Shown: in pieces, positions 1-64,000 of the stretch | Layout: every line of letters begins with the position of its first letter | Numbering within the stretch: position 1 is the first letter of the stretch | NCBI GenBank assembly: GCA_023150565.1 | Contig: JAKLKR010000004.1 | Span: 1-64,000, forward strand | Direction: 5' to 3' | DNA length: 64,000 bases | Origin: Planctomycetota bacterium | GTDB taxonomy: Bacteria > Planctomycetota > UBA11346 | Program-made: the position numbers and the translations under genes | The notes under the pieces: generated by a model | What the model saw: the letters and a program-made list of their open reading frames with translations, nothing else | Told to the model about the DNA's origin: nothing | Databases searched by the model: none

Positions 1-2301
1 ATTGCGGGCAAAACCGCTCCCGGTGAGGGTGATCGCCACCGAGGCGCTGCCCGCGGGCAGGGTCGCCGGGCTGATGGCGGTGATGGCCGGGGTGGGATAG
101 GGCAGGTGACCATGGATGGTCAGGCTGGCGTTCTCCAGGGTGCCGGTCTGTCCGCTCACCCAGTCATAGACGCGCAGCTGCCAGGTCCCATTGGGCGTCT
201 CCCCCCAATGGGCGACGCTGGTGAAGGTGTAGTCCAGGTTGGCCGCGGCATCATTGGGCCGGCGCTCAATGAAGCTGGTGCTGCCGGACGGGGAGGTCAG
301 CAGGTAGGAGAGCTGGCCGATGGCGGGATGGGTGACCTGGACATGCAGTTCGACGTGCTCGATGGCGAAGGCTGGGGCGGCACCAGCCACGGTGATGGTG
401 GCCTGCCCCGTACCCGGGGTGACGTCCGTGGTGGTGGCATCGCTGATCGCCCGCGCTGGGATGCTGGCGGTGGCGGTGATGGGGGTCGCCGACGCCGGGA
501 CAGAGACCCAGCTGTGTGCCGCCCGCACGGCCTTGGCGGCGGCAATCCGGCCGAACCCGTAGCGGACGGAGTGGTTCCGGGCCGGGACGGCCCCATTGGA
601 CTGCCATCGTTTCCAGGAGCGCACCTGGGCGGGTTGGCGGAATGCTGGCTGCAGCGCCCGGTTGGCGTCGGTCAGGAACTCGTCGCTGGTATCGCAGGGT
701 ACGGCGTGGTTGGCGATGAGGTGCATCACATCACGGTAGGTGAGCCGAGGATTGGCCTCCAGCACCAGGGCGACAACGCCAGCCACCAGCGGGGCAGCGA
801 AGGAGGTGCCCTGCTGGTAGTCCGACGGCGCGGTGTAGTCGCCGCTCACCCAGCCGTTGGTACCGGCCCGGTCCAGCGAGACGATACCCTTGTTGATGAA
901 GCGGCTGGTGCGCCAGTCCCAGGTGTTGCCCCCAGGGGCCACGCAGAACAGCCCGCATCCGCTCTGGCTGTAGAAGAACCGGCCCTGACCGGCGGTCTCG
1001 TCGATGGCTCCGACCGCCAGCACCCGGCGATTGGACACCCACTGGTCGTAGTTGGCGTTGTGCCCGGATGTAGGATCGGTGACGCTGAAGTAGTCGTTAT
1101 TGCCGGCGGCGAAGCAGTAGACGATGCCACGCCCGCAGCGCCCCTGGTGAATGCCGTTGTCCAGGGCGGTGGCCCAACTGGGGAACAGCACGGCGGCGCC
1201 CTGGGACCCCGGTCCCCAGGCCCAGGAGTTGTTGGAGACCCAGGTCCGGATGGTGGGATCGGCGGATACCGGGCTCAACAGGTGAGTGAGGGCTGCCTCC
1301 ACCGCATCAGGCTGCTGCACCCCGGGCGAGAGCCGGGTGCCGACCACCTGGACCGGGATGAGGGTGGCTCCCGGGGCGACCCCGACACCACCCAGACCGT
1401 TATACCCTTGGGCGGCGATGAGGCCGCCAACGAACTCCCCGTGGCTGTCGTTGGCACCCAGCAGGGAGGCCGTCTGCGACTCGCGGTAGGAGTACCCCAG
1501 GTCCGCGCGCAGGTTGGCGCCCAGGTCGGGGTGAGGCTCCATCCCGGAATCCACCACCGTGACCGTCACTCCGCGACCCAAGCCATTGCCCGTCACATAG
1601 TTCCAGACCGTGGACACGTCGACGTCGGCGATGCCGCCATCGCTCAGGTGGTATTGCTGGGGAAAGAGCGGGTCGGTGGGGGTGCCCTGCAGTGCCAGGG
1701 GTGGCAGGAGGACGGGGTGGGCGTACTCGACCCCGGTGACGCCCTGGAGCGCCCTGGCGCAGGCCACCGGTGCCAGGAGATCGGTGGCGGTGGGGGTGAG
1801 GATCCAGCTTCGCTCATCGTGGGCGGCCTGCCGCACCACCTGGACCGGGTGCCCAGTGATGACCGCCCCGATGGCGACGCCGGGCAGCAGGCGGACCACC
1901 AAGGTGTGGTCCAGGATGGTGGCCTGGGCCACGGTGGCCTGGCTGCCAGCGGGGTGGAGCAGGGCCCGCGGCTGGGCACCGAGGTGGGCTGCCTGGGCCC
2001 GGGCGACGGCTGCGACATCAGCGCCGGGGACTCCGGCGGGGATCGCCACCACCGGCATTCCGCGCACCACCGTCAGCGGATGATCGGGAGTGGCGGCGGC
2101 CACCCGGGTGGCCAGCGCCCGGGGATCGTTCGCCACCAGGGCGATGTGGTGCGGGTCCACCACCAGGGTCTGGGACCAGCCGGGACCCTGGATGTGGACG
2201 GTGTCCTCCGCCGGGAGGTCGCCGGCGGCCAGCAGGACGGCCAGGGAGAGGGGGAGGGCAAGGACCGGGACGGGGCGGGGGAATGGGCGGCTGAGGAGCA
2301 T
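1..2301 (-). CDS. Secreted subtilisin-like S8 peptidase, kexin/proprotein-convertase-like with C-terminal P-domain. Partial: the C-terminus runs off the window start.
   Basis: Reverse-complement translation gives an N-terminal signal peptide MLLSRPFPRPVPVLALPLSLAVLLAAG starting at ATG 2301..2299. Catalytic triad motifs are present in D-H-S order: VTVTVVDSGMEPHPDL (~1540), LGANDSHGEFVGG (~1450) and QQGTSFAAPLVAGVVALVLEANPRLTYRDVMH (~800). The last resembles the furin/kexin GTSASAP...LTWRDMQH block, and P-domain-like sequence follows down to position 1. The gene is absent from the ORF track because its stop lies outside the window. Confidence 0.85.
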   Translation of the reverse strand, partial: MLLSRPFPRPVPVLALPLSLAVLLAAGDLPAEDTVHIQGPGWSQTLVVDPHHIALVANDPRALATRVAAATPDHPLTVVRGMPVVAIPAGVPGADVAAVARAQAAHLGAQPRALLHPAGSQATVAQATILDHTLVVRLLPGVAIGAVITGHPVQVVRQAAHDERSWILTPTATDLLAPVACARALQGVTGVEYAHPVLLPPLALQGTPTDPLFPQQYHLSDGGIADVDVSTVWNYVTGNGLGRGVTVTVVDSGMEPHPDLGANLRADLGYSYRESQTASLLGANDSHGEFVGGLIAAQGYNGLGGVGVAPGATLIPVQVVGTRLSPGVQQPDAVEAALTHLLSPVSADPTIRTWVSNNSWAWGPGSQGAAVLFPSWATALDNGIHQGRCGRGIVYCFAAGNNDYFSVTDPTSGHNANYDQWVSNRRVLAVGAIDETAGQGRFFYSQSGCGLFCVAPGGNTWDWRTSRFINKGIVSLDRAGTNGWVSGDYTAPSDYQQGTSFAAPLVAGVVALVLEANPRLTYRDVMHLIANHAVPCDTSDEFLTDANRALQPAFRQPAQVRSWKRWQSNGAVPARNHSVRYGFGRIAAAKAVRAAHSWVSVPASATPITATASIPARAISDATTTDVTPGTGQATITVAGAAPAFAIEHVELHVQVTHPAIGQLSYLLTSPSGSTSFIERRPNDAAANLDYTFTSVAHWGETPNGTWQLRVYDWVSGQTGTLENASLTIHGHLPYPTPAITAISPATLPAGSASVAITLTGSGFARN

Positions 2302-2410
2302 GGGGAGGGGACTCGGGGGGATGCGCGGTGGACCGGAAGGGATTTAGGGGGGCATGATTCCTTGTCAGGACTCATCTACGACCTGTGGCAATGACGGGTA
2401 GCATGGCCCT

Positions 2411-2824
2411 ATGCTGTCCTTTTCCTCGTTCCTATGCGCGTTGCTGGAGGAGCGGAAGCTGTCCGGGCGGTCGTTCGCCCGCCTGGTGGACGGCAATCAG
2501 AGCTACGTGTCCAAGATCCTGCGTGGCAGCCGGCCACCGCCGGATGGGAAGCTGCTGCTGCACTGGGCCGACCAGCTGGCCCTGACCGACCAGGAACGCC
2601 GCTGGTTCCTGGTGCTGGCGGATCTGGAGACCATGCCGCCCCGGCTGCTGCCGGTGGTCCGGCAGCTGATCCTCCAGGCCCAGGCCCCGCGGCGGGGTGC
2701 CGCGCGTGCCGGTGGCGGACGGGCGGCGGTCGACCACTGGCGCCTCCTGTGCGACTGGATCGAGCAGCGGGAGATCCCGGTCCCGGATGAACCAGTGGTC
2801 CCGCGCCACCGCCCCACCAATTGA
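2411..2824 (+). CDS. XRE-family helix-turn-helix transcriptional regulator, divergent from the S8 peptidase gene.
   Basis: ORF-track protein with N-terminal LSGRSFARLVDGNQSYVSKILRG, an HTH_XRE-like motif. There is a 110-bp divergent intergenic region to the peptidase start. Confidence 0.55.
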   Translation: MLSFSSFLCALLEERKLSGRSFARLVDGNQSYVSKILRGSRPPPDGKLLLHWADQLALTDQERRWFLVLADLETMPPRLLPVVRQLILQAQAPRRGAARAGGGRAAVDHWRLLCDWIEQREIPVPDEPVVPRHRPTN

Positions 2825-2984
2825 CCGGACGCTGGGCCGCCAACGTCCTGATCGCACTGCCACGGCGGTCCACATAGGTGGGCGAACATAGTCCTGTTCA
2901 GGACTCGTCAATGGTCCGGCTTGCTGACATGGATGGGGTCGCACCCCACCACGATAGCGGGAGCGCGTGGTGCCGGCGTGGGGG

Positions 2985-3782
2985 TCAGGCCTGACCGGGA
3001 TCCGGCTCGGCCATCGCCGCGAGCATGGTGCGCAGGCGTTTCTGCGGATCGGCCAGCATGCCGCGGTAGAGCCGGACCAGGGGCAGGTCGTCGTAGGCCG
3101 TCTCGGTGATGCCGCGTCCATCGAGCAGCAGGATGCGGGCGCCCGGGTAGGCCAGCAGCAGCGGCGAGTGGGTGGCGATGATGAACTGGCTGCGTTCCTG
3201 GGCCAAGGCCTGGATGCGGCAGATCACCGCCAGCTGCCGCTGCGGCGATAAGGCCGATTCCGGCTCATCCAGGAGGTAGAGTCCCTGGGGCCCGCACCGG
3301 TGCATGAACAGATCCCAGAACGACTCGCCATGCGACCGCTCGTGCAGGGTGCCGCCGCGGCCGCCGGTGTAGGAGTCCATCAGGGGCGGGGCGCCGGCGG
3401 GCTCGGCATCGAGTTCCTCGATCGCCGAGATGACATTGTAGAAGGACTCGGCGCGCAGAAAGAAGCCGGTACGCGGCTTGCTGCCGTTGCGCGTGACCGC
3501 CAGGTGGGAGCAGAGGGCGCTATGCGATGCCCGGGTGCTAAAACGCAGGTTGACCGATCCCCCCTCCGGGTTGAAGCCGCAGGCGACCGCCAGGGCCTCC
3601 AGGATGGTGGATTTCCCGCTGCCGTTCTCACCGACCAGGAAGGTGACCGGGGCGGTCAGGGCGAGGCCGCGCTGCAGGGCCTGGACCGGTGGCAGGTTGA
3701 ACGGATGGACATCCACCTGGTCGCCCGGCGGGGTCCGGCAGGCGACGCGGAGGAGCCAGTAGGGGGATGTGAGTCCAGCCAT
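2985..3782 (-). CDS. AAA_21/ABC-like P-loop ATPase, a small SMC/RecF-like ATPase of the kind common in abortive-infection/defence pairs.
   Basis: Walker A FLVGENGSGKSTILEAL, Walker B/D-loop LYLLDEPESALSPQRQ, and His-loop IIATHSP. Its start overlaps the stop of the upstream phosphatase-like ORF at 3782. Confidence 0.8.
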   Translation of the reverse strand: MAGLTSPYWLLRVACRTPPGDQVDVHPFNLPPVQALQRGLALTAPVTFLVGENGSGKSTILEALAVACGFNPEGGSVNLRFSTRASHSALCSHLAVTRNGSKPRTGFFLRAESFYNVISAIEELDAEPAGAPPLMDSYTGGRGGTLHERSHGESFWDLFMHRCGPQGLYLLDEPESALSPQRQLAVICRIQALAQERSQFIIATHSPLLLAYPGARILLLDGRGITETAYDDLPLVRLYRGMLADPQKRLRTMLAAMAEPDPGQA

Positions 3783-4120
3783 CAGCGCCGTTGCCGAGGA
3801 CCCGGCCGGCCCAGCACCGGCTCCAGGGCGTCGCGCAGCTCCGCATCCAGGCGCGGATCGTGGAGGGAATGCCCATCGGGAACGCCCACGTCGATGATGT
3901 CGGGCAGGTCGCCGGTGAAGGTGGAGCGGATCCAGGCCTCCTGGGCCGGCTCAAAGACGATCACCCGCTCCGCCCACAGCAGATCCTGGTCGGTCACCGG
4001 ATGGGCGGCCCGGGGATCGGTGCCCGCCGAGCGGACAGAGAGGCCCGGCACACCCCGGTACAGCCGCTCGGCGGCGACGCTGCGGGCGTGGTTCAGCGTG
4101 CAGACGAACAGGACGTTCAC
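3782..4120 (-). CDS. Low-molecular-weight protein-tyrosine-phosphatase / ArsC-like small phosphatase (short, divergent).
   Basis: N-terminal VLFVCTLNHARS matches the CX5R(S) P-loop of LMW-PTP/ArsC. A VRSAGT motif lies downstream. The ORF is translationally coupled to the TPR ORF upstream and the ATPase ORF downstream. Confidence 0.55.
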   Translation of the reverse strand: MNVLFVCTLNHARSVAAERLYRGVPGLSVRSAGTDPRAAHPVTDQDLLWAERVIVFEPAQEAWIRSTFTGDLPDIIDVGVPDGHSLHDPRLDAELRDALEPVLGRPGPRQRR

Positions 4121-4761
4121 GGCCGGATGGTGACCCCGACCAGGGCGATGAACCAGGGCTGGGAGCGGTAGCGGTCGAACACCACATCGCGGCGGACGAA
4201 GGTGATGAAATGCTCATCCCCCAGGTCGAGGCACTTGGCGATGGCGGCCGCCAGTTCGGTCTGATCGCCCACCGAGCCGTAGAAGCAGGCGCGGCAGCCC
4301 CAATAGGTGCTTTCCGTGCGGTCACCGACGGGCGGCACGGGGACGCTGGCAAACAAGGCCTTCGCCTCCTCCTGCCTGCCGATCTCCCACAGCCAGGAGG
4401 CCTTGACCAGGGTCGGATGCAGGGTGTCACCACCGGTGGCCCGGGTTGCGCTGATCGCCTGGTCCGCCCAGGCGATGGCTTCGGCATACTTCCCCTGCTT
4501 GCCGGCGAAGACCGAGAGGTTGGCGTAGATCAGCGGGTAGTGGTCGGCGACGTCCAGGTGCTTCCGGTACAGCGCCTCGCTCTGGTCGTACTGGCGGGCG
4601 TCGCTGAAGATCCCGGCCAGGCGCAGATCGTCGTTGGGCGTCCGCCCAGGCTTGGCTTCCAGGCTGGCCGCCATGCGGCGGTAGACCGGATCGTCGACCA
4701 GGTCCATGGCTGGCAGGATGGCGGCACAGGCGAGCAGGGTGAGCACGGCGATACGATGCAT
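4117..4761 (-). CDS. Secreted TPR-repeat protein.
   Basis: Signal peptide MHRIAVLTLLACAAILPA, then TPR-like helical repeats (YDQSEALYRKHLDV..., KYAEAIAWADQAI...). I placed the start at the first Met preceding the signal peptide inside the ORF-track ORF 4117..4803. Confidence 0.55.
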   Translation of the reverse strand: MHRIAVLTLLACAAILPAMDLVDDPVYRRMAASLEAKPGRTPNDDLRLAGIFSDARQYDQSEALYRKHLDVADHYPLIYANLSVFAGKQGKYAEAIAWADQAISATRATGGDTLHPTLVKASWLWEIGRQEEAKALFASVPVPPVGDRTESTYWGCRACFYGSVGDQTELAAAIAKCLDLGDEHFITFVRRDVVFDRYRSQPWFIALVGVTIRP

Positions 4762-5012
4762 GGCGGGGAGCGTGGGTCCGCCTGGCTCGCAGGCAAACAG
4801 CACCTGGCTGGGGATGCGGTGGAATGCAGATCATCGGGTGTTCGGCGAAACACGATGGATGCGGCTACCGTTGGCAGGACCCGGCTTGCCGCTTCCTCCT
4901 GGATGCTCACGCTCCTGACCGTGTCTGCCATCGGTGACCACCTCCGCGCCACCGAGAATCCCGCTGGCTACACCTCGTTGGGAGGCTCCCTGCTGGACCG
5001 GGCCATCCCCGC

Positions 5013-6497
5013 TTGGCCATGAGGGTGTTGGTGCGTGTCGCTGCGGGCGATGACCGGCCCTCCGCCGGCCAATGCCTCGGCCCTTGCCGGAATGCCCTCC
5101 TGGGCGGCCTGCTGGTCCTGCTGGCTGGATGCGCCGACCAGGTGGCGCGGTCGCTGTGCGAGAAGTCGCGCCGGCCTGATCCGGCCGCCATCGCCACCTC
5201 CCAGATGGGTGCTGGCCAGATGGGGCGGTTCACGGACGTACGGCAGCCCATGGCCCTGGACTTCACCATGGACGAGGAACCGCCCACCGGTGTGCGTCCG
5301 CGGGTGGTGACGATCCCCGGCGGGCGGGTGGCCATCGGTGTGATCGAGCCGAGCCAAGCACCTTACACCATGACCTGGTTTGCCGTCGACGGTGACGAGC
5401 GGGCCATACCCACCCTGCCGGATGGGCATGGTCCCTGCATGCCGGCACCGCGTGGCACCGTCCTGATCCTGCATGGCTGGAATCAGACCATGTACGACTC
5501 CCTGGGGTGGGCTACGGCGGCGGCGAACCTGGGCTTGCGATCCATCGTGGTTGACCTGGCGATCTTTACCGCAGAGCCCTGGGAGCGCACCACCTTCGGT
5601 CCCGCGGAGCGGCGGTTGGTACGCGAGCTGCTCGCCGAGTTACGCCATGACGGCACCCTTCAGGGCCCGGTGGCCTTGTGGGGCTATTCGATGGGAGCTG
5701 CCATCGCGCTGGCCGTCGCCGCCGAAGAGCCCTGCCTGGCCGGCGTCATCGCGGTCGGACCCTACGCCCGGCTCCACGACGCTCTGGAGGCCGGGCGCGG
5801 CGAGGCGCCGTGGTACCAGCGGTGGTGGCTGTCCACCACAGCAGTTGAACAGGCGGTCACCGCCAGGACCGGCCGGACTCCGGCGGACGAGCCGGTGGCC
5901 ACCCTGCCCAAGATCACCATCCCTGTCCTGCTGATCGCCGGTGCCGACGACCCCTATGCCCCGCCCAGCGCCATCACCGCCCTGGGCCGATTGGCACCAC
6001 ACGCCACGGTGACCGTGGTGCCGGAGTCACACCAAGCCTTGCCCTGGACCGCCCTGGAGCCGGCGGCGACCTGGCTCACCGAGCAGGTGGCCGGCGCTGT
6101 TCTGCTCGCGCCCTGGCGTTGCGATGGCGCGGGGTTGCCGATTCCCTCCTTGGCCACCATTGAGGGGCGCGGTAGCTACCTGGCCGCCTGTCATCCGGGC
6201 GACGAGCCGATCACCTGGGTCACCGATGGCACGCTCCCGTTGCGGTGGTGGGGCCACGACATCCTGGTGGAGTTGGGGCCTATCATTGCTGGCGGCGTCC
6301 AGGTGTCCTGGGCCGGCATCCCCCTGGCATGCACCGGGGCGGTGAACGACAGCGCCGGTGTGCACGTGGTCATCCCGGGGTGGTTGGCGATGGGTCACCA
6401 GTCCCTCCGCCTGACGCTCTCTGGTGGAGAGCCCTACCGCCGGGTCATCGGTCGGTTGCTCGGCCGAGGGGTTGCTCGCCTGGCCCGGGACCCGTGA
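5013..6497 (+). CDS. Lipoprotein alpha/beta-hydrolase (serine hydrolase) with a C-terminal extra domain.
   Basis: Lipobox LLVLLAGCADQ, nucleophile elbow GYSMGAAIA (GxSxG), a downstream Asp region (GADDPYAP) and a His (PESHQALPW). The exact start is uncertain. Confidence 0.6.
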   Translation: MAMRVLVRVAAGDDRPSAGQCLGPCRNALLGGLLVLLAGCADQVARSLCEKSRRPDPAAIATSQMGAGQMGRFTDVRQPMALDFTMDEEPPTGVRPRVVTIPGGRVAIGVIEPSQAPYTMTWFAVDGDERAIPTLPDGHGPCMPAPRGTVLILHGWNQTMYDSLGWATAAANLGLRSIVVDLAIFTAEPWERTTFGPAERRLVRELLAELRHDGTLQGPVALWGYSMGAAIALAVAAEEPCLAGVIAVGPYARLHDALEAGRGEAPWYQRWWLSTTAVEQAVTARTGRTPADEPVATLPKITIPVLLIAGADDPYAPPSAITALGRLAPHATVTVVPESHQALPWTALEPAATWLTEQVAGAVLLAPWRCDGAGLPIPSLATIEGRGSYLAACHPGDEPITWVTDGTLPLRWWGHDILVELGPIIAGGVQVSWAGIPLACTGAVNDSAGVHVVIPGWLAMGHQSLRLTLSGGEPYRRVIGRLLGRGVARLARDP

Positions 6498-6582
6498 TGA
6501 TCGCTATCACGAGCTCGCTGATCGCTGACTGACTCCCTGCAGGCCGACAGGGTGGTGATTCCACGAACGGGCTTTCCCCCGC

Positions 6583-8457
6583 TCAGCCGGACTCTTCCGC
6601 CTGGACCTGGGCCAGCCGTGCGCGGAGTCGCTCTCGCTCCTCCGGGAACAGGTGGGGCAGCTGCGACCAGTGGGCGTAGAGCTCCACGACCCAGGACCAG
6701 TAGCCCTGGTGGGGCTGCGCCGCCTCCAACGCCGTGAAGGCGGCGTGCACATCCGGGGCGATGGTCGGATCCGCCACCGCCAGGCGGGTCATCGCTCGGA
6801 CGGCGTGGGCCGTGCACCAGTCCTGCGGGCCGAGCAAGGCGGAGCGGAGGGCGGAGCGGCGGACCGACTCCATCCATGGTCCATCGTCGATCTGGGCCAG
6901 GACCTGCATCGCCGTGATCTGGACCCGGGGCAGCCAGTGCAGGGCGCTGGTACCCACGGGTAGGGCAGGCGGGTGCACCAGGACTGCGAGCACCGCAGGA
7001 ACGCTTGTCGGGCCCAGACGCTCCGCCACCCGGCTGGCAGCAGCCCATCCCCGCGCCTCGTCCCAGGGAGCGGCAGCCAACTCAGCGATGGCGCTGTGCA
7101 CCTCGGCGGCTGGGAGAGGCAGAGCCGGTTCGGCGTCGGTCCCCTGGTAGCGCCAGAGCGGTGAGTCGACCGGCGCAACGCAGACCCGTGGGTCCGGGCC
7201 ACGGCCGGGCGGGTGCTGGACGGTGATCTCGACCCGTCCCGGCCATCCCCAGGCGGCGAATTGCATCCGCAGCGCCAGGTAGGTGCTGGGGGCTTCCTGG
7301 CTGGAGAGCGTCAGGCCGAAGGTGCCGTTGATCACAAACCCAGGATCCTGGGCGCGCCGCTCCCCCAACTGACGCAGTACGCTGGCGGAGGCGTCTACCG
7401 GTTCGGGCGGTTCATGGCCCTGGGACGTGGCGACCAGGGTGCTGGCCCGGGTGTTGCCCTCTGCTGCCAGCCGGGCCAGCCGGTCCCAATCACCCTGTTC
7501 TCCCAGCCGGCGCCAACGCACCAGCGCCAGGGAGGGGTCCGCCCAGGGGTGACCGGCCTGTCGTTCCAGGACCCGGGCGTAGCGGCTTTCCGCCTCGGCC
7601 CACCGGTGGGCATCCAGGAACATGTCCCCTGACTCCAGCAAAGCGGTGACATCCGCGGGATCCTGGGCGGCGGCGCAGCGGAAGGCGGCATCGGCTTCAG
7701 GGAGCTGTCCACGGCTGCGCAGCACCAAGCCCAGGGCGGTGGCGGAATGCCACGAGTTCTCGTCATCGTGGGCCCGCCGCGCCAGCGCGAGTGCCTCGTC
7801 CAGCCGCCCGCCTTTGCGCAACAAGCCGATCCGCACCATACCGGCAGCCCCGAGCGGGGGATGATGGAGGAAGTACCGTTCACTGAGGGCGAGCCAGCGC
7901 GCCCAATCGCGCTGCTGCGCCGCTGTGGCATAGGCGACTTCAGGGTGGCGGTTGAGCACCGTCCCGAACAGCAGCAGGGCGGTGGGCTCTGGCAGCGATT
8001 CCACCTGGCCCTCGGGTTCCACCCATCCCCACACCCAGGCCTCCAGGTAGCGCACGTCGGGTTTGGCTGCAACCACCTGGGAGAGCAAGTCGATGGCCTC
8101 CGCCACACGCCCATGGCGCTGCCAATGGAAGGCGCGCAGCGCCTCGGTGGCATAGAAGCCACTCGCCCCATCACGCGGAATCAGGGTTTCGAAATCAGGG
8201 ACCGCCTCGCCATAGCGCCGGAGCAGGGCAATCCACGGTGGCCGCCCTGGATCCAGGGCCAACAGGTTGGAAAGATGAAAGGCCCCATGGGCCAGATTGG
8301 TGCCGGCAGACAGCTCCTGCTCGGCGATGAACTGCTCGAATTCGGCGGTGCCCTGACGGAGATGGCGAACTTGGGGGTGGCCGTCGCAGCCGTTGGTGCG
8401 CCTGGGTGCTGCCGGGGGCGACCGTCGCCAGGGCCAGCATGTCTGCCACCAGCCCAT
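6583..8457 (-). CDS. Large TPR-like/helical-repeat hypothetical protein, in an operon with the M28 peptidase.
   Basis: Long ORF with repeated helical-hairpin segments (AEAESRYARVLERQAG, ALALARRAHDDENSWHSATALGLVL). The ORF-track start at 8604 would overlap the upstream gene by 145 nt, so I chose the in-frame Met at 8457, 2 nt after the upstream stop. Confidence 0.45.
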   Translation of the reverse strand: MGWWQTCWPWRRSPPAAPRRTNGCDGHPQVRHLRQGTAEFEQFIAEQELSAGTNLAHGAFHLSNLLALDPGRPPWIALLRRYGEAVPDFETLIPRDGASGFYATEALRAFHWQRHGRVAEAIDLLSQVVAAKPDVRYLEAWVWGWVEPEGQVESLPEPTALLLFGTVLNRHPEVAYATAAQQRDWARWLALSERYFLHHPPLGAAGMVRIGLLRKGGRLDEALALARRAHDDENSWHSATALGLVLRSRGQLPEADAAFRCAAAQDPADVTALLESGDMFLDAHRWAEAESRYARVLERQAGHPWADPSLALVRWRRLGEQGDWDRLARLAAEGNTRASTLVATSQGHEPPEPVDASASVLRQLGERRAQDPGFVINGTFGLTLSSQEAPSTYLALRMQFAAWGWPGRVEITVQHPPGRGPDPRVCVAPVDSPLWRYQGTDAEPALPLPAAEVHSAIAELAAAPWDEARGWAAASRVAERLGPTSVPAVLAVLVHPPALPVGTSALHWLPRVQITAMQVLAQIDDGPWMESVRRSALRSALLGPQDWCTAHAVRAMTRLAVADPTIAPDVHAAFTALEAAQPHQGYWSWVVELYAHWSQLPHLFPEERERLRARLAQVQAEESG

Positions 8458-8459
8458 GC

Positions 8460-9380
8460 TCAGCTCTCCTGCGACCCGGGGCGCGTGAGCAGCCGGGCGA
8501 GCAGCAGCGTGGATACCTGGCGCAGAAAGCCGTAGTCCAGCGTATCCGGGGTGTCCGACGACCGATGATAGTGCGGATTGCGGAACTCCGAGGTGTCCGT
8601 CCACATGACCGCAGGGATGCCGGCCTGCCAGAAGGGCGAATGGTCGCTGCGGTGAAGGTGGGGGATGTGGCGCTCGATCCCCAGGTAGGTCTTCAACGCC
8701 AACACCCGGAGATCAGGGGTCGCTGCGCCCACCAGATCAACCACGGCGTTGGCGATGCGGTTGCTGCCGCTGTTGGAGAGCAGGCCGAGAAAATCCCCCT
8801 CCTCGCGGATGGTGACGGGAAGACCTGGTGGGGTCCGTTGTGATCCAGGACCGCGGGCGGTGAATCCGATCATCTCCAAGACATGGCATTCGGTGATGGC
8901 GGCCGGTCGGGGCAGGCTGCGGACGAATTCGGCGCTGCCCAGCAAGCCGTCTTCCTCGCGGTTGAACAGCACGAAGGCGATACCGGTTGTGGCGGGCGTC
9001 CCCGCGAGGTGACGGGCCAGGGAAAGCACCGCCGCCACCCCGCTGGCATTGTCGTCAGCGCCCGGAGAGGATGGCACCGAGTCGTAGTGGGCACCGACGA
9101 TGCACTGGGCCTGCGCCGGGGCGGCGGCTGCCGTCGCCACCACCGTGCGGCACTCCCCAGTGATGGCGGCCGCATAGCCGCAGCGCGACAACTCCGCCAC
9201 CAGCCAGCCGCCAATGCGGGCATTCTCCTCGGCTTGGGTCACGAAATGCCGCGGAAGGGCGATCGAACGGACGATGTCCTCCAGATCATCCCCGGTGTAG
9301 GCGTCCAGGAGAGACTCGGCCTCCCCGCTGAGGGGGAGCTTGGTCCCCGACGTGCTGCGGCGGATGAGCATGAGAACCAT
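8460..9380 (-). CDS. M28-family zinc aminopeptidase.
   Basis: HYDSVPSSPGADDNASGVAAVLSLARHL is the M28 metal-binding signature, with downstream EEDGLLGS and H-containing motifs. I chose Met MVLMLIRR at 9380. The ORF-track N-terminal extension back to 10052 is an Arg-rich, implausible read-through of the intergenic region. Confidence 0.75.
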   Translation of the reverse strand: MVLMLIRRSTSGTKLPLSGEAESLLDAYTGDDLEDIVRSIALPRHFVTQAEENARIGGWLVAELSRCGYAAAITGECRTVVATAAAAPAQAQCIVGAHYDSVPSSPGADDNASGVAAVLSLARHLAGTPATTGIAFVLFNREEDGLLGSAEFVRSLPRPAAITECHVLEMIGFTARGPGSQRTPPGLPVTIREEGDFLGLLSNSGSNRIANAVVDLVGAATPDLRVLALKTYLGIERHIPHLHRSDHSPFWQAGIPAVMWTDTSEFRNPHYHRSSDTPDTLDYGFLRQVSTLLLARLLTRPGSQES

Positions 9381-9960
9381 GGTGCACCTGGGTGGCCCGC
9401 CCTCAATCCTAGACCGGGCCTCGGCCAACCTGCCTGGTGACGATTGTGGGCACAAGACTCCATCCGTCGGTGTGGACATGGGCAGCCGCTGGCGACAGCG
9501 TCGCCACTCCGATGTCGCCGCAGGCCATCCATCCACGCTGGCCTGCGCCATCCACGCCGCATCGGCATGACGACCTGTTTTCACCGATCTATTTTGCATT
9601 TTCGCCCGGTCGTGATAGCCTTCCGACACCATACGCCGAATCCCTTCCGGGAGCGGGGGACCCACATCCCCGGGGCTAATTGCGGCAACGCATAGGGCAC
9701 TCTTCGGCCCGAGCCCGACAGCTAACCTCGTAGGCGTCAACGAAGAGACGTTCCTCTCCAGAAGAAGGACGTCTCGCAGCATCGGAGGGGCCATGCCCAC
9801 CCGTCGCGAGCACCTGCACGTCACTCGATCAGCCCGGTCGCTGAACCGACACTGACGTTCCCTCCACCCCGCGTGCCATCGCATCGGCCCTTCGGCCGGT
9901 GAGGGCTGTGCACGTCCTTCTGTGATCCGGCGTCGCTGCGCGACACCGGAAGGAGCCCCC

Positions 9961-12003
9961 ATGTTGACCATCATCCTCACCATCACCATCTCCACCCTCG
10001 TCCTCGCCATCCTCGTCCGGGTGTCGGGGGTCATCCGCTTCATCCCCAACAACCGCGTTGGGGTGGTCGAGAAGCTGTTCGGGACCCGGCCGCTGCGCCA
10101 TGGCCTGATCGCCCTGGATGGCGAGACCGGCTACCAGCCCGAGGTGTTGCGCGGCGGTTTCCACCTCTTTCCGCCGTTCCAATACCGCATTCACCAAGCT
10201 CCGCTAGTCACCATCCCCCAGGGATCGATCGGCTACGTCTTCGCTCGGGATGGGCTGCCGCTGTCGCCCGGCCAGACCCTGGGCTTCAGCGCTGGCGGCG
10301 ACTTCCAGGACGTGCGCGGCTTCCTCGCTCGCCACGGCCAGAAGGGCCCCCAACGGGCAGTCCTGCGCGAAGGCACCTATGCCATCAACCAGGCCCAGTT
10401 CGTGGTGGTGACGCGCGAGCGCACCTACGGACTGATGATGGACACCAACGAGGACAAGGTCATCTCCTCGCTCGCTCGCACGGTGGTGGATCGGCGCGGT
10501 TTCACGCCCCTGGTCATCCATGATGACAAGGACCTGATCGGCATCGTCACGGTGCACGAGGGCCCGTCCCTGCCGGCGGGCGAAATCATCGCCCCCATCG
10601 TCGGCGACAACCCGGCCCAGATCGCCACGTATCACAACAAGTTCCAGGAACCTGAGCATTTCCTGACTGCCCGGGGCATGCGTGGGCGCCAGCTCCAGGT
10701 CCTGGCGGAGGGCACGTATTGCATCAACTGCCTGTTTGCCACCGTCGAACTGCAGCCCAAGACCATGATCGAGGTCGGCGAGGTCGGGGTTGTGGTCAGC
10801 TACACCGGCGACAAGGGTGAAGACCTGTCTGGTACCGCCTACAGCCATGGCGAGATGGTCGAGCGCGGCAAGCGGGGCGTCTGGAGCGAACCCCTGCTGC
10901 CCGGCAAGTATCCCTTCAACACCTATGCCGGACAGGTCCGCAAGGTGCCGACTACCAACATCATCCTCAAGTGGATCCGCAGCGAGGCCGGCTCCCATCG
11001 CCTGGACGAGAATCTGAGCGAGATATCGCTGATCACCCGCGATGCCTTCCAGCCCAAGCTCCCGCTGTCGGTGGTCATCCACATCGACTACCGCCAGGCC
11101 CCGCTGGTGATTCAGCGGTTCGGTGACATCAAGAAGCTGGTCGAGCAAACCCTCGATCCGATGGTGTCAGCATATTTCAAGGACATCGGGCAGACCATGA
11201 CGCTGATCGAGCTGATTCACAACCGCGCCCAGATCCAGAAGCGGGCATCAGAGGAGATGCGCTCCAAGTTCGCCCTCTACAACCTGGATCTCCAGGAGGT
11301 GCTCATCGGTACCCCGGCCTCGGACAAGGATGATCGCAGCATCGAGACCATCCTCGACCAGCTGCGCGCGCGGCAGGTCGCACGCGAACAGATCGAGACC
11401 TACCAGCGCCAGCAGGCAGCTGCCACCACCGAGCGCGAATTGCGCGAGGCCCAGGCCCGCGCCACGGTGCAAAGCGACATCACCAAGTCGGAGCTGTCGA
11501 TCTCAATCCGCGAAAATGAAGGGAAGGCTGAATTCGCCCGCAGCCAGCAGAACGCCCAGACCATCCGCATCCTCGCGGAGGCCGAGTCCGACAAGGTCAA
11601 GACCATGGCCCTGGGCGAAGCCTCCCGCATCAAGGCGGTGGCTGGGGCTGATGCGGAACGGGCGGCGCGCCTGGGCGTCGCCCAGGCGCTCGCCATCGAG
11701 GAGCAGGTGCGAGCCTACGGAGGCCCGCGCTACCAGCTGACCCAGCAGGTCATGGAACGGTTCGCCGCCGCCGTCGAGCGGTCAGGGGCGGCCCTGGTGC
11801 CCCGGGTGGTGATGAATGGAGGAGGATCACCTGGGACAGGCGGTGGATCGGGGATGATTGAAGTCCTGCTGGGCATGCTGATGAGCGATAAACTGGGCGA
11901 TGGGGCCGCCGACAGCACAACAGCACGTGATCCTGCTGCCGTTGAGTTGGGTGCGCGCCTGCGCAAGGAGACGGCCAAGGCGCTGGGTGCCACCAGCGGC
12001 TGA
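9961..12003 (+). CDS. Flotillin-like SPFH/band-7 membrane protein (YqiK/FloA-like) with a long coiled-coil C-terminus.
   Basis: N-terminal TM helix MLTIILTITISTLVLAILV. An SPFH domain is followed by an extended Glu/Ala/Arg/Gln-rich coiled coil. SD GGAAGGAG lies 6 nt before ATG 9961. The ORF track begins at upstream GTG 9922. Confidence 0.85.
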   Translation: MLTIILTITISTLVLAILVRVSGVIRFIPNNRVGVVEKLFGTRPLRHGLIALDGETGYQPEVLRGGFHLFPPFQYRIHQAPLVTIPQGSIGYVFARDGLPLSPGQTLGFSAGGDFQDVRGFLARHGQKGPQRAVLREGTYAINQAQFVVVTRERTYGLMMDTNEDKVISSLARTVVDRRGFTPLVIHDDKDLIGIVTVHEGPSLPAGEIIAPIVGDNPAQIATYHNKFQEPEHFLTARGMRGRQLQVLAEGTYCINCLFATVELQPKTMIEVGEVGVVVSYTGDKGEDLSGTAYSHGEMVERGKRGVWSEPLLPGKYPFNTYAGQVRKVPTTNIILKWIRSEAGSHRLDENLSEISLITRDAFQPKLPLSVVIHIDYRQAPLVIQRFGDIKKLVEQTLDPMVSAYFKDIGQTMTLIELIHNRAQIQKRASEEMRSKFALYNLDLQEVLIGTPASDKDDRSIETILDQLRARQVAREQIETYQRQQAAATTERELREAQARATVQSDITKSELSISIRENEGKAEFARSQQNAQTIRILAEAESDKVKTMALGEASRIKAVAGADAERAARLGVAQALAIEEQVRAYGGPRYQLTQQVMERFAAAVERSGAALVPRVVMNGGGSPGTGGGSGMIEVLLGMLMSDKLGDGAADSTTARDPAAVELGARLRKETAKALGATSG

Positions 12004-12011
12004 CATCAGTG

Positions 12012-12046
12012 GTGTGAACCGGGCAGCACAGCGGTCCGGTTCACAC
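12012..12046 (+). terminator. Perfect 11-bp stem hairpin immediately after the flotillin stop: a candidate intrinsic terminator.
   Basis: GTGTGAACCGG-N13-CCGGTTCACAC lies 9 nt after stop 12003, followed by a moderately T-containing tract (CATTCATCATTCTG). Confidence 0.5.
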
Positions 12047-12264
12047 CATTCATCATTCTGCCGAAACCTCACATGACGTCGACTCCTGGGATCGTGCGCA
12101 TCTGATGGCCCAATAACGGCTTGCGCTGTTGATAACTACGACGCATTGAGGCTCAACTCTTGGGTCGCACGAGTTACATCAATAGCAAATTGTTGAAAGG
12201 CTAAATGTATCTTTCGAGTTTAATGTCCATATACTACAGGCTCATCTTTGGGAGCCTCTGCATC

Positions 12265-12511
12265 ATGGATATCGACATCGGAATTCCCCAGCGCCTCTGC
12301 CATCTTCCGGTGGTATTGGATATTCTCCGCCGAACCGGCGTGCTCAACGTAATTGACCACGCCGTTCGAGATGATCGTCGGAGCAAGGTGTCGACCAGCG
12401 ATTGTGTGTCAGTAATCTTGTGCGGCGTATTCCTCGGCCACCATGATCTTTGGCGCATGGCGGATCGACTGGCGCCGTACGACATGGCCACGATCATGAA
12501 GGATAAAGGAT
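12265..12511 (+). pseudogene. IS1634-family transposase, N-terminal fragment (DUF4277-like), interrupted by the IS1595 insertion.
   Basis: MDIDIGIPQRLCHLPVVLDILRRTGVLNVIDHAVRDDRRSKVSTSDCVSVILCGVFLGHHDLWRMADRLAPYDMATIMKDKG. The frame continues into IS1595 antisense sequence in ORF 12205..13476, which is spurious beyond 12511. Confidence 0.7.
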
Positions 12512-13574
12512 CCTGCGTGCTAACGAGCCGCAGGAACTCACGCGGCCGTCATTTTTCTGCGCGTCCAGCGATGCTTTCTGATCTTGGTCCAGGCCCAGTG
12601 CCTGCTGGCAACCATGGCCGTGAGGAGGCGGTCGGTGATGGTCTGTTCCTGCCCATCGGGCTTGGCGTCGCGATAGCGGTTTCGCCGGTTGGTGCGCCAC
12701 GAGAACTCGGCGGTGTAGAGGTCGAGATGCCGGCGGCAGGTGTTGCGGTGGGTTCCCAGGAGCCAGCTCTTGAGGTTGGAGATCTGGCGATGGACGAGCT
12801 TGAACTGGATGGCGGAGCGCTTGCCGCCCAGGCTGACTTCCGGCCGATGGACGAAGCCCCTCTGTGTCAGCGCCGTATAGCTGCTGAGAGCATCGGTGCG
12901 GATCTGGGCGCCGGGTTGGATCTTGGCGCCAATGACCTTGAGAAGGGATTTGGAGGTGACATCGGCCACTGGGCGCAAGGCAATGTAGCCAGTGAGGTTA
13001 TCGCCCATCTTCTCGACCATCGCCAGCACCGGTGTCTTGTGCTTGGTCGATCGTCCGCGCACTCCAGCCCCGGCCGCAAGCCCGCCGACATAGGCCTCAT
13101 CCACCTCGATCAGGCCGGCCAGGCGGTAGCCCTCGTCCCGCTCCTGCATCGCATGCCGCAGCTTGTGCAACAGATGCCAGGCCGTTGGACCACTGCACCC
13201 CACGTGCTTCGCCAGCGATTTCCCCGAGATCCCCTGCTTGTTGGCCGAGATCAGGTACATCGCCAGGAACACCTTCGGCAGCGGCAGCTTGAAGAAGGCG
13301 AAGGCCGTGCCGCTGGTCACCGACGTTTGGCGCCCGCATCCGATGCACTCGAAACCTCGCCGCCCGGGCAGCGCGTAGCCCCCGGCATGACGACAGTGCG
13401 GGCACACGAACCCCTGCGGCCATCGGCGCTCCCGGATCCGCGCCAGGCAGGCCTCCTGCGTGGCGTGCTGGGCTAGAAAGTCAGGCAGAGAGGCGGATTG
13501 GATCAAGGGGTTCATGATGGGTATATATAGACCCATTCAGCACTTCCGCAACCTGCGGCTCCTTAGCACGCAGG
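12512..13574 (-). mobile_element. IS1595-family insertion sequence, 1063 bp, nested inside the IS1634 transposase gene.
   Basis: Terminal inverted repeats: left CCTGCGTGCTAACGAGCCGCAGG, and the right-end reverse complement CCTGCGTGCTAAGGAGCCGCAGG (24/25 match). It is flanked by a perfect 8-bp direct repeat TAAAGGAT at 12504..12511 and 13575..13582. Removing the element plus one TSD copy restores one continuous IS1634 transposase frame (...MKDKGFNLAEFTEERLAKALDD...). Confidence 0.85.
12538..13515 (-). CDS. IS1595-family transposase (N-terminal zinc ribbon plus DDE).
   Basis: CPHCRHAGGYALPGRRGFECIGCGRQTSVTSGTAF zinc ribbon, IEVDEAYVGG motif, and a DDE region. A TATATATA-like motif lies between Met 13536 and Met 13515, so I chose the downstream Met. 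Confidence 0.8.
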   Translation of the reverse strand: MNPLIQSASLPDFLAQHATQEACLARIRERRWPQGFVCPHCRHAGGYALPGRRGFECIGCGRQTSVTSGTAFAFFKLPLPKVFLAMYLISANKQGISGKSLAKHVGCSGPTAWHLLHKLRHAMQERDEGYRLAGLIEVDEAYVGGLAAGAGVRGRSTKHKTPVLAMVEKMGDNLTGYIALRPVADVTSKSLLKVIGAKIQPGAQIRTDALSSYTALTQRGFVHRPEVSLGGKRSAIQFKLVHRQISNLKSWLLGTHRNTCRRHLDLYTAEFSWRTNRRNRYRDAKPDGQEQTITDRLLTAMVASRHWAWTKIRKHRWTRRKMTAA

Positions 13575-13582
13575 TAAAGGAT

Positions 13583-15105
13583 TCAACCTGGCCGAGTTTA
13601 CCGAGGAGCGCCTAGCGAAAGCACTCGACGACCTCTTTGATGCGGATCTAGACCGACTGATGACCGGCATCGCTTTGCAGGCTGTCGACCAGTTTCGCCT
13701 TGGCACTGACTTCCTGCACTTCGACACCACCTCGCTGAGCTTTTTTGGCGCCTATGAGAGTGAGGGCTTTGGTTCGATGAGCGATGGTTCGAGCAAGCCG
13801 CCATTGGTCACCCATGGCTACTCCAAGGACCACCGGCCAGACCTGAAGCAAATCATGTTCGGGTCGCTAGTCACTCGGGATGGGGGCGTTCCGCTCTATG
13901 GAAAGGCGCTGGACGGGAATCGCTCGGACAGTGAGTCGGCCGCCGAGTTCTTTCAGCGCGTTCGTTCGCTCGTGCGCGATCCCAGGGAGGTCTGCTGTGT
14001 AGCCGACAGTAAGGGGTGGTGTGGTCCAGTCCTGGCACTGGTGCAACGCGAAGGACTACGTCTCTTGTCTCGACTTCCACGGCATCATCGCCTGCACCGC
14101 GAGATCATGGCCGCCTCGTGTTCCTCCATGGAGCGCGTTGAGCGATCTGCGCCAAAGGGCTCAAAGGAGCCAGACTTTTACGAGATTTCCGGGTTCGACG
14201 TCGAGGAAGTGCTGACGATTGAAGTCCCATCGACTAAGCCAGACGGCAAGCCAAGTCGCCAGCAGCTTCACATCCCCGCTCGCGCAGTTCGCGTATTCTC
14301 CTCTGCTCTGTTTCGTCAGAAGTTGGGCACCCTTCAGCGGACCAAGACATCAGAATCAAAGCAGGTTCAGCGACAGATCGCGGAGTGGCACGCGGTGGCC
14401 TATGCCTGCGTCGAAGACGCTGAGCGGGCAGCTAAACGCAATATGGCCGAAGCTGGTTTCACCACTCTCGACTTGGTCGCCACAGTCCATGAAATCGCTG
14501 GACCGTTCCGGCGCGGCCCAGGACGCCCTCGCAAACAACCGGAGCAAGACCTGGAGACCGAGCGGCACTACCGAATCACGTATACCACCGTGTTCGTGCC
14601 CGAGGCGGAGGTCATGGAGCGCCTGCGCCTGTCAGCCACCTTCATCCAGATCCGCACGCGAAACCCGGGGTGGCAGATTGCCGATGCCGAGATGATAGAC
14701 GCGTACAGAAATCAGTATCTATGCGAACATGGCTTTTCCTGGTTGAAATCCGGAAGTGGTCCCAGGGGCCTCAACCCGATTTACCTGGAAACCCCCAAAC
14801 GAATTGCCGCACTCTGCTTTCTTTATCTGATCGGACTCATGGTCTGGACGCTGATCCAACGCACGGTGAGAATGACCTTGGTGAAGTGGAACACAGGACT
14901 CCCGTACCACAGAAATAAGCCAAGTCCAAAGATCACCACGAGATTCTACTTTGAGCTTTTTCCAAAACTCCAGACCGTGACCTACAAACTGCCAGGCGAG
15001 GAGTGGCAGAAGGTGGTCGGGATCAACCCTGTCATAGAATTGGCGCTCAAGGCACTCGGCACACGCGGAGACACGCTTGTCCCGGTCGCTGAAAATACAC
15101 CATAA
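13583..15105 (+). pseudogene. IS1634-family transposase, C-terminal DDE portion, separated from its N-terminus by the IS1595 insertion.
   Basis: ORF-track 13660..15105, extendable in frame back to 13583 immediately after the TSD. Contains LHFDTTSLSFFGAYE and HGYSKDHRPDLKQ, motifs characteristic of IS1634/IS4-type transposases. Confidence 0.75.
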
Positions 15106-15235
15106 TAGTTGCCGCGATCCCAGGAGTATGCGCTATGACCGTCTCGACTGCTGGTTCTGGATATGCCGCCGCAGATGATGATCGGGGCAAAAGAATGGCG
15201 ACGAATATTTGCACAGTAAGCACAGCGCTCTGAAC

Positions 15236-16069
15236 CTAATATATCACCGATCTAACGCTCGGTGATTTTTCCTTAAGTCGCGATTTAAGCCACTCACCAT
15301 CTCCATTTAACCCATCAATGTGGACACAAGATAAACCACGTATTGTTGACAATGCGTCCGCCAGCGCCCCGTCTAATACCACCCTTGATGAAGACAACAC
15401 CAATGTATCCACGGAGGCATTTAGACCACATAGGTGATTATGCACCCAATGATTATCAACGCTAGTCTCCCTAAAATCCAGGGTGTTATACGACAAGGCA
15501 TTTACATCCCTAAAGATGTTGGCCATGCAATCTGTATTCCGACTTTCCTGAAACGACAAACTAAGATTCCGGAGGCCAATAGGAACGTCCAACGAAAACC
15601 CTCTCAAATCCACCCCCATCAGCGCGATTGACTGCATGTCCTTGCTTGCACTGCAATTAAGTCCACCACCCATATTTTTACATCCATCTATCGTTACGCC
15701 AGTCGCCCTCTCACCCGTCACAAGCAACGTGCGACTCTCTGTAAAATAGCACCTTCTCATGGTCAGGCTCCGCAGACCCTTCCAATCATTCATCCCTCTC
15801 AGTGTTTCTCCGTCAATTTCCACATCGGCCATTTCAAAGTATTCTATAGACTGAACCTTCCTGAGACAATCAACAATCCAGCCTCGACCTCCGCCGACAT
15901 CAGCCGCGTTCAACGATCCCAAAGCATTCGCCTTAACGCAAAACTCTACAAAAACATCCTTTGTGAAGGCTGGATTTCGAATTTCCAGTCTCGTCACCCT
16001 TTTATTCATTCGTTGGATATATCGCCTTAACGCCTCGTCATTTGCAGATGGGCCACGTAAGCGCCACAT
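15236..16069 (-). CDS. Leucine-rich-repeat-like protein, the putative cognate immunity protein for the upstream RHS toxin.
   Basis: ATG at 16069 overlaps the RHS stop in a TGATG arrangement. The gene is lower-GC like the RHS C-terminal tip. Cys-containing LRR-like segments are present (LRSLTMRRCYF, LRNLSLSF, LSCVHIDGL). Confidence 0.5.
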   Translation of the reverse strand: MWRLRGPSANDEALRRYIQRMNKRVTRLEIRNPAFTKDVFVEFCVKANALGSLNAADVGGGRGWIVDCLRKVQSIEYFEMADVEIDGETLRGMNDWKGLRSLTMRRCYFTESRTLLVTGERATGVTIDGCKNMGGGLNCSASKDMQSIALMGVDLRGFSLDVPIGLRNLSLSFQESRNTDCMANIFRDVNALSYNTLDFRETSVDNHWVHNHLCGLNASVDTLVLSSSRVVLDGALADALSTIRGLSCVHIDGLNGDGEWLKSRLKEKSPSVRSVIY

Positions 16070-19000
16070 CAGAACGCCCACCTACAAACCGTTTGCAAAG
16101 AGTTTGCAACCGTTTGCTTCTTGTGCGAATCCCTGCATTTCTCCTCGCAACTTGAGTCGCCATAGCAGCTTGACATACAATCCTTCAGCCAGTCATTAAT
16201 CGAATCCTGTTCCTTTGCACCCTGGTCGTATACGTCGTAGACATTTAACACAAACAACGCCTTTCCCGCCACTTTACGAACCACCTTAGTTCCCACCCCG
16301 GCTCCCGCCACGGGCTTAGGGGGCGCATGTTTTCTGCCGTCTATCTTTTTCTTGGAATGCTTGCCTCGTTCGGTTTTCTTATTTGGATTCGACCCTTTTT
16401 TCATTTCATCCATGTGTTTGTCAATTTCAGAATCAGGAATTCCGGCCTTGCGAAGGGATTCACGAATATGCTCTTCCCTCTGCGCATCTGAGAGTCCCTT
16501 CCACTTCTCTAACGCCTTCTCTGGATTCTCTTTGGGCATTCCTTCCTTTCTGAAATAATCATGCACAGCGTCGTGCTGTTCTTTGGTAAGGTCCCACAAA
16601 GGCTGATCGTTTGATCCTCCAAGGTGCAGGGGATATCCATGGTGATCAGGGGCTCCAGTTGGGTCGATCGTCTGGAACATACCAATGCCACCAAGGTACA
16701 TGGTCATTCCATCCACATAGACACCGTCCTTGGACAACATGTCTACATACATTAATTCCACCCCCTCCTCGAATAAATCCACGTATCCCCATCCGGGCCC
16801 AGCCGAATTTTCATTTCGCGAAACATAGGAACCGGCCTTCGAGCTGAAATATCTCGACCTTGCATACAATAACGCAGTTTCCACATCGTAGTAGAACCCC
16901 GTAAATCCACGCCCCAAACCCGCTACAGCAGCCCCTCTCAACGTCCCATCTGGCGCAAGAACGGCCTGCTTTCCATAGGCGTCGTAACGGAAGCGTTCGA
17001 CCACGGTTCCGGCCGCACTGGTCACAGCGGTTGGCGAATAGAGATGGTTGCCGCTGACAAAGGATCGAACCGCACCAACATCAAATGCCAGAACCTCGTC
17101 GATGTAGGTCCCATGCGTGAAGCGCTTCACTATCGATCCGGTGATTTCGACCACAACCCGAGCGCCGTCGTGCACAAAAATGGTTACCGTGCCATCGCCC
17201 AGGGCTTTGCTGATGCGGCGACCCAAGGCGTCGTAAGAATAGCTGCCCAGGATCACGTTGCTGGCGTCCCGCGCCTGGATCAAGCGGTTCTCCACATCCC
17301 AAGTCAGCACAAGGCCATCCTGATCCTGAGCCAGATTTCCCTTCTGGTCGTAGAGCAGTGGCGTGGTCACGCCCGCCGCGGTCAACGAGGTGGTTTCATG
17401 CACATCACTGTGGGTCCGCGTCTCCGTCACGCCGTTGCGCGTGATCGACTGCCAATCGCCCACCAGGCTCAACTGCCAGTTCTGCGACTCCTGCCCATCG
17501 CGCTGCCACGAGGTCAGGCGGCCGGCCGGATCATAACTGAAGGCCTGGTTGCGCTGCGGATCAAGACCATCGTCCTCCGCCGTCTTGCGCTTGGCTGCGT
17601 CGTAACTGTAGGCGAACTGCGCCACGCCGGGGGTTACGATGCCGGCCACGAGATGGTCGTTCGGCACATACGTCCGGGTCTCGGTGAGTCCATTGCCCAG
17701 GGCCGTAGCGACCAGGCGACCCGCATCGTCGTAGCTCCGGTTCGCAACCAATCCGCCGCCGATGGCAACCTGCGCCAACTCCTTGCGGGGGGTGAAGGTG
17801 CGGGCCAGCACGGTGCCGTCCGGGTACGTGACCTCAGTTGGCTGGTTATCGGCGCTATAGGCGTAGCCGACCGTGTAGGTCGTGCCGCCGATCACCTGTT
17901 CCTCACGGGTCAGACGGCCGGCATGCTCGCCGTTGTCGGTGTAGAACCGGCGCACGGTGGAACCATACCGGGCACTCACCGCACTGGTCAGGCGGCCGGT
18001 GGTATCGTAGCCATAGGTGTCGTTCAAGCCGTCCGGGTACTGACGGGCAACCAGACGGTTGGCTGCGTCGTACTGGTAGGTCGTCACCACCCCTGCCTGG
18101 TCGGTGCGGGAGGCCAAACGCCGGCCCGGATCATAGGTGTAGCTGCGGCGGTCCGTGGTACCCGGCGTCTGCTGGCCGGCCGGGAAGGTTTCCTGGGTCA
18201 ACAGACTGCGTGCATCATAGACATAGGTCGTGATCTTGTTCTCGGCGTCGGTGATGCTGAGCAGGTTGCTGTCCTGGTCATAGGCAAACTGCGTGACACC
18301 GCCATTGCGGTCCGTTTCACTGGCCTTGCGGTTGCGCACATCAAAAGCGGTGGTCTGGACCCGGTTGAGTTGGTCCGTCTCGCTAACCACATTCCCCTCC
18401 GCATCATACCCGCGACGGGTCGTGGCACCGGCAGTGTCGGTTCGGCCGATCTCATGATTTCGCAGATCGAACACCGCATCGAACCCGATAGCAAGCGGAT
18501 CGCGATGCGATACCAGATTGCCATCGGCATCGAAGCCACGTGCAGTCACCTTGCCAAGGGCGTCCACCTGCTGGCGGGCGCGGCTTGCACCATCGAGACG
18601 GTGAACCGTGGTCGCTGCCACCGGATCGGTTGCACGAACTTCCACCAGCCCCGACGACACGGTGTCGTAGGCCGTGGTCCATGCGGCCCCATTGCCGTTG
18701 ATGCGACGCAACTCGCGCCCCAACCCGTCAGCGACCTGGACCGTCACCTCACCGGCCGGGTTCGTCGCCACTATGATGAGGCCACCGGCACCACTACCGC
18801 GATTCAAACCAGCAATCCAAGCAGGATTGGCGACTTCCAGGCCCTGTCCATCCACCACGTTCGCCTCATAGGCATACGTAGTGGTCTCGCCGAGGCCATT
18901 GGTTTGGGCAATGACGCGGTTCAAGCCATCGTAGGTGGTGGTCCCAACAATCCCGTTCGCATCCGTTACCGACGTGCTATTGCCGATGAAATCATAGGCA

Positions 19001-21339
19001 AAAGAGGTCTGGTACCCCAGCGGATCGAGGACCTTCACCAAGCGATCGCAGCAGGTGCCATACTGGAAGGTGGTCACATTGCCGCGGAAGTCGCTCTCGG
19101 TGGCCTTCTTGCGACTCAAGGTATAGGTCGTGGTCTTGGTTGCCGTGACAGGGGTCCCCACTGCCACCGATTGGCTCGCCCGCAGATTCCGGCCCGTGTA
19201 GGTATACTCGGTCACCGTCCCACGGGCGTCCGTGGCGCGGATCACATTGTTGGCGCCATCAAAGGCAAAGGTCGTGGTTCCTGCCTCGGGCATGCCCGTG
19301 GCCTCGGTGCGCGCTACGAGACGGCCCCGGCCATCGTAAGCCATGCTTTGTACCGCCCCGCGACCGTTCGTGGCCGTCACCTCCTGGGACTCGGCGTCCA
19401 GGGTCCGATCGGTGATGACATAGTTGGGGTTGGCGGTGAGAATCCGCGCCAATCCATTGAGGAAGGTTTGGCACTGGGTGGGATCGCTGGGAGCCGCCAC
19501 GGTTCCCGGCAGCAGTTCCTGCACCGTCCGCACCGGGCGTTGCAGGCTATCATAAGCCCGCCACGTGCGCCGACCGTAGGGGTCGGTCACCGCTTGGAGA
19601 CGGTTCTTGGTGTCATAGGCGTACTGGGTCAGCAGGGTCGTCGACGCCGAAGCAGCCACCGTCTCCTTGGTGGTGCGACGGCGCGTGTCGTACTGGAAGG
19701 TCGACAGCGTCCCATCCACAGTCTTCGTGTCGACCAGAGTCGTGCCCGGCTGGTAGGTCCAGGCCGTTGAGGCGAGCACGGTGGCGCCGGTCGGAGGTAG
19801 CCTGCGCGTGCTGATGCGTCGTCCCGCCCCGTCATAGCCATGCTCGGTGCGGTTTCCGTTGCGATCAATCTCTACTGCGACCAGGTTGGCGTCGACGCCC
19901 GTCCCGTACACGGTCTGGTCGGTGCTGCCATCGGCATAGGTCTTGGTGGTGAGCCGGTTGCGCGAGTCGTAAGCCAGCTGGGTGGTGACCGTTCCCGTTC
20001 CACCAGGAGCAGTGATCTGGGTCACGCGGCCATTGCCGTCATACCCATACGAGGTCACCGCTCGCGGGCCGCCGGCCTGGTCGGCCGGTTCGGTAACGCT
20101 GGCCAACTGGCCGAGGGCATCGTACGCGAAATCCGTGCGGTTGCCGCGCGGATCGGTTTCCGATGCCCGGCGGGCCACGCCATTCACGGTCGTGTAGGTG
20201 TATGTCCAGGTCGCGGTATCCGCCGTGGTCTCGGTGAGCTGGGTGGTCGAATTCCAGCGCAGGCCGACGGTCTTGGTCAGTTGATTGCCCTGGCTGTCGA
20301 AGGTACCGGCCTCGGCCCGCTTGAGCCGATCCACCGACAAGGTCATGCGCTGATTCTGGTCATAGCGCACCAGGGAGGTCGTGCCGTCCGGGTAGGTGGC
20401 CTGGCTGAGGTGGCCATCGGTCCCATAGGTCACCGTCAATGCCAGACCCTGCGGGCTGACCAGCTTGGACGGGGTCCCTCGGTACCATTCGCGCACAGCG
20501 GAGGCCGCCTTGTACGAGTCCGTGCCGTAGGTGGATTCCCAGTTCGCCTTGACGTGGGCGTAGGTCACCGGCGAGGTCGGGGTCGCCTGTTCGATGTACC
20601 AGGTTTTGGCAAACTGCCGCCGGTGCTCCAGGTCGCCCGGCATGTAGAAGGCATCGTAGTACATCCGCCCGGCACCCTCGTAGATGTACGGGGCCGTTCC
20701 CCAGGGGTGGGGGAAGTTCAGATACGATACCTCGTCGGCGCCATTGACCAGCATGCGCAAGAGCTGGGCCGACTGGGGGAAGACGCTGCCGGTGTCGGCA
20801 ATCCGCGTATAGGTGGTGGTCAGGTAGGCGGTTTTGCGCCGGTGCTCGTCCTTGGCGGCCGGATCGTTGTAGGCGACGGTGATGCATTTGGCGGAGGCCG
20901 AATAGCCGCGCACGAAGGTGGCCTGGTCGCCATTGGCCAGGGTCGCGCCCGCCAGCATGCCGCCGGAATAGGTGTAGGAGACCGACTGGTTGCCGGGGAA
21001 GTCGATCCGCTCCACCGCCCACCGACCCGACTGCTGCTGGCTGCCGTAGACGAAGGTCGCCGAGCGTCCGAAAGCGTCGGTCACCTGATTGATCTGCCAC
21101 AACCGGGCCGGCGAACCGCCGAGGTCATCCGTCGGGGCATACCGGTAGCTGACGGTCATGGCCGAACCGTCGGGTTCCTGGTACTTCACGATGCGACCCA
21201 CCCGGGCCGAACCGATGGTCACGATCTGGAAGGTACGCTGCTCGCCGTCCTTGAGGGTCAGAACCGCGGTAGCGGCCAACGCCTGGTCGGTGGTCAACTG
21301 ACCGCACAGGTGTAGATGCCGTCGAGGACATCCGTGCAC
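16069..21339 (-). CDS. RHS/YD-repeat polymorphic toxin: a large beta-rich repeat shell with a variable Lys-rich C-terminal tip.
   Basis: Dozens of YD-repeat units (YDALGRRISK, YDANGNLV, RYDAYGKQ, YDSRNRLTT...), an RHS-core-like segment (...RYF...QTIDPTGAPDHHGY), then about 190 low-GC, lysine-rich C-terminal residues at 16069..16700. No signal peptide at the annotated Met; see the frameshift finding. Confidence 0.85.
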   Translation of the reverse strand: MHGCPRRHLHLCGQLTTDQALAATAVLTLKDGEQRTFQIVTIGSARVGRIVKYQEPDGSAMTVSYRYAPTDDLGGSPARLWQINQVTDAFGRSATFVYGSQQQSGRWAVERIDFPGNQSVSYTYSGGMLAGATLANGDQATFVRGYSASAKCITVAYNDPAAKDEHRRKTAYLTTTYTRIADTGSVFPQSAQLLRMLVNGADEVSYLNFPHPWGTAPYIYEGAGRMYYDAFYMPGDLEHRRQFAKTWYIEQATPTSPVTYAHVKANWESTYGTDSYKAASAVREWYRGTPSKLVSPQGLALTVTYGTDGHLSQATYPDGTTSLVRYDQNQRMTLSVDRLKRAEAGTFDSQGNQLTKTVGLRWNSTTQLTETTADTATWTYTYTTVNGVARRASETDPRGNRTDFAYDALGQLASVTEPADQAGGPRAVTSYGYDGNGRVTQITAPGGTGTVTTQLAYDSRNRLTTKTYADGSTDQTVYGTGVDANLVAVEIDRNGNRTEHGYDGAGRRISTRRLPPTGATVLASTAWTYQPGTTLVDTKTVDGTLSTFQYDTRRRTTKETVAASASTTLLTQYAYDTKNRLQAVTDPYGRRTWRAYDSLQRPVRTVQELLPGTVAAPSDPTQCQTFLNGLARILTANPNYVITDRTLDAESQEVTATNGRGAVQSMAYDGRGRLVARTEATGMPEAGTTTFAFDGANNVIRATDARGTVTEYTYTGRNLRASQSVAVGTPVTATKTTTYTLSRKKATESDFRGNVTTFQYGTCCDRLVKVLDPLGYQTSFAYDFIGNSTSVTDANGIVGTTTYDGLNRVIAQTNGLGETTTYAYEANVVDGQGLEVANPAWIAGLNRGSGAGGLIIVATNPAGEVTVQVADGLGRELRRINGNGAAWTTAYDTVSSGLVEVRATDPVAATTVHRLDGASRARQQVDALGKVTARGFDADGNLVSHRDPLAIGFDAVFDLRNHEIGRTDTAGATTRRGYDAEGNVVSETDQLNRVQTTAFDVRNRKASETDRNGGVTQFAYDQDSNLLSITDAENKITTYVYDARSLLTQETFPAGQQTPGTTDRRSYTYDPGRRLASRTDQAGVVTTYQYDAANRLVARQYPDGLNDTYGYDTTGRLTSAVSARYGSTVRRFYTDNGEHAGRLTREEQVIGGTTYTVGYAYSADNQPTEVTYPDGTVLARTFTPRKELAQVAIGGGLVANRSYDDAGRLVATALGNGLTETRTYVPNDHLVAGIVTPGVAQFAYSYDAAKRKTAEDDGLDPQRNQAFSYDPAGRLTSWQRDGQESQNWQLSLVGDWQSITRNGVTETRTHSDVHETTSLTAAGVTTPLLYDQKGNLAQDQDGLVLTWDVENRLIQARDASNVILGSYSYDALGRRISKALGDGTVTIFVHDGARVVVEITGSIVKRFTHGTYIDEVLAFDVGAVRSFVSGNHLYSPTAVTSAAGTVVERFRYDAYGKQAVLAPDGTLRGAAVAGLGRGFTGFYYDVETALLYARSRYFSSKAGSYVSRNENSAGPGWGYVDLFEEGVELMYVDMLSKDGVYVDGMTMYLGGIGMFQTIDPTGAPDHHGYPLHLGGSNDQPLWDLTKEQHDAVHDYFRKEGMPKENPEKALEKWKGLSDAQREEHIRESLRKAGIPDSEIDKHMDEMKKGSNPNKKTERGKHSKKKIDGRKHAPPKPVAGAGVGTKVVRKVAGKALFVLNVYDVYDQGAKEQDSINDWLKDCMSSCYGDSSCEEKCRDSHKKQTVANSLQTVCRWAF

Positions 21340-21923
21340 CCCCAGGGGTTCGACCAGGACCCGTCGGTGAACTTGCGGCTGTTGAGCGCCAGCGGATCGA
21401 AGTACTCGATGTGCCGCTCGCCGGCGGCGTCCACCGTCAGGTACAACTTGGTGTCGAAGGTCTGGAAAACGCCCGGGCCATAACTGCTGTCTACGGTCAT
21501 GTCGCGGTAGCGATGCACGCGATGAAGCGCGAGGCTGGGCAGGGCATTACGCTGGCGCAACTGGCCCAAGGCATGCTCCGACACGCACGACGCACACCCG
21601 CCCAGGGTGGTGTCCAACCGGTAGTCATCAGCAAAATGAAGGTGATTCAGTGACAAGTTGTCAATCAACGAGCCACTGCTGCATTCAGTGGTGCTATCAG
21701 ACCATTTACTCAACACACTGCCATCTGCCTTGCATATGACACCAGACTCTATTGTCGTGGTGGTGCAGGTTTTGCTGTGCGTGACGTTATCACATACTGT
21801 CGTTACTGTATTGGAGGTGACATTTTCCCCAAGTACCTTCGTAACCGTTTGGCCTCCCTCAGCCGCGGCAAGAGACCCCATTGCAATCAATGATGCAACA
21901 CCAAGGCGAGTTGACATGGACAT
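21294..21923 (-). CDS. Sec-signal, Cys/Thr-rich secreted ORF, probably the true N-terminus of the RHS toxin, separated from it by a single frameshift or stop.
   Basis: Signal peptide MSMSTRLGVASLIAMGSLAAA. The ORF ends ...DGIYTCAVS* while the RHS frame begins immediately at the overlapping MHGCPRR...GQLTTDQ. The two ORFs overlap by 46 nt in different frames. The N-terminal part is low-GC. Confidence 0.55.
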   Translation of the reverse strand: MSMSTRLGVASLIAMGSLAAAEGGQTVTKVLGENVTSNTVTTVCDNVTHSKTCTTTTIESGVICKADGSVLSKWSDSTTECSSGSLIDNLSLNHLHFADDYRLDTTLGGCASCVSEHALGQLRQRNALPSLALHRVHRYRDMTVDSSYGPGVFQTFDTKLYLTVDAAGERHIEYFDPLALNSRKFTDGSWSNPWGCTDVLDGIYTCAVS

Positions 21924-21962
21924 GTGGATGGTCCTTTGGGTATGCGAATGCAGGTAGGATGA

Positions 21963-22790
21963 TCAGGGGGTCGCGGTTGCTGCCGGCACTCCGGCTGCAG
22001 CCACGGGTAGTGGAGTGATGGGATGGCCGGGAACGGTGAGAGTGAAGCGCACCTGGCCGCTCGCCATCGGGCTGCCGGCCAGGATGTTCACCTGTCCCGA
22101 CACGCCCGGGGTGGCAGTGAAGGTCACCAAGGCCACGCCATCGCGGTCAGCCGCCACCGTGATGGACGGCAGCTTGTTGTCGAAGGACCCCAAGTCGAAG
22201 GAGGTCCACGAAACAGCGGCCCCAGGAATCGCCTTCACGCGCAGGGAGGTCGACTCACCGCGCGCCACCGTTGCGGCGGTCGGCCCCTCAGCCACGAGGA
22301 TGGGGGCCGTCGGAGATGGCTGCGCCGTTTGGAAGACCCGACCCGGTTCGGTAACTGCCAGATACCCCGACGGGTTGGTATTCCACGCAACCTGGTCAAA
22401 GGCTGCCGGAGCAATCATCGGCGAGAGGCGTTCAGGGTGTTGATCGGACTGCGCGGCGTCAGCAACGGACTTGACCTGCGGGTTGGCGTCGGCCTTGACC
22501 GGCTGGGTCGTCCACGGCTTGGTGATATCCGTATCGGCCGTTTGGGCCGCATCTGCGCCTGCCGCCTGGGCCAGCGCAGCGGGGGCCTTATTGGCCGCCG
22601 GAGTGCCTACCGCCGGAGCCTGCGATGCCATTGGTGAGGGAGAAGACGTGTTTTTCGCTGAGTCCACGCCGGTCGGCGACGGGGATCGCAGGGCAAACAC
22701 GGCAATCGCGATGACCGCGATGGCAACTGCTAGGGCAATGAGGGGGCGAGTCACGGGGCGGAGTCTTACTTTTCCCCCGTAGTCGGTCAA
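21963..22790 (-). CDS. Membrane-anchored periplasmic hypothetical protein, between gspM and the RHS gene.
   Basis: N-terminal TM helix RPLIALAVAIAVIAIAVFAL, then an Ala/Pro/Thr-rich linker and a beta-rich C-terminal domain. Same strand and close spacing as the gsp genes. Confidence 0.45.
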   Translation of the reverse strand: MTDYGGKVRLRPVTRPLIALAVAIAVIAIAVFALRSPSPTGVDSAKNTSSPSPMASQAPAVGTPAANKAPAALAQAAGADAAQTADTDITKPWTTQPVKADANPQVKSVADAAQSDQHPERLSPMIAPAAFDQVAWNTNPSGYLAVTEPGRVFQTAQPSPTAPILVAEGPTAATVARGESTSLRVKAIPGAAVSWTSFDLGSFDNKLPSITVAADRDGVALVTFTATPGVSGQVNILAGSPMASGQVRFTLTVPGHPITPLPVAAAGVPAATATP

Positions 22791-22845
22791 GTGATGATCT
22801 CTTCATCAATTACGTCGAACCTTCATGCCAAACGATGACCGCATC

Positions 22846-23352
22846 TCACTCATATGAGGTGGCCGCCATCAGCACCGTCGCTTCAAAGCGGTTGCCCTGG
22901 CCGACAATCCTGGCCACGTCCAGCCCGATCACCTGCCAGGCCGGGTTCTGCCCCTGCCAGGACCCCAACCACCCGCCTAAGTCAGCCGGCGACAGCCCAC
23001 GCAGCTGCACTTGGGCGCTCACCCGTCGGACACCCCCGGTACCGCCCGGCTCGCTGCGCGGGGTGATGCCTTGGCAGGCGGTGGGGGGAACCCCCGCCGC
23101 TGCTAAACTCTGGTGCACCCGTGCGACCAGGTCGGCATCCGGCCGTGCGCCCGTCACCGCCACCCCCTGCTGACGTAGCTCGGCGAGACGATCAATCTGG
23201 CGCTGCTGGATTGAAGCCTCTCCGCGCGCCGTCTCCAGCGCGTCCGCAGCCGACCCCCAGCGCCACCAGGCCCACAGCAGCACCAGCCAGAAAGCCACAG
23301 TCCATGCCACTGCCGGCATCAGCCAGGGACGAGTTGAAGACGTGAACATCAT
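22846..23352 (-). CDS. gspM: T2SS GspM / PilO-like inner-membrane protein.
   Basis: About 160 aa, a single N-terminal TM helix (AVAWTVAFWLVLLWAWW), then a coiled-coil. Its position follows the gspL-like gene with a 4-nt overlap. Confidence 0.45.
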   Translation of the reverse strand: MMFTSSTRPWLMPAVAWTVAFWLVLLWAWWRWGSAADALETARGEASIQQRQIDRLAELRQQGVAVTGARPDADLVARVHQSLAAAGVPPTACQGITPRSEPGGTGGVRRVSAQVQLRGLSPADLGGWLGSWQGQNPAWQVIGLDVARIVGQGNRFEATVLMAATSYE

Positions 23353-24215
23353 CGCCCACCTCCAGCGGCAGCCCGCTCGGGGACTAGGGCGATGACAAAC
23401 GCTGCCTGGGCATCCTGCTGCTGCACCTGCAACGGCTCACAGCGCCAGCCCGCAGGCGGAGCACCTGCCAGCGCAGCGCGGAGCCGGTCAGCCTCCGCCA
23501 TGCCGGGCGCCCGGCCACGGATGACGATGCGTTCACCGGTGGCGGTGAGTGCCAACACCTGAATGCGCAGGTCACGGGGCCATGACCGCCAGAGCTGATC
23601 TACCACCGGAACTACGGCTGGTGCGGTGGAGCGTCCTGCCCCGGCCGCCTGTTCCAGGCGACGGGTCTCCGCCAGCAGGCGCAGTTCCGGGTGGAGGTCC
23701 TGGGGTGGCGCCTGCACTGCCGCCACCACCGCCCGCCGGGTCTGGATACGCAGGGCCTCGGCGGCATGAGCGGCTGCGCGAGCACGTCGCTCAACCCCGA
23801 CCACCACCAACAACAGGATCAGGGCACAGGCCCCATGAATGATCCAGGCCCGTCGCTGACGCCAGGTGCGCCGCACCGCCGGCTCGAACGGGCCAACCAG
23901 CAGGTTCAGCCGCTGGCACAGGTCGGCGGGTACCGCCGGCTCGTCCCGCAGCGGGGCAGGCAAGCCATCCGGCACCAACGTCCAATGCTGGGACCCCAGA
24001 TCCCCGCGCCCAGCCAGGTAGGCTTGGAATCGCTCCGGTTCGATCCCCACCACCACCACCCGACCATCCGGCAGGGGGGTGGCGACATGGTGCAATCGCT
24101 CCACCGGCAGCGGCAGCACCCGCTCCCAGCGAAAAGAGACCGACATGCGCCGCCCAGGCATCGGCGCCACCAGACCCCAATACAGCTCCTCGGCCGGAAT
24201 CGTGGCGCCGGTCAT
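23349..24215 (-). CDS. gspL: T2SS GspL-like protein (cytoplasmic domain, TM helix, periplasmic domain).
   Basis: About 290 aa with a central TM helix AWIIHGACALILLLVVVGV. Its position in the operon lies between the gspK-proximal gene and the gspM-like gene. Confidence 0.45.
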   Translation of the reverse strand: MTGATIPAEELYWGLVAPMPGRRMSVSFRWERVLPLPVERLHHVATPLPDGRVVVVGIEPERFQAYLAGRGDLGSQHWTLVPDGLPAPLRDEPAVPADLCQRLNLLVGPFEPAVRRTWRQRRAWIIHGACALILLLVVVGVERRARAAAHAAEALRIQTRRAVVAAVQAPPQDLHPELRLLAETRRLEQAAGAGRSTAPAVVPVVDQLWRSWPRDLRIQVLALTATGERIVIRGRAPGMAEADRLRAALAGAPPAGWRCEPLQVQQQDAQAAFVIALVPERAAAGGGR

Positions 24216-24670
24216 CGAGCCAACTCCAGGCGCTGCTCGCCCTGATCACCCCGCACCGTCACACCCTGGGCGTCGACGGCCACCACCTGCCAACGACCGC
24301 CGGCCAGACTGGCGCCAGCAGTCACCAGGGTCAGTCCACTGCCATCCCCAGGGTCGATGGCTGCCTGCCAGGTTTCGCCCCGGCGCAGGATCGAGAGCAG
24401 CACGGGCTTCACCATGGTAGAAGCCGCCTGACCGCCCTCGCCGGGAGCCAGGTCCACCGCCCAATGCAGGGGCGAGATGGTCGCGGCAGGGTTGGGCGCA
24501 GACGCCAGCGGGCGCACCGTCTGCTCAGGGCCCACGAACGCCGGCAGGGGAAGGAAGGCCCACACACCGACGGCCGCCACCACCACCCCGAGCGCCAGGG
24601 CGCACCCCAGCACCTGGGCGCGCACCGCGCGTTCAGGGGGCGCGCTCATCGGCACGCGGTGGGCAGTCAT
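24212..24670 (-). CDS. Membrane-anchored periplasmic protein, possibly GspC/PilP-like.
   Basis: N-terminal TM helix VLGCALALGVVVAAVGVWAFL. A small periplasmic domain. Located between gspK and gspL. Confidence 0.35.
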   Translation of the reverse strand: MTAHRVPMSAPPERAVRAQVLGCALALGVVVAAVGVWAFLPLPAFVGPEQTVRPLASAPNPAATISPLHWAVDLAPGEGGQAASTMVKPVLLSILRRGETWQAAIDPGDGSGLTLVTAGASLAGGRWQVVAVDAQGVTVRGDQGEQRLELAR

Positions 24671-25544
24671 GGCGCTGCACGATGCGACATGCCCCCGGAT
24701 TGCCAGCCATCACCACCCACCAGGCACGGGCACGACCGTCGACCCAGGCATCCACCCGGATGCACCAGCGATCCGACGTGGCCACCCACACCAGGGGACC
24801 CCCTGCGGACGATGGCGCCGCGCTGACCTGCCCTTGCTGGCGATGGGCCAGCACCTCGGCCACCGCGATGCCCGGGATGACGTGGGCCGCGGAGCGCAGG
24901 AGAGCCTCGGGAGCGGTGTTGAGATTGATGCGCCCATCGGAATGCGCGGCGAGCACCAGCGCCAGCGCCGGCGGGGGATCGCTCACGCCCAGGGGTGGCG
25001 GACCATCCCCGGCGAGAGACGGCAGGCCGATCTCACGGCAGGTCACCCAGGACGGCAGGGCGCTGGCCGGCACTGCCGGAAAGCGGGTCCACCCCCCGGG
25101 TACCGGCAGCCGTTCCAGCCAGTCCGAAGTCGAACCGGTCAACGGGGGCGGATCCTCGGAGATGGCCGCCGCCAGTGGACCCGGCACCTGATCGCGCAGG
25201 GCGCCGGTCGGGCCAGCACAGGACGGTGGGATGCCCGCCAGGCCATCGAACACCGTCACCACCAGGGCCGCCTGGCCCCCCGCTGTCACCCAGCGATCCG
25301 CGCACACCACCGTGCCACCGCCTGCCGGTGGCAGCACTAGGCGTTGGCCGTGCTGGGCCAGCCACCGCTGGGCCAGCCGTTCCCCCAGGTCGCGGAGGGC
25401 ATGCAGGCGGGCGTCCTCGTCGGCGGCGGCACCATGGGCGGTCGCGCTGCCGATAGCCACCACCCCGGTGGTGATGGCCGCGAGCACCACCACCACCGCC
25501 GCCAGGGCGATGAGCAGGGCCACGCCCGCGCGCGAACGCGTCAC
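24633..25544 (-). CDS. gspK: T2SS minor pseudopilin GspK.
   Basis: Hydrophobic N-terminal segment AGVALLIALAAVVVVLAAI and the GspK hallmark INLNTAPEALL. I chose the GTG start at 25544, overlapping the gspJ stop. The ORF-track 5' extension to 25718 is an implausible Gly/Pro/Arg-rich segment. Confidence 0.65.
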   Translation of the reverse strand: MTRSRAGVALLIALAAVVVVLAAITTGVVAIGSATAHGAAADEDARLHALRDLGERLAQRWLAQHGQRLVLPPAGGGTVVCADRWVTAGGQAALVVTVFDGLAGIPPSCAGPTGALRDQVPGPLAAAISEDPPPLTGSTSDWLERLPVPGGWTRFPAVPASALPSWVTCREIGLPSLAGDGPPPLGVSDPPPALALVLAAHSDGRINLNTAPEALLRSAAHVIPGIAVAEVLAHRQQGQVSAAPSSAGGPLVWVATSDRWCIRVDAWVDGRARAWWVVMAGNPGACRIVQRHDCPPRADERAP

Positions 25545-26032
25545 GGCTCGGCCCCGATGAGAAAACGCCAGGGTTCTCCGGTGGGCTGATCGCTGAGGGT
25601 GAGCCACCAGCGTTGCTGACCATCCTGGGTGACCTGGACCTGGGCACACCAGCGCGCCACCAGGGTGGGCTGGGCACCGACCACCCCGCGCCACAGGGCC
25701 CGGTCGGCCGCAACCCACACCCAGCGCACGGCATGGGCACCGGCCGGGTCACCCGGGGTCGGCTGCAGGGTGGTGTAGTGCAGCAGCAGGTCGGGAGTCG
25801 GGGTGACGCGCTTGCCCTGGGAGTTGGGAACCGACGCGGCCAGGTCGTCGCGCAGACTGCGGGCGATCTGCACCGCGGCGGCGAACGCCTGCAGACGCGC
25901 CTCGGTGGTACGCGCCGCGCGCACCTCGGTAGCGGTCCAGGCGAAGAGCCCGACGGCGAGGAGGCCCAGCACGCTGATGGCGGCGACCACTTCGATCAGG
26001 GTCATGCCGGATCGCGGCACGCGGCACCGCAT
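25541..26032 (-). CDS. gspJ: T2SS minor pseudopilin GspJ-like.
   Basis: Prepilin-type N-terminus: leader MRCRVPRSG, then MTLIEVVAAISVLGLLAV. Overlaps the gspI stop by 1 nt. Confidence 0.6.
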   Translation of the reverse strand: MRCRVPRSGMTLIEVVAAISVLGLLAVGLFAWTATEVRAARTTEARLQAFAAAVQIARSLRDDLAASVPNSQGKRVTPTPDLLLHYTTLQPTPGDPAGAHAVRWVWVAADRALWRGVVGAQPTLVARWCAQVQVTQDGQQRWWLTLSDQPTGEPWRFLIGAEP

Positions 26033-26406
26033 CAGGGCAGCCCTGGTTCGGGCAGGAGATGGATGTGTTCCGCTACCCGGCGGGCGGTGGGATCAGCCCC
26101 CGTCGCCACCACCACCAGGGCATACCGCCGCGGTGGACTGCCCGCAGCCAGCGGCCCATCGGCGTCCACGGCAAAGGCCTGCACCCACCAGCCCAGATGG
26201 CCGTCGATGGGTTCGTTGACCGGCAAGGGGCGCGCGGTGACGGTTGCCACATGCTGGTCGAGCCAGGCGCGGGCCGCCACCCGTTCCTCGGCGCCACCGC
26301 TGCGCCGATGCAGGCGCATGGTCCAGGGCACCACCACCGCGGCCACCAGCCCCACCACCACCGCCGCGGCGAGGACCTCCAGCAGCGAGAAGCCGCGGGT
26401 GGTCAT
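26032..26406 (-). CDS. gspI: T2SS minor pseudopilin GspI-like.
   Basis: MTTRGFSLLEVLAAAVVVGLVAAVVV prepilin N-terminus, about 124 aa. Confidence 0.6.
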   Translation of the reverse strand: MTTRGFSLLEVLAAAVVVGLVAAVVVPWTMRLHRRSGGAEERVAARAWLDQHVATVTARPLPVNEPIDGHLGWWVQAFAVDADGPLAAGSPPRRYALVVVATGADPTARRVAEHIHLLPEPGLP

Positions 26407-26828
26407 TCCGCCACCCAGGTGCCAGCAATGCCCTGGACCTGCCAGGCGCTGACCCCGGCGGCGGTGGTCAGGGTCAGGCGCAGATCCTGGTGCCGCCCAT
26501 GGGCATCAATGGCTAGGCGGTCGATGGGTTGGCCCCGGGCGTCCTGCCAGGAACAGCTGGCCTCGGGAAGTCTGCCATCGGCCACGGCGGTCGGGGTGCG
26601 TGGCCAGGTCAGGCCCTGCGCCACCAGGTCCACGGTCAGGCCACGACCCACCGCCGCCAATCGGGCTTCATCTAGGCAGCGGGCCAGCTCCGGAGCAGCC
26701 GTACCGGTGCGGGCCCGCAGCAGGCTGGGAGCGACGACGGCGGCGACCAAGCCCAGCAGGACCACCACCGCCAGCACCTCGACCAGGGTCATGGCGGTTC
26801 GGCGCGACAGGGATGCGCGGGACGGCAT
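26403..26828 (-). CDS. gspH: T2SS pseudopilin GspH-like.
   Basis: AMTLVEVLAVVVLLGLVAAVV prepilin-type helix. I chose Met MPSRASLSRRTA at 26828, about 5 nt after the gspD stop. The ORF-track start at 27014 is probably too far upstream. Confidence 0.55.
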   Translation of the reverse strand: MPSRASLSRRTAMTLVEVLAVVVLLGLVAAVVAPSLLRARTGTAAPELARCLDEARLAAVGRGLTVDLVAQGLTWPRTPTAVADGRLPEASCSWQDARGQPIDRLAIDAHGRHQDLRLTLTTAAGVSAWQVQGIAGTWVAE

Positions 26829-26832
26829 CGGC

Positions 26833-35823: not shown

Positions 35824-37587
35824 TTACGGAGCCTGTTTGCCAGCCACTCCACGGCGCCGAGCATACTGGGTGGGCGTCAGTTCAGCTGGTGACCGCCGCT
35901 CGTAGTGCAGGTCGTCGATGATGTCGTTGAGGTAGGCGACGGGGTCGAGGCGGTGGAGGAGCGCGGTCTGGGTGACGGTGAGCAGGGTGGCGTAGCCTGT
36001 GGCCCCGGCCTCCGAGGCGCTGAAGAGGCTGTTCTTGCGGTGGAGGGCAATCGGTCGGATGGCCCGTTCCGTCTGGTTATTGTCTATGGGGGCTTGGCCG
36101 ATGGTCGGATAGCGCTCCAGTCCCGGCCAGAGCTTGCGCGCGTAGCTCACCGCCATGGCGATGCCCGACTTGGGCAGGATGCGCGGCTCGATGGCCCAGG
36201 CGTCGAGGGTGGCCTTGATCTCGGCCAGGATCGGCTTGGCCTGGGCGCTGCGGGCGAAGACGCGCTCGGCCGGGGTCGCAGCGCGCAGGCCCGCCTCAAT
36301 GCCGTAGAGCTTCCCGATCAGGTCGAGCATGATCGGCCGGCGGGCCTTGTCCTCGGATTCGTGGAACTTCCGTCGGACATGGGCCCAGCAGAAGAGCGGC
36401 ACCACCGCTGGGGTCGCCAGCAGCCGGCCGTGGCCGGCATAGGCGTCGCCCATTACCGCCCCATGGAAACCGTCCAGAAGGTCGGTGATCCACTTCCCCT
36501 CGCGGGTGGGGCTGAAGAGGTAGTAGCTGCCGACCGGGGCAGTCACCGCCCAGAGCCGGGCCTGCTGGCAGACCCGGCGGTCATCGACCTGGAGGCGGTG
36601 CACGGTGTCGTCGATGCCGACCACCGGGCAGGCGGTGATCTCGTCGAAGATGGCTGCTGCCACGTCGCCCAGGAAATCCGCCAGGGCGATATGCCAGCGG
36701 CAGAGCTTGGCGCGCGGGATCAGCGCCCCCAGGCGGGCGGCGCGCTGCTCCTGCCGGTGCGCAGGCAGATGGTCCACCACCTTGTCGACCGCCGACTGCA
36801 CCAGCAGGTCGTCGCTGACCTGGCCGCGCTCGATCACCGAGGGTGGGGTCAAGGTCTGCTGGGTGGTGATGCCGCCCTTCAACTGCAGGCGGACCACCGG
36901 GCAGGTCAGAACCTCGATGTGGAGGTCCATCTTGCCCACCGACCAGCGCTCGATGGTGGTGGTGCCGGCCGGGGTGACACCGAGCGCGTGTCGCAGGAAG
37001 GGGTGGTTGGCCGGCGGGACATAGGTGCTGTGCCGACGCTCGATGTCGGCGGGGAGCGGGTTGCGGCCACCGGCGTTGGCCGGGCGCTGCCGGGTGCGGC
37101 CGGCGGGCTTGTCCGCCGGGGTCGCGGCGTCGGACGAGAGCGGCTTCTCGGTCTCGGTCGCCGGGGTCAGGGCGGCGATCTGCTCGCCCGAGGAGGCCAG
37201 GTCCGGCTCCAGGTTCTCGAACGCGGACAGCACCTCCTGGATATAGCCCTGGTCGGCGCAGGCCCGCTCGCTCACCGCACCGTACTCCCGGCGCAGCAGC
37301 CGGCGCATGCGCTCATCGCCGTTCTGGATGGCGACCAGCAAGCCCGACACCTGCTGTTTCAGATCCGCGTGCTGCCGGCGCAACTCGGCCAGTTCTAGGC
37401 GCAGCGCATCGCGCTCGGCACGGGCCTCGTCGCGCTCGCGCCGGGCCTCGTCGCGCTCGCGCCTGGCCTCGTCGCGCTCGGCGCGCAGCACATCCTTCTC
37501 CGCCTGCAGGCGTTCGACGGCGGCACGCAGCTGCCCGATCTCGGCCGCCTGCCGCAGGATCAGCGCTTCCATCTGGTCAGGGGTCAT
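35824..37587 (-). CDS. tnpC: IS66 transposase TnpC.
   Basis: N-terminal coiled coil with an ERDEARR x3 repeat and a Zn-finger region. DDE region GDAYAGY...CWAHVRRKF and IDNNQTERAIRPIALHRKNSLF. I chose ATG 37587. Confidence 0.85.
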   Translation of the reverse strand: MTPDQMEALILRQAAEIGQLRAAVERLQAEKDVLRAERDEARRERDEARRERDEARAERDALRLELAELRRQHADLKQQVSGLLVAIQNGDERMRRLLRREYGAVSERACADQGYIQEVLSAFENLEPDLASSGEQIAALTPATETEKPLSSDAATPADKPAGRTRQRPANAGGRNPLPADIERRHSTYVPPANHPFLRHALGVTPAGTTTIERWSVGKMDLHIEVLTCPVVRLQLKGGITTQQTLTPPSVIERGQVSDDLLVQSAVDKVVDHLPAHRQEQRAARLGALIPRAKLCRWHIALADFLGDVAAAIFDEITACPVVGIDDTVHRLQVDDRRVCQQARLWAVTAPVGSYYLFSPTREGKWITDLLDGFHGAVMGDAYAGHGRLLATPAVVPLFCWAHVRRKFHESEDKARRPIMLDLIGKLYGIEAGLRAATPAERVFARSAQAKPILAEIKATLDAWAIEPRILPKSGIAMAVSYARKLWPGLERYPTIGQAPIDNNQTERAIRPIALHRKNSLFSASEAGATGYATLLTVTQTALLHRLDPVAYLNDIIDDLHYERRSPAELTPTQYARRRGVAGKQAP

Positions 37588-37603
37588 CGCGGGCACGTCG
37601 ACA

Positions 37604-38032
37604 TTATCGCGGTGATTCCGCTGCGCCCACACCGATCCCCCCGGCGGGCGCCATTGATGCGTTCAGGCGCGTCGGTGGATGCGTGTAGTGCTGGTGGTAG
37701 CTGGCGGCACGAACCTCGATGCCCTCCAGGATGGCCATGATCTCGGCCACCGACAGCGCGTGGCTGCCCCGTGCGTCGCGCGATCCCAGCCGTCCAGCGA
37801 CCGCGAACGTGCCCCGCTCCAGCCGTTTGCTCGCAAGCCAGTACCCCGAAACGTCCCAGGCCAGGATTTTCACAGAACTGCGATGCCGACTGATGAAGAC
37901 GAAGGCATCGCCGCTCAGCGGATCGCGATCCAGTTGATCACGCACCAGGGCGGCCAGACCGTTGGCCCCTTTGCGCATGTCGGCGGGGGCGCGGGCCAGG
38001 AAGATCCGCTGGCAGTGCGACAGGCTCAGCAT
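37604..38032 (-). CDS. tnpB: IS66 accessory protein TnpB (Orf2).
   Basis: MLSLSHCQRIFLARAPADMRKGANGLAALVRDQLDRDPLSGDAFVFISRHRSSVKILAWDVSGYWLASKRLERGTF matches the conserved IS66 Orf2 pattern. Confidence 0.8.
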   Translation of the reverse strand: MLSLSHCQRIFLARAPADMRKGANGLAALVRDQLDRDPLSGDAFVFISRHRSSVKILAWDVSGYWLASKRLERGTFAVAGRLGSRDARGSHALSVAEIMAILEGIEVRAASYHQHYTHPPTRLNASMAPAGGIGVGAAESPR

Positions 38033-38325
38033 GGTGCCACCAGCGAGCGTACGACCTGGACCAGCCAGGCGGGGTCGACCCGTTCGGAGAAGACCAGTCG
38101 CGCACCGTTGGGCCATTCGCACCACACCACCCCGGCGTGGCTGGGCCGGCGGACCTCGACGAACCCGTTGGGCACCTCGCCTGGCCCTGGGCCTGGTCGG
38201 CGGCGGAGCCACACGCGGAATCGGTGATAGGGCAACCCTTCCTGCCGGCAGTAGGCCGCCTGGCTCAGGCCGCTCGCCTGCCACGAAGCCACATGGGTGT
38301 CGGGGTCGGGAATGGATTGGGACAT
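38026..38325 (-). CDS. tnpA: IS66 accessory protein TnpA (Orf1).
   Basis: About 99 aa, sitting upstream of and overlapping tnpB. An HTH-like small protein typical of IS66 Orf1. Confidence 0.7.
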   Translation of the reverse strand: MSQSIPDPDTHVASWQASGLSQAAYCRQEGLPYHRFRVWLRRRPGPGPGEVPNGFVEVRRPSHAGVVWCEWPNGARLVFSERVDPAWLVQVVRSLVAPC

Positions 38326-38882
38326 GATGATCGCCTCCGATGGAGACGGGTCATCATGGTCGGACGGCTCGGAATGAGCGAGACGTTCGTAAACCGATTA
38401 CGTTTTCATTGGGATCTCAGGCATTAATAGACCTGTTTGATGGAAATACCAGTGTTTGGATTGAAGTGAAATACCGCGAGAAAACGGTAAGCATTCGCGG
38501 AGGCGATCCGCGGACGGGGATATCATTTCAAACCTACAAGCAGTACATAAAAGACGCAGCGCATATCAGGCATCCCTGTTTACGTTATTTTTATTCAAGG
38601 CCAGGAAGGCGGCATTTACGGGTCACCATTAGAAAGCCTGGCTGTCAATGAGACGATGGACGTCTTCGATGCCACGCAACGGGACGGATCGAAGGTTCGG
38701 ATGATTGCCTGGGATGTAAAATCCTTACGGCCATATGGGCGACTTGAGGAAATGGTTGTCGATGAAACACGCAAAACAAGAAACGCCAGATTCTTTTTAG
38801 AACAATCCCGGTCTGAATGTTATTGGCGGTTTACCCCGCGATTGCATTGGTGCCAACCCCACCCATGTGCCCACCCTCGAAT

Positions 38883-40358
38883 TCACCACGCTTCGCTGAC
38901 CGGATTGCATAGACGAACCGGCAGACTCCTGATGGTGTAGACGCCGAGCTGTTTGAGAGCGCCGGCAATGGCTTGTCGTTCAAGCGCATCGGCACCTATT
39001 GTACGACACCCGTCCTTGGTGGCAACGCGGAGGATGCCGAGGATCGACCTGCGTTGGGCAGCGACGGCGGTGTCCAACTGGTCGCGCTCGCCGGCGCTGA
39101 TGGCGGTGCGCATGGCGAAACGATGTTCGGGCGTGGTGACCTGGGTGCGGTCGGCACGGCGGCGGTTGGCGAGCAGGCGCGCAGCCTCGACATCGTTACT
39201 GGTCCAGTTGGCCGGGCGGCCATGGCGTACAGCGAGTTCGTGGGTCAGGACTTTGATGACGCCGTTGCCGGCCTCGCAGGCGCCATTGTACCGGGGCGTG
39301 TAGGCCGGCGACAAGAGCAGGTGGACGCGGTGGCGGCGCAGCAGGGTGCGGGTGGCGCGAGCGCTGAAGGCCGGCCCGTTGTCAGCCTTGATCACCAGCG
39401 GTGCTCCATGCACGGCGATGAGGGTGGTCAGGACGGCGACCACCGCCGCCGCGTCGTCGGTAGTGCAGGGCATCGCTGCGAGCGTGCAACCCGAGGCGAG
39501 GTCGCGGACGGTGAGGATGACGCGGTAGCGTCCGTCGATGGGCGTGGGCGGCTCGGTGAAGTCCATGGCCCAGACGCGGCCCGGTGCCGTCCAGGTGAGG
39601 GCCCAGTAGCGATGGGCGCGGACGCACTCGTGGGCCGCCCGGCGGGCGGCGAAAAGGAGCCAGTGCAAGTCGCGGCGACCGATGGCCGGGAAATGCTCTT
39701 GGAGGACCCGGACGCCGTAGTGGCAGCCGTGCAGCAGCAGGAAGTCCTGCACCTGATGGCGCTGGGCCGGGGTGGCGGTGAGCGCCGGCGCCCCCAGTGG
39801 CGCGGGATGAAGGCGGTCGGCCGGGTCATCCCACCGGCGACGCCACTCGGCGAGGGTGGCAGGGTCGACCCCCAGGGCGTCGGCGCAGCGCGCCAGGGAC
39901 CAGCCCCGCCAGCGTGCCCAGCGCAGGTGGGCCAGGGCGCGCAGCCGCAGACGGCGCTCATCCCGGCGCTGGGCGACCTGGCGGTCGGCAGCGCGCAGGA
40001 CGAAGCGCGGTATGCGGTGAAAGCCGGTGCGCAGCAGGTTGGTGAGGATGTTCTGGTGGTGCTGTTCGCGCCGGATCTGGGCCGGGGTCAGGACCGGTGC
40101 GTCGGGATCGGCCGGCGTCAGCGGTTTTTTTTGAGGCGCGGACCCAGACCCACATGGAGTTCGGCGCGGACCCGCTCTAGTTGCATGGCGGTTTCCGCGT
40201 CGCGGGCCCGCTGCTCCGCCTGACGCAGAGCCTCGGCCTGGTCGGCGAGCACATCCTCGGCGGCCCTGGGCTTGGGACCGGGCGTGCGCGGCTCCAGGGC
40301 GGCAACCAGCCCTTCCAGGGCCTGGCGGCGCAGCACATGGACGAAGGAGCGGTCGCAT
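38883..40358 (-). CDS. IS3/IS481-superfamily transposase OrfB (integrase core domain), probably expressed as an OrfAB fusion.
   Basis: An rve-like DDE core. The upstream portion of the ORF-track protein is Arg/Gly-rich read-through. The likely in vivo product starts by a -1 frameshift from orfA. Confidence 0.65.
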   Translation of the reverse strand: MRPLLRPCAAPPGPGRAGCRPGAAHARSQAQGRRGCARRPGRGSASGGAAGPRRGNRHATRAGPRRTPCGSGSAPQKKPLTPADPDAPVLTPAQIRREQHHQNILTNLLRTGFHRIPRFVLRAADRQVAQRRDERRLRLRALAHLRWARWRGWSLARCADALGVDPATLAEWRRRWDDPADRLHPAPLGAPALTATPAQRHQVQDFLLLHGCHYGVRVLQEHFPAIGRRDLHWLLFAARRAAHECVRAHRYWALTWTAPGRVWAMDFTEPPTPIDGRYRVILTVRDLASGCTLAAMPCTTDDAAAVVAVLTTLIAVHGAPLVIKADNGPAFSARATRTLLRRHRVHLLLSPAYTPRYNGACEAGNGVIKVLTHELAVRHGRPANWTSNDVEAARLLANRRRADRTQVTTPEHRFAMRTAISAGERDQLDTAVAAQRRSILGILRVATKDGCRTIGADALERQAIAGALKQLGVYTIRSLPVRLCNPVSEAW

Positions 40359-40492
40359 CCCAGGGCGTCGGCGGCCTGCTGGATGGTGATGCTGCCGTCA
40401 ATGGTCTGGAGCAGGATGTGGGCTTTGCGCCTGGCCTCATCGCTGCCGGGCAGGGCGTCAACCAGGGCGGGTCCAGCGGTGGTGCGGGGCAT
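40118..40492 (-). CDS. IS3-family transposase OrfA (HTH).
   Basis: MPRTTAGPALVDALPGSDEARRKAHILLQTIDGSITIQQAADALGCDRSFVHVLRR plus a leucine zipper. Ends LKKNR* on the slippery run. Confidence 0.65.
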   Translation of the reverse strand: MPRTTAGPALVDALPGSDEARRKAHILLQTIDGSITIQQAADALGCDRSFVHVLRRQALEGLVAALEPRTPGPKPRAAEDVLADQAEALRQAEQRARDAETAMQLERVRAELHVGLGPRLKKNR

Positions 40493-40680
40493 GCTGATAG
40501 TCCGAAGACGCTCCGGCTGCGCCGGAGCGGGATTTGTCGCAGAGGACCGGTCCGGCAGGCAGCGGAGGAGGTCCCGTTCCCGGCCGTGGGAGTGCCCGAG
40601 GAGGCGGGGCATCCGTGCCCCGCCTCCTCGGGCGCCGTCCCGGTCATCGGCGGCCGCTCGGGGTGCGTCCCCGCAGGGCC

Positions 40681-41352
40681 CTATCCTGCCGCCGACGCCG
40701 GGGGTATAGTCGGCGGCGGTGCACACGTCGCGGGTGGCGCCAAAACTCCTGCATCCCCCGCATCACGCACCTGCTTGGCTAGGCGCATCGCGCGCACGGT
40801 GGGCCGCTTGCGCTGGCGCGGTCGCGGCCCGGTGGCGGCAGTGGGAACCGGGGCCGTTCGCGCCCGGCGCTGCCGGGCGCCAGGCCGGTCGGCGGCGCCG
40901 CCACCGCCCGACGCTACCGGGGCAGGCGGTGATGGCGGCGGGCCGAAGGCGGCCTGGGCGATGCGCGCCAGGGCCTGGTAGCGCGCCGCCTCGGCCTTGA
41001 GACGGTCGCGCTCGGCGCGCAGGCGTTCGATCTCGGCCGGCAGGGCTGCACCCGGTATCGGGCCCGGGTTGCGCGGCTCGCAGGCGGCGACCAGCGCGGT
41101 CACCGCGCGGGACTCCCAGGCGTAGTAGCGGGCGGTGGTGATGCCCAGGGCCTGGGCGGCCTCGGTGATCGAGCGCACCCCAGCCAGCACGTCGAGGATG
41201 GCGCTGGCGATGCGCCGGGCTTCGACACTGACCGGCGGCGGAGCCAGGCCAGGGTCACCGGCACCGGGCTGGTCGGCCGGCTGGATGACGGGATCGGGCG
41301 CCTGGGGCAGGGCGGCAGGCATGGACGGGAGCGCGCCGCTCACAGGTCGCAC
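40681..41352 (-). CDS. Transposase OrfA-like HTH protein (a paralogue of the IS3 OrfA), likely a remnant of a truncated IS copy.
   Basis: An HTH segment IASAILDVLAGVRSITEAAQALGITTARYYAW plus a leucine zipper. Shares an ...EPR.PGP... block with the OrfA at 40118..40492. The C-terminal 90 aa are low-complexity Pro/Ala-rich. Confidence 0.4.
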   Translation of the reverse strand: MRPVSGALPSMPAALPQAPDPVIQPADQPGAGDPGLAPPPVSVEARRIASAILDVLAGVRSITEAAQALGITTARYYAWESRAVTALVAACEPRNPGPIPGAALPAEIERLRAERDRLKAEAARYQALARIAQAAFGPPPSPPAPVASGGGGAADRPGARQRRARTAPVPTAATGPRPRQRKRPTVRAMRLAKQVRDAGDAGVLAPPATCAPPPTIPPASAAG

Positions 41353-42956
41353 TCCTCATCCTGGTAGGGATGGTCGCGCAGGGCGGCGGCGGGCAGGCCG
41401 GCGACCAGGCGCTGGATGCGGTCGATGGGCGACACGCCCGGCGGCTGCACCGCCGCGCCCTGCCACGGCGACACCACCACCCCGGCGGCTGCCACCGGGA
41501 CGGCGTGCGTCGGCAGCGGCGGTACGGCGTACGAGAAGGCGACCGGCGGGGGCGGTGCCGACACGGGCGTGGGCGCCGGTGTCGGTGCTGGCGCCGGTGG
41601 CGCGGCTGGGGCTGCCATGACGGCTAGTGTCGGTGCCGGTGGTGGCAACTCTGGCGCGGCGGGCAGCGCTGCTGCCGGGGCCACGACCGGGGTCGGCAGC
41701 GGCTCCGGCAGCACCGGCGCCGGGCGCGGATCGAGCGCGATGGCGGCGCGCTGGTCGCCCTTCTGCAGGATCACCGTCTCGCCCTCGGCGTGCACCGAGA
41801 ACGCCTGCCCGGCCACGTTGCCGGTCAGGTAGAACGGCGCTTTGGGCACGCCGCCCCGCGCCAGTTCCAGGGCGTTGGCGGCCACCCGTTCGGCCAGCGC
41901 CTGGCGCACCTGCGGCGCGGCGCCGAAGAAGCGGTCGGCCGGCACCGCGTTGCCGATGCCCTGGTGGGGGCGCTGGAAGTTGTAGTAGTCCACAAAGTGG
42001 CCGATGCGCAGCCGCGCCTCGCCCAGGTCGGCAAATACCGCCGCCTCCAGGCACTCCCGCCACAGCGTGCCCCAGAAGCGCTCGGTCTTGCCCAGGGTCT
42101 CCGGGTGGCGTGGGGTGGCGACGATGTGCTTCACCCCGCGCGCAGCGCACTCGTGCGCGAACCGGCTGGTGCCGCGCCAGGTCACGTACTGGGTGCCGTT
42201 GTCGGTGAGCACCTCTTCCGGCGCCCCGTAGGACGCAATGCCAGCCCGGAACACTTCCAGCACCAGCGGCGTCGACTGGCTGGCGTGCAGGCCGTAGCTG
42301 ACGATGAATCGGCTGTGGTCATCGAGGAAGCCGACCAGGTGCACGCGCTGGTTCTGACGCTTGAGCATGAACGTGAACAGGTCGGTCTGCCACAGCTGGT
42401 TCGGCCGCGCCCGCTCGAAGTGCCGCACCTTGTCCGGGTGCGGCACGGTCGGCTGGTGCTCGACCTGGTAGCCGTTCTCGGTCAGCACCCGCAGCACCGC
42501 GTTCGGGCTTGCCGCCAGCCCGGGGCCGCGCTCCAGCATCGCCGCGATCCGCTCCACGCCCCAGTCCGGGTGCTGCTGCTTCATCAGCAGGATCGCCCGC
42601 TTGGCGATGTCCCCCAGCCGGCTGCCACGCGGGCCGCCGCGCGGCTGGTCCGCCAGGCCCGCCGGACCTTCCGCCTCGAAGCGCGCCTTCCAGGCGTACA
42701 GGGTGTGCTTCGACACACCCACCAGCGGCGCGAAGTCGCCCGCCGGCAGCCCGGACTTCATCCACGTGTCCAGCACCAGCAGCCGCTGCGCTGGCGTCAG
42801 CTGCGGCTGCGCGCCGGCCTCGGCTACCGGCACCGTGCTGCGGGTGCGCGAGCGTATGCGTCGGGCCGGCAGCTCGACCGCATCGCTGGACGGCGGCACC
42901 GGCTCGGCGGCCGTCGCTACCGGGTTGGTGATGGTCTGATCGTGGCTCATAGCCAC
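41340..42956 (-). CDS. IS481-family transposase (HTH plus rve DDE) with a Pro/Ala-rich C-terminal tail.
   Basis: LTPAQR...SKHTLYAWKARFEAEG HTH region, WQTDLFTF, DDHSRF, LTDNGTQYV, HPETLGKTERF, and YNFQRPHQGIGNAVPADRF. Confidence 0.8.
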   Translation of the reverse strand: MAMSHDQTITNPVATAAEPVPPSSDAVELPARRIRSRTRSTVPVAEAGAQPQLTPAQRLLVLDTWMKSGLPAGDFAPLVGVSKHTLYAWKARFEAEGPAGLADQPRGGPRGSRLGDIAKRAILLMKQQHPDWGVERIAAMLERGPGLAASPNAVLRVLTENGYQVEHQPTVPHPDKVRHFERARPNQLWQTDLFTFMLKRQNQRVHLVGFLDDHSRFIVSYGLHASQSTPLVLEVFRAGIASYGAPEEVLTDNGTQYVTWRGTSRFAHECAARGVKHIVATPRHPETLGKTERFWGTLWRECLEAAVFADLGEARLRIGHFVDYYNFQRPHQGIGNAVPADRFFGAAPQVRQALAERVAANALELARGGVPKAPFYLTGNVAGQAFSVHAEGETVILQKGDQRAAIALDPRPAPVLPEPLPTPVVAPAAALPAAPELPPPAPTLAVMAAPAAPPAPAPTPAPTPVSAPPPPVAFSYAVPPLPTHAVPVAAAGVVVSPWQGAAVQPPGVSPIDRIQRLVAGLPAAALRDHPYQDEECDL

Positions 42957-43570
42957 TTCTCCTGGCGGCGGTGCCGCCCTGGGGAGTCGGGCCGATTCGT
43001 CTATGTGTTGGTCAGATCAGAGCGCGGGGAATTCTGGTGCGGTGGACAGGCGTCCGTGAACCGACCGTGATCGAACCGGAAAGCATTCCGCGCAGCACCG
43101 ACCACCATGTAGCTGCACGCTCACCAGCTCGACCTGTCTCGTTGGGGTCCAGATTGAGTGCGCGGAAGGCCCTGGCAATCTGATCGACGGCATAACCAGG
43201 ATTCGCGGAGGCTCCGGTATCCTGTTCAGGAGATGAACGCTGGTTAGGGGGCACGGGCATGGCTTGCATAGACTCAGGCCTTCACCCAAAGGAGGCAAGC
43301 TCCACCCGGACCGGGGAGGAAGCCAGCCCCGTCCACGCACCTGCTGCGAACCAGAGGCGCTACCTCGTCCAGTCCCTGAGGCTAGACTGAGGGACTGGCG
43401 ACCATCGGCTGACCCATATACCGCATTACCAAGCGTATTTGGCCGGTGACTACCGGGTTGATGCCGCAGGCGACATGACCCCCGTTATCACCACACATTT
43501 CCGCACGTTCCAGACTGCCTATGAGGCCTTCGGACTGCGCTAGGCGATCCGAGCCGCCTCAACACGGGCC

Positions 43571-44878
43571 TTGGACCAGAAGTCCGAGGGCATTAGGGTC
43601 CCCTCAATGACTGCGCCAGAACGACTTCCCTGTAAAACAGTCGAATGTACACGCACCATCCTGCCCAGCACGGCGGTGGAAACAGGCGGCTATTGCCAAC
43701 CCTGCATTCAGGAGCAGCGACGGAAGGCGCATCAGGAGTATGTGTTGGCCAATCGCAAGGATGTTGACCCCTTCGCCGGCCTTGTCGATCCTGTTGACAT
43801 CATCTTGGCCTTTCATGAACCGCGCCCGCACAACGAGCTGATCCGTTACCTGCCGCTCCAGCGTCCCCTTGCCTCAGTCTACCGGGACCTCAGTTCGAGC
43901 GGCGTGGAGCGACTCATCGACCACGTCATCGCAACGGCTGACTCGGAACACGAGAGCCGTGGTGAGCACCTCTTGATTGAACTGGCCGCCTATACGACTG
44001 CCAACCTTGATCGCGCCCTGTTGGCACTGATCCGCCAGGGCGAGTATTATCCAGGAATGGCGTTCTGCCGGGCTGGTGACGCCGTTCGGGATAGCCTGCT
44101 GACAGCAACAGAGACGCTCAACCGGCATGCCCTGCACGCCCTGGCCTGGGTTGACCACCCTTCTGCCCGGGAACGCTTCGCGCATTGGCAGAAGCATCCG
44201 CCGGACTATCTAGCCAGCCTGCACGTCCCGACCAGCAGTTACGCCCAGATTGGTGGCTGGCAGTTTGAGTCCGATGGTTGTGCACGGCGACTGTATCTCC
44301 AAACGTGTAGGGCATTGATCCCTGCGACACGAGGCGCGGCGTCGGACTCGCATGCGTGTCGCATCGGCATCACCACGGGCCAACCGTGCCCGCAGTGTGG
44401 CCGTCCCTTGACGGACCTGATGATCCTGGATCGGAACGACCAGCGACTGACCTCGATTCCCTGGCCGAAACGGCAGTTGCATGTGCGGACATGTCTCGCC
44501 TGCACCTGCTACGGTTCCGTCTTCTTCAGCCATTCTGACGGTGGTCATCCGGCGTGGCTTGGCGAGGCTATCCCGCAGCCGCCTTCCCAGGATGGCGATT
44601 GGTCTCCGCTGCCCGCAGGATCGCTCGTCCTCGACGTCGCCGAACGTGGGGTGTTGCACGGAGCATCAGACATCCTTCCCGATCCGCTCTCTCAGATCGG
44701 CGGCCTGCCTGCGTGGGTTCAGGATACCGGCTATCTGTCGTGTCCGACATGCGCAAAGGCCATGACGTTCATCGGGCAAATCTCCGTCGCGGATGTGCAC
44801 CAGCACGGGGATGGCATGTACTATGCGTTGGTCTGTTCAGCCTGCCAGGTCACAGGCACGGCCTACCAGCAGACCTGA
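43571..44878 (+). CDS. DUF1963 (YwqG)-like protein with N-terminal zinc-ribbon-like Cys pairs.
   Basis: The C-terminus GGLPAWVQDTGYLSCPTCAKAMTFIGQISVADVHQHGDGMYYALVCSACQ resembles the DUF1963 signature. Additional CxxC pairs occur at the N-terminus and mid-protein. Confidence 0.45.
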   Translation: MDQKSEGIRVPSMTAPERLPCKTVECTRTILPSTAVETGGYCQPCIQEQRRKAHQEYVLANRKDVDPFAGLVDPVDIILAFHEPRPHNELIRYLPLQRPLASVYRDLSSSGVERLIDHVIATADSEHESRGEHLLIELAAYTTANLDRALLALIRQGEYYPGMAFCRAGDAVRDSLLTATETLNRHALHALAWVDHPSARERFAHWQKHPPDYLASLHVPTSSYAQIGGWQFESDGCARRLYLQTCRALIPATRGAASDSHACRIGITTGQPCPQCGRPLTDLMILDRNDQRLTSIPWPKRQLHVRTCLACTCYGSVFFSHSDGGHPAWLGEAIPQPPSQDGDWSPLPAGSLVLDVAERGVLHGASDILPDPLSQIGGLPAWVQDTGYLSCPTCAKAMTFIGQISVADVHQHGDGMYYALVCSACQVTGTAYQQT

Positions 44879-44879
44879 T

Positions 44880-46496
44880 ATGGCCCTGTCGATCACGCCC
44901 GAGACGCTCGCGCTACTCAAGGACTTCCTGGAGGCCCGACGTGCGTGGGGTCTGCTGCCCGAGTCGCCTGACAGGTTGCTTGCCATTCTTGATGCCATCC
45001 AGCAGCGCGGTGAGCCTGACGCCGCCATCCTGCTCTGGCCGGGTATGGAGAACCGATCTGCCGAGGTTCAGCGGCGTACAATGGAGGTCATGAGCGCTTT
45101 GCTCAACTCAGCCAGTGCCAGCCGAGTGCTCCGCCTCATTCATGAGACCTCCAGGGGTAACCCGATCTGGTCCCAGACCGATCACAAGCGTTGGTGGAAT
45201 CTTACACCGAATACCGTCCACTCCCTGGCTAGGGACCGGCCCGCCTGCGCTGGACTGCTCGTTCTGCTCAGCGGCCACCATAGCGGGTATGTGCGCGAAG
45301 CGGCCGTCCTTGGACTCAATGGTTTGACGATGCCTTGTGTTGTGCCAGCGTTGCGGGAGCGACTCAACGACTGGGTTGAACCCGTTCGTCGAGCCGCATT
45401 GCGGGCCATGTATGGGCTGTTGTCAGTGGAGCATGCGGCTTCATTAGTTGGCGCTCTTGATCTCCTTGAGAGCCTTCGACGCTGCGGTCGCGCTGACCAT
45501 CAAGCTGTGCTCGACCAGATTGATATGGTACTGCGAGAACCTTCTGCTCGCCCGCAGGTTCAGGCCGGCCTATTATCGCACAATCCAGCCATCCGCAGAG
45601 GTTGCTATATGGCACTGCTGCGCGGACCTACCCCTGATGAGTGGTTGTCATGGGGGCTGAAAGCCCAGGACCCGTTGATCTGTCTGCTGGCGGCCCGTGC
45701 CATTCAGGAGCTTCCCCCAGATCGAATTCCTGCTGGTTCTATCGACCGGATGGCAACCAGTGTGCTAAGGCCCGTGCGGCAGATCGCGGTTGAGATGATT
45801 GCAGCCAACGGTGATGTGGCTCGACTGCGCGAATTTCTTCTCGATCAATCGCCAACCTTGCGGGAGTTTGCCAGGTTCTACCTCGCCAAGATTATCGGAT
45901 GTTTTGATGCAAAGTCGTTTTACCGTGACGGTCTCGCCTCGGTCTCGGGATCCAAGGTTTCACGACTTCTTGCCGGACTCGGCGAGACAGGCGACGTCTC
46001 TGATCTTTCCATCGTCATGGCGCATGTATCGCATCGGCGGACAATCGTGCGCCTAGCGGCGTTGCGCGCTCTGGACCGACTTGCTCCAGATGACCTAACC
46101 GATCCGTTTCTGATGGCGCTCACTGATCGATCAGGGCGCATTCGGCAAGCTGCATCCGCCGCTCTATCAGCCCGTCGGTCTGAGATTCCTGTTGAACGGC
46201 TGGTCTCCTGGGCTGGCACTGCAGGTCCCGATGCCCGTCGTTGTGCCGTCCTGCTCCTGAAGGACTATCCCAGTTCGGTTTGCTTCCAGCACCTACTGCC
46301 CTTCTTGAAAGATGCCGATGACGGTGTTCGTGGCTTGGCCGAGACGATCTGCCTACGAGGGCTCAAGCGACTACTCAATCCATTTAACAAGCCCGATCCC
46401 TGGCAAGTGTGGGCTGAGCGGCACTGCGCAGCTTGGTCAGCTGGCCATCGGGAGCGAGTGCAGGAGTTAATCAGAGCGAACATCCAGCGGCGTTGA
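44880..46496 (+). CDS. HEAT-repeat (PBS-lyase-like) protein.
   Basis: Repeated ...VR.AA..AL..L... HEAT-like units (VREAAVLGLNGL, VRRAALRAM, IRRGCYMALL, VRLAALRALDRL, IRQAASAAL). ATG 44880 is 1 nt after the upstream stop. Confidence 0.55.
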   Translation: MALSITPETLALLKDFLEARRAWGLLPESPDRLLAILDAIQQRGEPDAAILLWPGMENRSAEVQRRTMEVMSALLNSASASRVLRLIHETSRGNPIWSQTDHKRWWNLTPNTVHSLARDRPACAGLLVLLSGHHSGYVREAAVLGLNGLTMPCVVPALRERLNDWVEPVRRAALRAMYGLLSVEHAASLVGALDLLESLRRCGRADHQAVLDQIDMVLREPSARPQVQAGLLSHNPAIRRGCYMALLRGPTPDEWLSWGLKAQDPLICLLAARAIQELPPDRIPAGSIDRMATSVLRPVRQIAVEMIAANGDVARLREFLLDQSPTLREFARFYLAKIIGCFDAKSFYRDGLASVSGSKVSRLLAGLGETGDVSDLSIVMAHVSHRRTIVRLAALRALDRLAPDDLTDPFLMALTDRSGRIRQAASAALSARRSEIPVERLVSWAGTAGPDARRCAVLLLKDYPSSVCFQHLLPFLKDADDGVRGLAETICLRGLKRLLNPFNKPDPWQVWAERHCAAWSAGHRERVQELIRANIQRR

Positions 46497-46547
46497 CCAA
46501 TAACAAACAAACCTTCCTTGGTCCTTGGTGTCGTTAGCCGTTCCACA

Positions 46548-47189
46548 CTAAGGGGCCAGGGGATTAAGGATCACCGGCCCGTCCCTTTTCACGTCGCTGA
46601 TCACCCTGCTGATCGGCCACCGGCGCCAATCCATCGCCTGTGCGTGGCTCAGCAGGTCGCTCACGCCAACCTTGGCCGTCAGCCACCGCCCGGTCTCCGC
46701 CAGCGGGATCACCAGGGGCATGCGGTCATGCACCGGCGCGACCACCTCGTTGGCCGGCACGGTCATGAGGATGACGGCGCCAGCTCCGCCCACAGACTCC
46801 CACAGTCCTGCGATGCCGAACAGCCCCGGCGTGGGCGGCATGAAGGCGAAGGGTTGTGGACGCACCGTCTTGTCGGCCGCCGGCTGCCATTCGTAGAACC
46901 CAGTGGCCGGCGCGATGCAGCGACGGCGAGCCAAGGCGGCCTGGAATAGGCGCTTGCCGTGAGCTTCCTCGCCCCGGCAGTTGACGAGCAGCCGGCCGTT
47001 CAGCGCCTCGGGGGTCCAGCCCCAGCGCATGAGGCCGATCCGCCGGGAGGAGTCATCACCCAACAGGACGGGGATCTGCCTGGTCGGGCACACGTTCCAG
47101 GAAGGTTGCCAGTCGATGTCGGGACCACCTGCGTTGAAATGGGCCCGCATCACCGGGATGGTCTCAGAGTTGGCAAAGCGCCCGCACAT
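46548..47189 (-). CDS. SOS-response-associated peptidase (SRAP/YedK, DUF159), an abasic-site DNA-protein crosslinking enzyme.
   Basis: An invariant N-terminal MCGRF (catalytic Cys2), WNVCPT and a conserved His-containing core. About 213 aa. Confidence 0.8.
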   Translation of the reverse strand: MCGRFANSETIPVMRAHFNAGGPDIDWQPSWNVCPTRQIPVLLGDDSSRRIGLMRWGWTPEALNGRLLVNCRGEEAHGKRLFQAALARRRCIAPATGFYEWQPAADKTVRPQPFAFMPPTPGLFGIAGLWESVGGAGAVILMTVPANEVVAPVHDRMPLVIPLAETGRWLTAKVGVSDLLSHAQAMDWRRWPISRVISDVKRDGPVILNPLAP

Positions 47190-47199
47190 GAGCGTGAGT

Positions 47200-47769
47200 C
47201 TATGGTGCGGGACGAATAGCCGCGTATTCGACCAGCGCGATCTTGTGCTGGATGAAGCGGATGGTGATGTCGGTGCTCTTCTTGGCGTTGTCCATGACCT
47301 TGAGCGGTGCGCCGATCCTGAAGGTCACCGGCTGCACTTGGCCGTTGTTGATGGACAGCTCCTGACCGTACAGGTAGGTGCGGTTTACCGTGTCGAGAAT
47401 GGGGTTGAGCGTACCGCTCAGGCCAGGAATGGACCCGCTCCCGTTGTCGAACACCACCGAACCGCCTGGCCGCTTGGCAGCCTTGATCTGGATCTTGTCG
47501 CTGCCCGAGTCGACCTTGGTCATGACCACGCCGTCGAGACCAGGGCCGCCAGCTACGACCGTGACGGGTTCGATGCTCTTGGCCTGGATCTTGGCGAAGC
47601 CAGAGCGCCTGGTGGTCGCGTCCTGGTAGGTCCCGTTGGCGTAGACGAAGTAGACGTTGGCGTTGCCGATGGGGTCGCCGGCCTTGTCCTCGACCCAGAT
47701 CTCGCTGGCACGGAGGCAGCTGAGCTGGCTGGCGACCATCAATGCCATCATGGGGACGAGCCGCATCAT
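47200..47769 (-). CDS. Secreted beta-rich hypothetical protein.
   Basis: Signal peptide MMRLVPMMALMVASQLSCLRA. I chose Met 47769. Confidence 0.45.
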   Translation of the reverse strand: MMRLVPMMALMVASQLSCLRASEIWVEDKAGDPIGNANVYFVYANGTYQDATTRRSGFAKIQAKSIEPVTVVAGGPGLDGVVMTKVDSGSDKIQIKAAKRPGGSVVFDNGSGSIPGLSGTLNPILDTVNRTYLYGQELSINNGQVQPVTFRIGAPLKVMDNAKKSTDITIRFIQHKIALVEYAAIRPAP

Positions 47770-47892
47770 GGTGGCCAGTATGGGTCTGGCTGGTCTTGGG
47801 TCCATAGATGCCCATCCACTGCCAGACAGGTCCCTGGCGACGATGCCGGTCGTGGCGCGGCCTGGCGAACCAACCCACCCGCCCCCGGCATG

Positions 47893-50800
47893 CTACTGCG
47901 CAGTGGGCTCGACCACTTCCCCAGATTGCACCGTCAACGTCACCGCCCCGTAGCTGACCTCGACCACACCCTGCAACCGCAGCGGCCTGTCCCGATCCAG
48001 CAGCGGCCCATAGGTGCGGTAGGCCTGGGGGAACCACACCGTCTCGACCCGACCGGTTTCGTCTTCAAGGGTCACGAAGGCCATTGGTTCCGGCGGCCCG
48101 GCGCTGGAGCCGGGTTTGGGCTTGGGCTTGGCTTCCACCTGCTTGCGGGTGATCGGCCACGCCACCAGGCGCACCCGGGACTTGGCCATCCCGGCGGTCA
48201 GGTCCCGGCAACGCAGGTGATCACCGCGCCGGTCGCAGAAATGGATGGGGTGGCCCGCCGGCAGGAACCCGAGGATGCTGAAGATCTCCCAGGCCAGCAC
48301 GCGAGCGCTGCGTGGTGGGATGACCGGCGGGGTCGGATCCCGCGGCGGCTCCACCGGGAAGATGCGCTGAACGACCCCATCATCGTCTTCCTCGCCGCGC
48401 ACCAGGGGATTGAGGCCGATACTGGTGGCGACCCAGATCACCTGATCGCGGTGGCATTCCGGGCAGAGGGCATCGAGCGCACCGACTCGCGCCAGGATGT
48501 CGAGCTGGCTGGCGCTGAGACCGACTCGCCGACGCAGGTCGGCAATGCCCGCAAAGGGTCGGCGCTCGCGCTCCGCCACCAGCCGCCTGCCGCTCTCCGC
48601 CGACAATCCCGGCAGCAGATGGAGGCCGATACGCAGCGCATCGGCGCCCGCGCGCACGGTCGCCCAGCCGCTGGCGATCACGCAGAGGCCGAGGATGCGG
48701 ATGCCCGAGCGTCGGGCCTCCTCCAGGTAAGCGGACGGCTGGTAGAAACCACCCTCGTTGGCGATAACCCGGGCCAGGAAGTAGGCCGGGTGGTGTGCCA
48801 GCAGATAGGCGCACTGGAAGGACACCATGGCATAGCTGGCCGAGTGCGCCTTGCAGAAGCTATATCCCGCGAATGAGGCGATCATGCCCCAGACCGTGGC
48901 GATGGCCTCGGGCGTAGCGCCCCGGTTTTCGGCCCCCCGGCGGAATTCGTCGGCGAAACGGGTCAGCCGGGCCTGCGTGTCCCAGAGGCCGAGGGCCTTT
49001 CTGAGCGCGTTCGCCTGCCGGTCATCGAAGCCGGCGATCTCGACCGCCGCCAGCATCACGTCCTCCTGGTAGGAGAGAATGCCGTAGCTCTCCGACAGCA
49101 GGCCGCGCAGGGCGGGGTGCGGATACCACTCTGGCAGGTGCTGTCCGGTAGCGCGGTGATGAGCGAGGCGGTCGAGGTAGGTGTTGATCCAGCGATTCGC
49201 CGCTGGGCGGATGATCGAGCTGTGGATCACCAGACGGTCGAAGTCGCCAGATCCGGCCTTGGCCTGCAGCTGCCGCATCGCCGGGCTTTCGATGTAGAAA
49301 CACCCGAGGGTGTTGCCGCTGGCGACCAGGCGCCGGGTGAGCGGATCGTCGGCCGGTCGCCAGCGGTGCTCGTCGATGGTCACGCCGTCCTCGGCCAGAT
49401 CGGTGATGGTGTCGCGCACCACCGCCAATGAACGATTGCCGAGGAAGTCGATTTTGACCAACCCCATGATCTCGGCGCCGTCCTTTTCCCAGGAAATGGC
49501 CGGGACGGGAACGCGGGGCGGTGGCGCCTCGTCGTCGGGGTCGGCCTCCAGGGCGATATGCTTGGCGGCAGGATGGATCGGCACCAGATCGCGCAGCGGC
49601 TCGCGGGTGATGACCACCCCGCCGCAGTGCAATCCGGCATGGTGCGGGATGCCGATCAGGTGCTTGGCCTGGGCCAGGATGCCGGGCCAGGGCTCGGCGA
49701 GGCGCAGCGGCATGCCGTAGCGCTCATGCGCCTTCACCTGGGCGCGCACCGCCGTGGTCTCGCCGTCGCTGCGGCCGTAGGCACGCGCTACCACACGCAG
49801 CGCCGACCAGCGCCGAAGGTGGTTGTGGTTCGCCACCATGGCGACGTGGTCGCGGCCATAGCTGGCCATGGCAGCCGCGAGCACGGCATCGCGTTCATCC
49901 CAAGGGAAGTCGACGTCCAGGTCCGGGGGATCGATACGCGCCGGATTGAGGAAGCGTTCGAACAGCAGGTGATAGCGGATGGGATCGACATTGGTGATCC
50001 CCAGGCAATAGACCACCAACGACGAGGCTCCGCTGCCACGTCCGCAGGTCCGGCGTCCGGCGGCCAGATCAGCGACCGTCAACAGGTAGCCCGAGAACCC
50101 TTTGGCGCTGATTACCGCCAGTTCATGGTCGAGACGCTGACGGATCTCCGGCGTCTCGCGGGTGTAGCGCCGGCGCATCCCGGCCTCGGCGCGCTGACGC
50201 AGTTCGCCATCAGCGTCGGCATAGTGCGAAGGAGGCATGTGCCAGGAGCCGCCCGGCACGTAGGCGCATCGCGCCAGCAGGTCGCGCCCAGCGTCGAGGA
50301 GGAAGCCATGGTGGCGGAAGGCCACGCGCATAACGACGAGATCGGTCAGCGCCACCCCACTGGCGGCGACGCGCCCTTCGCGGTGGGCGACGGCGTGGCG
50401 CACCGCATCGCCGACACGATCAGCGGTGCCGAGATGGGTCAGCACCGGCAACGCCGCCGCCGGCAGGCCGACGGGCGGTGGATCGGGCTCCAGGCCGCAG
50501 CGCCACCAGACCTCGGCCCCGGCGTCGCGCAGCCGCGTGACGGGCCCGTCGTGGCGCACTAGGGCGACGATCTCACCCAGGTCGTGCCGGTCCCGACCCG
50601 CGCCGTCCTGCCACGCCATCCAAGCAGTGGGCTCCTCGGCCTGCCAAGACAGCAGGCGACAGAGGTGGGCGTAAGCGCTGGCGGTCGGAGCCAGCAACAC
50701 GACGTCGTGGTCGTCGTTCGTCGCCACGCCCGGCACGGCCCAGCGCACCGTCGCGCCGACGGCGATGCGCTCGCGTCCCCAGGCAGCGATGGTGGCCGGC

Positions 50801-51042
50801 AACCCAGACAGGCTGTCGCGGTCGGCCAGGAGCACCCGCCCGCACTGCTCACCCAGGCTGCAGCTGGAGCCCAGGGCCTCGGCCCAGACCGCTGGAGCAT
50901 GGACACCCTCCAGCGGCGAGAAGTGCGTTCGTACCGCCAGGGCTGGGGCCTCCCACCCGGCCAGCACGGCGCCGAGACGCCGCGGCTGGAGGCCGACGGC
51001 CGGCATCAGCTCCAGCGGGGGTGGGGTGACAACAGGCGGCAT
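47893..51042 (-). CDS. dnaE2: Error-prone DNA polymerase DnaE2 (ImuC). The start is uncertain.
   Basis: A PHP plus Pol III alpha core (DLDVDFPWDERDAVLAAAM, FAGYSFCKAHSASYAMVSFQCAYLLAHHPAYFLA) and a C-terminal OB region. The ORF-track ORF extends to 51699 with an implausible Gly/Arg/Pro-rich N-terminus, so I chose an internal Met near 51042. Confidence 0.8.
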   Translation of the reverse strand: MPPVVTPPPLELMPAVGLQPRRLGAVLAGWEAPALAVRTHFSPLEGVHAPAVWAEALGSSCSLGEQCGRVLLADRDSLSGLPATIAAWGRERIAVGATVRWAVPGVATNDDHDVVLLAPTASAYAHLCRLLSWQAEEPTAWMAWQDGAGRDRHDLGEIVALVRHDGPVTRLRDAGAEVWWRCGLEPDPPPVGLPAAALPVLTHLGTADRVGDAVRHAVAHREGRVAASGVALTDLVVMRVAFRHHGFLLDAGRDLLARCAYVPGGSWHMPPSHYADADGELRQRAEAGMRRRYTRETPEIRQRLDHELAVISAKGFSGYLLTVADLAAGRRTCGRGSGASSLVVYCLGITNVDPIRYHLLFERFLNPARIDPPDLDVDFPWDERDAVLAAAMASYGRDHVAMVANHNHLRRWSALRVVARAYGRSDGETTAVRAQVKAHERYGMPLRLAEPWPGILAQAKHLIGIPHHAGLHCGGVVITREPLRDLVPIHPAAKHIALEADPDDEAPPPRVPVPAISWEKDGAEIMGLVKIDFLGNRSLAVVRDTITDLAEDGVTIDEHRWRPADDPLTRRLVASGNTLGCFYIESPAMRQLQAKAGSGDFDRLVIHSSIIRPAANRWINTYLDRLAHHRATGQHLPEWYPHPALRGLLSESYGILSYQEDVMLAAVEIAGFDDRQANALRKALGLWDTQARLTRFADEFRRGAENRGATPEAIATVWGMIASFAGYSFCKAHSASYAMVSFQCAYLLAHHPAYFLARVIANEGGFYQPSAYLEEARRSGIRILGLCVIASGWATVRAGADALRIGLHLLPGLSAESGRRLVAERERRPFAGIADLRRRVGLSASQLDILARVGALDALCPECHRDQVIWVATSIGLNPLVRGEEDDDGVVQRIFPVEPPRDPTPPVIPPRSARVLAWEIFSILGFLPAGHPIHFCDRRGDHLRCRDLTAGMAKSRVRLVAWPITRKQVEAKPKPKPGSSAGPPEPMAFVTLEDETGRVETVWFPQAYRTYGPLLDRDRPLRLQGVVEVSYGAVTLTVQSGEVVEPTAQ

Positions 51043-51503
51043 GGAGTCGTTTATGGGTCTATAATAACCCATTCCAGCGACATTCTTGCACTCGCCGGAT
51101 GTTAACGGATTACATACTGTCACATCATAGCTTGCGTCGATATTATCACTCCCGTCGACTCCCAATCCAGGTCGACTCAGGCCAAGGACTTCTGCTGCCA
51201 GTCGGCGTCGTTGACCATCCGACGCGCCGGCCGGGAGACGGAGAAAAGCCTGCGACCAGCATCCGATAGGGTACGGTATCGTGGTCTCCGCCTGGCGTGG
51301 GCTAACGCCCATCTGCAGCCAAGGGGTGCGTGATCTCGACCCACATGCACTCCGCCTGAGGGGCATCGGCAACCCGCACTCGCAGGATAAAGTGCAGCCG
51401 GACCAGATCGCCGATCCGCTGCGAAGCACGTTCGGAGAGGGCAGGGATGAAGAAGGTGTCCGGGTTCTCCCGGACACAGCGTTCGACATCCTCAAGATCC
51501 CGG

Positions 51504-53501
51504 TCAGCCATGTTCCACTTCGTGTTGGCAGGCAGCGACCTGCATCGCCTGGCGCTGACAGGTCAGGATCCAGGTCGACAGCAGGAGGACCTCGGCACGT
51601 CCGCGGCCCTGGGCTTCGACCAGCCGGGCCAGGGCGGCACTCAGGCTGCCTAATCCCAGACCGCGCGCCTCGGATGCCGCCGCCGTCACCAGGGGCCATT
51701 GGCGGAAGGAGCGCATGCCGGCATTGCCGAGGGCAAGGCAGGCATCCAGGCAGCGATCCAGGACCGGCGAGGAGCCGAGCGGCATGGTCTCGTCGTCGGT
51801 ATCCTCCTCCAGGCCATCGTCTTCCTGGGCCGGAACGGAGAGGCTCGGCGGCGTTGGCTTGTCGGCCTGCGTCAGCGATCTGATGCCCGCGGGATCCACG
51901 AGGCTGATCGGATGCAGGCTGATCCCATCCGCCGTGATCTGGAGGCGGGCGAGCAGGCTGCGGTCCGCAGCATCAGGCAGCGATTCCACCTGGCTGATGG
52001 CCGCCTGCGTGTGGGCTGACTGCGGGATGATGATGGGGATCTGCCGGCCTCCCACATCCACCAGGCCACGGACCAGCAACTGCCGATGGGTGTCGAACTG
52101 GGCCGGCAGCCACTTGGCCGGGCGCACCAGCACAATGTCGCTGTTGACCTTCCGGTCAGCGAACCCGATCGGACACAGATCCGGGAGGCGGGTCCAGAGA
52201 TCTCGCCAATCCGCGGTTGGCGTCGGGAGATCAGCGATAGTCGTGGCATGCTGGGCATGCCAGCGGCTGGCAGGTCGTCCAGACAGCCGCTGGGCACGAT
52301 TGCGCCAAGCACCCATGAGGACGCCGCTGGCCGTGCTGATATGAGTCGGGCTGGTCGCACCCGGCCAGGGGCCCGGAGCTGCAGCCCGACTCATCGGATC
52401 GAACTCCGCGGTGGTGACCGGCCTGACTTCGCTCCAGGTGCACCAGCTGCGGTTGTGCTGGTCCCAGAAGTAGACGGAGAGGCCCTGGTATCCGGACAAC
52501 GTCTTCCAGGCCTCCAGGCCGGCACCGACGAGCTCAAGATTGTGCACCCGTTCGTACTGGGAGCGATGGACCCCGACCAGTTCCGGCGTCGGCTTCGTCA
52601 GGGCCTTGGACAACGCCCAGCAGGCGGCGGTCCGTTCCAGCAGCCGGGCATCCGAGGCCTGGGGGTCCCGCGACAGCCAGCCATCGATCTCCTGGGCCAA
52701 ACCCCGCACCAGGCGCTCCAGGCGGGGCAGATCGACGCCATGGGCAGCCATGGCCATGGTCCGGAACCGCTCGGCGTGGGTCGGCCCCGTCCGGGAGAAG
52801 CCCAGGCTGACCAGATCCTCGCAGAGGGCCGCCACCTCCTCGCAGACCTCGGGTCTGGTGCGGACGGCCCCGGACGATGCCTCCGGTACGGCATCCTCCC
52901 GCTCAATGGTCCGGCGTCCCTGCTGGACCTGCCAGGCCAGGACGACCGCCACCCGATGCACGCAGACACCCGGTTCATGGCAGGAGCAGAGCATGCCTCC
53001 CAGGCCACCACCCGGCATCCACCGGCATTCGGCGTTCCATTCCGCGATCCTGCCGATGAAGGGCGCCCCATCCTCGCAGGCGACGGATAGGCCGATCGCG
53101 AGTTCCCGACGGGCGCGCTTCCACATGGCCTTGCCGGCCCAGCGCTCCAATTCCTCATCCGGCAGTGCCGTGATCTCCGCGCCGCTTGGCTTAGGCGCTG
53201 AGGCGGCAACCTGGCCGGTTGCCGGCGCTGACCCGAGGTGCAGCAGGCAGGCCAGGATGTGGCGGCAGATGCCGCCGGCTGGGCAGGTACAGCGCGATTC
53301 GGCCGGCCGTTCGGCAAGCACCACCGTCTGCTGGTCCCAGCGCAAAGACACGCCAGCGGCTGTCTCGTCCAGGACCTCCGGCTTGGCCGATTCGAGGTCC
53401 TTGCGGGCGCGGCGAACCAGACCGCGGTTGGCGAGGGCGATCAGCTCATCGTCACCGAGCATCCGCGCGACGGCGGCGATGCGGTCGGCGAGGGCGCTCA
53501 T
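51504..53501 (-). CDS. SWIM zinc-finger protein (YehQ-like).
   Basis: CTCPAGGICRHILACLL matches the SWIM CxC...CxH motif. Last gene of the five-gene operon. Confidence 0.65.
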   Translation of the reverse strand: MSALADRIAAVARMLGDDELIALANRGLVRRARKDLESAKPEVLDETAAGVSLRWDQQTVVLAERPAESRCTCPAGGICRHILACLLHLGSAPATGQVAASAPKPSGAEITALPDEELERWAGKAMWKRARRELAIGLSVACEDGAPFIGRIAEWNAECRWMPGGGLGGMLCSCHEPGVCVHRVAVVLAWQVQQGRRTIEREDAVPEASSGAVRTRPEVCEEVAALCEDLVSLGFSRTGPTHAERFRTMAMAAHGVDLPRLERLVRGLAQEIDGWLSRDPQASDARLLERTAACWALSKALTKPTPELVGVHRSQYERVHNLELVGAGLEAWKTLSGYQGLSVYFWDQHNRSWCTWSEVRPVTTAEFDPMSRAAAPGPWPGATSPTHISTASGVLMGAWRNRAQRLSGRPASRWHAQHATTIADLPTPTADWRDLWTRLPDLCPIGFADRKVNSDIVLVRPAKWLPAQFDTHRQLLVRGLVDVGGRQIPIIIPQSAHTQAAISQVESLPDAADRSLLARLQITADGISLHPISLVDPAGIRSLTQADKPTPPSLSVPAQEDDGLEEDTDDETMPLGSSPVLDRCLDACLALGNAGMRSFRQWPLVTAAASEARGLGLGSLSAALARLVEAQGRGRAEVLLLSTWILTCQRQAMQVAACQHEVEHG

Positions 53502-54646
53502 CCGATCACCTTGGAGACCCAGGTGGCCAAGTGGTTCGGGGTCATGGCCCCGACCTCGGCGCCGGCGGCGACGCAGGCCTCTGCCGATTGGCGGTCGTAG
53601 GTCGGCTGGGCGTTCCTATCGAGGGCGGCCAGACCAAGGACCTTGACCCCATCCGACTTCAGTTTGCGGATCTGCGCAACCAGCGGCGTGATGCTGCCGT
53701 TCTCCATGAAATCCGTGACGAGCACCAGGATGGTCTTGGAGGGATGCTCGACGAGCGAGGCGCAGTAGCCGACGGCGCCGGCGATGTCGGTGCCTCCGCC
53801 CAACTGCACGGACATCAGGACCTCGGCCGGATCGTGGACGTGGTCGGAGAGGTCAACGACGTTGGTGTCGAAGGCGACGAGCCGGACCCGTACCGTGGGC
53901 AGGCCGGCGAAGATGGCGGCGATGACGGCACTGTGGATGACCGAGTCGGCCATCGAGCCGCTGCAGTCGACGGCGATGATCACATGCCAGGCCACATGCT
54001 TGCGGGATCGGTTGCGGAACACCAGATCGCGGGCCAGGAGCCGGCGATGGCGGGGGTCCCAGTGCTCCAGGTTCTCCCGCACCGTGGCCTTGAGATCCAG
54101 ATTGCGGCTGCAGCGGCAGCGCGAGCGCTTGTTGCGGTCGAGGCGACCCCACAGGGCCGGCTTCATCTCCTTCTCCAGCCGACGACGCAAGTCCTCCACG
54201 ACCTTGCGGACGATGGTCCGCGCCAGATCGAGCGTCTCGCCGGCCATCAGCCCTTTGAACGTCAGGACGGCCTTCAGGAGATCGTAGCTGGGTTCGAGGC
54301 GGCGCAGCGTCTCCGGATCGGTGACCAGCTCAGTCATGCCGTAGCGATCCAGGGCATGCCGCGTGATCACCTCGCAGGTGTCCGCTGGAAATAGATCGCG
54401 GACCTCGCGCAGCCAGGTGGGGATCTCCAGCACCGAGTCGCCGCTGCCGGCACCAGGACCCGACGCCCGACCGCCCTGCCCCACGCGCAATCCACGCCGC
54501 TGGTATTCACGGTTGTAAAGGAAATCGAGGACCCGGTCGACCCGTGTTCCGTGCGCACCGAGGGTCTGCCCCATCCGGTCCTCGGCAAACTGGCCGAGGA
54601 TGAGCCGCCACCGTTCAGCTGCCTGGCGATCCATCGGGTCAGGCAT
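53498..54646 (-). CDS. VWA-domain protein (YehP-like).
   Basis: MIDAS motif VIIAVDCSGSM and downstream VWA core. Overlaps neighbouring genes by 4-8 nt. Confidence 0.7.
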   Translation of the reverse strand: MPDPMDRQAAERWRLILGQFAEDRMGQTLGAHGTRVDRVLDFLYNREYQRRGLRVGQGGRASGPGAGSGDSVLEIPTWLREVRDLFPADTCEVITRHALDRYGMTELVTDPETLRRLEPSYDLLKAVLTFKGLMAGETLDLARTIVRKVVEDLRRRLEKEMKPALWGRLDRNKRSRCRCSRNLDLKATVRENLEHWDPRHRRLLARDLVFRNRSRKHVAWHVIIAVDCSGSMADSVIHSAVIAAIFAGLPTVRVRLVAFDTNVVDLSDHVHDPAEVLMSVQLGGGTDIAGAVGYCASLVEHPSKTILVLVTDFMENGSITPLVAQIRKLKSDGVKVLGLAALDRNAQPTYDRQSAEACVAAGAEVGAMTPNHLATWVSKVIG

Positions 54647-57023
54647 GGGAGCCTTCCAGGATTTGGATCAGGCCATCCCGCTCCAAGGCGTGGCGGACAA
54701 GCAGGTCGGCCGCGCGACCGATCTGCACATCGGCCAAGGCGTGACGACTCCCCAGGTGGCGGTCGATGGCCGGCAGACCAGCCCGGGCAGCGGCCATTTT
54801 TGCGACCTGATCGACCGCACGGGGTGGAAGCTCGGCAAAGGCCAGGCGGAGATGCGGCAGCGCCGCGACGAAGTGCTGCTCGTCCAGGAGCCGGAGGGTC
54901 TGATGGACGGCATCGATGATGGCAGGCTCACTCCAGCAGGCCGAGCGGGCAGCGCGCAGGACGCCCCGCAGAAAGCGACCCCCGACCGACGGGTCAGTCG
55001 TCGCCGCGCCGAGGTGGCCCGCCAGCTGGGCACCCAGGGCGGCGCCATCGGCCAAGCCATCATCGTACAGCAAGCCCCAGGCGGTTCCGGCCACCGCTGG
55101 ATTGGCGCCCTGCCGGATGTCCACCAGCCGTTCACGGCGTAGCGTCGGGCAGGTCGGTTCAGTCAACTCGTCGGTGAGGATCGACCACGAGAGCAGATCC
55201 TGGCAGGCGTCGTCCTCCGCTTCCGGGGGAGCCTTGGCGAGATCGGTGATGAGGTAGGCCGCCCGGGTCCAGGCTGCCAGCACACCCGCCTCGATCTCGG
55301 GCATGCCGTGGGCTTCCAGGGGCTCCCGGCCGGTGACCAGCAGGTGGAGGCTGTTGGCCGCTCCGATGACGCTGGAGACATCACCGTCGGTGGCGATCAG
55401 CTTCTCCACCCGGGGCAGCAGGACGCGCGCCTGGGCATGCAGGCCGCAGCGGCAGGCCTCGACGACCAGCCGTGCAGCTCGGTCTGCGCGCCGCTCGCCG
55501 TTCTCGGCAGCCTCCGCCAGTTCCAGGAGGCGGGCCGTGGCGGCTTCGACGATCGTGGCGCCGTACCGGGACTGCTCGACCAGCCGGGCTTCGACGCCGG
55601 GGTGCCACTGGTAGCGCCATATCTCGCGGACCCGATGCAGATCACCGCCCGTGGTGAAGTCTGGACCGGCCTCCTTGCGGGCGAACGGGACTTCCAGGAG
55701 CAGGATGCGGTGCAGGAAACGGCTCGACTCGCGATGGGCGGCTGAACGGTAGAGATCGAGATCCAGGCCCTGCTCCTCGACGCCCACCTTGAATCGCAGG
55801 GCCGCCGTCTGCCGTTCGAAGTCGAGCACCAGGGGAGGCCGACCGACTGCCTGGGGGACGATGCCGACCCGGTCGCCGGCCAGGATCTTGCGCACCTGGG
55901 CGAGGACCGCGACGCCTTCGATGTCACGGGCACCCTTGATGAAGCAACTGGTCACCGCATCCAGGAGGTCATGGCGGGTGGGATGGTCGTGCCCCCGGAA
56001 GGCCGCCAGCCGGTGGAGCTGGGCCACGGCCGCCGCGGCATCGGCTACTGATGGAGACCCGGTGTGGCCGCGCAGGTCCCGCGCGATGGAGACCATGAGG
56101 TCGTCGATCAGCTGGTTGTCCCACCGCCACTGCCAGAAGGCGGGCGAAGGCATGCCGCTGGCGTAGCCATTCAGGCGATCCAGCTGCAGGAAATCGTACC
56201 GCATCATCCAGGTCCCGGCGTCCTCCTCGCGGGCGACGGTCACCGGCTTGGGCATGGCGGGAACGGTCTGCGGCAACGCCACCGTGTGGAATCCACCGGT
56301 GATCACCACCACCTGACCGCTGACCTCGGCCAGCACCCGCTCGATCTCCGCCCGCATGCCGGCTTCACGGACCAGGTTCCCCTCGGCGATGACCTCCTCC
56401 GGCGTATGCGCCAGGCGGCAGGCGGTGCACCAGGCCAGGACGCCATGGAAGAAGTCCTCGGTGGAGCGTTGTCGGCCGTCGGTCTCGAACCAGCCATCCC
56501 ACAGGTCGTCGGGATCGCGCGCCCCAGCCCGTCGGCACGCTTGCACAAGCCACGATCCCTGCCGGAGCGACGTCTCCCGCTGCAGGCTGCGGGGACGATC
56601 AGCATCCGCCGCCGTCTGTTTGCTCAGGCGTTCGGTATGGACCATCTCCGGCCAGGTGAGATCGATGAACCGGACCTGGGCGCCAACGGCGTGCCCGGCC
56701 TGGACCGCCACCAGTTCAGGCGAGTACGCGCAGAGCGGATAATAGGCGGCGGCCCGACGCGGTGGCCCGTCGCCGCTCCGATCAGTGTAGGTGGTGAAGA
56801 CCGCGACAGGAGGCGACATGGCTGGATCGACCAGATGCCGCAGTAACGGAGTCGCGTCACGGGGGCCCTCGATGAGAACCGCGGATGGACGCAGCCGACG
56901 GATGACGGCGTCGGCATGGTGGGCGCAGGCCGGGCTGTGGTGCCTGATGGGCAGCCACACGATGCGCTGCGTCAGGTCCGGTCGCGGTGCCGCCCGCAGG
57001 ATGTCTGCGGCATCCAGGGTCAC
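54639..57023 (-). CDS. Large DUF5682-like protein (YehM-like).
   Basis: A 794-aa conserved hypothetical in the canonical position between the MoxR ATPase and the VWA gene. Confidence 0.5.
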   Translation of the reverse strand: MTLDAADILRAAPRPDLTQRIVWLPIRHHSPACAHHADAVIRRLRPSAVLIEGPRDATPLLRHLVDPAMSPPVAVFTTYTDRSGDGPPRRAAAYYPLCAYSPELVAVQAGHAVGAQVRFIDLTWPEMVHTERLSKQTAADADRPRSLQRETSLRQGSWLVQACRRAGARDPDDLWDGWFETDGRQRSTEDFFHGVLAWCTACRLAHTPEEVIAEGNLVREAGMRAEIERVLAEVSGQVVVITGGFHTVALPQTVPAMPKPVTVAREEDAGTWMMRYDFLQLDRLNGYASGMPSPAFWQWRWDNQLIDDLMVSIARDLRGHTGSPSVADAAAAVAQLHRLAAFRGHDHPTRHDLLDAVTSCFIKGARDIEGVAVLAQVRKILAGDRVGIVPQAVGRPPLVLDFERQTAALRFKVGVEEQGLDLDLYRSAAHRESSRFLHRILLLEVPFARKEAGPDFTTGGDLHRVREIWRYQWHPGVEARLVEQSRYGATIVEAATARLLELAEAAENGERRADRAARLVVEACRCGLHAQARVLLPRVEKLIATDGDVSSVIGAANSLHLLVTGREPLEAHGMPEIEAGVLAAWTRAAYLITDLAKAPPEAEDDACQDLLSWSILTDELTEPTCPTLRRERLVDIRQGANPAVAGTAWGLLYDDGLADGAALGAQLAGHLGAATTDPSVGGRFLRGVLRAARSACWSEPAIIDAVHQTLRLLDEQHFVAALPHLRLAFAELPPRAVDQVAKMAAARAGLPAIDRHLGSRHALADVQIGRAADLLVRHALERDGLIQILEGSHA

Positions 57024-58189
57024 GCAGGCTTGCCCTGGAACCGTCCCAGTGCCGCCGTCGCCGACTTGTGGAATTCAGCCCAGGTGCCGGCGCACTCCTT
57101 GGCGCGACGCGCCGTGACGGCCCCGAGATACTGCCGGAGCTTCTGGATGTCGTCGCTGCTGTCCTTGAGGACGGCTCCCGGGAGGTGGCGGCCGACATCG
57201 TCGGCGGTGAGCTTCTTGTCGCCGTAGTACCAGGCATCAAGGCTGGCGGCGAAGCCCACCGAGACGGCTTCGGCGGTCGACATCACGGCGGCCGGCTTCT
57301 CGACCGAGATGCCTTCCGGCGTGCTCCCGGTACGCAGATCCTGGAAGGCCGTCACCAGCAGTTCGACGATGTCGCGGTTGACCTTGGCCGGGGCGGCAGC
57401 ACCAGCGAGCAGGCGCTCGACCTCGTTGTGCACCAGTTCGACCTCATCGGCGAGGTTGGCGATCGGATGCACCGTCTCGAAGTTGAAGCGGCGCTTGAGC
57501 GCGCTCGACATCTCATGGACGCCGCGATCGCGCAGGTTGGCCGTGGCGATGACGTTGAAGCCGGGCTTGGCGAACAGCACCCGCTGATCGCCAGGCAACT
57601 CGGGGATCGTCATCATCTTTTCGGACAGGATGCTCACCAGGGTGTCCTGCACCTCCGGGGCGCAGCGGGTGACCTCCTCGAAGCGGACCAGAGACCCGGC
57701 GGTCATGGCGGTGTAGATCGGTGACGGGACGAGGGCGCGTGGCGTCGGCCCTTCGGCCAGCAGCAGGGCGTAGTTCCACGAGTAGCGGATCTGGTCCTCA
57801 GTGGTGGCGGCCGTGCCCTGGACCACGTTGAGCGACGTTCCGGAGATGGCGGCGCCGAGGAGTTCGGACAGCAGGCTCTTGGCCGTACCCGGCTCGCCCA
57901 CGAGCAGCAGCGCCCGGTTGCCGGCCAGCCCGATCACCGACCGTTCGACCAGCCGGTCATCGCCGTGGTATTTCCGGGAGATGGCGACCTTCCCCTTCTT
58001 GCCGTCCTTGGTGAAGGCCAGCTTCTCGCCATCGCTGCCCGTGATGAATGTGACGACCTGCCGCGGGCTGAGGTGCCAGCCGGCCGGGCGCGCGTCATCG
58101 CCCATGGCCGTGAGGGCGGCCAGTTCCTCGCCATACAGCACTTCCGCCGGTTGGCGCAGGATGGGAGCGGCGGTCGGGGCGGTGGTCAT
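57020..58189 (-). CDS. MoxR-like AAA+ ATPase (AAA_5, YehL-like).
   Basis: Walker A LLLVGEPGTAKS, Walker B/sensor regions. AAGGAT SD before ATG 58189. The ORF-track 5' extension to 58912 is a Gly/Arg-rich artefact. Confidence 0.8.
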   Translation of the reverse strand: MTTAPTAAPILRQPAEVLYGEELAALTAMGDDARPAGWHLSPRQVVTFITGSDGEKLAFTKDGKKGKVAISRKYHGDDRLVERSVIGLAGNRALLLVGEPGTAKSLLSELLGAAISGTSLNVVQGTAATTEDQIRYSWNYALLLAEGPTPRALVPSPIYTAMTAGSLVRFEEVTRCAPEVQDTLVSILSEKMMTIPELPGDQRVLFAKPGFNVIATANLRDRGVHEMSSALKRRFNFETVHPIANLADEVELVHNEVERLLAGAAAPAKVNRDIVELLVTAFQDLRTGSTPEGISVEKPAAVMSTAEAVSVGFAASLDAWYYGDKKLTADDVGRHLPGAVLKDSSDDIQKLRQYLGAVTARRAKECAGTWAEFHKSATAALGRFQGKPA

Positions 58190-58203
58190 CGGGATATCCT
58201 TGG

Positions 58204-61200
58204 TCACGTGGAAGCCTTCTTCTCCCAGTCGGGATCGAATCCCGTGCCCTGGGCTGCGATCTCGTGGACATCGTTCCAGCATTCGCTCAGCAGCGCCGCC
58301 GAGACCTCGGCGAGGGGACAGGCGGCAGCCTCTCCACCCGGGACGGTACGCTCGCAGGAAAGCCCGATCAGCGCTGTGGTGCGGTTCTCCTCCGGCAGGG
58401 AGTTGCCGGTGAACTCCAGCACCGCGGTCAGATGCGCAGCGGGGAAATGCTTGCGATAGACGTGGAACCAGCCGCCGTCCTCGGGCTGGCCGCGGGTCCA
58501 GCCCAGCTTGGTGGCGCGGGCGCGCAGGCTGAACGCCGCTACCAGATACCCGGTCCGGTCGGCGATCACCTGCTCTTCGGCCAGTTCCGCCGGCAGCGCC
58601 AGGGGAGGACGCTCGACCTGCGGGAAGAGCGGTTCGACCTCGTAGTCCGCGCAGTGGCTCCGCCAGCGGGCTGCGGCCTCGATGCCGATCAGGATGGGAT
58701 GTGCGACGGCGACCCAGGCCCCATCCGGCAGGACCACCGCTGCATCCTCCGCGTCCGTCAGGGTGCCATCCTCCAAGGCCCGGAAGGTCCCCGGCTTGGC
58801 CTCCGGCGCCGCCCACCAGGCCCAGACCACCCGCCGGCACAGCCGGCCGACGATGGGATGCGCCAGGAGGAAGGCGCGCCAGTCGGTGGCTTTCCAGCGC
58901 CGCCCGGTGCACATGGCCTCGTACAGGCGGTCGGCCTGCTGTTTCACGATAGTCTTGACCTGCTTCTTCGCCTCGCTGAACGCCTTCTTCGCGGTGGCGG
59001 CGGCCTCGGCGTCATCCCCTGCCCGCGGCGCCGGCAGGGTGGCGAGTTGGGCGCCGGCGGCATCCTGGACCGCCAGATCGAGATCGTCCTGGAGCAGGAC
59101 CGTGAAACTGCGCGCGCCGAAGGACAGGGTGAGCCTCCCCTCCTCGTCAAAGCCCGCCGCCGGGATGGTGCGGTCGGCCAGCTCATCGACGCTCCATCCG
59201 CGCTCGGCGGCAATCGTCTGTACGCAGACCTCGGCCTCCTTGCGGATGCCCGCGGTGCGGAACCGGGTGGCGGTGGCGAGCAGCACCTGGATGGCGGTCG
59301 AGTGGTCGGTCGCGGCCAGCATCTGGACCAGGGCCTTGCACTGCCCCGCACGCATGCCGTACCAGCGCTTGAGGTACTGGGCGGCCTGGGGGGCCAGGCC
59401 GGCCCCACCCATGGCTGCCGCCACTGCCAAGATGCCTTTGGCGCCGATCTGCGTGCTTACCGGGGTCTGCCGGTACTGGTCGACCATCCGATCATACCAC
59501 TCCTGGGCGGTCAGCACCGGAACGCCACCCAGGGCGGTCGTCTGCTGGGCCTGGATCGACGCCATCATCTGGGCGTTGGACATGATCGCCGCACTCTGGG
59601 CGCGCACATGGTCGGCGACCTGTTCCGGCGTCGGCAGGCGGGTGTCCTCGGCGATCCAGGCCTGGAGGAGGTGTTCGCCCAGACGATGGGCGGCGGCTGG
59701 TTCCAGCACAGCGGCATAGCGGCGCAGCAAGGGGGTTGGCGCCGGGTCCTTGAGCTTCCAGGACTGCACCAGCCACCAGGTGAGCACTTCCCGCTCCAGC
59801 AAGCCGCTGCCGTCGGACCAGGCGGGCAAGGGCAGGCCAGGGAGGGGCAGCCAGGCTAGGTCGGCCGGAACACCTTTGGCCAACCCCTTGGCCGCGGCTT
59901 TGGCCAGGCCGGGCCGGTCGAGGAAACGGTCAATCGGCACCCCGAGCCGTTCGAGCGCCGTCATCATGGCCGCCTTGGCCGGCTCCGAACGCTCCCCCTG
60001 CACCGCCGCCTCCAAGGCGGGGATGGAGGCTGGGTCCTTGAGCGATGCCAACCAATCGGCGGCGCGCAGCCGCACATCCTGTTTGCTGTCCTCCAGACCA
60101 GCGATCACCCGTTGCAGCATCCCGGGAATGCGACCGACAGCACGCTGAGCCGGACCACGCCGGGCACCATTGCCGCCGAAGGCCAGGTCCCACAGCAATG
60201 GCTGGAGGGACGCCGGGATCTCCGGGAAGCGCTCGACCAGGGCGAGGGCGTTGGCGGCACGCCGGTTCTCGAAGATGTCGTGATCCAGGGCCGGGGCTTC
60301 GCCCTGGCCCAGTGCTCCGGCGATCACCTCCGGATGTTCAGCATACCACTCCCAGAGGTCGTCGAGAGGCCAACGGAGTCCGAAATAGGAGCCCATGACC
60401 TCCCAGGCGATGTCGGCTGCGGGGATCCCTACCCGTTCGGCAGCGGCCAGGACGCGCCGGGTGCCGGTGGTGGTCCGGGTCGCCTTGCGGTAGCAGGGCA
60501 GGATGTTCTGCACCCACAGGCAGATCCCCCGGCTGTCATCCTGGTGACCACGCGGGGTGAACAGGACGGCCAGTCGGACGACCAGTTCCGGCGAAGCCCC
60601 CGGATCGGCCATCAGGGTCTGGATGACCGGCCGCAGGGCATTCCAGATCTGGTGAGTGCCTTGAGCCCGGTTCCAGGACTGGATGTCCTCGGCGGTGATG
60701 CCGGGGGCGGTCAGCAGCGTCATGAGCCGCTCCACATCGTCGGTGGTGAACGGCGTCGGCAGGGGAGGGATCGGCATCTGGAAGCGGGGATTGGATGCCT
60801 GATGAACCCGGATTCGACGCTCCTCCATCTCCCACCAGGACATCAAATGCTTCGACCAGGCCTCGGCCATCTGGGCGATGGCGGCCTGGCCGGCCGGCCC
60901 GAGCGGGCGGATGCCGGGATCCTCGATGGGAGGGAGCGCCTGGGCCTGCCCCTGAGCCCCCGCCACGGCCTGGGCCTGGAGGTCAGAGATGGTCTTGCGC
61001 ACGGATGGGACAGTTTCAGCCGCCAACCGTTCGGCCAGGAAGGGGGCAGGGTCCTCCGACGACCGCCGGGCGATGAAGCTGATGGCCAGGGACCGTTCGG
61101 TGGTGGATCCGGTCAACGCGTACGCATGAAGCAGGGGAAGGATTCCAGCCAGGGAGGTGCCCACCCAGGTTTCCGCCGCTTCGCGCAACCGTTTGGCATC

Positions 61201-62007
61201 ACCGACCAGGAACGCAGCGAGGGTGGAGGCGAAGGGCGTCGGATCGCACCCCTGCGTTTTGAGGAAATCTAGGCGCATCACCTGCGCCTTGCTGTCGCCC
61301 TGCGTCAGCTGGCTGCGCACCAGGTCCGGATGCCGAGCGACCGCCGCGGGCAAGCCGGGGATGACCCCGAGGAGACGGCCGGGGCCGAAGCGGTAGGAGG
61401 CGGTTTTCCCCTGGAGCGGGATGGACAGGGCTGCCAGCAGGACTGCTGTCCGGGAGGCCCCATCAAGGGTCAGCATCTCTTCCCAGCGGGCATGATCGAT
61501 GGAGGTCCCATCCATCGAGCTCCAGGAGTTCGGCCGTACCGAGGACGCCTCCCACAGCAGGACTTCCACCCACGGCGGCAGGCCAAGCGATTGCAGGAGC
61601 AGGGTCCGGGAGCCTGCGCGCGATGCCGCTTCGCACACCTGCCCCAGCCGACGAGTCTGGGCGGGGGATGGATGCGTCGCCGCCAGCCAATCAGCCCACG
61701 GATGGCTCATGAATCGGCTTGCTCCCGAGGCCACCAGCTTGAGCGCGGCGCCTCCCCCGGCGTTGGCCGCGAGATCGGCGATGACATCCGCATCCAGGCC
61801 GGCCACCACATAGCGGGTCGACCGGCGACCCAGATCCGGGGCGATCCGGTCCAGCGGTTCGAAGGCCGCAGCCAGTCGTTCCACTGCCGGCTGATCGAGT
61901 CCCCCGGGGGCAGCAGAGGATGATCCTGCCTGCACCAAGTCAGAAATCCACGATCCCATAGGGTCCCCCCGGTCACTCCACCCTAGGGAGGCGGTCCTGT
62001 CCGCCAA
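58204..62007 (-). CDS. DUF4132 (MolR/YehI-like) large protein.
   Basis: A 1267-aa protein with HEAT-like segments and a C-terminal DUF4132-like region. First gene of the operon. The start may be at Met 61959. Confidence 0.5.
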   Translation of the reverse strand: MADRTASLGWSDRGDPMGSWISDLVQAGSSSAAPGGLDQPAVERLAAAFEPLDRIAPDLGRRSTRYVVAGLDADVIADLAANAGGGAALKLVASGASRFMSHPWADWLAATHPSPAQTRRLGQVCEAASRAGSRTLLLQSLGLPPWVEVLLWEASSVRPNSWSSMDGTSIDHARWEEMLTLDGASRTAVLLAALSIPLQGKTASYRFGPGRLLGVIPGLPAAVARHPDLVRSQLTQGDSKAQVMRLDFLKTQGCDPTPFASTLAAFLVGDAKRLREAAETWVGTSLAGILPLLHAYALTGSTTERSLAISFIARRSSEDPAPFLAERLAAETVPSVRKTISDLQAQAVAGAQGQAQALPPIEDPGIRPLGPAGQAAIAQMAEAWSKHLMSWWEMEERRIRVHQASNPRFQMPIPPLPTPFTTDDVERLMTLLTAPGITAEDIQSWNRAQGTHQIWNALRPVIQTLMADPGASPELVVRLAVLFTPRGHQDDSRGICLWVQNILPCYRKATRTTTGTRRVLAAAERVGIPAADIAWEVMGSYFGLRWPLDDLWEWYAEHPEVIAGALGQGEAPALDHDIFENRRAANALALVERFPEIPASLQPLLWDLAFGGNGARRGPAQRAVGRIPGMLQRVIAGLEDSKQDVRLRAADWLASLKDPASIPALEAAVQGERSEPAKAAMMTALERLGVPIDRFLDRPGLAKAAAKGLAKGVPADLAWLPLPGLPLPAWSDGSGLLEREVLTWWLVQSWKLKDPAPTPLLRRYAAVLEPAAAHRLGEHLLQAWIAEDTRLPTPEQVADHVRAQSAAIMSNAQMMASIQAQQTTALGGVPVLTAQEWYDRMVDQYRQTPVSTQIGAKGILAVAAAMGGAGLAPQAAQYLKRWYGMRAGQCKALVQMLAATDHSTAIQVLLATATRFRTAGIRKEAEVCVQTIAAERGWSVDELADRTIPAAGFDEEGRLTLSFGARSFTVLLQDDLDLAVQDAAGAQLATLPAPRAGDDAEAAATAKKAFSEAKKQVKTIVKQQADRLYEAMCTGRRWKATDWRAFLLAHPIVGRLCRRVVWAWWAAPEAKPGTFRALEDGTLTDAEDAAVVLPDGAWVAVAHPILIGIEAAARWRSHCADYEVEPLFPQVERPPLALPAELAEEQVIADRTGYLVAAFSLRARATKLGWTRGQPEDGGWFHVYRKHFPAAHLTAVLEFTGNSLPEENRTTALIGLSCERTVPGGEAAACPLAEVSAALLSECWNDVHEIAAQGTGFDPDWEKKAST

Positions 62008-62314
62008 TCCCGTTGCCGCTGTCCGTGCAGGTGGATCCGCGGGCTGCCATAAGCCGGGCCGCTATCCTGGTGGTTGCGGCGGATGCGTTCGGCCACCGGG
62101 CGGTCCCGACCACGGCTATCCGGCGCTGCCGTTTGAGGCTAGCTGGCCAGGCGTCCGGGTCCACGGTGGGTCCAGATAGACGCTTCGGATACAGCACACC
62201 CACGCAACTAATTGGCGCGCAAGGCATAAGAACACCGTTGCACGAATGACGCCGCACGATACACACATATATCGACATTATTCCACAACGTATAACACAA
62301 AAGCCATACAAATA

Positions 62315-63454
62315 ATGATAGAAGACACACATTCTCAGCGGCCAGCACGCCTCTGGACCACCGTCTGCGCCATTGTCGAGGGGGCCCTTCAGCGCGATCA
62401 GAGTCGGGTCCTAGCTCAGGCCGAACATCTTGCTGGCATGCTCCGCACGACTGGTGACCCCGGTACCGCCAAGCGCCTAGATCAGATCCTGAAGCGCTGG
62501 GGCGCATCGACACTGGCTCCATCGGGCATTGGGATTGCACAGCCATCTCTGCCCGTCGACACCGAGTCGCGCTTGGCCTTGGCGGACGAATATCCCCCGA
62601 TGACCGACGCTGAGGTCATCCTCAGCCCCGAACACGACGCGGCGATCGCGAATTTCATCACCTATTACCAGGCGAGCGATCGCCTCGAGGCTGCCGGCGT
62701 CGGCCAGACGCCGGCCATCCTCCTGCACGGCCCACCGGGCTGCGGCAAGACCGTGCTCGGTCACACTATCGCTGGACGACTGGGACTGCCCCTGCTCGTC
62801 GCCCGCATCGACAGCATGGTATCCTCCTACCTCGGCGCGACAGCGAAGAACATGCGCCTCCTCTTCGAGCATGCCCAATCGAAACCATGCGTGCTCTTTC
62901 TCGATGAATTCGACGCCATCGCGAAGATTCGCGACGACAACCACGAACTCGGCGAACTGAAGCGGGTCGTGGTCAGCCTGTTGCAGAACATCGACAGCCT
63001 CGGGCGCCAGACCGTACTTGTTGCGGCCACCAACCACGAGCACCTGCTCGACCGGGCCATCTGGCGCCGCTTCACGCTGCACCTGCACTTGGAGTTGCCT
63101 GATGAACGGCTTCGTCGGCATCTTCTCGAGCGATTTGTCCGCGGCTACGCCGCCAGCGACGAAATCGACCTTTATGCCCGATTGACCGAAGGCTTGAGCG
63201 GCGCGGTCATCCGCACCTGCGCCGAGGACGGGGTGCGCGCGGCGATCGTTGCCAACGCGACCGCCATCCCCTGGGCGGACATGATCCGTCGGATCTTGGC
63301 CATCCGGCAGATCCCCCTGGGCGATGGCCGCAACGTCGATGACCTACGTCGCATTCGCGAACTCGATCCAAGATTCTTCACGCAGAAGCGGCTTGCCGAA
63401 CTTCATGATTTCAGCGTCAGTTACGTCCAGAAGATCCTGACCCGCCGGAGATAA
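62315..63454 (+). CDS. AAA+ ATPase of the Vps4/Msp1/katanin-like (AxxRRF) clade, with an N-terminal substrate-binding-like domain.
   Basis: Walker A ILLHGPPGCGKT, Walker B VLFLDEFDAI, sensor-1 ATNHEH, and DRAIWRRF. AT-rich promoter-like DNA at 62200..62330. I chose Met MIEDTHS at 62315. Confidence 0.75.
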   Translation: MIEDTHSQRPARLWTTVCAIVEGALQRDQSRVLAQAEHLAGMLRTTGDPGTAKRLDQILKRWGASTLAPSGIGIAQPSLPVDTESRLALADEYPPMTDAEVILSPEHDAAIANFITYYQASDRLEAAGVGQTPAILLHGPPGCGKTVLGHTIAGRLGLPLLVARIDSMVSSYLGATAKNMRLLFEHAQSKPCVLFLDEFDAIAKIRDDNHELGELKRVVVSLLQNIDSLGRQTVLVAATNHEHLLDRAIWRRFTLHLHLELPDERLRRHLLERFVRGYAASDEIDLYARLTEGLSGAVIRTCAEDGVRAAIVANATAIPWADMIRRILAIRQIPLGDGRNVDDLRRIRELDPRFFTQKRLAELHDFSVSYVQKILTRRR

Positions 63455-63456
63455 TC

Positions 63457-64000
63457 ATGCCACAGCACGACACCCCCAGCGAACCGCACCTACCCGTGAC
63501 GCGCATCCGGCCATTGGATACCGACATCATCCGGGTCGATCGAGACATCGTGCGCGAACCGCCACCGCCATTGCGATCCGATCTCGACGCCTGGCGCAAC
63601 ACCCTGGTCGCTCGCTTCGACGACATGGTCGGTGCCGTCCGTCAACGCGATTCCAGCTTTCCCGGCGTTCCGTCTGTGGCCCGCATCCGTCTGACCAAGA
63701 TGGCCAAGAGCTACCGGCCGGTCACGGGCAACCCGCATGCATTCTTCTCTCGGCGTCGTTGCCCGATGATCGGAGCCGAGTCCGGCCACCACATGCTCGT
63801 GATGGCCCAGGCGCAGGGGCTTGACGAAGTCCGTGCCCGCGTGGCTGCTACAGGGGATGCCTGGTCCGACTTCTACGTCAGCAACATCGAGGATGCCCAT
63901 CTCAGTGATGCCATGCATCTCTGCCCACGCTCCAGTCTCGATGCCGTTGTCGCCGCATGGGAGTCGCCACACATCCCACTGCAGATCCGTCTGTTCGATT
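63457..64000 (+). CDS. Hypothetical protein, translationally coupled to the AAA+ ATPase. Partial: the 3' end runs off the window.
   Basis: Open frame from ATG 63457, 2 nt after the upstream stop, to the window end with no stop (MPQHDTPSEPHLPVTRIRPLDTDIIRVDRDIVREPPPP...). Not in the ORF track because it is truncated. Confidence 0.5.
   Translation, partial: MPQHDTPSEPHLPVTRIRPLDTDIIRVDRDIVREPPPPLRSDLDAWRNTLVARFDDMVGAVRQRDSSFPGVPSVARIRLTKMAKSYRPVTGNPHAFFSRRRCPMIGAESGHHMLVMAQAQGLDEVRARVAATGDAWSDFYVSNIEDAHLSDAMHLCPRSSLDAVVAAWESPHIPLQIRLFD

What the first reader, a model, noticed from the sequence alone, without database searches (positions are those of the whole stretch)
2985..4761. A translationally coupled secreted-TPR / LMW-phosphatase-like / AAA_21 ATPase operon
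The AAA_21 (SMC/RecF-like) ATPase start codon overlaps the stop of a 112-aa protein whose CX5R(S) loop (CTLNHARS) is that of a low-molecular-weight tyrosine or arsenate-type phosphatase, though the protein is unusually short. Small AAA_21 ATPases typically partner with nucleases or other effectors in abortive-infection systems (AbiL, PARIS, Septu). A phosphatase-like partner is not a described combination. A secreted TPR protein heads the operon.
Basis: partly seen in the sequence, partly recalled or inferred. Interest (0 to 1): 0.5.

Follow-up and report, generated by a model that had tools for sequence, protein, structure and literature searches.

The report
Local TPR / mini-phosphatase / ATPase operon
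Three tightly packed genes really are there: an exported TPR protein, a very short cysteine phosphatase-fold protein and a small ABC-type ATPase. The phosphatase–ATPase pairing is confined to one small lineage, both genes belong to widespread uncharacterised families that usually occur apart, and nothing points to a new phage-defence system.

Summary
On the minus strand, a TPR gene (4803/4761..4117), a 112-aa gene (4120..3782) and a 265-aa gene (3782..2985) overlap by GTGA and TGATG. The 112-aa protein carries CTLNHARS. A confident AlphaFold model (pLDDT 91.7) matches YwlE, LMW-PTPs and ArsC, so the phosphatase fold holds. The ATPase passes Pfam AAA_21 (1e-18).

The interpretation as a new abortive-infection-type pair is not supported. 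It sits beside unrelated neighbours. Defence models match only its P-loop and Walker-B/H-loop stretches. The short phosphatase family (673 clusters at 50% identity) also occurs in varied contexts.

About 30 phosphatase-centred loci lack the ATPase, apart from a near-identical relative of the window. Of about 90 ATPase-centred contexts, only three carry the phosphatase: two from the window's own clade and one distant locus. In that distant lineage the recurrent partner is a macro domain. ATPase orthologues at 75-85% identity lack the phosphatase.

Best reading: a lineage-restricted operon of two known but uncharacterised families. Interest is low to moderate.

The parts
4117..4803 (-). TPR protein: 228 aa from GTG 4803, more likely 214 aa from ATG 4761. 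It has a hydrophobic signal-like N-terminus, TPR repeats and a C-terminal 'TPR end-of-group' domain. First gene of the operon.
   Evidence: TPR_12 4e-8, TPR_10, TPR_7, TPR_8; NF047558 TPR_END_plus 9.6e-9, above cut-off; L006 gene call of 214 aa; alignment with homologues.
4117..4120 (-). GTGA overlap: GTG start of the phosphatase-like gene and TGA stop of the TPR gene.
   Evidence: Read directly.
3782..4120 (-). 112-aa minimal LMW-PTP/ArsC-fold protein of the 'short PTP' family. Sources name relatives 'predicted protein tyrosine phosphatase' or 'low molecular weight protein tyrosine phosphatase family protein'.
   Evidence: pLDDT 91.7; Foldseek top hits YwlE, LMW-PTPs, ArsC; RefSeq name of a P. 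aeruginosa relative; 673 clusters at E<=1e-10.
4079..4102 (-). Codons for the phosphate-binding loop C7-T-L-N-H-A-R13-S14 (CX5R-S).
   Evidence: C7, N10, R13, S14 invariant in 28 sequences.
3875..3877 (-). Codon of Asp82, invariant and lying in the loop between strand 4 and the last helix. Candidate general acid.
   Evidence: D82 invariant; strand 74-77, helix 89-103. The catalytic role is inferred by analogy with the DP loop of LMW-PTPs.
3780..3784 (-). TGATG overlap: the stop of the phosphatase-like gene and the start of the ATPase share one base.
   Evidence: Read directly.
2985..3782 (-). 265-aa stand-alone ABC-type (AAA_21) ATPase of a very large conserved family. Sources name relatives 'AAA family ATPase' or 'predicted ATPase'.
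3606..3632 (-). Walker A / P-loop G51-ENGSGKST-59 of the ATPase.
   Evidence: G51, N53, G54, G56, K57, S58, T59 invariant.
3258..3284 (-). Walker B region G167-LYLLDEPE-175 of the ATPase. The signature-like SHGES lies at residues 150-154 and the H-loop His at residue 205.
   Evidence: D172, E173, P174, E175, S150, H151, G152, E153 and H205 invariant.
2411..2824 (+). Convergent 137-aa helix-turn-helix (XRE/HTH_31-like) gene. It is a neighbour, not shown to belong to the operon.
   Evidence: HTH_31 2.3e-5, below cut-off. Conserved only in the near-identical contig L006.

Best explanation
This is a co-transcribed, translationally coupled three-gene cassette in a high-GC, probably planctomycete, genome. 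It brings together members of known but uncharacterised families. It is not a conserved two-component system.

Gene 1 is an exported or periplasmic TPR scaffold protein.

Gene 2 is a minimal cysteine phosphatase of the LMW-PTP/ArsC fold. Cys7 in the CX5R-S loop would attack a phosphate monoester to form a phospho-cysteine intermediate. Arg13 and the loop amides hold the phosphate. The invariant Asp82 most likely acts as general acid and base. The loop that shapes the phosphotyrosine pocket in 150-aa LMW-PTPs is deleted, so the substrate need not be phosphotyrosine.

Gene 3 is a soluble ABC-type ATPase with Walker A, a signature-like SHGES, Walker B DEPE and an H-loop His. By analogy with other ABC/SMC-head ATPases it should dimerise around two ATP molecules.

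Shown here: the gene structure, the folds, the conserved catalytic residues, and the sporadic, lineage-restricted distribution of the adjacency. Inferred: the chemistry, the export of the TPR protein, and the view that the adjacency reflects local operon packing rather than an obligate partnership.
For: Gene overlaps and codon bias.

Phosphatase fold and residues: C7, R13, S14, D82 invariant; pLDDT 91.7; top 50 PDB hits are all YwlE, LMW-PTP or ArsC; E down to 5e-5; query-normalised TM 0.52-0.72; profile hits YwlE at 1e-6 with a gap after strand 2.

ATPase: AAA_21; about 60% mean column identity across Planctomycetota, Burkholderiales, Paenibacillus and a Labilithrix MAG; generic ABC nucleotide-binding fold.

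No fixed partner for the ATPase: neighbour clustering of 81 loci finds only within-lineage synteny (RuvB/GlmM in gut-metagenome loci). Annotated contexts differ: S8 peptidase, M28 peptidase, recombinase, hemocin operon.

Pair distribution. It is present in the window, in L006 (97% ATPase identity), in L027 (77%) and in L029 (73%, which also has the TPR C-terminus). It is absent in L028 (76-78%), L120-122 (75-77%), L030-32 (66%), L123/124 (64-66%) and P0060 (61%). L029's ATPase is 85% identical to the phosphatase-less L028 and L120. No ATPase lies within about 4-6 kb in 19 genome loci, 4 plasmid loci and 7 metagenome contexts centred on the phosphatase. No plasmid record carries both genes: 53 carry the ATPase and 10 carry the phosphatase. 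No fusion of the two domains was seen among the ten longest of the 150 best phosphatase representatives.

The window neighbourhood is not a defence island: S8 subtilase, alpha/beta hydrolase, TPR protein, M28 peptidase, SPFH protein.
Against: The two genes overlap by one base, which implies coupled expression in this lineage. The TPR-phosphatase-ATPase order has survived about 25% ATPase and 36% phosphatase divergence (window, L027, L029).

One distant locus also places the two genes 2 nt apart, in the opposite order (L036: ATPase 52% identical, phosphatase 35% identical). For a rare family, a second adjacency among about 80 sampled loci is unlikely by pure chance. My rough estimate is under a few percent.

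No experiment or co-fold prediction was possible, so a physical interaction is not excluded.

Sampling of contexts was limited by short metagenome contigs: 70 of 81 loci had at least 400 nt upstream and 61 of 81 had at least 400 nt downstream.
Confidence: 0.65

Rival explanations
1. The phosphatase-like protein and the ATPase form a genuine two-component module, with the TPR protein as a possible third part. One version is an ATPase sensor or switch whose output or reset is a dephosphorylation step. This could act in phage defence or stress signalling.
For: One-base stop/start overlap. The cassette is retained on three diverged branches: window/L006, L027 and L029. There is an independent tight adjacency in L036/P0171, in the reverse order. 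AAA_21-type ATPases are the NTPase components of several defence systems (established knowledge; PADLOC motif-level hits).
Against: No full-length match to any defence ATPase model. The protein is 265 aa against profiles of 304-627 positions, and only the P-loop and Walker-B/H-loop segments align. The pair is missing in close ATPase orthologues of 75-85% identity and in about 30 phosphatase-centred loci. In the L036 lineage the recurrent partner of the phosphatase is a macro domain, not the ATPase. The ATPase is 50-60% identical across phyla, which is unusual for fast-evolving defence genes. Its neighbours in the window are not defence or mobile genes. No hit to either protein was found in IMG/VR by the phosphatase profile. 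No such pair was found in the searched literature.
Confidence: 0.15
2. The 112-aa protein is not a protein phosphatase. It removes a phosphate from a nucleotide-derived or RNA-end substrate, for example ADP-ribose-1''-phosphate or a 2'/3'-phosphate. Its presence next to the ATPase here is incidental.
For: Members of the family are fused to a 2H/LigT phosphoesterase (P0347, 2_5_RNA_ligase2 3e-19) and to a Nudix zinc ribbon (P0338). In one lineage the gene overlaps or abuts a macro-domain gene in three different contigs, and it also does so in L036 with the ATPase in between. The loop that builds the aromatic phosphotyrosine pocket of 150-aa LMW-PTPs is missing.
Against: The window has no macro, 2H or Nudix gene nearby (and the Pfam scans). 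Other fusions and neighbours are methyltransferase, GNAT, DUF1294, FMN reductase and DUF1287, so the associations are heterogeneous. Some of the 'fusions' may be gene-calling artefacts. No biochemical data exist.
Confidence: 0.25
3. The ATPase is the energising subunit of an export or immunity system, a soluble ABC nucleotide-binding domain. The exported TPR protein is its cargo or partner.
For: It has the ABC nucleotide-binding fold. A 39%-identical relative sits inside the annotated hemocin bacteriocin operon of Avibacterium plasmid p250: HmcD, C39 peptidase, ATPase, hemocin, immunity protein. Other relatives lie a few kb from bacteriocin or lantibiotic-immunity genes.
Against: No permease or other membrane-domain gene is in or next to the window operon. 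There is no LSGGQ signature; the sequence is SHGES instead. NCBIfam transporter equivalogs score about 40 bits or less against cut-offs of about 130-800. Most family members stand alone among unrelated genes.
Confidence: 0.05

Closest known systems
Low-molecular-weight protein tyrosine / arginine phosphatases (Pfam LMWPc PF01451; e.g. B. subtilis YwlE, E. coli Wzb, M. tuberculosis MPtpA)
   Same: N-terminal CX5R(S/T) phosphate-binding loop straight after strand 1. Four-stranded parallel alpha/beta fold. A conserved Asp in the loop before the last helix. The best structural and profile matches are to this family.
   Different: 112 aa instead of about 150. The stretch after strand 2, which carries the aromatic pocket residues, is deleted. 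The window protein scores below the Pfam gathering threshold (19.6 against 23.2 bits). No kinase or capsule/EPS genes are nearby. The substrate is unknown.
Thioredoxin-coupled arsenate reductase ArsC of the LMW-PTP fold (S. aureus pI258, B. subtilis)
   Same: Same fold and P-loop, with similar Foldseek scores (query-normalised TM up to 0.72) and a comparably small size (about 130 aa).
   Different: The protein has only one cysteine (Cys7), so the Cys10/Cys82/Cys89 disulfide relay that defines these reductases is absent (sequence). There is no ars operon context.
Defence-system ABC/AAA_21 ATPases: PARIS AriA, Septu/retron PtuA, Gabija GajA, OLD, MADS mad3
   Same: Same ATPase superfamily. Walker A, Walker B and H-loop segments align.
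   Different: Much shorter (265 aa), with no dimerisation insert or nuclease/TOPRIM domain. There is no effector partner gene. Scores lie far below the family cut-offs, for example PtuA 36.9 bits against 500. The family is strongly conserved and mostly stand-alone in non-defence contexts.
The stand-alone roughly 250-aa 'AAA family ATPase / predicted ATPase' family. IMG's name matches the COG3910 label; COG membership itself was not tested.
   Same: Full-length 50-78% identity to thousands of members, with all motifs shared. This is the family the window ATPase belongs to.
   Different: Nothing distinctive, apart from the local upstream phosphatase and TPR genes. The family has no solved structure, and the two full-text searches made here turned up no characterisation of it.

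Membership tests
LMW-PTP superfamily (PF01451 fold) | CX5R(S/T) phosphate-binding loop at the N-terminus, after strand 1 | tested here: met
   C7-TLNHA-R13-S14. C7, N10, R13 and S14 are invariant in 28 homologues. Strand 2-7 is followed by helix 13-21 in the model.
LMW-PTP superfamily (PF01451 fold) | Rossmann-like fold of four parallel strands, superposable on solved LMW-PTP/ArsC structures | tested here: met
   AF2 pLDDT 91.7, pTM 0.85. All 50 listed Foldseek PDB hits are YwlE, LMW-PTP or ArsC, at probability 1.00.
LMW-PTP superfamily (PF01451 fold) | General-acid Asp (DP motif) on the loop preceding the C-terminal helix | tested here: inconclusive
   An invariant Asp82 ('PD') lies between strand 74-77 and helix 89-103. 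Residue-level equivalence to the DP Asp was not superposed.
LMW-PTP superfamily (PF01451 fold) | Score above the Pfam gathering threshold | tested here: not met
   19.6 bits against a cut-off of 23.2, matching residues 3-36 only. Many relatives carry a precomputed PF01451 hit.
LMW-PTP superfamily (PF01451 fold) | Variable loop with aromatic residues forming the phosphotyrosine pocket; total length about 140-160 aa | tested here: not met
   The protein is 112 aa. The profile alignment to YwlE skips about 18 residues after strand 2: query 34 then 31 aligns to chain 38 then 56.
Trx-coupled ArsC arsenate reductase | Three redox cysteines (P-loop Cys plus a Cys82/Cys89-type pair) | tested here: not met
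   The only cysteine in the 112-aa sequence is Cys7 (sequence).
AAA_21 / ABC-type ATPase superfamily | Pfam AAA_21 above threshold, with Walker A, Walker B and H-loop present | tested here: met
   AAA_21 68.9 bits against 27. GENGSGKST, LYLLDEPE and H205 are invariant. ABC/SMC-head fold.
Defence ATPases (AriA, PtuA, GajA, mad3, OLD) | Full-length similarity to the system-specific profile, or the NCBIfam equivalog cut-off | tested here: not met
   PtuA 36.9 bits against 500 and MAD3 31.2 against 420. PADLOC hits cover only residues about 40-70 and about 160-215.
Defence ATPases (AriA, PtuA, GajA, mad3, OLD) | Adjacent cognate effector (TOPRIM AriB, HNH PtuB, helicase GajB, nuclease domain) | tested here: not met
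   The neighbours are the phosphatase-like gene, TPR, HTH, S8 protease and a hydrolase. PADLOC finds nothing for the phosphatase or the TPR protein.
Conserved two-gene system (phosphatase-like + ATPase) | Adjacency conserved across unrelated lineages | tested here: not met
   3 of about 90 ATPase-centred contexts and 0 of about 30 independent phosphatase-centred loci. The pair is broken within the window's own clade.
ABC transporter nucleotide-binding subunit (housekeeping ABC system) | LSGGQ signature, an adjacent permease gene, and a transporter equivalog score | tested here: not met
   SHGES replaces LSGGQ. No membrane-domain gene is adjacent. The best transporter equivalog scores 40.7 bits against 261.
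Sec-exported TPR protein | Cleavable N-terminal signal peptide | not testable with these tools
   A positively charged start followed by a 13-residue hydrophobic stretch (MHR-IAVLTLLACAAIL-PA) is conserved in kind in a homologue. No signal-peptide predictor was available.

The most novel reading that the evidence does not exclude
In this planctomycete-like lineage the TPR protein, the minimal Cys-phosphatase and the small ABC-type ATPase work together as a new module. The phosphatase would be the effector or reset enzyme of an ATP-driven switch, perhaps acting on a nucleotide- or ADP-ribose-derived phosphate rather than on protein. That would be a component combination not described for any defence or signalling system. 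The independent macro-ATPase-phosphatase arrangement in L036 would be a second version of it.
Probability: 0.1. Interest if true: 0.55.

Novelty: new member of a known kind. Interest (0 to 1): 0.2.

Why it matters
As it stands, the result is mostly a clean-up. It shows that an attractive 'ATPase plus unusual effector' gene pair is a local operon arrangement of two widespread orphan families, not a new defence system, so it should not be propagated as one.

Two things have residual value. First, the roughly 250-aa stand-alone ABC-type ATPase family is very large, highly conserved and has no solved structure. Second, the roughly 110-aa minimal LMW-PTP family has fusions and neighbours (macro, 2H phosphoesterase, Nudix) that hint at a non-protein, nucleotide-linked substrate. 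Either family would repay biochemical work, but this window adds only one more context for each.

Tried and rejected
1. Defence-system assignment. PADLOC, NCBIfam and PHROGs scans of all four proteins gave only P-loop and Walker-B motif hits for the ATPase and nothing for the phosphatase or TPR protein.

2. A conserved partner for the ATPase. All-against-all clustering of ORFs within 1.5 kb in 81 loci found only lineage synteny, RuvB and GlmM in gut-metagenome loci.

3. A conserved partner for the phosphatase. The same approach on 32 loci found only the ATPase, in loci that had been selected through the ATPase, plus synteny among four related loci.

4. Peptidase association. S8 and M28 peptidases lie near the ATPase in the window and on two plasmids, but tblastn of the window peptidases against all loci found no recurrence. 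I treated this as coincidence.

5. Phage association. The phosphatase profile found no relative in IMG/VR. The four hits in the 'phages' collection are unannotated fragments of 1.5-5.8 kb.

6. A solved structure for the ATPase. No close relative exists by sequence, and Foldseek gives only generic ABC folds at TM 0.38-0.48.

7. Arsenate reductase. Rejected because the protein has a single cysteine.

8. Promoter and terminator scan of 2300-5300. Nothing informative.

9. Literature. Nothing was found on an LMW-PTP plus AAA_21 pair. The hemocin search returned unrelated papers.

It was repeated with A3.

11. A complex prediction of phosphatase plus ATPase could not be run.
Full report
**What is there.** The window is about 69-70% GC around the finding. 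Three ORFs lie head to tail on the minus strand.
- A TPR protein at 4803..4117, or from the ATG at 4761.
- A 112-aa protein at 4120..3782.
- A 265-aa protein at 3782..2985.

The sequence shows a GTGA start/stop overlap at 4120-4117 and a TGATG overlap at 3784-3780. All three ORFs have the codon-position GC pattern of real genes in this genome, with third-position GC of 0.87-0.88. Their N-termini coincide with those of homologues. A 137-aa HTH gene (2411..2824, + strand) converges on the ATPase. Further out lie an S8 subtilase with a P-domain (1..2343, -), an alpha/beta hydrolase, a 673-aa TPR protein, an M28 peptidase and an SPFH protein. The best database relatives come from Planctomycetota MAGs.

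**The 112-aa protein.**
- Pfam LMWPc matches only residues 3-36, at 19.6 bits, below the gathering cut-off.
- The protein nevertheless belongs to a coherent family of roughly 105-150-aa proteins. Sources call them 'predicted protein tyrosine phosphatase' or 'low molecular weight protein tyrosine phosphatase family protein'.
- A profile search of 1.84 billion cluster representatives finds 673 clusters at E<=1e-10.
- In 28 homologues, C7, N10, R13, S14 and D82 are invariant.
- AlphaFold2 with that alignment gives pLDDT 91.7 and a four-strand, four-helix alternating fold.
- All 50 listed Foldseek PDB hits are YwlE arginine phosphatase, LMW-PTPs or LMW-PTP-type ArsC.
- A profile-to-PDB search also ranks YwlE first, and it shows that a stretch after strand 2 is missing.

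The protein has a single cysteine, which excludes a thioredoxin-coupled ArsC mechanism. The deleted region carries the aromatic phosphotyrosine pocket in canonical enzymes, so phosphotyrosine specificity cannot be assumed.

**The ATPase.**
- It passes Pfam AAA_21 (1e-18).
- A homology search returns 8000 clusters, the cap. The listed hits are 50-60% identical over the full length in Burkholderiales, Paenibacillus, a Labilithrix MAG and Planctomycetota.
- The alignment shows about 60% mean column identity, with invariant Walker A (GENGSGKST), SHGES, Walker B (LYLLDEPE) and an H-loop His.
- The AF2 model (pLDDT 86.7) is a generic ABC/SMC-head nucleotide-binding fold. Its PDB matches are only distant, at TM 0.38-0.48, and no close solved relative exists.
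- PADLOC, NCBIfam and PHROGs defence or phage models align only over the P-loop and the Walker-B/H-loop segments, far below any curated cut-off.

**Is the pair conserved?**

*From the phosphatase side, the following lack the ATPase:*
- contexts of seven different homologues;
- 19 further genome loci (Planctomycetota, Verrucomicrobiota, proteobacterial MAGs) within 4 kb;
- four chromid or plasmid loci, including the P. aeruginosa copy.

The only exception is L006, which is 93-97% identical to the window in all four proteins (TPR, phosphatase, ATPase, HTH) and so comes from essentially the same organism.

*From the ATPase side:*
- Of 80 metagenome loci, only three have a short-PTP gene.
- L027 (77% ATPase identity) and L029 (73%, also with the TPR C-terminus) have it immediately upstream.
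- L036 (52%) has it 2 nt downstream.

*ATPase orthologues that lack the phosphatase:*
- L028 (76-78%);
- L120-122 (75-77%);
- L030-32 (66%);
- L123/124 (64-66%);
- P0060 (61%).

In L028 the ATPase start instead overlaps an unrelated 97-aa ORF. L029's ATPase is 85% identical to the phosphatase-less L028 and L120, so the cassette has been broken within its own clade. Among PLSDB plasmids, 53 records carry the ATPase and 10 carry the phosphatase, and none carries both. Annotated ATPase neighbourhoods are heterogeneous. Neighbour clustering reveals only within-lineage synteny.

**The L036 case.** This is the one independent co-occurrence. The order is FMN reductase, macro domain, ATPase, phosphatase. 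Relatives of that phosphatase at 80% identity sit directly next to the macro-domain gene without any ATPase (L127, L128, L130). Relatives at 65-75% identity sit next to GNAT, FMN-reductase or DUF1287 genes. In that lineage the recurrent pair is phosphatase plus macro, and the ATPase appears as an insertion. A second adjacency of a rare family among about 80 loci is unlikely to be pure chance, so I keep a 10-15% probability for a real functional link. It does not amount to a conserved system.

**Mechanism.**
- Shown: operon structure, folds, conserved catalytic residues, and distribution.
- Inferred from the established chemistry of the LMW-PTP fold: Cys7 thiolate attack gives a phospho-enzyme, Arg13 and the loop amides bind the phosphate, and Asp82 acts as general acid and base.
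- Inferred from ABC ATPases: ATP-sandwich dimerisation through the Walker A and SHGES motifs, with hydrolysis by Glu173/His205.
- The TPR protein has a signal-like N-terminus that is conserved in kind and would act outside the cytoplasm. That makes a direct three-way complex with two apparently cytosolic enzymes less likely.

**Comparison with the known.** Each gene is a new member of a known but uncharacterised family. No described defence system combines an LMW-PTP-fold protein with an AAA_21 ATPase in the libraries and literature I could search. Here, absence from the catalogues reflects absence of a conserved system rather than a discovery. COG labels exist for 'Predicted ATPase' (COG3910) and 'Predicted protein tyrosine phosphatase' (COG4551), and they match the IMG names of the homologues. 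COG membership itself was not tested.

**Verdict.** Novelty: new member of a known kind. Interest 0.2.

Noticed in passing
window 12000-22000 (IS1595-type transposase 12538..13536 -; ORFs 13660..15105 +, 15236..16081 -, 16069..21339 -): A low-GC island (53-63% GC against about 69% around it) lies beside an IS1595-family transposase. It carries a 1756-aa RHS-repeat protein (RHS_repeat 1.8e-76) followed by a 281-aa ORF with no Pfam hit. This looks like a horizontally acquired polymorphic toxin with a candidate immunity gene.
   Followed up: partly
Representatives P0347, P0338, P0404; loci L127:774-1708, L128:493-1427, L130:3250-4184, L036:2012-3620: The short LMW-PTP-like family is fused in some proteins to a 2H/LigT phosphoesterase, to a Nudix zinc ribbon or to a SAM methyltransferase. 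In one lineage it is translationally coupled to a macro-domain gene. This hints at a nucleotide-, ADP-ribose- or RNA-end phosphate substrate rather than phosphoprotein.
   Followed up: partly
L125 (Avibacterium paragallinarum plasmid p250, NC_005245.1) 2922-3629: A 39%-identical member of the ATPase family sits inside the annotated hemocin bacteriocin operon: HmcD, C39 peptidase, ATPase, hemocin, immunity protein. On a B. cytotoxicus plasmid and a C. botulinum plasmid, relatives lie within a few kb of bacteriocin or lantibiotic-immunity genes. This may be a clue to one role of the family.
   Followed up: no
L001:1851-6339 (ENA ERZ27280282 k141_1042971): A 69%-identical phosphatase homologue lies 3.5 kb from a 33-35%-identical homologue of the window's TPR protein, on the opposite strand. 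Between them are PDDEXK_13/REase-ARP and HNH genes and two small ORFs, and there is no ATPase. This could be a remnant of a TPR-phosphatase linkage interrupted by an insertion.
   Followed up: partly
L003/L004/L005 (5723-6004 in L003) and the P0012 context: In two other lineages the phosphatase gene's start overlaps the stop of a DUF1294 gene (a protein of about 90 aa) by 4 nt. This is another lineage-specific coupling of the family.
   Followed up: no
L028:1276-1569: In the closest phosphatase-less ATPase orthologue (76-78% identical), the ATPase start overlaps the stop of an unrelated 97-aa ORF with no Pfam hit. The ATPase gene therefore joins different small upstream genes in sister lineages.
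   Followed up: partly
window 3300..4171, + strand: Long antisense ORFs (277 aa at 3300..4133, 126 aa at 3791..4171) shadow the phosphatase and ATPase genes and have fairly high third-position GC (0.82). They are the usual high-GC antisense artefacts, and homology supports the minus-strand genes.
   Followed up: yes

Follow-up and report, generated by a model that had tools for sequence, protein, structure and literature searches.

A large RHS/YD-repeat ORF with a low-GC 3' end is located in the window (the whole analyzed stretch of 64,000 nt, positions 1 to 64,000 of contig JAKLKR010000004.1 from a metagenome-assembled genome of a Planctomycetota bacterium, GCA_023150565.1), directly downstream of a short ORF that begins like a secreted protein, which raises the question what kind of toxin this locus may encode and whether the toxin can still be delivered. 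The annotated RHS ORF (16069..21339, minus strand), listed with 1756 amino acids from a GTG start and with a homologous frame that is valid from approximately position 21306 downstream, was confirmed by profile searches, in which the RHS repeats were highly significant (PF05593, E=1.8e-76 in 11 stretches; TIGR01643, E=1.9e-56). The Rhs-associated core (TIGR03696) scored weakly with 20.7 bits against a cut-off of 32.5, and the matching region, residues 1452-1509, can be aligned by eye with the core ends of homologues. Markers of type VI secretion were absent: neither PAAR, prePAAR nor VgrG was matched, RHS_repeat was the sole domain on the protein and its homologues, and the neighbours of the gene are type II secretion genes and transposases. 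No RHS paralogue was found in the window as a source for a chimeric join.

The end of the core is marked by a DPTGA motif (16651..16665, minus strand, residues 1559-1563), which the core-end alignment places as counterpart of the RHS autocleavage site DPxG[LWF]. The autocleavage motif has been defined as PxxxxDPxG[LWF] together with two catalytic Asp residues (bioRxiv 10.1101/2024.02.26.582050), and the canonical form is not found at the core end in the window, which has no Pro at position -5 and an Ala after DPTG. The first catalytic Asp of the core-end autoprotease ('RDP') is replaced by Asn (SRNENS), a variant with SRN that is common to the homologues P0005 and P0104. With Asn in place of the catalytic Asp and Ala after DPTG, the tip may be released in another way than in canonical Rhs proteins. 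The core end carries an insert of approximately 35 amino acids; three YVD motifs preceding DPTGA were considered as recombination scars and rejected because P0005 and other homologues share the architecture of the insert.

The tip starts with a conserved domain of 95 amino acids (16363..16647, minus strand; DHHGYPLHLGG...TKEQHDAVH, then helices), followed by a tail (16072..16362, minus strand) with a Lys-rich linker and two predicted helices including C-x3-C-x5-C-x3-C. Its sole known relative, P0001 (48% identity over 95 amino acids, E=3.5e-19), follows an RHS core end (…DVYGL) as part of an array of orphan cassettes, and this position is the reason why we take the tip as a candidate toxin module. 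Scans of GTDB genomes and JGI metagenomes yielded no further relatives beyond the known P0001 locus. The preliminary description had found no recognizable toxin fold in the tip, and this held in so far as Pfam, PHROGs (E<=10) and PDB sequences gave no significant match and Foldseek found none for the predicted model, which reached an overall pLDDT of 55 (tail helices 58-74; linker and HH motif/hairpin region <50). The tip is not featureless, however, since an HNH-like motif lies just upstream of the stretch quoted there. H1566, H1567, H1589 and H1593 are invariant in both known members, and both BLASTP and hhalign paired HHGYPLHLGG with the catalytic HHDKPISQGG of colicin E9, the sequence of which was verified, so that the HH aligns to H102/H103. 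Neither pairing is statistically significant, with pairwise E values of 0.075-0.095 across 10-11 residues and a probability of 0.75% in hhalign. The arrangement of residues also fits the patterns of Tox-ColE7 ('HH, H, H') and Tox-GHH2 ('s[AGP]HH, HxxxH') (Zhang, de Souza, Anantharaman, Iyer & Aravind 2012, PMC3482391). Of the beta-beta-alpha-metal fold, the helix that carries H-x3-H is predicted. The tip may thus be a nuclease of a minimal His-Me/HNH type that ends in a basic tail.

The chance is only slightly short of even that the tip is instead an enzyme of a different kind, such as a metal-dependent hydrolase with HDxxH, or a toxin without enzymatic activity that acts on membranes or binds nucleic acids; the latter would consist of the helical domain together with the basic linker and the Cys-rich hairpin. 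Searches in Pfam, PHROG, PDB and with hhalign gave no significant match to an HNH-family profile, Foldseek returned nothing for a model with a pLDDT below 50 in the hairpin region, and the confident part of this model is entirely helical. H-D-A-V-H moreover resembles a degenerate zincin motif, and the hydrophobic, Cys-rich tail is partly kept in P0001. Against these observations stand the invariant DHH-x2-P-x3-GG and T-x3-H-x3-H, which match the colicin E9 motif in spacing and order, and the basic tail, which suits nucleic-acid binding.

The gene that follows the tip (15236..16069, minus strand, within the ORF 15236..16081) encodes a protein of 277 amino acids with no signal peptide, and its ATG overlaps the RHS stop codon in the sequence TGATG at 16067..16071, as previously described. 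Its proposed LRR-like nature is not visible in the sequence: no Pfam family matched even at E<=10, a hydrophobic periodicity of 22-28 residues was not found, and LRR-core patterns were not above the level of shuffled sequences (7 vs 4.9±2.0). Support comes solely from structure prediction, which gave a curved beta/alpha LRR solenoid from one-sequence input, with only the best of five models being confident, and Foldseek matches of this model include ribonuclease inhibitor. An LRR immunity protein would not be as unusual as initially suggested, since 'LRR-repeats' are listed in Table 3 of Zhang et al. 2012 (PMC3482391), and a repeat protein, in that case with TPRs, occupies the immunity position after P0004 in the same RHS family. 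P0001, the homologous tip, precedes an unrelated gene for a 101-aa protein, and the candidate pairing of the 277-aa protein with the tip as its immunity partner is therefore derived from position only.

Tip and downstream gene together form a compositionally foreign cassette (15236..17170, minus strand), which agrees with the proposed swapping of modules at the 3' end. The GC content of this block is about 0.47-0.50 (0.49 at the RHS 3' end, 0.47 throughout the downstream gene), whereas the RHS body has 0.64 and the whole window 0.67. Low GC had been noted at both ends of the gene and was indeed found at both, with a GC3 of 0.43-0.60 in codons 1-100 of the upstream ORF, but the 3' block is larger than described and comprises the last 300-360 or so RHS codons and the entire downstream gene: GC3 drops from 0.78 to a level of 0.55 near codons 1390-1460, which lie some 100-170 codons ahead of the DPTGA core end. 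Two transposase genes flank the 3' end of the cassette, one of the IS1595 family (12538..13536, minus strand) and one of the IS1634 family (13660..15105, plus strand), the match of which begins at position 119 of the 483 positions of the profile. As expected of a polymorphic toxin, a variable tip follows the core, the relative of the tip resides in an orphan cassette and a small gene is coupled via TGATG; the assignment as an RHS polymorphic-toxin locus is supported.

Delivery of such a toxin depends on the 5' end, where the upstream ORF, termed ORF209 (21294..21923, minus strand, ATG start, 209 amino acids), ends with ...YTCAVS* and overlaps the RHS ORF by 46 nt (21294..21339). ORF209 opens with what resembles a signal peptide, includes a Thr/Cys-rich stretch of low GC and comprises the first ~130 residues of a conserved N-terminal region, which has no relative in PDB or Pfam. 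By inspection only, the start, MSMSTRLGVASLIAMGSLAAA followed by E, looks like a Sec-type signal, in line with the preliminary description. While a word-indexed homologue search with the fused N-terminus gave no match, the exhaustive search identified 337 relatives, and many homologues of ~2000 amino acids align in one stretch across the junction at query position ~208 (P0003, query 76-501; P0004, 43-501; P0005, 12-495). When fused, the two ORFs give a protein that stays colinear with P0004, P0005 and P0008 for some 1600-1850 residues, and the GC3 signal moves from the ORF209 frame to the RHS frame at approximately 21330. These findings support the suspected split of the N-terminus, with ORF209 and the RHS ORF as parts of a single gene. 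NCBI lists a 107-aa piece of ORF209 with the same stop (MCK6486954.1, 'MAG: hypothetical protein L6R48_01210 [Planctomycetes bacterium]'), which appears to derive from the same MAG record and hence does not constitute independent evidence for the stop. No record was obtained when the exact products of ORF209, the RHS ORF and P0012 were looked up, nor for a variant start of the accessory gene described below.

The two pieces meet at a junction (21298..21311, minus strand) with 14 nt between the conserved DGIY and LTTDQ codons, where homologues have ~57 nt. In all 47 aligned homologues, 19-22 residues including a conserved L.L.D..G separate DG[IV]Y from T.DQ, whereas the window has 14 nt plus TTG and is ~14 conserved residues short. 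The loss of 43 nt (57-14) would produce exactly the frame change observed, and we infer that about 43 nt, corresponding to 14 conserved codons plus 1 nt, have been lost out of frame. The remaining 1756 amino acids have no export signal, and the allele as assembled can thus not deliver the toxin; ORF209 would give rise to a secreted stub of 209 amino acids.

We lean towards a real deletion allele, which probably exists beside an intact allele in the sampled population. Rather unlikely, though to be taken seriously, is a fault of the assembly, in which the RHS gene of the organism would be intact and the contig would have been joined across a branch or gap in the graph with ~43 nt dropped. Apart from the source being a metagenome-assembled genome, this is suggested by an independent assembly of run SRR17665571, in which a Logan contig, 100% identical to the window over 23625..21305, breaks off within the 14-nt junction, and by the remaining 1756-codon ORF, which is free of other lesions and colinear with homologues. 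Of ten partial products guessed for the Logan contig beyond the junction, towards the RHS ORF, none had been recorded. De Bruijn assemblers output only k-mers found in reads, so junction-spanning reads probably exist; a loss of 43 nt is atypical of Illumina or homopolymer errors, and a branch at the junction is equally compatible with two coexisting alleles. The single-base indel proposed in the preliminary description, either a sequencing error or a mutation in an otherwise complete gene, is very improbable: a 1-nt change within 21298..21311 would arithmetically reopen the frame and fuse the ORFs, but the repaired protein would still miss the ~14-residue segment with L.L.D..G that is kept in 47/47 aligned homologues. 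Least probable of all is a programmed -1 ribosomal frameshift or a natural arrangement of two genes for a secreted N-terminal protein and a separate RHS protein, since despite the 46-nt overlap and the required shift of -1, no X XXY YYZ slippery heptamer was seen by inspection in 21294..21339, every homologue examined is a single ORF and an export signal is missing from the RHS ORF itself.

Upstream of the broken gene, a conserved accessory gene (21963..22790, minus strand) ends 39 nt from the RHS start. Its product has a membrane anchor at the N-terminus, then a linker of low complexity and, at the C-terminus, a conserved domain of ~160 amino acids, and it matched no Pfam family. The accessory protein is 50-51% identical (E 1e-51 and 4e-48) to the products of genes directly upstream of RHS homologues at two other loci (L006, L008), and by tblastn the gene directly precedes the RHS homologue in 17/23 other genomes or samples. 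Type II secretion genes are found within 10 kb upstream in 10 of these 23 (about 40%), and likewise in the window: a type II secretion-like operon (22846..29073, minus strand) that includes genes for a secretin with a GspD N0 domain and for two N-methyl pseudopilins, as well as a gene with weak similarity to GspL, is separated from the accessory gene by 55 nt with no terminator-like site between them, and divergent genes of the same secretion cluster (31299..34553, plus strand) encode GspE (T2SSE, E=3e-118), GspF (T2SSF, E=2e-42) and GspG (T2SSG, E=1.9e-24). Scans for promoters and terminators performed no better than with shuffled sequences.

Taken together, we consider it fairly probable that the locus is a Sec-signal-type RHS toxin module with a YD shell, broken as assembled and carrying a recombined low-GC cassette of tip and LRR gene. 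The module would consist of the accessory gene, one RHS gene for about 1965 amino acids and the translationally coupled downstream gene. The signal peptide would take the RHS protein across the inner membrane, the YD shell would enclose the C-terminal tip, and the tip (residues ~1565-1756) would be freed at the DPTG core end to act as toxin, possibly as a minimal His-Me/HNH nuclease with a basic tail, while the cytoplasmic LRR-fold protein would bind the tip and block the toxin in the producer. The cassette may have been gained by recombination inside the end of the shell region, next to which the two IS elements are found. A more far-reaching proposal, which we regard as improbable, is that this Planctomycetota RHS family, which would combine a ~430-aa N-terminal region particular to the family with an obligatory partner protein anchored in the membrane, is the cargo of a dedicated type II secretion-like machine, allowing export from a diderm cell independently of type VI secretion, and that the tip founds an extremely rare toxin family, either a minimal His-Me nuclease or a new fold, which an LRR solenoid would neutralize in a way similar to ribonuclease inhibitor.

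The recurrence of the RHS family with accessory gene and adjacent type II secretion genes across Planctomycetota provides a concrete hypothesis for how RHS toxins with signal peptides might cross the outer membrane and arrive at their targets in diderms without type VI secretion, which could be tested in culturable Pirellula or Rubripirellula. Known from just two copies among several billion proteins, the tip would add a toxin domain. Being either dead or misassembled, the RHS copy in the window is of limited direct value, and it serves as a warning that an apparent frameshift in a MAG can mask a larger gap at an assembly branch point.

The closest precedent is the catalogue of Sec-dependent RHS polymorphic toxins ('T2SS' class), which share the signal peptide, RHS repeats, variable tip, adjacent immunity gene and orphan tip cassettes, and which names Planctomycetes as one group of hosts and includes repeat proteins of the LRR, HEAT, ankyrin and TPR types as immunity proteins (PMC3482391). 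The catalogue gives no signature neighbours for this class, in contrast to the present family, which has the accessory gene next to it and also, in some 40% of genomes, genes for type II secretion, and the tip in the window matches none of the listed Pfam toxin families. T6SS Rhs effectors (such as Tre23-Rhs, RhsA and RhsP) and the TcB-TcC cocoons of Tc toxins similarly have a YD-repeat shell and a C-terminal toxin released at DPxG, but the protein in the window has a signal peptide instead of PAAR, VgrG or prePAAR matches, and its core end reads SRN…DPTGA with the ~35-aa insert rather than RDP…DPxG[LWF]. With the DNases colicin E7/E9 and the Tox-GHH2/Tox-ColE7 clades, the tip shares HH-x2-P-x3-GG … T-x3-H-x3-H in similar spacing, whereas its motif is located at the very start of the tip and not at the end of a ~130-aa domain, sequence, profile and fold matches are not significant, and the conserved Asn is not evident in P0001. 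The predicted placement of a cytoplasmic LRR solenoid against a secreted toxin recalls ribonuclease inhibitor and RNase A, although the 277-aa protein has no sequence similarity to LRR families, and the LRR immunity proteins in Table 3 of Zhang et al. 2012 stand beside T5SS toxins and not, as here, beside an RHS toxin. The giant genes of Omnitrophota (bioRxiv 10.1101/2023.11.21.568195) belong to another phylum and encode adhesion or glycan-degrading cargo instead of an RHS toxin, but they resemble the present locus in that a very large secreted protein of the PVC group is encoded beside gspD/E/F homologues.

The locus is of a known kind, in which the gene for an RHS polymorphic toxin with a signal peptide and a cassette-borne C-terminal tip is coupled to a candidate immunity gene; in the window, a gap of about 43 nt breaks the RHS copy. 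The reading frames lie as the preliminary description had them: the RHS ORF (16069..21339, minus strand, 1756 aa) begins with GTG, ORF209 (21294..21923, minus strand, 209 aa) ends in YTCAVS and a stop among the initial codons of the RHS ORF, and the RHS stop shares the sequence TGATG with the ATG of the downstream ORF at 16069. Profile searches bore out the RHS/YD-repeat identity of the long ORF (PF05593, E=1.8e-76; TIGR01643, E=1.9e-56), with a weak match to Rhs_assc_core (20.7 bits vs a cut-off of 32.5). The N-terminus of ORF209, MSMSTRLGVASLIAMGSLAAA followed by E, is signal-peptide-like on inspection. Mean GC is 67% in the window and 64% in the RHS body (GC3 0.78); GC3 is 0.43-0.60 in codons 1-100 of ORF209, and GC is low at the RHS 3' end (0.49) and in the downstream gene (0.47). 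Both low-GC ends noted earlier are real, but the 3' block is bigger than had been described, with its onset at codons ~1390-1460, well ahead of the RHS core end.

Judged by GC3 in each frame, the coding signal lies first in the frame of ORF209 and switches near 21330 to that of the RHS ORF. With the conceptually fused N-terminus as query, a word-indexed homologue search gave no match; an exhaustive phmmer search returned 337 relatives, 79 of them at E<=1e-30. Many relatives of ~2000 aa span the junction (query position ~208) in a single alignment stretch, the junction-crossing alignments covering query residues 76-501 in the RHS homologue P0003, 43-501 in P0004 and 12-495 in P0005, and the fused protein is colinear with P0004, P0005 and P0008 over about 1600-1850 residues. 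These alignments indicate that ORF209 and the RHS ORF are pieces of one gene, in agreement with the split N-terminus proposed earlier. The closest homologue, P0003 (ENA contig, 1307 aa), has an Arg/Pro/Ala-rich tail like an out-of-frame translation and may be frameshifted or truncated.

A 1-nt indel had been suggested as the cause of the split. In 47 of 47 aligned homologues, DG[IV]Y and [LIV]T.DQ are separated by 19-22 residues that include a conserved L.L.D..G; the closest homologues have 19 residues before the [LIV], where the window has 14 nt only (21298..21311). The difference, 57-14=43 nt, equals 14 codons plus one base and matches the observed frame change exactly. Since every one of the 47 homologues is longer at the junction, the lesion is a frame-shifting gap of about 43 nt and not a 1-nt indel. 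Two Logan contigs of run SRR17665571 are 100% identical to the window, L004 over 13008..19481 and L009 over 21305..23625. L009 stops at 21305, halfway through the 14-nt junction, as expected at an assembly-graph branch, which could arise, for example, from deleted and intact alleles occurring together; we lean towards a real deletion allele. A faulty join in the MAG would fit this contig end too, and to such an assembly fault we assign a minor share of the probability, what is left after these two falling to other readings. The NCBI entry MCK6486954.1 ('MAG: hypothetical protein L6R48_01210 [Planctomycetes bacterium]') shares its stop with ORF209 and covers 107 aa of it; since it apparently belongs to the same MAG record, it gives no independent evidence on the junction. 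Programmed frameshifting at the overlap of the two ORFs is unlikely because the overlap contains no slippery heptamer and all inspected homologues are single ORFs.

At the other end of the protein, alignment of the core ends gave …GRF.SRDP.GY.DG..LY….DP.G as the shell end of the homologues, whereas the window's shell ends in …GSYVSRNENS, an insert of about 35 aa and then YVDGMTMYLGGIGMFQTIDPTGA. In this core-end region (16666..16900, minus strand; RHS residues ~1480-1558), SRNENS replaces SRDP and the insert precedes YVDG…DPTGA. The Asp of the upstream RDP, which we take to be the first catalytic Asp in Tc/Rhs structures, is thereby an Asn, as it is in P0005 (SRNAFE) and in the RHS homologue P0104 (SRNQYG). 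The motif for C-terminal cleavage is usually DPxG[LWF], with PxxxxDPxG[LWF] as an optional longer form (bioRxiv 10.1101/2024.02.26.582050); the window keeps DPTG, but the next residue is Ala. Because of this Ala and the Asn at the RDP position, tip release may differ from that of canonical Rhs proteins.

The tip is very rare and unclassified. Its ~195 residues after DPTGA have no sequence match in Pfam, PHROG or the PDB, and Foldseek with a two-sequence AlphaFold model (mean pLDDT 55) was likewise empty, in keeping with the initial impression of no recognised toxin fold. Among 5.8 billion clustered proteins the tip has a single relative, P0001 (E=3.5e-19, 48% identity over 95 aa); scans of GTDB genomes and JGI metagenomes gave no further copies. 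P0001 starts with an RHS core end (RDPLGYVDG…DVYGL) and is encoded in a classical orphan cassette array (L001, 496..3766), in which the core-end fragment with its DHH tip is followed by a 101-aa ORF without family and by a second RHS C-terminal fragment bearing a different 400-aa tip. Judged by this context, the 95-aa domain common to both is genuinely the tip of a polymorphic toxin. It begins with DHHGYPLHLGG-x-DQ-x-L-x2-L[TS]KEQHDA.H, which resembles the HNH motif of colicin E9, HHDKPISQGG…TTPKRHIDIH (checked against 1bxi_B). BLASTP and hhalign aligned the HH…GG segment to colicin E9 weakly (pairwise E 0.095 and 0.075; hhalign probability 0.75%). In the AlphaFold model, H-x3-H lies in a predicted helix and the hairpin region has pLDDT <50. 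The tip also fits the residue patterns given for Tox-ColE7 ('HH, H, H') and Tox-GHH2 ('s[AGP]HH, HxxxH') (Zhang et al., 2012). An HNH nuclease is a lead, not a result, to which we give slightly less than an even chance. The remainder of the tip consists of a Lys-rich linker and two predicted helices with C-x3-C-x5-C-x3-C, partly conserved in P0001.

The downstream gene (15236..16069, minus strand) encodes a 277-aa product that matched only itself, in Logan contigs. Its description as LRR-like found no support in Pfam (no match even at E<=10), in a 22-28-residue hydrophobic periodicity, which is absent, or in LRR core patterns, which are not in excess; the best of five single-sequence AlphaFold models (pLDDT 70, pTM 0.61 for this best one only) does show short strands alternating with helices. 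An LRR immunity protein, earlier called unusual, would not be without precedent, since immunity proteins built of LRR, HEAT or ankyrin repeats were already catalogued (Zhang et al., 2012). The product lacks a signal peptide, which fits guarding against a toxin acting in the cytoplasm. It shows no relation to the 101-aa ORF that follows P0001, and the pairing of tip and downstream gene is therefore positional only. After P0004, in locus L006, the immunity position is occupied by a TPR protein (16759..17364; TPR_2, E=1.3e-9) starting at the RHS stop; next come another accessory-like gene and an additional ORF of 1371 aa.

Two transposase genes in the 3' flank abut the end of the cassette: one of the IS1595 family (12538..13536, minus strand), inside which L004 ends at 13008, and one of the IS1634 family (13660..15105, plus strand), which may be truncated because its match begins at profile position 119 of 483. 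Together with an IS66-family transposase and two rve-integrase genes (35824..37632, 38883..40358 and 41340..42956, all minus strand), these two elements at 12.5-15.1 kb make the region rich in mobile elements. A DnaE-like polymerase gene and, after it, a cluster encoding SWIM, VWA (CoxE-like), DUF5682, AAA_5 (MoxR-like) and DUF4132 proteins (47893..62007, minus strand) have no relation to the RHS locus.

Features of this RHS family not previously described are an N-terminal region of its own, which has no Pfam or PDB relatives, the conservation of an accessory gene and the frequent presence of type II secretion genes nearby. The accessory gene (21963..22790, minus strand), the next one upstream of the RHS gene, encodes a membrane-anchored product with a conserved domain of about 160 aa at its C-terminus; this domain has no Pfam family and is 50-51% identical to the product encoded immediately before the RHS homologues of L006 and L008. 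A GTDB genome scan with the RHS N-terminal region yielded 30 loci, nearly all from Planctomycetota MAGs; among the 23 other genomes or samples, comprising GTDB loci and three metagenome loci, the accessory gene lies directly upstream of the RHS relative in 17, frequently with a 4-nt overlap at the RHS start.

In the window, only 55 nt separate the accessory gene from a type II secretion-like operon farther upstream on the same strand (22846..29073, minus strand), which encodes a secretin with GspD N0 domain, two N-methyl pseudopilins and a weak GspL-like protein; divergent GspE, GspF and GspG genes lie beyond it (31299..34553, plus strand). At least one GspD/E/F/G homologue occurs upstream of the RHS relatives in 10 of the 23 (L010, L014, L017, L018, L024 and L035-L039), a raw count over <=10 kb of available sequence. 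A complete-looking cluster (GspF, GspE, secretin with N0 domain, T2SSK) divergently adjoins the accessory-RHS pair in L014, and L038 has a secretin upstream on the same strand. No type II secretion genes are near the pair in L006 and L008, and only one of ten RHS paralogues in one Rubripirellula genome has them nearby; the link is frequent, not obligatory. In two Pirellulaceae-type loci, a large PMT_2-like (ArnT-type glycosyltransferase) gene (L038, 6298..8586; L024, 2406..4361) separates the secretion genes from the accessory-RHS pair or adjoins them. A 437-aa protein encoded at the far end of the window's secretion cluster (34480..35793, plus strand) has weak CXXCH/cytochrome c7 matches; its homologues (47-51% identity; L006, 7800..9026; L030, 7394..8530) are encoded in divergent orientation beside the accessory-RHS pair in L006/L007 and L030. 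Our literature searches found no report of such type II secretion adjacency for RHS toxins. A comparable adjacency is that of the giant secreted proteins of Omnitrophota, which are encoded beside type II secretion-like loci (bioRxiv 10.1101/2023.11.21.568195).

What the first reader, a model, noticed from the sequence alone, without database searches (positions are those of the whole stretch)
51504..62007. A five-gene yehI/yehLMPQ-like operon (DUF4132, MoxR AAA_5, DUF5682-like, VWA, SWIM) of unknown function, sitting directly upstream of dnaE2 and near SRAP
The genes overlap or abut (4-8-nt overlaps) in the order DUF4132, MoxR, DUF5682-like, VWA, SWIM. This mirrors the enigmatic E. coli yeh cluster, whose role is unresolved. 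MoxR-VWA pairs are chaperone-like or insertion-machine modules, and SWIM domains bind nucleic acid. Here the operon runs straight into the error-prone polymerase gene dnaE2, without the usual imuA/imuB partners in the window, and the abasic-site crosslinking peptidase SRAP is two genes further on. That hints at a link to DNA-damage tolerance rather than the proposed molybdate connection.
Basis: partly seen in the sequence, partly recalled or inferred. Interest (0 to 1): 0.55.

Follow-up and report, generated by a model that had tools for sequence, protein, structure and literature searches.

The report
Yeh-type MoxR-VWA operon beside dnaE2
The five-gene cassette is real and is a planctomycete copy of the widespread, still uncharacterised E. 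coli yehI/yehLMPQ cluster, but its position next to an error-prone DNA polymerase gene is a one-off of this genome rather than a recurrent link.

Summary
Five co-oriented minus-strand genes (DUF4132, MoxR AAA_5, DUF5682, VWA_CoxE, SWIM) are collinear homologues of E. coli YehI-YehL-YehM-YehP-YehQ. They lie in a Planctomycetota MAG.

The proposed tie to dnaE2 and SRAP is not supported by conservation:
- None of 80 Yeh cassettes from many phyla has a DnaE-like or SRAP gene within 10 kb.
- Four close relatives of the cassette (SWIM 57-85% identical; five contigs, three of them copies of one place) have other downstream neighbours.
- None of six relatives of the polymerase has a Yeh gene nearby.
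- The polymerase has its own conserved palindromic operator/promoter 10 nt before its ATG. The motif is absent upstream of the yeh operon.

A looser DNA link survives. Published SOS-gene lists include E. coli molR, which heads the yeh cluster, and a Deinococcus DUF4132 gene is radiation-induced. The SWIM protein also models with tandem OB folds like HIN, RPA and SSB.

New here: the DUF5682 N-terminal domain has a TraB/ChaN-like fold, and DUF4132 is a swappable, fast-diverging module. In a MAG where MoxR and DUF5682 are 95-97% identical, DUF4132 is only 38% identical.

Most likely this is an autonomous MoxR-VWA machine with a variable DUF4132 partner. It is a new member of a known, unsolved kind. 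Interest is moderate.

The parts
61960..62245 (.). Divergent intergenic region between the DUF4132 gene and ietA; presumed promoter region of the yeh-like operon.
   Evidence: No sigma-70-like consensus was found. There is no copy of the dnaE2-type palindrome. It has no nucleotide similarity to relatives.
58204..61959 (-). DUF4132 protein (YehI-like, 1251 aa): helical/HEAT N-terminal part and C-terminal DUF4132 domain. It is the variable module of the system.
   Evidence: Pfam DUF4132 6.5e-40 and weak HEAT_2. 30% identical to the YehI C-terminal part. Only 38-67% identical to orthologues whose MoxR is 83-95% identical. No blastn match to L013 despite 94.6% nt identity next door.
57020..58189 (-). 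MoxR-family AAA+ ATPase (YehL subfamily, 389 aa).
   Evidence: Pfam AAA_5 1.5e-33. 46% identical to YehL. Walker A GEPGTAKS and an unusual Walker B FEE, both shared with E. coli YehL.
54639..57023 (-). DUF5682 protein (YehM-like, 794 aa): N-terminal alpha/beta domain of TraB/ChaN-like fold, a middle region, and a C-terminal HEAT-like solenoid.
53498..54646 (-). VWA protein of CoxE type (YehP-like, 382 aa) with a MIDAS motif.
   Evidence: Pfam VWA_CoxE 3.8e-51. 46% identical to YehP. DCSGS motif in the translation.
51504..53501 (-). SWIM protein (YehQ-like, 665 aa): two SWIM zinc fingers, a helical bundle, a beta-rich region modelled as tandem OB folds, and a C-terminal helical bundle.
51302..51511 (-). 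69-aa ORF whose ATG overlaps the SWIM stop codon by 8 nt. It contains a terminator-like hairpin (51456..51477). Probably not part of the conserved system.
   Evidence: Called as a gene on Logan contig L001. No Pfam hit. No homologue in any of the other loci held at that point (L002-L096). Hairpin.
51053..51072 (.). 20-bp palindrome ATGGGT-N8-ACCCAT with a -10-like TATTAT in the spacer, 10 nt upstream of the dnaE2-like ATG. It marks a separate regulatory unit (neighbour, not part of the cassette).
   Evidence: The full ATGGGT-N8-ACCCAT palindrome recurs at the same position in front of the DnaE-like genes of L002, L004 and L005; the GGTY-N6-GACC core alone recurs in front of dnaE-like in L097 and of imuB in L098. 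The full palindrome is otherwise essentially absent from 1.84 Mb.
47893..51042 (-). DnaE2/ImuC-like polymerase (1049 aa) of a planctomycete clade with a degenerate PHP domain (neighbour, not part of the cassette).
   Evidence: Pfam DNA_pol3_alpha, finger, HHH_6 and OB domains, no PHP. NCBIfam error-prone polymerase 427 bits against a 939 cut-off. 93 closest database relatives also lack a PHP hit. A 52% relative sits in an imuB-dnaE2 operon beside SRAP.
46548..47189 (-). SRAP (YedK/HMCES-type) protein, 213 aa, N-terminus MCGR (neighbour).
   Evidence: Pfam SRAP 3.7e-43. Translation.
62246..64000 (+). IetA (62246..63454) and the start of IetS (63457..window end): a known defence pair transcribed divergently from the yeh-like operon (neighbour).
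   Evidence: PADLOC IetA 1.6e-121. IetS 8e-10 on the 181-aa fragment.

Best explanation
The locus is an autonomous Yeh-type cassette that happens to lie next to a separately regulated dnaE2-like/SRAP unit in a rearrangement-prone stretch of a planctomycete genome.

Shown:
- The five genes are orthologous in content and order to E. coli yehI-yehL-yehM-yehP-yehQ.
- The four-gene core (MoxR, DUF5682, VWA, SWIM) travels together across at least nine phyla, with no other recurrent neighbour.
- DUF4132 is the variable partner. It is often present in 2-3 divergent copies, it evolves much faster than the core, and it is exchanged between near-identical genomes.

Inferred mechanism:
- The MoxR hexamer (YehL type) supplies ATP-driven remodelling.
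- The CoxE-type VWA protein couples it to a partner through its MIDAS site, as in other MoxR-VWA pairs.
- DUF5682 is a HEAT-like scaffold carrying a TraB/ChaN-like domain. Its invariant His/Glu/His positions suggest a metal-dependent hydrolase or ligand-binding site.
- The SWIM protein, with two zinc fingers and HIN/RPA-like tandem OB folds, binds nucleic acid.
- The interchangeable DUF4132 proteins provide target recognition or are the clients or effectors that get switched.

I read it as a nucleic-acid-linked surveillance (conflict or stress) machine. Its trigger could be foreign or damaged DNA. It is not an accessory of translesion synthesis.
For: Orthology and collinearity.

Autonomy:
- At least 587 species hits in the genome survey.
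- Of the 80 best loci, 67 have L-M-P-Q in order and 53 have A-L-M-P-Q as here.
- Clustering of 1589 flanking ORFs gives no family shared by more than 9 loci, and those are generic.
- In a Pfam census of 143 immediately flanking ORFs, no family occurs in more than 3, and most are housekeeping.

No link to dnaE2:
- DnaE-like 0/80 and SRAP 0/80.
- Close relatives L007, L010, L011 and L093 differ downstream.
- Polymerase relatives L002, L004, L005, L097, L098 and the P0028 contig have no yeh genes.
- The polymerase has its own conserved operator.
- A hairpin follows the SWIM stop codon.

Variable DUF4132:
- Identity of window proteins to L007/L093/L011/L010: MoxR 92/95/89/83, VWA 93/92/81/79, DUF5682 89/91/75/72, SWIM 79/85/68/57, DUF4132 59/67/38/55 (%).
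- L013: MoxR 95% and DUF5682 97% identical, but DUF4132 38% with no blastn match.
- The same trend is seen in E. coli. Records below 95% nt identity: 17% for yehLMPQ, 39% for yehI, 43% for molR.

Folds: TraB/ChaN-like plus HEAT; SWIM plus OB.

Mobile or conflict flavour:
- IetAS next door.
- IS66, rve, IS1595 and an RHS toxin in the window.
- A complete cassette beside a type I R-M system and IS elements on a 77-kb MOBP plasmid.
- 38 plasmid records carry DUF5682.

DNA link: E. coli LexA box at yehF (PMC6590174) and the Deinococcus DdrO regulon (PMC8533742).
Against: - No experiment bears on the function. The mechanism is inference from domains and folds.
- None of the five proteins hits any PADLOC model.
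- Flanking genes show only scattered defence hits: PsyrT, DpdF, dGTPase, Vsr and PDC-S14 once each, with no control set.
- In E. coli the cluster is nearly core, at one chromosomal site in 5210 of 5426 genomes. That is unlike typical accessory defence systems and fits a housekeeping or stress role.
- No obvious toxic effector (nuclease, TIR, pore) is present.
- The OB-fold match has weak Foldseek E-values (3e-3 or worse), and OB folds do not always bind nucleic acid.
- Read-through transcription from SWIM into dnaE2 cannot be excluded from sequence.
Confidence: 0.6

Rival explanations
1. One reading: the cassette works with the adjacent DnaE2-like polymerase and SRAP in DNA-damage tolerance. 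For example, it could act as a loader or remodeller that replaces the missing ImuA/ImuB, with the genes co-expressed by read-through.
For: - Same strand and a 461-nt gap.
- No IMS (imuB-type) hit among the window ORFs scanned against Pfam.
- SRAP lies two genes further on.
- The SWIM/OB protein plausibly binds DNA.
- E. coli molR is an SOS gene (PMC6590174).
Against: - 0/80 surveyed cassettes, none of the four close relatives of the cassette and none of six polymerase relatives show the adjacency.
- The polymerase has its own conserved operator, which is absent at the yeh promoter.
- A hairpin follows the SWIM stop codon.
- A 52% relative of the polymerase has a normal imuB partner. The clade therefore uses the usual partner, which may simply lie elsewhere in this genome.
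Confidence: 0.04
2. A dedicated chaperone or maturation system of the CoxD/CoxE, NorQ/NorD or RavA/ViaA kind. MoxR plus VWA would insert a metal or cofactor into, or assemble, a specific client. The client could be the DUF4132 proteins or a metalloenzyme (the old 'molybdate' idea).
For: - The VWA protein is of CoxE type (3.8e-51).
- MoxR-VWA pairs characterised so far act in complex maturation (PMC3893208; PMC7159879 section 8).
- The cluster is nearly core in E. coli.
- The ChaN/TraB-like fold includes haem- and metal-binding members.
Against: - No metalloenzyme or cofactor-biosynthesis gene recurs next to the cassette.
- Swapping and multiplication of DUF4132 between near-identical genomes is unusual for a housekeeping client.
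- SWIM fingers and OB folds point to nucleic acid.
- The Deinococcus study saw no change in molybdate-metabolism genes (PMC8533742).
Confidence: 0.18
3. A DNA-damage-response module in its own right, independent of dnaE2. It would be induced by LexA- or DdrO-type regulators and would remodel protein-DNA complexes at lesions or breaks.
For: - molR appears in E. coli LexA regulon lists, and a box lies at yehF (PMC6590174).
- DRA0165-DRA0166 (DUF4132) is strongly derepressed when DdrO is depleted (PMC8533742).
- Some E. coli MolR proteins carry a WGR domain ('WGR and DUF4132 domain-containing protein').
- A small ATP-dependent DNA ligase sits next to the cassette in L010, L011, L025 and L028.
- The SWIM protein models with OB folds.
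Against: - Canonical LexA boxes are not enriched upstream of the 80 cassettes (0.04 per kb upstream against 0.05 per kb overall).
- The candidate planctomycete operator of dnaE2 is absent at this operon.
- No WGR hit here or in the survey.
- The ligase adjacency is only 2/80 in the survey.
Confidence: 0.18

Closest known systems
E. coli yehI-(yehK)-yehL-yehM-yehP-yehQ cluster with molR (yehF/yehH); YehL subfamily of MoxR ATPases
   Same: - Same five protein families in the same order.
- Same 8-nt and 4-nt gene overlaps.
- MoxR and VWA 46% identical.
- Shared unusual Walker B FEE.
- DUF4132 paralogues accompany the core.
   Different: - No WGR-containing paralogue and no yehK.
- No sib/ibs toxin locus (that locus is from my own knowledge of K-12, not tested here).
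- Only one DUF4132 gene in the window, whereas close planctomycete relatives have a second, divergent one where this genome has IetAS.
- No LexA-type box was detected upstream.
CoxD-CoxE, NorQ-NorD, CbbQ-CbbO and RavA-ViaA MoxR-VWA maturation pairs
   Same: An AAA_5/MoxR ATPase paired with a MIDAS-containing VWA protein. The VWA protein is of CoxE type by Pfam.
   Different: No client enzyme genes are adjacent. Three extra conserved partners (DUF5682, SWIM/OB, DUF4132) are not found in those systems.
vWA-MoxR-VMAP and iSTAND ternary conflict systems (Kaur et al. 2020, PMC7159879)
   Same: A MoxR-VWA core joined to further components, with a rapidly diversifying partner and HEAT-type scaffolds. 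The systems are proposed to set a threshold for a response to invaders.
   Different: - The bpMoxR model scores below its cut-off (19.4 against 27 bits).
- The VWA protein has no C-terminal effector domain.
- No VMAP or iSTAND component is present.
- That paper does not mention SWIM or YehL.
imuA-imuB-dnaE2 SOS mutagenesis cassette with associated SRAP
   Same: The neighbouring polymerase is DnaE2/ImuC-like with a degenerate PHP domain. SRAP is nearby, and a palindromic operator precedes the polymerase.
   Different: No imuB or imuA was found in the window ORFs scanned. The operator is not any published LexA motif. The Yeh genes are not part of this cassette in any other genome examined.

Membership tests
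Yeh-type cluster (E. coli yehI/yehLMPQ; MoxR YehL subfamily system) | MoxR AAA+ ATPase orthologous to YehL | tested here: met
   AAA_5 1.5e-33. 46% identity over the full length to YehL, E 2e-105. Shared Walker A and FEE Walker B.
Yeh-type cluster (E. coli yehI/yehLMPQ; MoxR YehL subfamily system) | DUF5682 protein (YehM) | tested here: met
   PF18934 4.3e-103, covering 695 of 727 model positions. 29% identical to YehM over 756 aa.
Yeh-type cluster (E. coli yehI/yehLMPQ; MoxR YehL subfamily system) | CoxE-type VWA protein with MIDAS motif (YehP) | tested here: met
   PF05762 3.8e-51. 46% identical to YehP. DCSGS motif.
Yeh-type cluster (E. coli yehI/yehLMPQ; MoxR YehL subfamily system) | SWIM zinc-finger protein (YehQ) | tested here: met
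   PF04434 1.6e-5. 25% identical to YehQ, E 3e-13. Two conserved CxC..CxH motifs.
Yeh-type cluster (E. coli yehI/yehLMPQ; MoxR YehL subfamily system) | DUF4132 protein (YehI/MolR) adjacent to the core | tested here: met
   PF13569 6.5e-40. 30% identical to the YehI C-terminal 240 aa.
Yeh-type cluster (E. coli yehI/yehLMPQ; MoxR YehL subfamily system) | Collinear order A-L-M-P-Q with coupled junctions | tested here: met
   Order and 4/8/4-nt overlaps. The same order occurs in E. coli and in 53 of 80 surveyed loci.
imuA-imuB-dnaE2 mutagenesis cassette (for the neighbouring genes) | DnaE2/ImuC polymerase | tested here: inconclusive
   The best NCBIfam model is 'error-prone DNA polymerase', but at 427 bits against a 939 cut-off and only over model positions 288-1028. 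The catalytic DxD and D are present. The PHP domain is degenerate, as in DnaE2 relatives. A 52% relative lies in an imuB-dnaE2 operon.
imuA-imuB-dnaE2 mutagenesis cassette (for the neighbouring genes) | imuB (IMS family) and imuA immediately upstream of dnaE2 | tested here: not met
   The SWIM gene and a 69-aa ORF lie upstream. No IMS hit in any window ORF scanned.
imuA-imuB-dnaE2 mutagenesis cassette (for the neighbouring genes) | LexA operator in the promoter | tested here: inconclusive
   No published LexA motif is present. A conserved new palindrome sits where an operator would. Binding by LexA was not tested.
Known anti-phage defence systems (PADLOC-DB v2) | Any of the five proteins matches a defence-system model | tested here: not met
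   0 families for all five proteins at E up to 0.01. The divergent neighbours match IetA and IetS.
vWA-MoxR-VMAP / iSTAND ternary conflict systems | bpMoxR/VMAP-type MoxR, a VWA protein with a C-terminal effector, and a VMAP or iSTAND third component | tested here: not met
   bpMoxR 19.4 bits, below the 27-bit cut-off. The VWA protein ends with the VWA domain (aa 158-377 of 382). No such third component is among the genes.
CoxD/CoxE-type metallocentre maturation systems | Adjacent client metalloenzyme genes | tested here: not met
   No recurrent enzyme family among the flanks of 80 cassettes.
TraB/PrgY/ChaN/erythromycin-esterase (Tiki) superfamily, for the DUF5682 N-terminal domain | Shared alpha/beta fold with N-terminal His, Glu and C-terminal GxxH motifs | tested here: inconclusive

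The most novel reading that the evidence does not exclude
Yeh-type cassettes are found in at least 587 species and are nearly core in E. coli. They could be a still-unrecognised class of MoxR-VWA-driven, nucleic-acid-sensing immune or genome-surveillance machines. In this reading the SWIM/OB protein detects foreign or damaged DNA, and the swappable, multi-copy DUF4132 proteins are the diversifying sensors or effectors. The TraB/Tiki-like domain of DUF5682 would act as the processing hydrolase.
Probability: 0.25. Interest if true: 0.75.

Novelty: new member of a known kind. Interest (0 to 1): 0.35.

Why it matters
The yehLMPQ cluster is one of the larger conserved operons of E. coli still without a function. 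The YehL subfamily is one of the seven named MoxR subfamilies (PMC3893208), and I found no experimental characterisation of it in the searchable literature. This window does not solve that, and its apparent clue (dnaE2 next door) is misleading.

The comparison does yield testable leads that apply to E. coli as well:
- a conserved four-protein engine with a hypervariable DUF4132 partner;
- a predicted nucleic-acid-binding SWIM/OB subunit;
- a TraB-like putative hydrolase site with invariant His/Glu/His.

Separately, the palindrome in front of the planctomycete dnaE2 and imuB genes is a candidate SOS-type operator. It comes from a phylum within the PVC super-phylum, where a 2016 study said the SOS response had not been documented (PMC4951493).

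Tried and rejected
- PADLOC on the five proteins: no hits.
- NCBIfam: only remote GvpN, MadB and cobaltochelatase similarities far below cut-off.
- PDB sequence and profile searches for DUF5682, DUF4132 and SWIM: nothing.
- Pfam on sub-regions (DUF4132 N-terminal 600 aa, SWIM beta-region and C-terminus, DUF5682 halves): nothing new.
- Published LexA motifs (CTGT-N8-ACAG, GAAC-N4-GTTC, GTTC-N7-GTTC and others) in the SWIM-dnaE2 spacer and in relatives: none. They are also not enriched upstream of the 80 cassettes.
- Sixth-gene idea: the 69-aa ORF coupled to the SWIM stop codon is conserved in no other locus and has no Pfam hit, so I rejected it as a system component.
- Conserved neighbour or effector search: clustering of 1589 flank ORFs and a Pfam/PADLOC census of 143 nearest ORFs found no recurrent partner.
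- Phage carriage: one doubtful contig only.
- Literature searches for DUF4132, DUF5682, yehL/M/P/Q, MoxR plus SWIM, and MoxR plus anti-phage: no functional study of the cassette.
- A structure for DUF4132 could not be predicted.
- A collection-wide scan for the palindrome was not run. With 12-14 fixed bases, chance matches would have swamped it.

Full report
**What is there.** The window is high-GC (about 0.68-0.70 over the finding). It comes from a Planctomycetota metagenome-assembled genome: the polymerase and SWIM proteins are 100% identical to NCBI 'MAG: Planctomycetes bacterium' entries on a 71,835-bp contig.

Five co-oriented minus-strand genes occupy 51504..61959. Pfam identifies them as follows:
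- DUF4132: 6.5e-40, with weak HEAT repeats.
- AAA_5 MoxR: 1.5e-33.
- DUF5682: 4.3e-103.
- VWA_CoxE: 3.8e-51.
- SWIM: 1.6e-5.

An independent gene call on a Logan contig gives the same MoxR, DUF5682, VWA and SWIM coordinates. The junctions are 14-nt gap / 4-nt overlap / 8-nt overlap / 4-nt overlap.

The DUF4132 start is best placed at the ATG at 61959. That gives 1251 aa, which aligns end to end with a 1252-aa orthologue.

**Relation to E. coli.** The K-12 region reads yehF, yehH (pseudogene), yehI, yehK, yehL, yehM, yehP, yehQ. It has the same 8-nt and 4-nt overlaps between the last three genes.

BLASTP pairs every window protein with its positional counterpart: YehL 46%, YehP 46%, YehM 29%, YehI 30% over the C-terminal part, YehQ 25%. 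Walker A (GEPGTAKS) and an unusual Walker B (FEE) are shared with YehL. The observation and the 'yeh-like' label are therefore correct.

**Is the link to dnaE2 and SRAP recurrent?** I tested it from both sides.

From the cassette side:
They span Planctomycetota, Verrucomicrobiota, Chloroflexota, Acidobacteriota, Cyanobacteria, Actinomycetota, Pseudomonadota, Bacillota and others.
- In the 80 best loci, each with 10-kb flanks, tblastn finds MoxR-DUF5682-VWA-SWIM in order in 67. The full DUF4132-first order occurs in 53. Two or more DUF4132 genes occur in 24.
- There are no DnaE-like hits, no SRAP hits and two small DNA ligases.
- The closest relatives of the cassette (SWIM 57-85%, DUF5682 72-91% identical) all keep the five genes plus a second, divergently transcribed DUF4132 gene. 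Downstream they carry a pentapeptide protein, NAGPA plus chemotaxis genes, or a small ATP-dependent ligase, never a polymerase.

From the polymerase side:
- Relatives at 76%, 71%, 61%, 57%, 54% and 52% identity sit in six different contexts without Yeh genes.
- The 52% relative lies in a canonical imuB(IMS)-dnaE2 operon with a divergent SRAP gene. This shows that the clade is a DnaE2/ImuC clade. It also shows that the dnaE2-SRAP association recurs on its own.

**The polymerase is a separate regulatory unit.** Ten nucleotides upstream of its ATG (51042, MPPVV...) lies a perfect 20-bp palindrome, ATGGGT-TATTATAG-ACCCAT (51072..51053 on the coding strand). Its spacer contains a -10-like hexamer.
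- The same element occupies the same position in L002 (perfect), L005 (one change) and L004 (imperfect). Its core, GGTY-N6-GACC, recurs before the polymerase in L097 and before imuB in L098.
- In 1.84 Mb of held sequence, matches with at most one mismatch occur almost only at these genes. The one other perfect copy is in the window, at the start of an IS1595 transposase. Two further one-mismatch matches (L004 9395, L089 22068) lie elsewhere and look like chance.
- The element is absent from the 286-bp region upstream of the yeh-like operon and from the planctomycete Yeh loci.
- A terminator-like hairpin lies 27 nt after the SWIM stop codon.
- None of the published LexA motifs occurs in the spacer.

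**Context.** The cassette sits in a rearrangement-prone region.
- IetA (PADLOC 1.6e-121) and IetS (8e-10) are transcribed divergently from it.
- The window also holds IS66, two rve and one IS1595 transposase genes and an RHS toxin.
- In a MAG whose MoxR and DUF5682 are 95% and 97% identical (94.6% at nucleotide level), similarity stops at the MoxR start. The neighbouring DUF4132 is only 38% identical and has no blastn match. The gene upstream of it is a second DUF4132 rather than IetA.

**What the system looks like.** Across relatives the divergence is strongly graded. Identities of window proteins to L007/L093/L011/L010:

| Protein | % identity |
|---|---|
| MoxR | 92/95/89/83 |
| VWA | 93/92/81/79 |
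| DUF5682 | 89/91/75/72 |
| SWIM | 79/85/68/57 |
| DUF4132 | 59/67/38/55 |

Paralogous DUF4132 copies share only 25-29% identity, in their C-terminal third.

E. coli shows the same ranking. The share of records below 95% nucleotide identity to K-12 is 17% for yehLMPQ, 39% for yehI and 43% for molR. The cluster itself is nearly core (5210 of 5426 genomes).

No other gene family recurs in the flanks. Clustering of 1589 ORFs and a census of 143 nearest ORFs found none. Defence-model hits among those neighbours are scattered singletons. Complete cassettes occur on some plasmids, for example next to a type I R-M system on a 77-kb MOBP plasmid. They are essentially absent from phages. A Deinococcus plasmid carries a variant ordered SWIM-DUF5691-AAA-DUF5682-VWA, without DUF4132.

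**Structure-based inference.** No solved relative exists by sequence.

The AlphaFold2 model of DUF5682 (pLDDT 89.3) has three parts:
- a middle region that resembles AAA+ lid or winged-helix modules;
- a C-terminal HEAT-like solenoid resembling condensin Ycg1 and CAP-G.

Residues R27, H28, S30, C33, E52, D56 and H246 are invariant in 75 homologues. From memory, these positions match the His/Glu/GxxH signature of the TraB/Tiki superfamily. There is no sequence-level support.

**Interpretation.** The shown facts are:
- orthology to the Yeh cluster;
- autonomy of the cassette;
- a conserved four-protein core with a swappable DUF4132 module;
- independence from dnaE2.

The mechanism is inferred by analogy with MoxR-VWA pairs (PMC3893208, PMC7159879) and from the predicted folds. 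ATP-driven remodelling by MoxR would be coupled through the VWA MIDAS site, on a DUF5682 scaffold with a possible hydrolase site. The SWIM/OB subunit would bind nucleic acid, and the DUF4132 proteins would act as variable recognition or client modules.

I favour a surveillance or conflict-type role at about 0.3-0.35. A maturation-chaperone role and a DNA-damage-response role each stand at about 0.18. Coupling to dnaE2 stands at about 0.04. The 0.6 given for the best explanation is for that statement as a whole, in which the autonomy of the cassette is near-certain and the conflict-type mechanism is the weaker part.

The DNA-damage hints that remain come from elsewhere:
- molR is in the E. coli SOS gene lists (PMC6590174), with a box 8 nt upstream of yehF.
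- DdrO controls a Deinococcus DUF4132 operon (PMC8533742).
- Ligase genes are occasional neighbours.

Canonical LexA boxes are not enriched upstream of the surveyed cassettes.

**Verdict.** This is a correct observation of a known but unsolved operon type, so a new member of a known kind. The specific mechanistic hint drawn from its neighbours does not survive comparison. Interest is moderate. It rests on the open function of the Yeh system and on the leads listed above, not on the dnaE2 adjacency.

Noticed in passing
window 51053..51072; L002 9972-9991; L005 8914-8933; L004 about 9970-9990; L097 about 5965-5985; L098 about 4755-4775: A conserved palindrome (ATGGGT-N8-ACCCAT, core GGTY-N6-GACC, AT-rich spacer with a -10-like hexamer) lies 9-32 nt upstream of planctomycete dnaE2-like genes. 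In L098 it lies upstream of imuB in an SRAP <> imuB-dnaE2 arrangement. It is shaped like an E. coli-type LexA box but with different arms. It is a candidate SOS-type operator in a phylum where none has been described (PMC4951493).
   Followed up: partly
window 13517..13536: The only other perfect copy of that palindrome (ATGGGTATATATAGACCCAT) ends 1 nt before the in-frame ATG (13515) of an IS1595-family transposase (12538..13536, minus strand). This suggests the transposase shares the regulator, or that the transcript is leaderless.
   Followed up: no
window 62246..64000: An IetA/IetS defence pair (PADLOC 1.6e-121 and 8e-10) is transcribed divergently from the yeh-like operon. It occupies the place where close relatives carry a second DUF4132 gene.
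   Followed up: partly
L013 1-3445 compared with window 58204..61959: In a MAG with 94.6% nucleotide identity across MoxR and DUF5682, the adjacent DUF4132 gene is only 38% identical at protein level and has no blastn match. The variable module has been cleanly replaced between near-identical genomes.
   Followed up: yes
window 51302..51511 and 51456..51477: A 69-aa ORF has an ATG that overlaps the SWIM stop codon by 8 nt. It is not conserved in any other locus and has no Pfam hit. It contains a GC-rich hairpin followed by a T-rich tract that reads as a terminator for the yeh-like operon.
   Followed up: partly
L001 (= window 51045..59293): An independent Logan assembly of the same sequence breaks inside the DUF4132 gene at one end and 3 nt before the dnaE2 ATG at the other. 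These are the two places where relatives differ, which suggests strain-level heterogeneity at both borders.
   Followed up: no
window 47893..51042 and relatives P0001-P0093: The polymerase belongs to a planctomycete clade of about 93 database proteins with no detectable Pfam PHP domain. In five of six contexts it has no adjacent imuB. The catalytic aspartates are intact.
   Followed up: partly
L010 18601-19662; L011 15591-16625; L025 19598-20590; L028 15656-15955: A small ATP-dependent DNA ligase (DNA_ligase_A_M plus OB_2) lies just downstream of the Yeh cassette in two close relatives and in two of 80 surveyed loci. This is rare but is the only DNA-metabolism neighbour seen more than once.
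   Followed up: partly
L096 (Deinococcus taeanensis plasmid p_TS293_3) 7762-15808: A variant cassette ordered SWIM, DUF5691, AAA ATPase, small ORF, DUF5682, VWA, with no DUF4132. DUF5691 may stand in for DUF4132 as an alternative variable partner.
   Followed up: no
L012 (E. coli K-12) 4448-4467: A LexA-type box, AACTGGATAAAATTACAGGG, lies 8 nt upstream of yehF, the WGR-domain fragment of molR at the head of the yeh cluster. This matches molR's listing among SOS genes (PMC6590174).
   Followed up: partly
window 12000..23000: A low-GC island (0.53-0.63 against about 0.69) carries the IS1595 transposase, a 1825-aa RHS-repeat protein (16069..21546) and several ORFs with no Pfam hit. It is probably a horizontally acquired toxin island.
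   Followed up: no
window 35824..43016: Three transposase genes lie in 7 kb (IS66 family at 35824..37662; rve-type at 38883..40397 and 41340..43016). They separate type II secretion genes (26833..34137) from the SRAP/dnaE2/yeh stretch.
   Followed up: no

Follow-up and report, generated by a model that had tools for sequence, protein, structure and literature searches.

A divergent ietA–ietS gene pair of Planctomycetota, probably a phage defence module with a restrained subtilisin-like protease

Results and Discussion

Gene organisation and upstream region

The stretch of DNA analysed here (the window; 64,000 nucleotides of contig JAKLKR010000004.1 from a Planctomycetota bacterium) ends at its 3' edge with a cassette of two plus-strand genes, ietA and ietS, the second of which is cut by the window end. 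Their upstream neighbour is a divergently oriented operon on the minus strand, in which a DUF4132 gene starts at position 62007; all features given below lie on the plus strand. Judging from profile matches over their full length, ietA and ietS form a diverged version of the known IetA–IetS pair, named IetAS or Gao_Iet in defence catalogues and iteA/iteS at NCBI. PADLOC scans of low-GC parts elsewhere in the window and of the operon upstream yielded nothing related to defence, with the exception of a weak match to a HEAT-repeat protein.

The original prediction had described an AT-rich segment (62200..62330) preceding an AAA+ ATPase gene with an AxxRRF motif and an N-terminal domain, as well as a coupled open reading frame beginning 2 nt past the stop codon of this gene and running off the window. 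All of these features were confirmed. The divergent intergenic region between DUF4132 and ietA covers 62008..62314, and its AT-rich core (62200..62314) is probably the promoter and leader of ietAS. The 131-bp segment 62200..62330 has a GC content of 43.5% compared to a window mean of 66.8% (sd 6.7%, 131-nt windows) and thus belongs to the lowest 0.5% of such windows; the lowest 100-nt value (38%) was found at 62226. As the 150 nt upstream of ietA are AT-richer than ietA itself in 71 of 76 related loci, the AT-rich front is, by this comparison, an ordinary promoter/leader region. Part of the intergenic region aligns with its counterpart in locus L004 (84% identity). A candidate promoter is formed by TTGCAC (62238..62243) and TACACA (62260..62265) with a 16-nt spacer (62238..62265 in total); both hexamers and their spacing are kept between the window and L004, the surrounding sequence being poorly conserved. 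A strict sigma-70 consensus scan of the leader gave no match, the candidate promoter staying under the threshold of the scanner. Likewise, no strict match was obtained in a terminator consensus scan of the leader, no family in an Rfam scan of the intergenic region and no meaningful or conserved operator-like repeat in a repeat search of the leader. A structured RNA or another special element was rejected on these grounds.

The longest open reading frame of the ATPase gene, 62246..63454, matches the Pfam family AAA (PF00004, 4.7e-29) and would encode 402 amino acids. Most likely the true start is the ATG at 62315, resulting in a protein of 379 amino acids (62315..63454). The 402-aa protein is absent from the records in exactly this form and the 379-aa protein is present, in a 91%-identical homologue the reading frame does not extend further upstream, and M1 at 62315 is the first position of the family alignment. 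The GenBank call of 338 amino acids, starting at M42, is probably too short, as it lacks the conserved residues 13-41. With the start at 62315, about 70 bp of the AT-rich front, which are coding in the longest open reading frame, become upstream leader.

The stop codon TAA of ietA (63452..63454) is followed after 2 nt by the ATG of ietS at 63457, and the frame is open to the window end. Thereby, 63457..64000 comprise the first 181 of 777 codons. A public contig (L001) is identical to 59465..64000 of the window (0 mismatches over 4536 nt) and was therefore used to complete ietS, which ends at the window-equivalent position 65790 (L001 3993..6326).

IetA matches the PADLOC model PDLC02196 over its full length (1.6e-121, 404 bits, model positions 4-370 of 374) and the phage protein family phrog_3757 (1.1e-97). 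The complete IetS matches PDLC02197 (5.9e-160, model positions 6-745 of 749), phrog_3964 (7e-109) and, with residues 279-559, Pfam Peptidase_S8 (6.8e-22). The original prediction had assumed a possible defence cassette, for example of an ATPase with an S8 protease, and had proposed to complete the partner gene from downstream sequence and to compare both proteins to defence models; the 777-aa S8 peptidase encoded on L001 and the full-length PADLOC matches of both proteins agree with this assumption. It had seen no assignable motif in the partner, and this statement has to be revised, since already the 181 residues inside the window match the N-terminus of IetS (PADLOC 8e-10, NCBIfam 8.4e-09).

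The NCBIfam models IteA and IteS rank top for the two proteins, which stay under the respective equivalog cut-offs (392.7 vs 510 bits for IteA, 461.2 vs 900 bits for IteS). These cut-offs delimit a narrow equivalog and not the wider family, and the lower scores would mark the pair as a divergent member. The score below the IteA cut-off also explains why GenBank names the ATPase merely "ATP-binding protein". IetA is about 50% identical to other family members, and no sequence except those of three close Planctomycetota contigs exceeds 38% identity to IetS, suggesting that the pair belongs to a sparsely sampled, divergent Planctomycetota lineage.

The ATPase IetA

By homology IetA is a classic-clade AAA+ ATPase with the putative role of an antitoxin or regulator. 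An extension of about 120 amino acids precedes the AAA core. It starts with a three-helix bundle (residues 9-64, 62339..62506), which a disordered linker (64-78) connects to a conserved PVDxESR / LADE segment (AlphaFold2 model and conservation). Family-wide conserved positions in this part are I20, G23, A24, D28, V32, Y35, L39, P80, D82 and A90.

The AAA core contains an intact set of motifs. Walker A (GPPGCGKT, G139-T146, 62729..62752) is invariant in 40 IetA homologues, and Walker B (LFLDEFD, residues 194-200, 62894..62914) is invariant, too. Sensor-1 N240 (63032..63034) and the second region of homology with the arginine fingers (LLDRAIWRRF) occupy 63032..63073, including the AIWRRF sequence at 63056..63073; T239, N240, H241, W250, R251, R252 and F253 are invariant in the family alignment. 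The sequence SSYLG (residues 170-174, 62822..62836), with S170, S171, L173 and G174 invariant, resembles pore loop 1 and would correspond to it in IetA. An aromatic-hydrophobic-glycine pore loop is the motif type of substrate-threading classic AAA unfoldases.

The C-terminus is predicted to form a three-helix, HTH-like module (residues 341-376, 63335..63442) with helices 341-350, 357-364 and 368-376 (pLDDT 83-92 in the AlphaFold2 model). F355, L360 and S367 of this module are conserved in the family, and the match to Pfam HTH_31 is weak (0.049). One IetA homologue is labelled "predicted XRE-type DNA-binding protein" by its source.

The assignment to the Vps4/Msp1 clade made in the original prediction is favoured by the RRF motif alone and was not supported by HMM scores and folds, which are nearer to PAN, FtsH, Rix7 and p97. 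The scores amount to 106.6 bits for PAN, 104.2 for FtsH, 88.8 for Cdc48 and 84.9 for CdvC. The first fold neighbours of the IetA model (pLDDT 84) are FtsH, PAN/Rpt, Rix7, p97 and NVL, with fidgetin-like-1 at rank 46; the nearest of these (FtsH, PAN/Rpt, Rix7 and p97) are all unfoldases. IetA thus appears to be a generic classic-clade AAA protein.

The protease IetS

IetS comprises an N-terminal region, an S8 catalytic domain with the Asp-His-Ser triad and a C-terminal beta-jelly-roll domain (model with pLDDT 81.6 and pTM 0.86). The catalytic residues D285, H313 and S520 and the oxyanion residue N415 are invariant and lie past the window end, so that the 181 residues inside the window represent the non-catalytic N-terminal domain. 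This domain carries an invariant AKS(H/Y)RP motif (A83-P88, 63703..63720), in which A83, K84, S85, R87 and P88 are invariant in the IetS alignments A1 and A4. Residues 84-94 form a loop of pLDDT below 50 within an otherwise confident model. One might speculate that the motif is a processing site or the site recognised by IetA.

From about residue 170 the distal N-terminal region resembles a propeptide. Among known structures, the IetS model is closest to pro-Tk-SP (3afg), with 609 aligned columns that include the propeptide, and to KP-43, Kex2/furin and unprocessed pro-subtilisin E; PDB sequences gave no match when searched with IetS. Both IetA and IetS are probably cytoplasmic, as neither is predicted to contain a signal peptide or a transmembrane segment.

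Distribution and genomic context

In 78 of 83 related loci from many phyla, ietA immediately precedes ietS, four of the five exceptions being contig-edge cases, and the median gene junction of -4 nt indicates overlapping or abutting genes. The family is patchy: its members occur in many different phyla, on plasmids and among prophage families, and their genomic contexts vary from locus to locus. One plasmid homologue adjoins an integrase, Shedu and IS21, and one on a metagenome contig adjoins a type IIG restriction-modification (RM) system, Mrr and a PLD-SNF2 helicase. With phrog_3757 and phrog_3964 both proteins have counterparts among the phage protein families. At E <= 1e-20, 635 plasmid records match IetA, just 68 of them covering at least 80% of the query; the count of 635 therefore takes in other AAA ATPases.

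In the Planctomycetota genome, the cassette is part of a sharply bounded 5.9-kb block that contains a two-gene module encoding proteins of 417 and 347 amino acids beyond the window end. DNA homology to the closest relatives covers the window-equivalent positions 62305..68191; it sets in about 10 nt ahead of the ietA start codon and extends to the stop codon of the 347-aa gene. The four genes are retained in one common orientation in each of the three close copies (L001, L002 and L004). In the closest relative L004, a Planctomycetota MAG with 84% nucleotide identity, the block sits among unrelated flanking genes. The GC3 of the cassette is 75-77% compared to 82-83% in the adjacent operon. No convincing direct or inverted repeats bounding the 5.9-kb block were found at its flanks. 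Metagenome relatives of the neighbouring DUF4132 gene served as an empty-site test and provided three loci, the nearest of which stops before the junction and the others of which, at 38-47% identity, are too distant for the comparison.

Taken together, the sequences show that both proteins are family members with intact active sites, that their genes are tightly coupled in an operon and that the pair is accessory and spreads horizontally.

The 347-aa protein carries an N-terminal PD-(D/E)xK-like motif. The 417/347 pair has no entry in PADLOC 2.0, NCBIfam, Pfam or PHROGs, and a profile of the 347-aa family gave noise matches only. The pair is widespread and occurs without ietAS in Klebsiella, in Chloroflexi and beside a type I RM system; it was found in none of the other 80 IetS loci. 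The spacer of about 100 nt between ietS and the 417-aa gene is the sole part of the block not conserved with L004, suggesting separate transcription units. A family-wide four-gene architecture was rejected, because the gene pair following ietAS in locus L003 is similar in size and not homologous, and because the 417/347 pair occurs in no other locus. That ietAS and the 417/347 pair are functionally coupled (e.g. by synergy or a shared trigger) and that the latter is itself an undescribed anti-phage system is conceivable, though we regard it as rather doubtful.

Proposed mode of action

The first account of ietAS (Yamamoto 2009, as cited in PMC13069673 and PMC8562856) presented it as a toxin-antitoxin (TA) system that stabilises the plasmid pTiC58; the system type has been known as a TA module since 2009 and as a defence system since 2020. 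In the homologues the protease is the toxin, which is neutralised by the ATPase (PMC8562856 citing Yamamoto 2009; PMC5006074; PMC13069673). PMC13069673 further states, citing Gao 2020, that the anti-phage activity of ietAS needs the protease activity and that an ietA mutant could not be cloned. The function of tested homologues depends on intact catalytic residues of the protease and intact Walker motifs of the ATPase. Homologues protect by abortive infection, which particular phage proteins trigger, such as YosG of SPbeta (bioRxiv 10.1101/2022.08.27.505566).

By analogy, the pair described here is very probably an ietAS-type module, in which the ATPase would restrain a toxic subtilisin-like protease and an infected cell would die before the phage multiplies. 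The function is transferred across a long sequence distance, as IetS is just 26-38% identical to relatives outside its own small lineage. In the uninfected cell, IetA may engage IetS via its pore loops with ATP hydrolysis or remodel it in another way, so that IetS would stay latent; the uncleaved propeptide-like domain of IetS might add to the latency. A phage cue would then disable or titrate IetA or alter the IetA–IetS complex, and IetS could then cleave cellular or phage proteins, halting growth before the phage cycle is completed. The HTH-like module of IetA may autoregulate the ietAS operon as type II antitoxins do. Since the molecular mechanism of ietAS was not yet settled as of April 2026 (PMC13069673), we infer both the holding of IetS in a latent state by IetA and the autoregulation.

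Alternatively, the pair might mainly act as an addiction module that stabilises its mobile block or island by post-segregational killing, phage defence being at most a side effect. The first description of the pTiC58 ietAS as a plasmid stabiliser, as cited in PMC13069673 and PMC8562856, would fit such a role, as would the SGI1 homologue that stabilises a genomic island (PMC5006074), the many plasmid-borne homologues (68 of the 635 plasmid records at >=80% query coverage) and the location of the pair in a sharply bounded block that moved between genomes. However, TA and defence roles are not mutually exclusive, and homologues of the same HMM family protect by abortive infection (bioRxiv 10.1101/2022.08.27.505566; PMC13069673). 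Moreover, no replication, partition or integrase genes were seen beside the block in the window and L001, and the pTiC58 pair is just distantly related, so that we consider a predominant addiction role unlikely. The block homology spanning all four genes and their co-orientation in L001, L002 and L004 could also point to an extended ietAS variant consisting of IetA, IetS and the 417-aa and 347-aa proteins, for which ietHAS, in which a further essential gene joins ietAS (PMC13069673), is a precedent. Such a four-gene unit is quite improbable considering that the 417/347 pair is missing from all other 80 IetS loci, occurs alone in Klebsiella, Chloroflexi and beside type I RM, and is separated from ietS by an unconserved spacer, which suggests separate transcription; the similarly sized pair in L003 is not homologous either.

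A housekeeping function in protein quality control, with an AAA unfoldase feeding its partner protease as in the proteasome, FtsH or Lon, is suggested by the aromatic pore loop of IetA, its pairing with a protease and its nearness in fold and sequence to FtsH, PAN/Rpt and p97. The original prediction had named a housekeeping partner in a syntenic core context as the finding that would contradict it; instead, the flanks of L004 are unrelated and the family is scattered. Patchy taxonomy, differing non-syntenic contexts and homologues on plasmids, beside IS elements or defence genes and in phage protein families argue against housekeeping. In addition, the protease of homologues is toxic when the ATPase is missing (PMC8562856, PMC5006074), contrary to a degradation machine in which both cooperate. 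We therefore regard this explanation as hardly credible and favour the ietAS-type defence module.

The system type being already known, the scientific gain is modest. The analysis corrects the annotation of the MAG contig, in which an "ATP-binding protein" with 41 conserved residues cut turns out to be the IetA of a putative defence/TA module, and extends the sampled IetAS diversity into the Planctomycetota, in which, to our knowledge, phage defence has hardly been studied. The divergent pair also reveals features kept family-wide, all of them candidates for mutagenesis: in IetA the aromatic pore loop and the C-terminal HTH-like module, in IetS the AKSxRP loop with its invariant residues, the propeptide-like domain and the beta domain at the C-terminus. 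The fresher lead is the neighbouring 417/347 module outside the window.

Comparison with known systems

Gao_Iet shares with the pair in the window both protein families over their full length, the gene order and coupling, the S8 triad, the AAA motifs and a context of defence islands or mobile elements. The pair differs in representing a divergent Planctomycetota lineage that was co-transferred with an unrelated two-gene module. The founding ietA and ietS of pTiC58 presumably correspond, according to the annotation, to the adjacent genes for an ATP-binding protein and an S8 peptidase (NC_003065, 97873..101373). As in the window, the Agrobacterium genes encode an AAA ATPase followed within a few nucleotides by a large cytoplasmic S8 peptidase. 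BLASTP aligned IetA to the pTiC58 ATPase (328 aa) with 33% identity (E = 7e-34), confined to residues 93-282 of the window IetA, and detected no similarity outside the AAA core; similarity between the proteases (E = 4e-4) is found around the Ser motif only. By these alignments the pTiC58 pair is a different subfamily.

By their description, SgiAT (S026/S025) of Salmonella Genomic Island 1 and TA132/133 of Mycoplasma mycoides also consist of an AAA-ATPase antitoxin and a subtilase toxin, and both lie on chromosomal islands. Toxicity and neutralisation were shown experimentally for them (PMC5006074, PMC8562856), and they were studied as maintenance or TA modules, not as phage defence. The three-gene variant ietHAS (Liu-DS4) contains a SNF2 helicase in addition to the ietAS core; its defence needs protease activity and its ATPase is antitoxin-like (PMC13069673). 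In contrast, no helicase gene accompanies the pair in the window, which has the divergent DUF4132 operon upstream and unrelated neighbours downstream.

The structural alignments of pro-Tk-SP (3afg), KP-43 and Kex2/furin with the IetS model extend from its propeptide-like region through the catalytic domain into the beta domain at the C-terminus. All of these proteases are secreted or act in processing, carry signal peptides and show 12-16% identity to IetS. Unlike such pro-form subtilases, IetS is predicted to be cytoplasmic, has an extra family-specific N-terminal region of about 170 amino acids and is paired with an AAA partner.

A divergent IetAS gene pair

The right end of the window carries an AAA+ ATPase gene and a gene for an S8 (subtilisin-like) peptidase, a pair which, as judged from sequence, is a new divergent member of the known IetAS system and not a new kind of system. 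The longest ORF of the ATPase gene, ietA, spans 62246..63454 on the plus strand and matches the Pfam AAA domain PF00004 at 4.7e-29; with AIWRRF at 63056..63073, the AAA+ ATPase with an AxxRRF-type motif named in the original prediction is real. The same applies for the partner ORF placed 2 nt past the ATPase stop and cut by the window end, as the TAA stop of ietA occupies 63452..63454 and the next ATG lies at 63457 with its frame open to the window end. The sequence completing this gene, ietS, was found in L001, a public Logan contig (9197 bp) showing 0 mismatches in 4536 nt to window positions 59465..64000 and reaching 4.66 kb past the window end. There ietS comprises 777 codons on the plus strand (L001 3993..6326, window-equivalent 63457..65790, i.e. 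projected past the window end).

Both proteins match the PADLOC models over their full length, the ATPase that for IetA (PDLC02196, 1.6e-121) and the completed partner that for IetS (PDLC02197, 5.9e-160), and a Pfam Peptidase_S8 domain covers residues 279-559 of IetS. This agrees with the earlier idea of a possible defence module, e.g. an ATPase with an S8 protease. The partner had been described as having no assignable motif, but its 181 residues within the window already match the IetS N-terminus (PADLOC, 8e-10). Full-length matches to PHROG families were obtained for both proteins, too. NCBIfam IteA and IteS were the top matches for ATPase and partner, with scores under the curated equivalog cut-offs (392.7 vs 510 and 461 vs 900, respectively), which accounts for the bare GenBank name "ATP-binding protein" of the ATPase (MCK6486988.1, 338 aa, start M42; 71.8-kb contig from a Planctomycetota MAG). 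In the public annotation, neither the IetS partner nor the ietAS pair is flagged as a defence system.

The start codon of ietA is most likely ATG 62315, giving a product of 379 aa. This protein is on record, whereas the 402-aa reading of the ATPase is not, the 91%-identical homologue cannot be extended upstream in frame, and the family alignment begins at this methionine. The GenBank start at M42 would cut off N-terminal helices kept across the IetA family.

Predicted architecture of IetA and IetS

In an alignment of 40 homologues, Walker A (GPPGCGKT, 62729..62752), the aromatic-hydrophobic-glycine pore-loop motif SSYLG (62822..62836), Walker B (LFLDEFD, 62894..62914), the sensor-1 residue N240 and the WRRF arginine-finger segment of IetA are invariant. 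In the AlphaFold model (pLDDT 84), a bundle of three helices at the N-terminus (residues 9-64) and a disordered linker are followed by the AAA core with its lid, and three helices at the C-terminus (residues 341-376) form an HTH-like module kept in the family. The solved folds closest to this model are FtsH, PAN/Rpt, Rix7, p97 and NVL, and HMM scores ranked PAN above FtsH, Cdc48 and CdvC. IetA is therefore a classic-clade AAA protein of the substrate-threading kind. For the narrower Vps4/Msp1 clade label given originally, the RRF motif is the only support, and other classic AAA proteins come first in the HMM order and among the closest folds.

The catalytic residues D285, H313 and S520 and the oxyanion-hole residue N415 of IetS, all located past the window end, are invariant. 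Neither a signal peptide nor a membrane segment was predicted. A model built on the 88%-identical homologue P0001 (pLDDT 81.6, pTM 0.86) forms a single compact body, with pro-Tk-SP (3afg, 609 aligned columns), KP-43, SubHal, Kex2/furin and unprocessed pro-subtilisin E as closest structures. These matches indicate a predicted layout of a family-specific N-terminal region, a propeptide-like domain, the catalytic domain and a C-terminal beta-jelly-roll. An invariant AKS(H/Y)RP motif of the N-terminal domain (residues 83-88, window 63703..63720) falls within a loop modelled with low confidence and predicted to be disordered; one may speculate that the motif is a processing site or is recognized by IetA.

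The AT-rich leader of ietA

The AT-rich segment noticed in front of the ATPase gene exists: G+C content of 62200..62330 is 43.5% compared to a window average of 66.8% (sd 6.7%, 131-nt windows), an AT-richness reached by just 0.5% of windows of this size. It belongs to the divergent intergenic region between ietA and the DUF4132 gene (start 62007, minus strand). Among the family loci, the 150 nt 5' of ietA are AT-richer than ietA itself in 71 of 76 (mean difference 9 points), so that the AT-rich front is an ordinary feature, general in the IetA family. Neither an Rfam family nor a strict sigma-70 consensus was found in it, and operator-like repeats were lacking as well. Compared with the upstream region of L004, a Planctomycetota MAG locus carrying a close copy, conservation is poor except for TTGCAY, TACACA and the start-codon surroundings. 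TTGCAY and TACACA, separated by a 16-nt spacer (62238..62265), are a plausible candidate promoter of ietA. One of the few equally AT-rich stretches in the window is 38364..38835, adjoining an rve-family transposase/integrase gene (38883..40358, minus strand).

Distribution and genomic setting

A scan of one genome per species yielded 186 IetS relatives. The 80 loci kept cover Planctomycetota, Acidobacteriota, Verrucomicrobiota, Cyanobacteria, Bacteroidota, Myxococcota, Campylobacterota, Beta- and Gammaproteobacteria, Firmicutes, Actinomycetota and one CPR bacterium. In 78 of 83 loci, the gene immediately 5' of ietS and in the same orientation is ietA. In four of the five exceptions IetS lies at a contig edge; the fifth, the only non-edge case, is a solo protease truncated to 538 aa, which lacks the N-terminal domain and an upstream IetA (L043 5902..7518). 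The genes usually overlap or are a few nt apart (median -4), and the 2-nt spacing in the window is the family norm. Relatives of IetA at about 50% identity run into the thousands; an exhaustive IetS search of 1.84 billion cluster representatives gave 273 at E <= 1e-30, the best being 38% identical.

Close copies of the pair occur on three contigs only. The closest are L004 (MAG UWPOB_PLANC5) and L002 (a Logan contig), showing about 84% DNA identity to the window block (IetS 88%, IetA 90-91%). This identity is limited to a stretch that opens about 10 nt ahead of the ietA start and closes with the stop codon of the fourth gene (window-equivalent 62305..68191). The left flank consists of a two-component system and an outer-membrane protein in L004 and of the DUF4132 operon in the window, and GC3 is 75-77% for the cassette vs 82-83% for this operon. 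An Acidovorax plasmid carries the pair, under the names iteA/iteS, between an integrase, a Shedu nuclease and IS21 copies, and on one metagenome contig it adjoins an MmeI-type RM enzyme, an Mrr-N protein and a PLD-SNF2 helicase. Such settings are typical of defence islands. The differing flanks, these settings and the PHROG matches argue against a housekeeping partner in a syntenic core context. A search for empty sites with metagenome relatives of the DUF4132 gene gave 3 loci, the closest ending ahead of the junction and the others sharing 38-47% identity.

In L002 the four-gene block is followed (5067..12648) by a methyltransferase, an NmeDI_C-domain protein, two metallophosphatases and a large serine recombinase, which suggests that it sits in a mobile defence island there. 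The NmeDI_C assignment stems from precomputed Pfam hits; a separate Pfam scan of this protein gave no match at E <= 0.001.

A two-gene module downstream of ietS

Two overlapping genes encoding proteins of 417 and 347 aa lie 3' of ietS past the window end (L001 6430..8723, window-equivalent 65894..68187). The same module, with proteins of about 420 and 347 aa, is found in L002 (2752..5045), L004 (8494..10787) and the loci L086/L087 (6742..9065), L088 (6745..9035) and L090 (6729..9038). Searches of Pfam, NCBIfam, PADLOC 2.0 and PHROGs gave no match for either protein. Relatives of the 347-aa protein number more than 400 and come from different phyla. Invariant in this family are E13, E14, D42, D44, D62 and K64 (D62-x-K64), a set resembling the motif of PD-(D/E)xK nucleases. 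Where the 347-aa gene occurs in Klebsiella, in Chloroflexi or on a contig right after a type I RM system, a 417-aa homologue always precedes it and ietAS is absent. The module is found beside a type I RM system, UvrD-like helicases, AAA_23 and DUF4917 proteins, and transposases. These two genes seem to form an island module of their own that is so far undescribed. The module is a candidate for an undescribed defence system and a more novel lead than ietAS at this locus.

Other features of the window

Divergent from ietA, a five-gene minus-strand operon (51504..62007) encodes a SWIM zinc-finger protein (51504..53501), a CoxE-like VWA protein (53498..54646), a DUF5682 protein (54639..57023), a MoxR-type AAA_5 ATPase (within 57020..58912) and a DUF4132/HEAT protein of 1267 aa (58204..62007). 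The SWIM and VWA genes are MCK6486983 and MCK6486984, neighbours of MCK6486988.1. The operon gave no PADLOC match. Just downstream of it lies a DNA polymerase III alpha-type protein of 1268 aa with NTPase, finger, HHH and OB domains (47893..51699, minus strand).

Composition of the window is mosaic, ranging from 49% to 76% GC. The 3' end of an RHS-repeat gene (1756 aa, 16069..21339, minus strand; Pfam RHS_repeat 1.8e-76) and the region downstream (within 15000..21339) have 49% GC compared to a window mean of 67%, which would fit a variable toxin tip with an immunity gene. An SPFH/Band 7 domain protein (693 aa, 9922..12003, plus strand, 9.4e-18) borders the low-GC region between 12 and 22 kb.

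Proposed mechanism and comparison with known systems

The subtilase is described as toxin and the ATPase as antitoxin for pTiC58 (Yamamoto 2009 as cited in PMC13069673 and PMC8562856), SgiAT of SGI1 (PMC5006074) and Mycoplasma TA132/133 (PMC8562856). According to Gao 2020, as cited in PMC13069673, the pair gives phage protection for which protease activity is needed, and cloning of an ietA mutant failed. Protection is by abortive infection, the Bacillus cereus system being triggered by YosG of SPbeta (bioRxiv 10.1101/2022.08.27.505566). Combining this literature with the anatomy of both proteins, we propose that a cytoplasmic, zymogen-like IetS would be kept inactive by IetA via ATP and its pore loops. 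A phage cue would then disable or divert IetA, IetS would cut cellular targets, and growth would halt ahead of phage release. The HTH-like module of IetA may autoregulate the ietAS promoter. The founding IetA/IetS pair of pTiC58 is still more distant from the window pair than other relatives.
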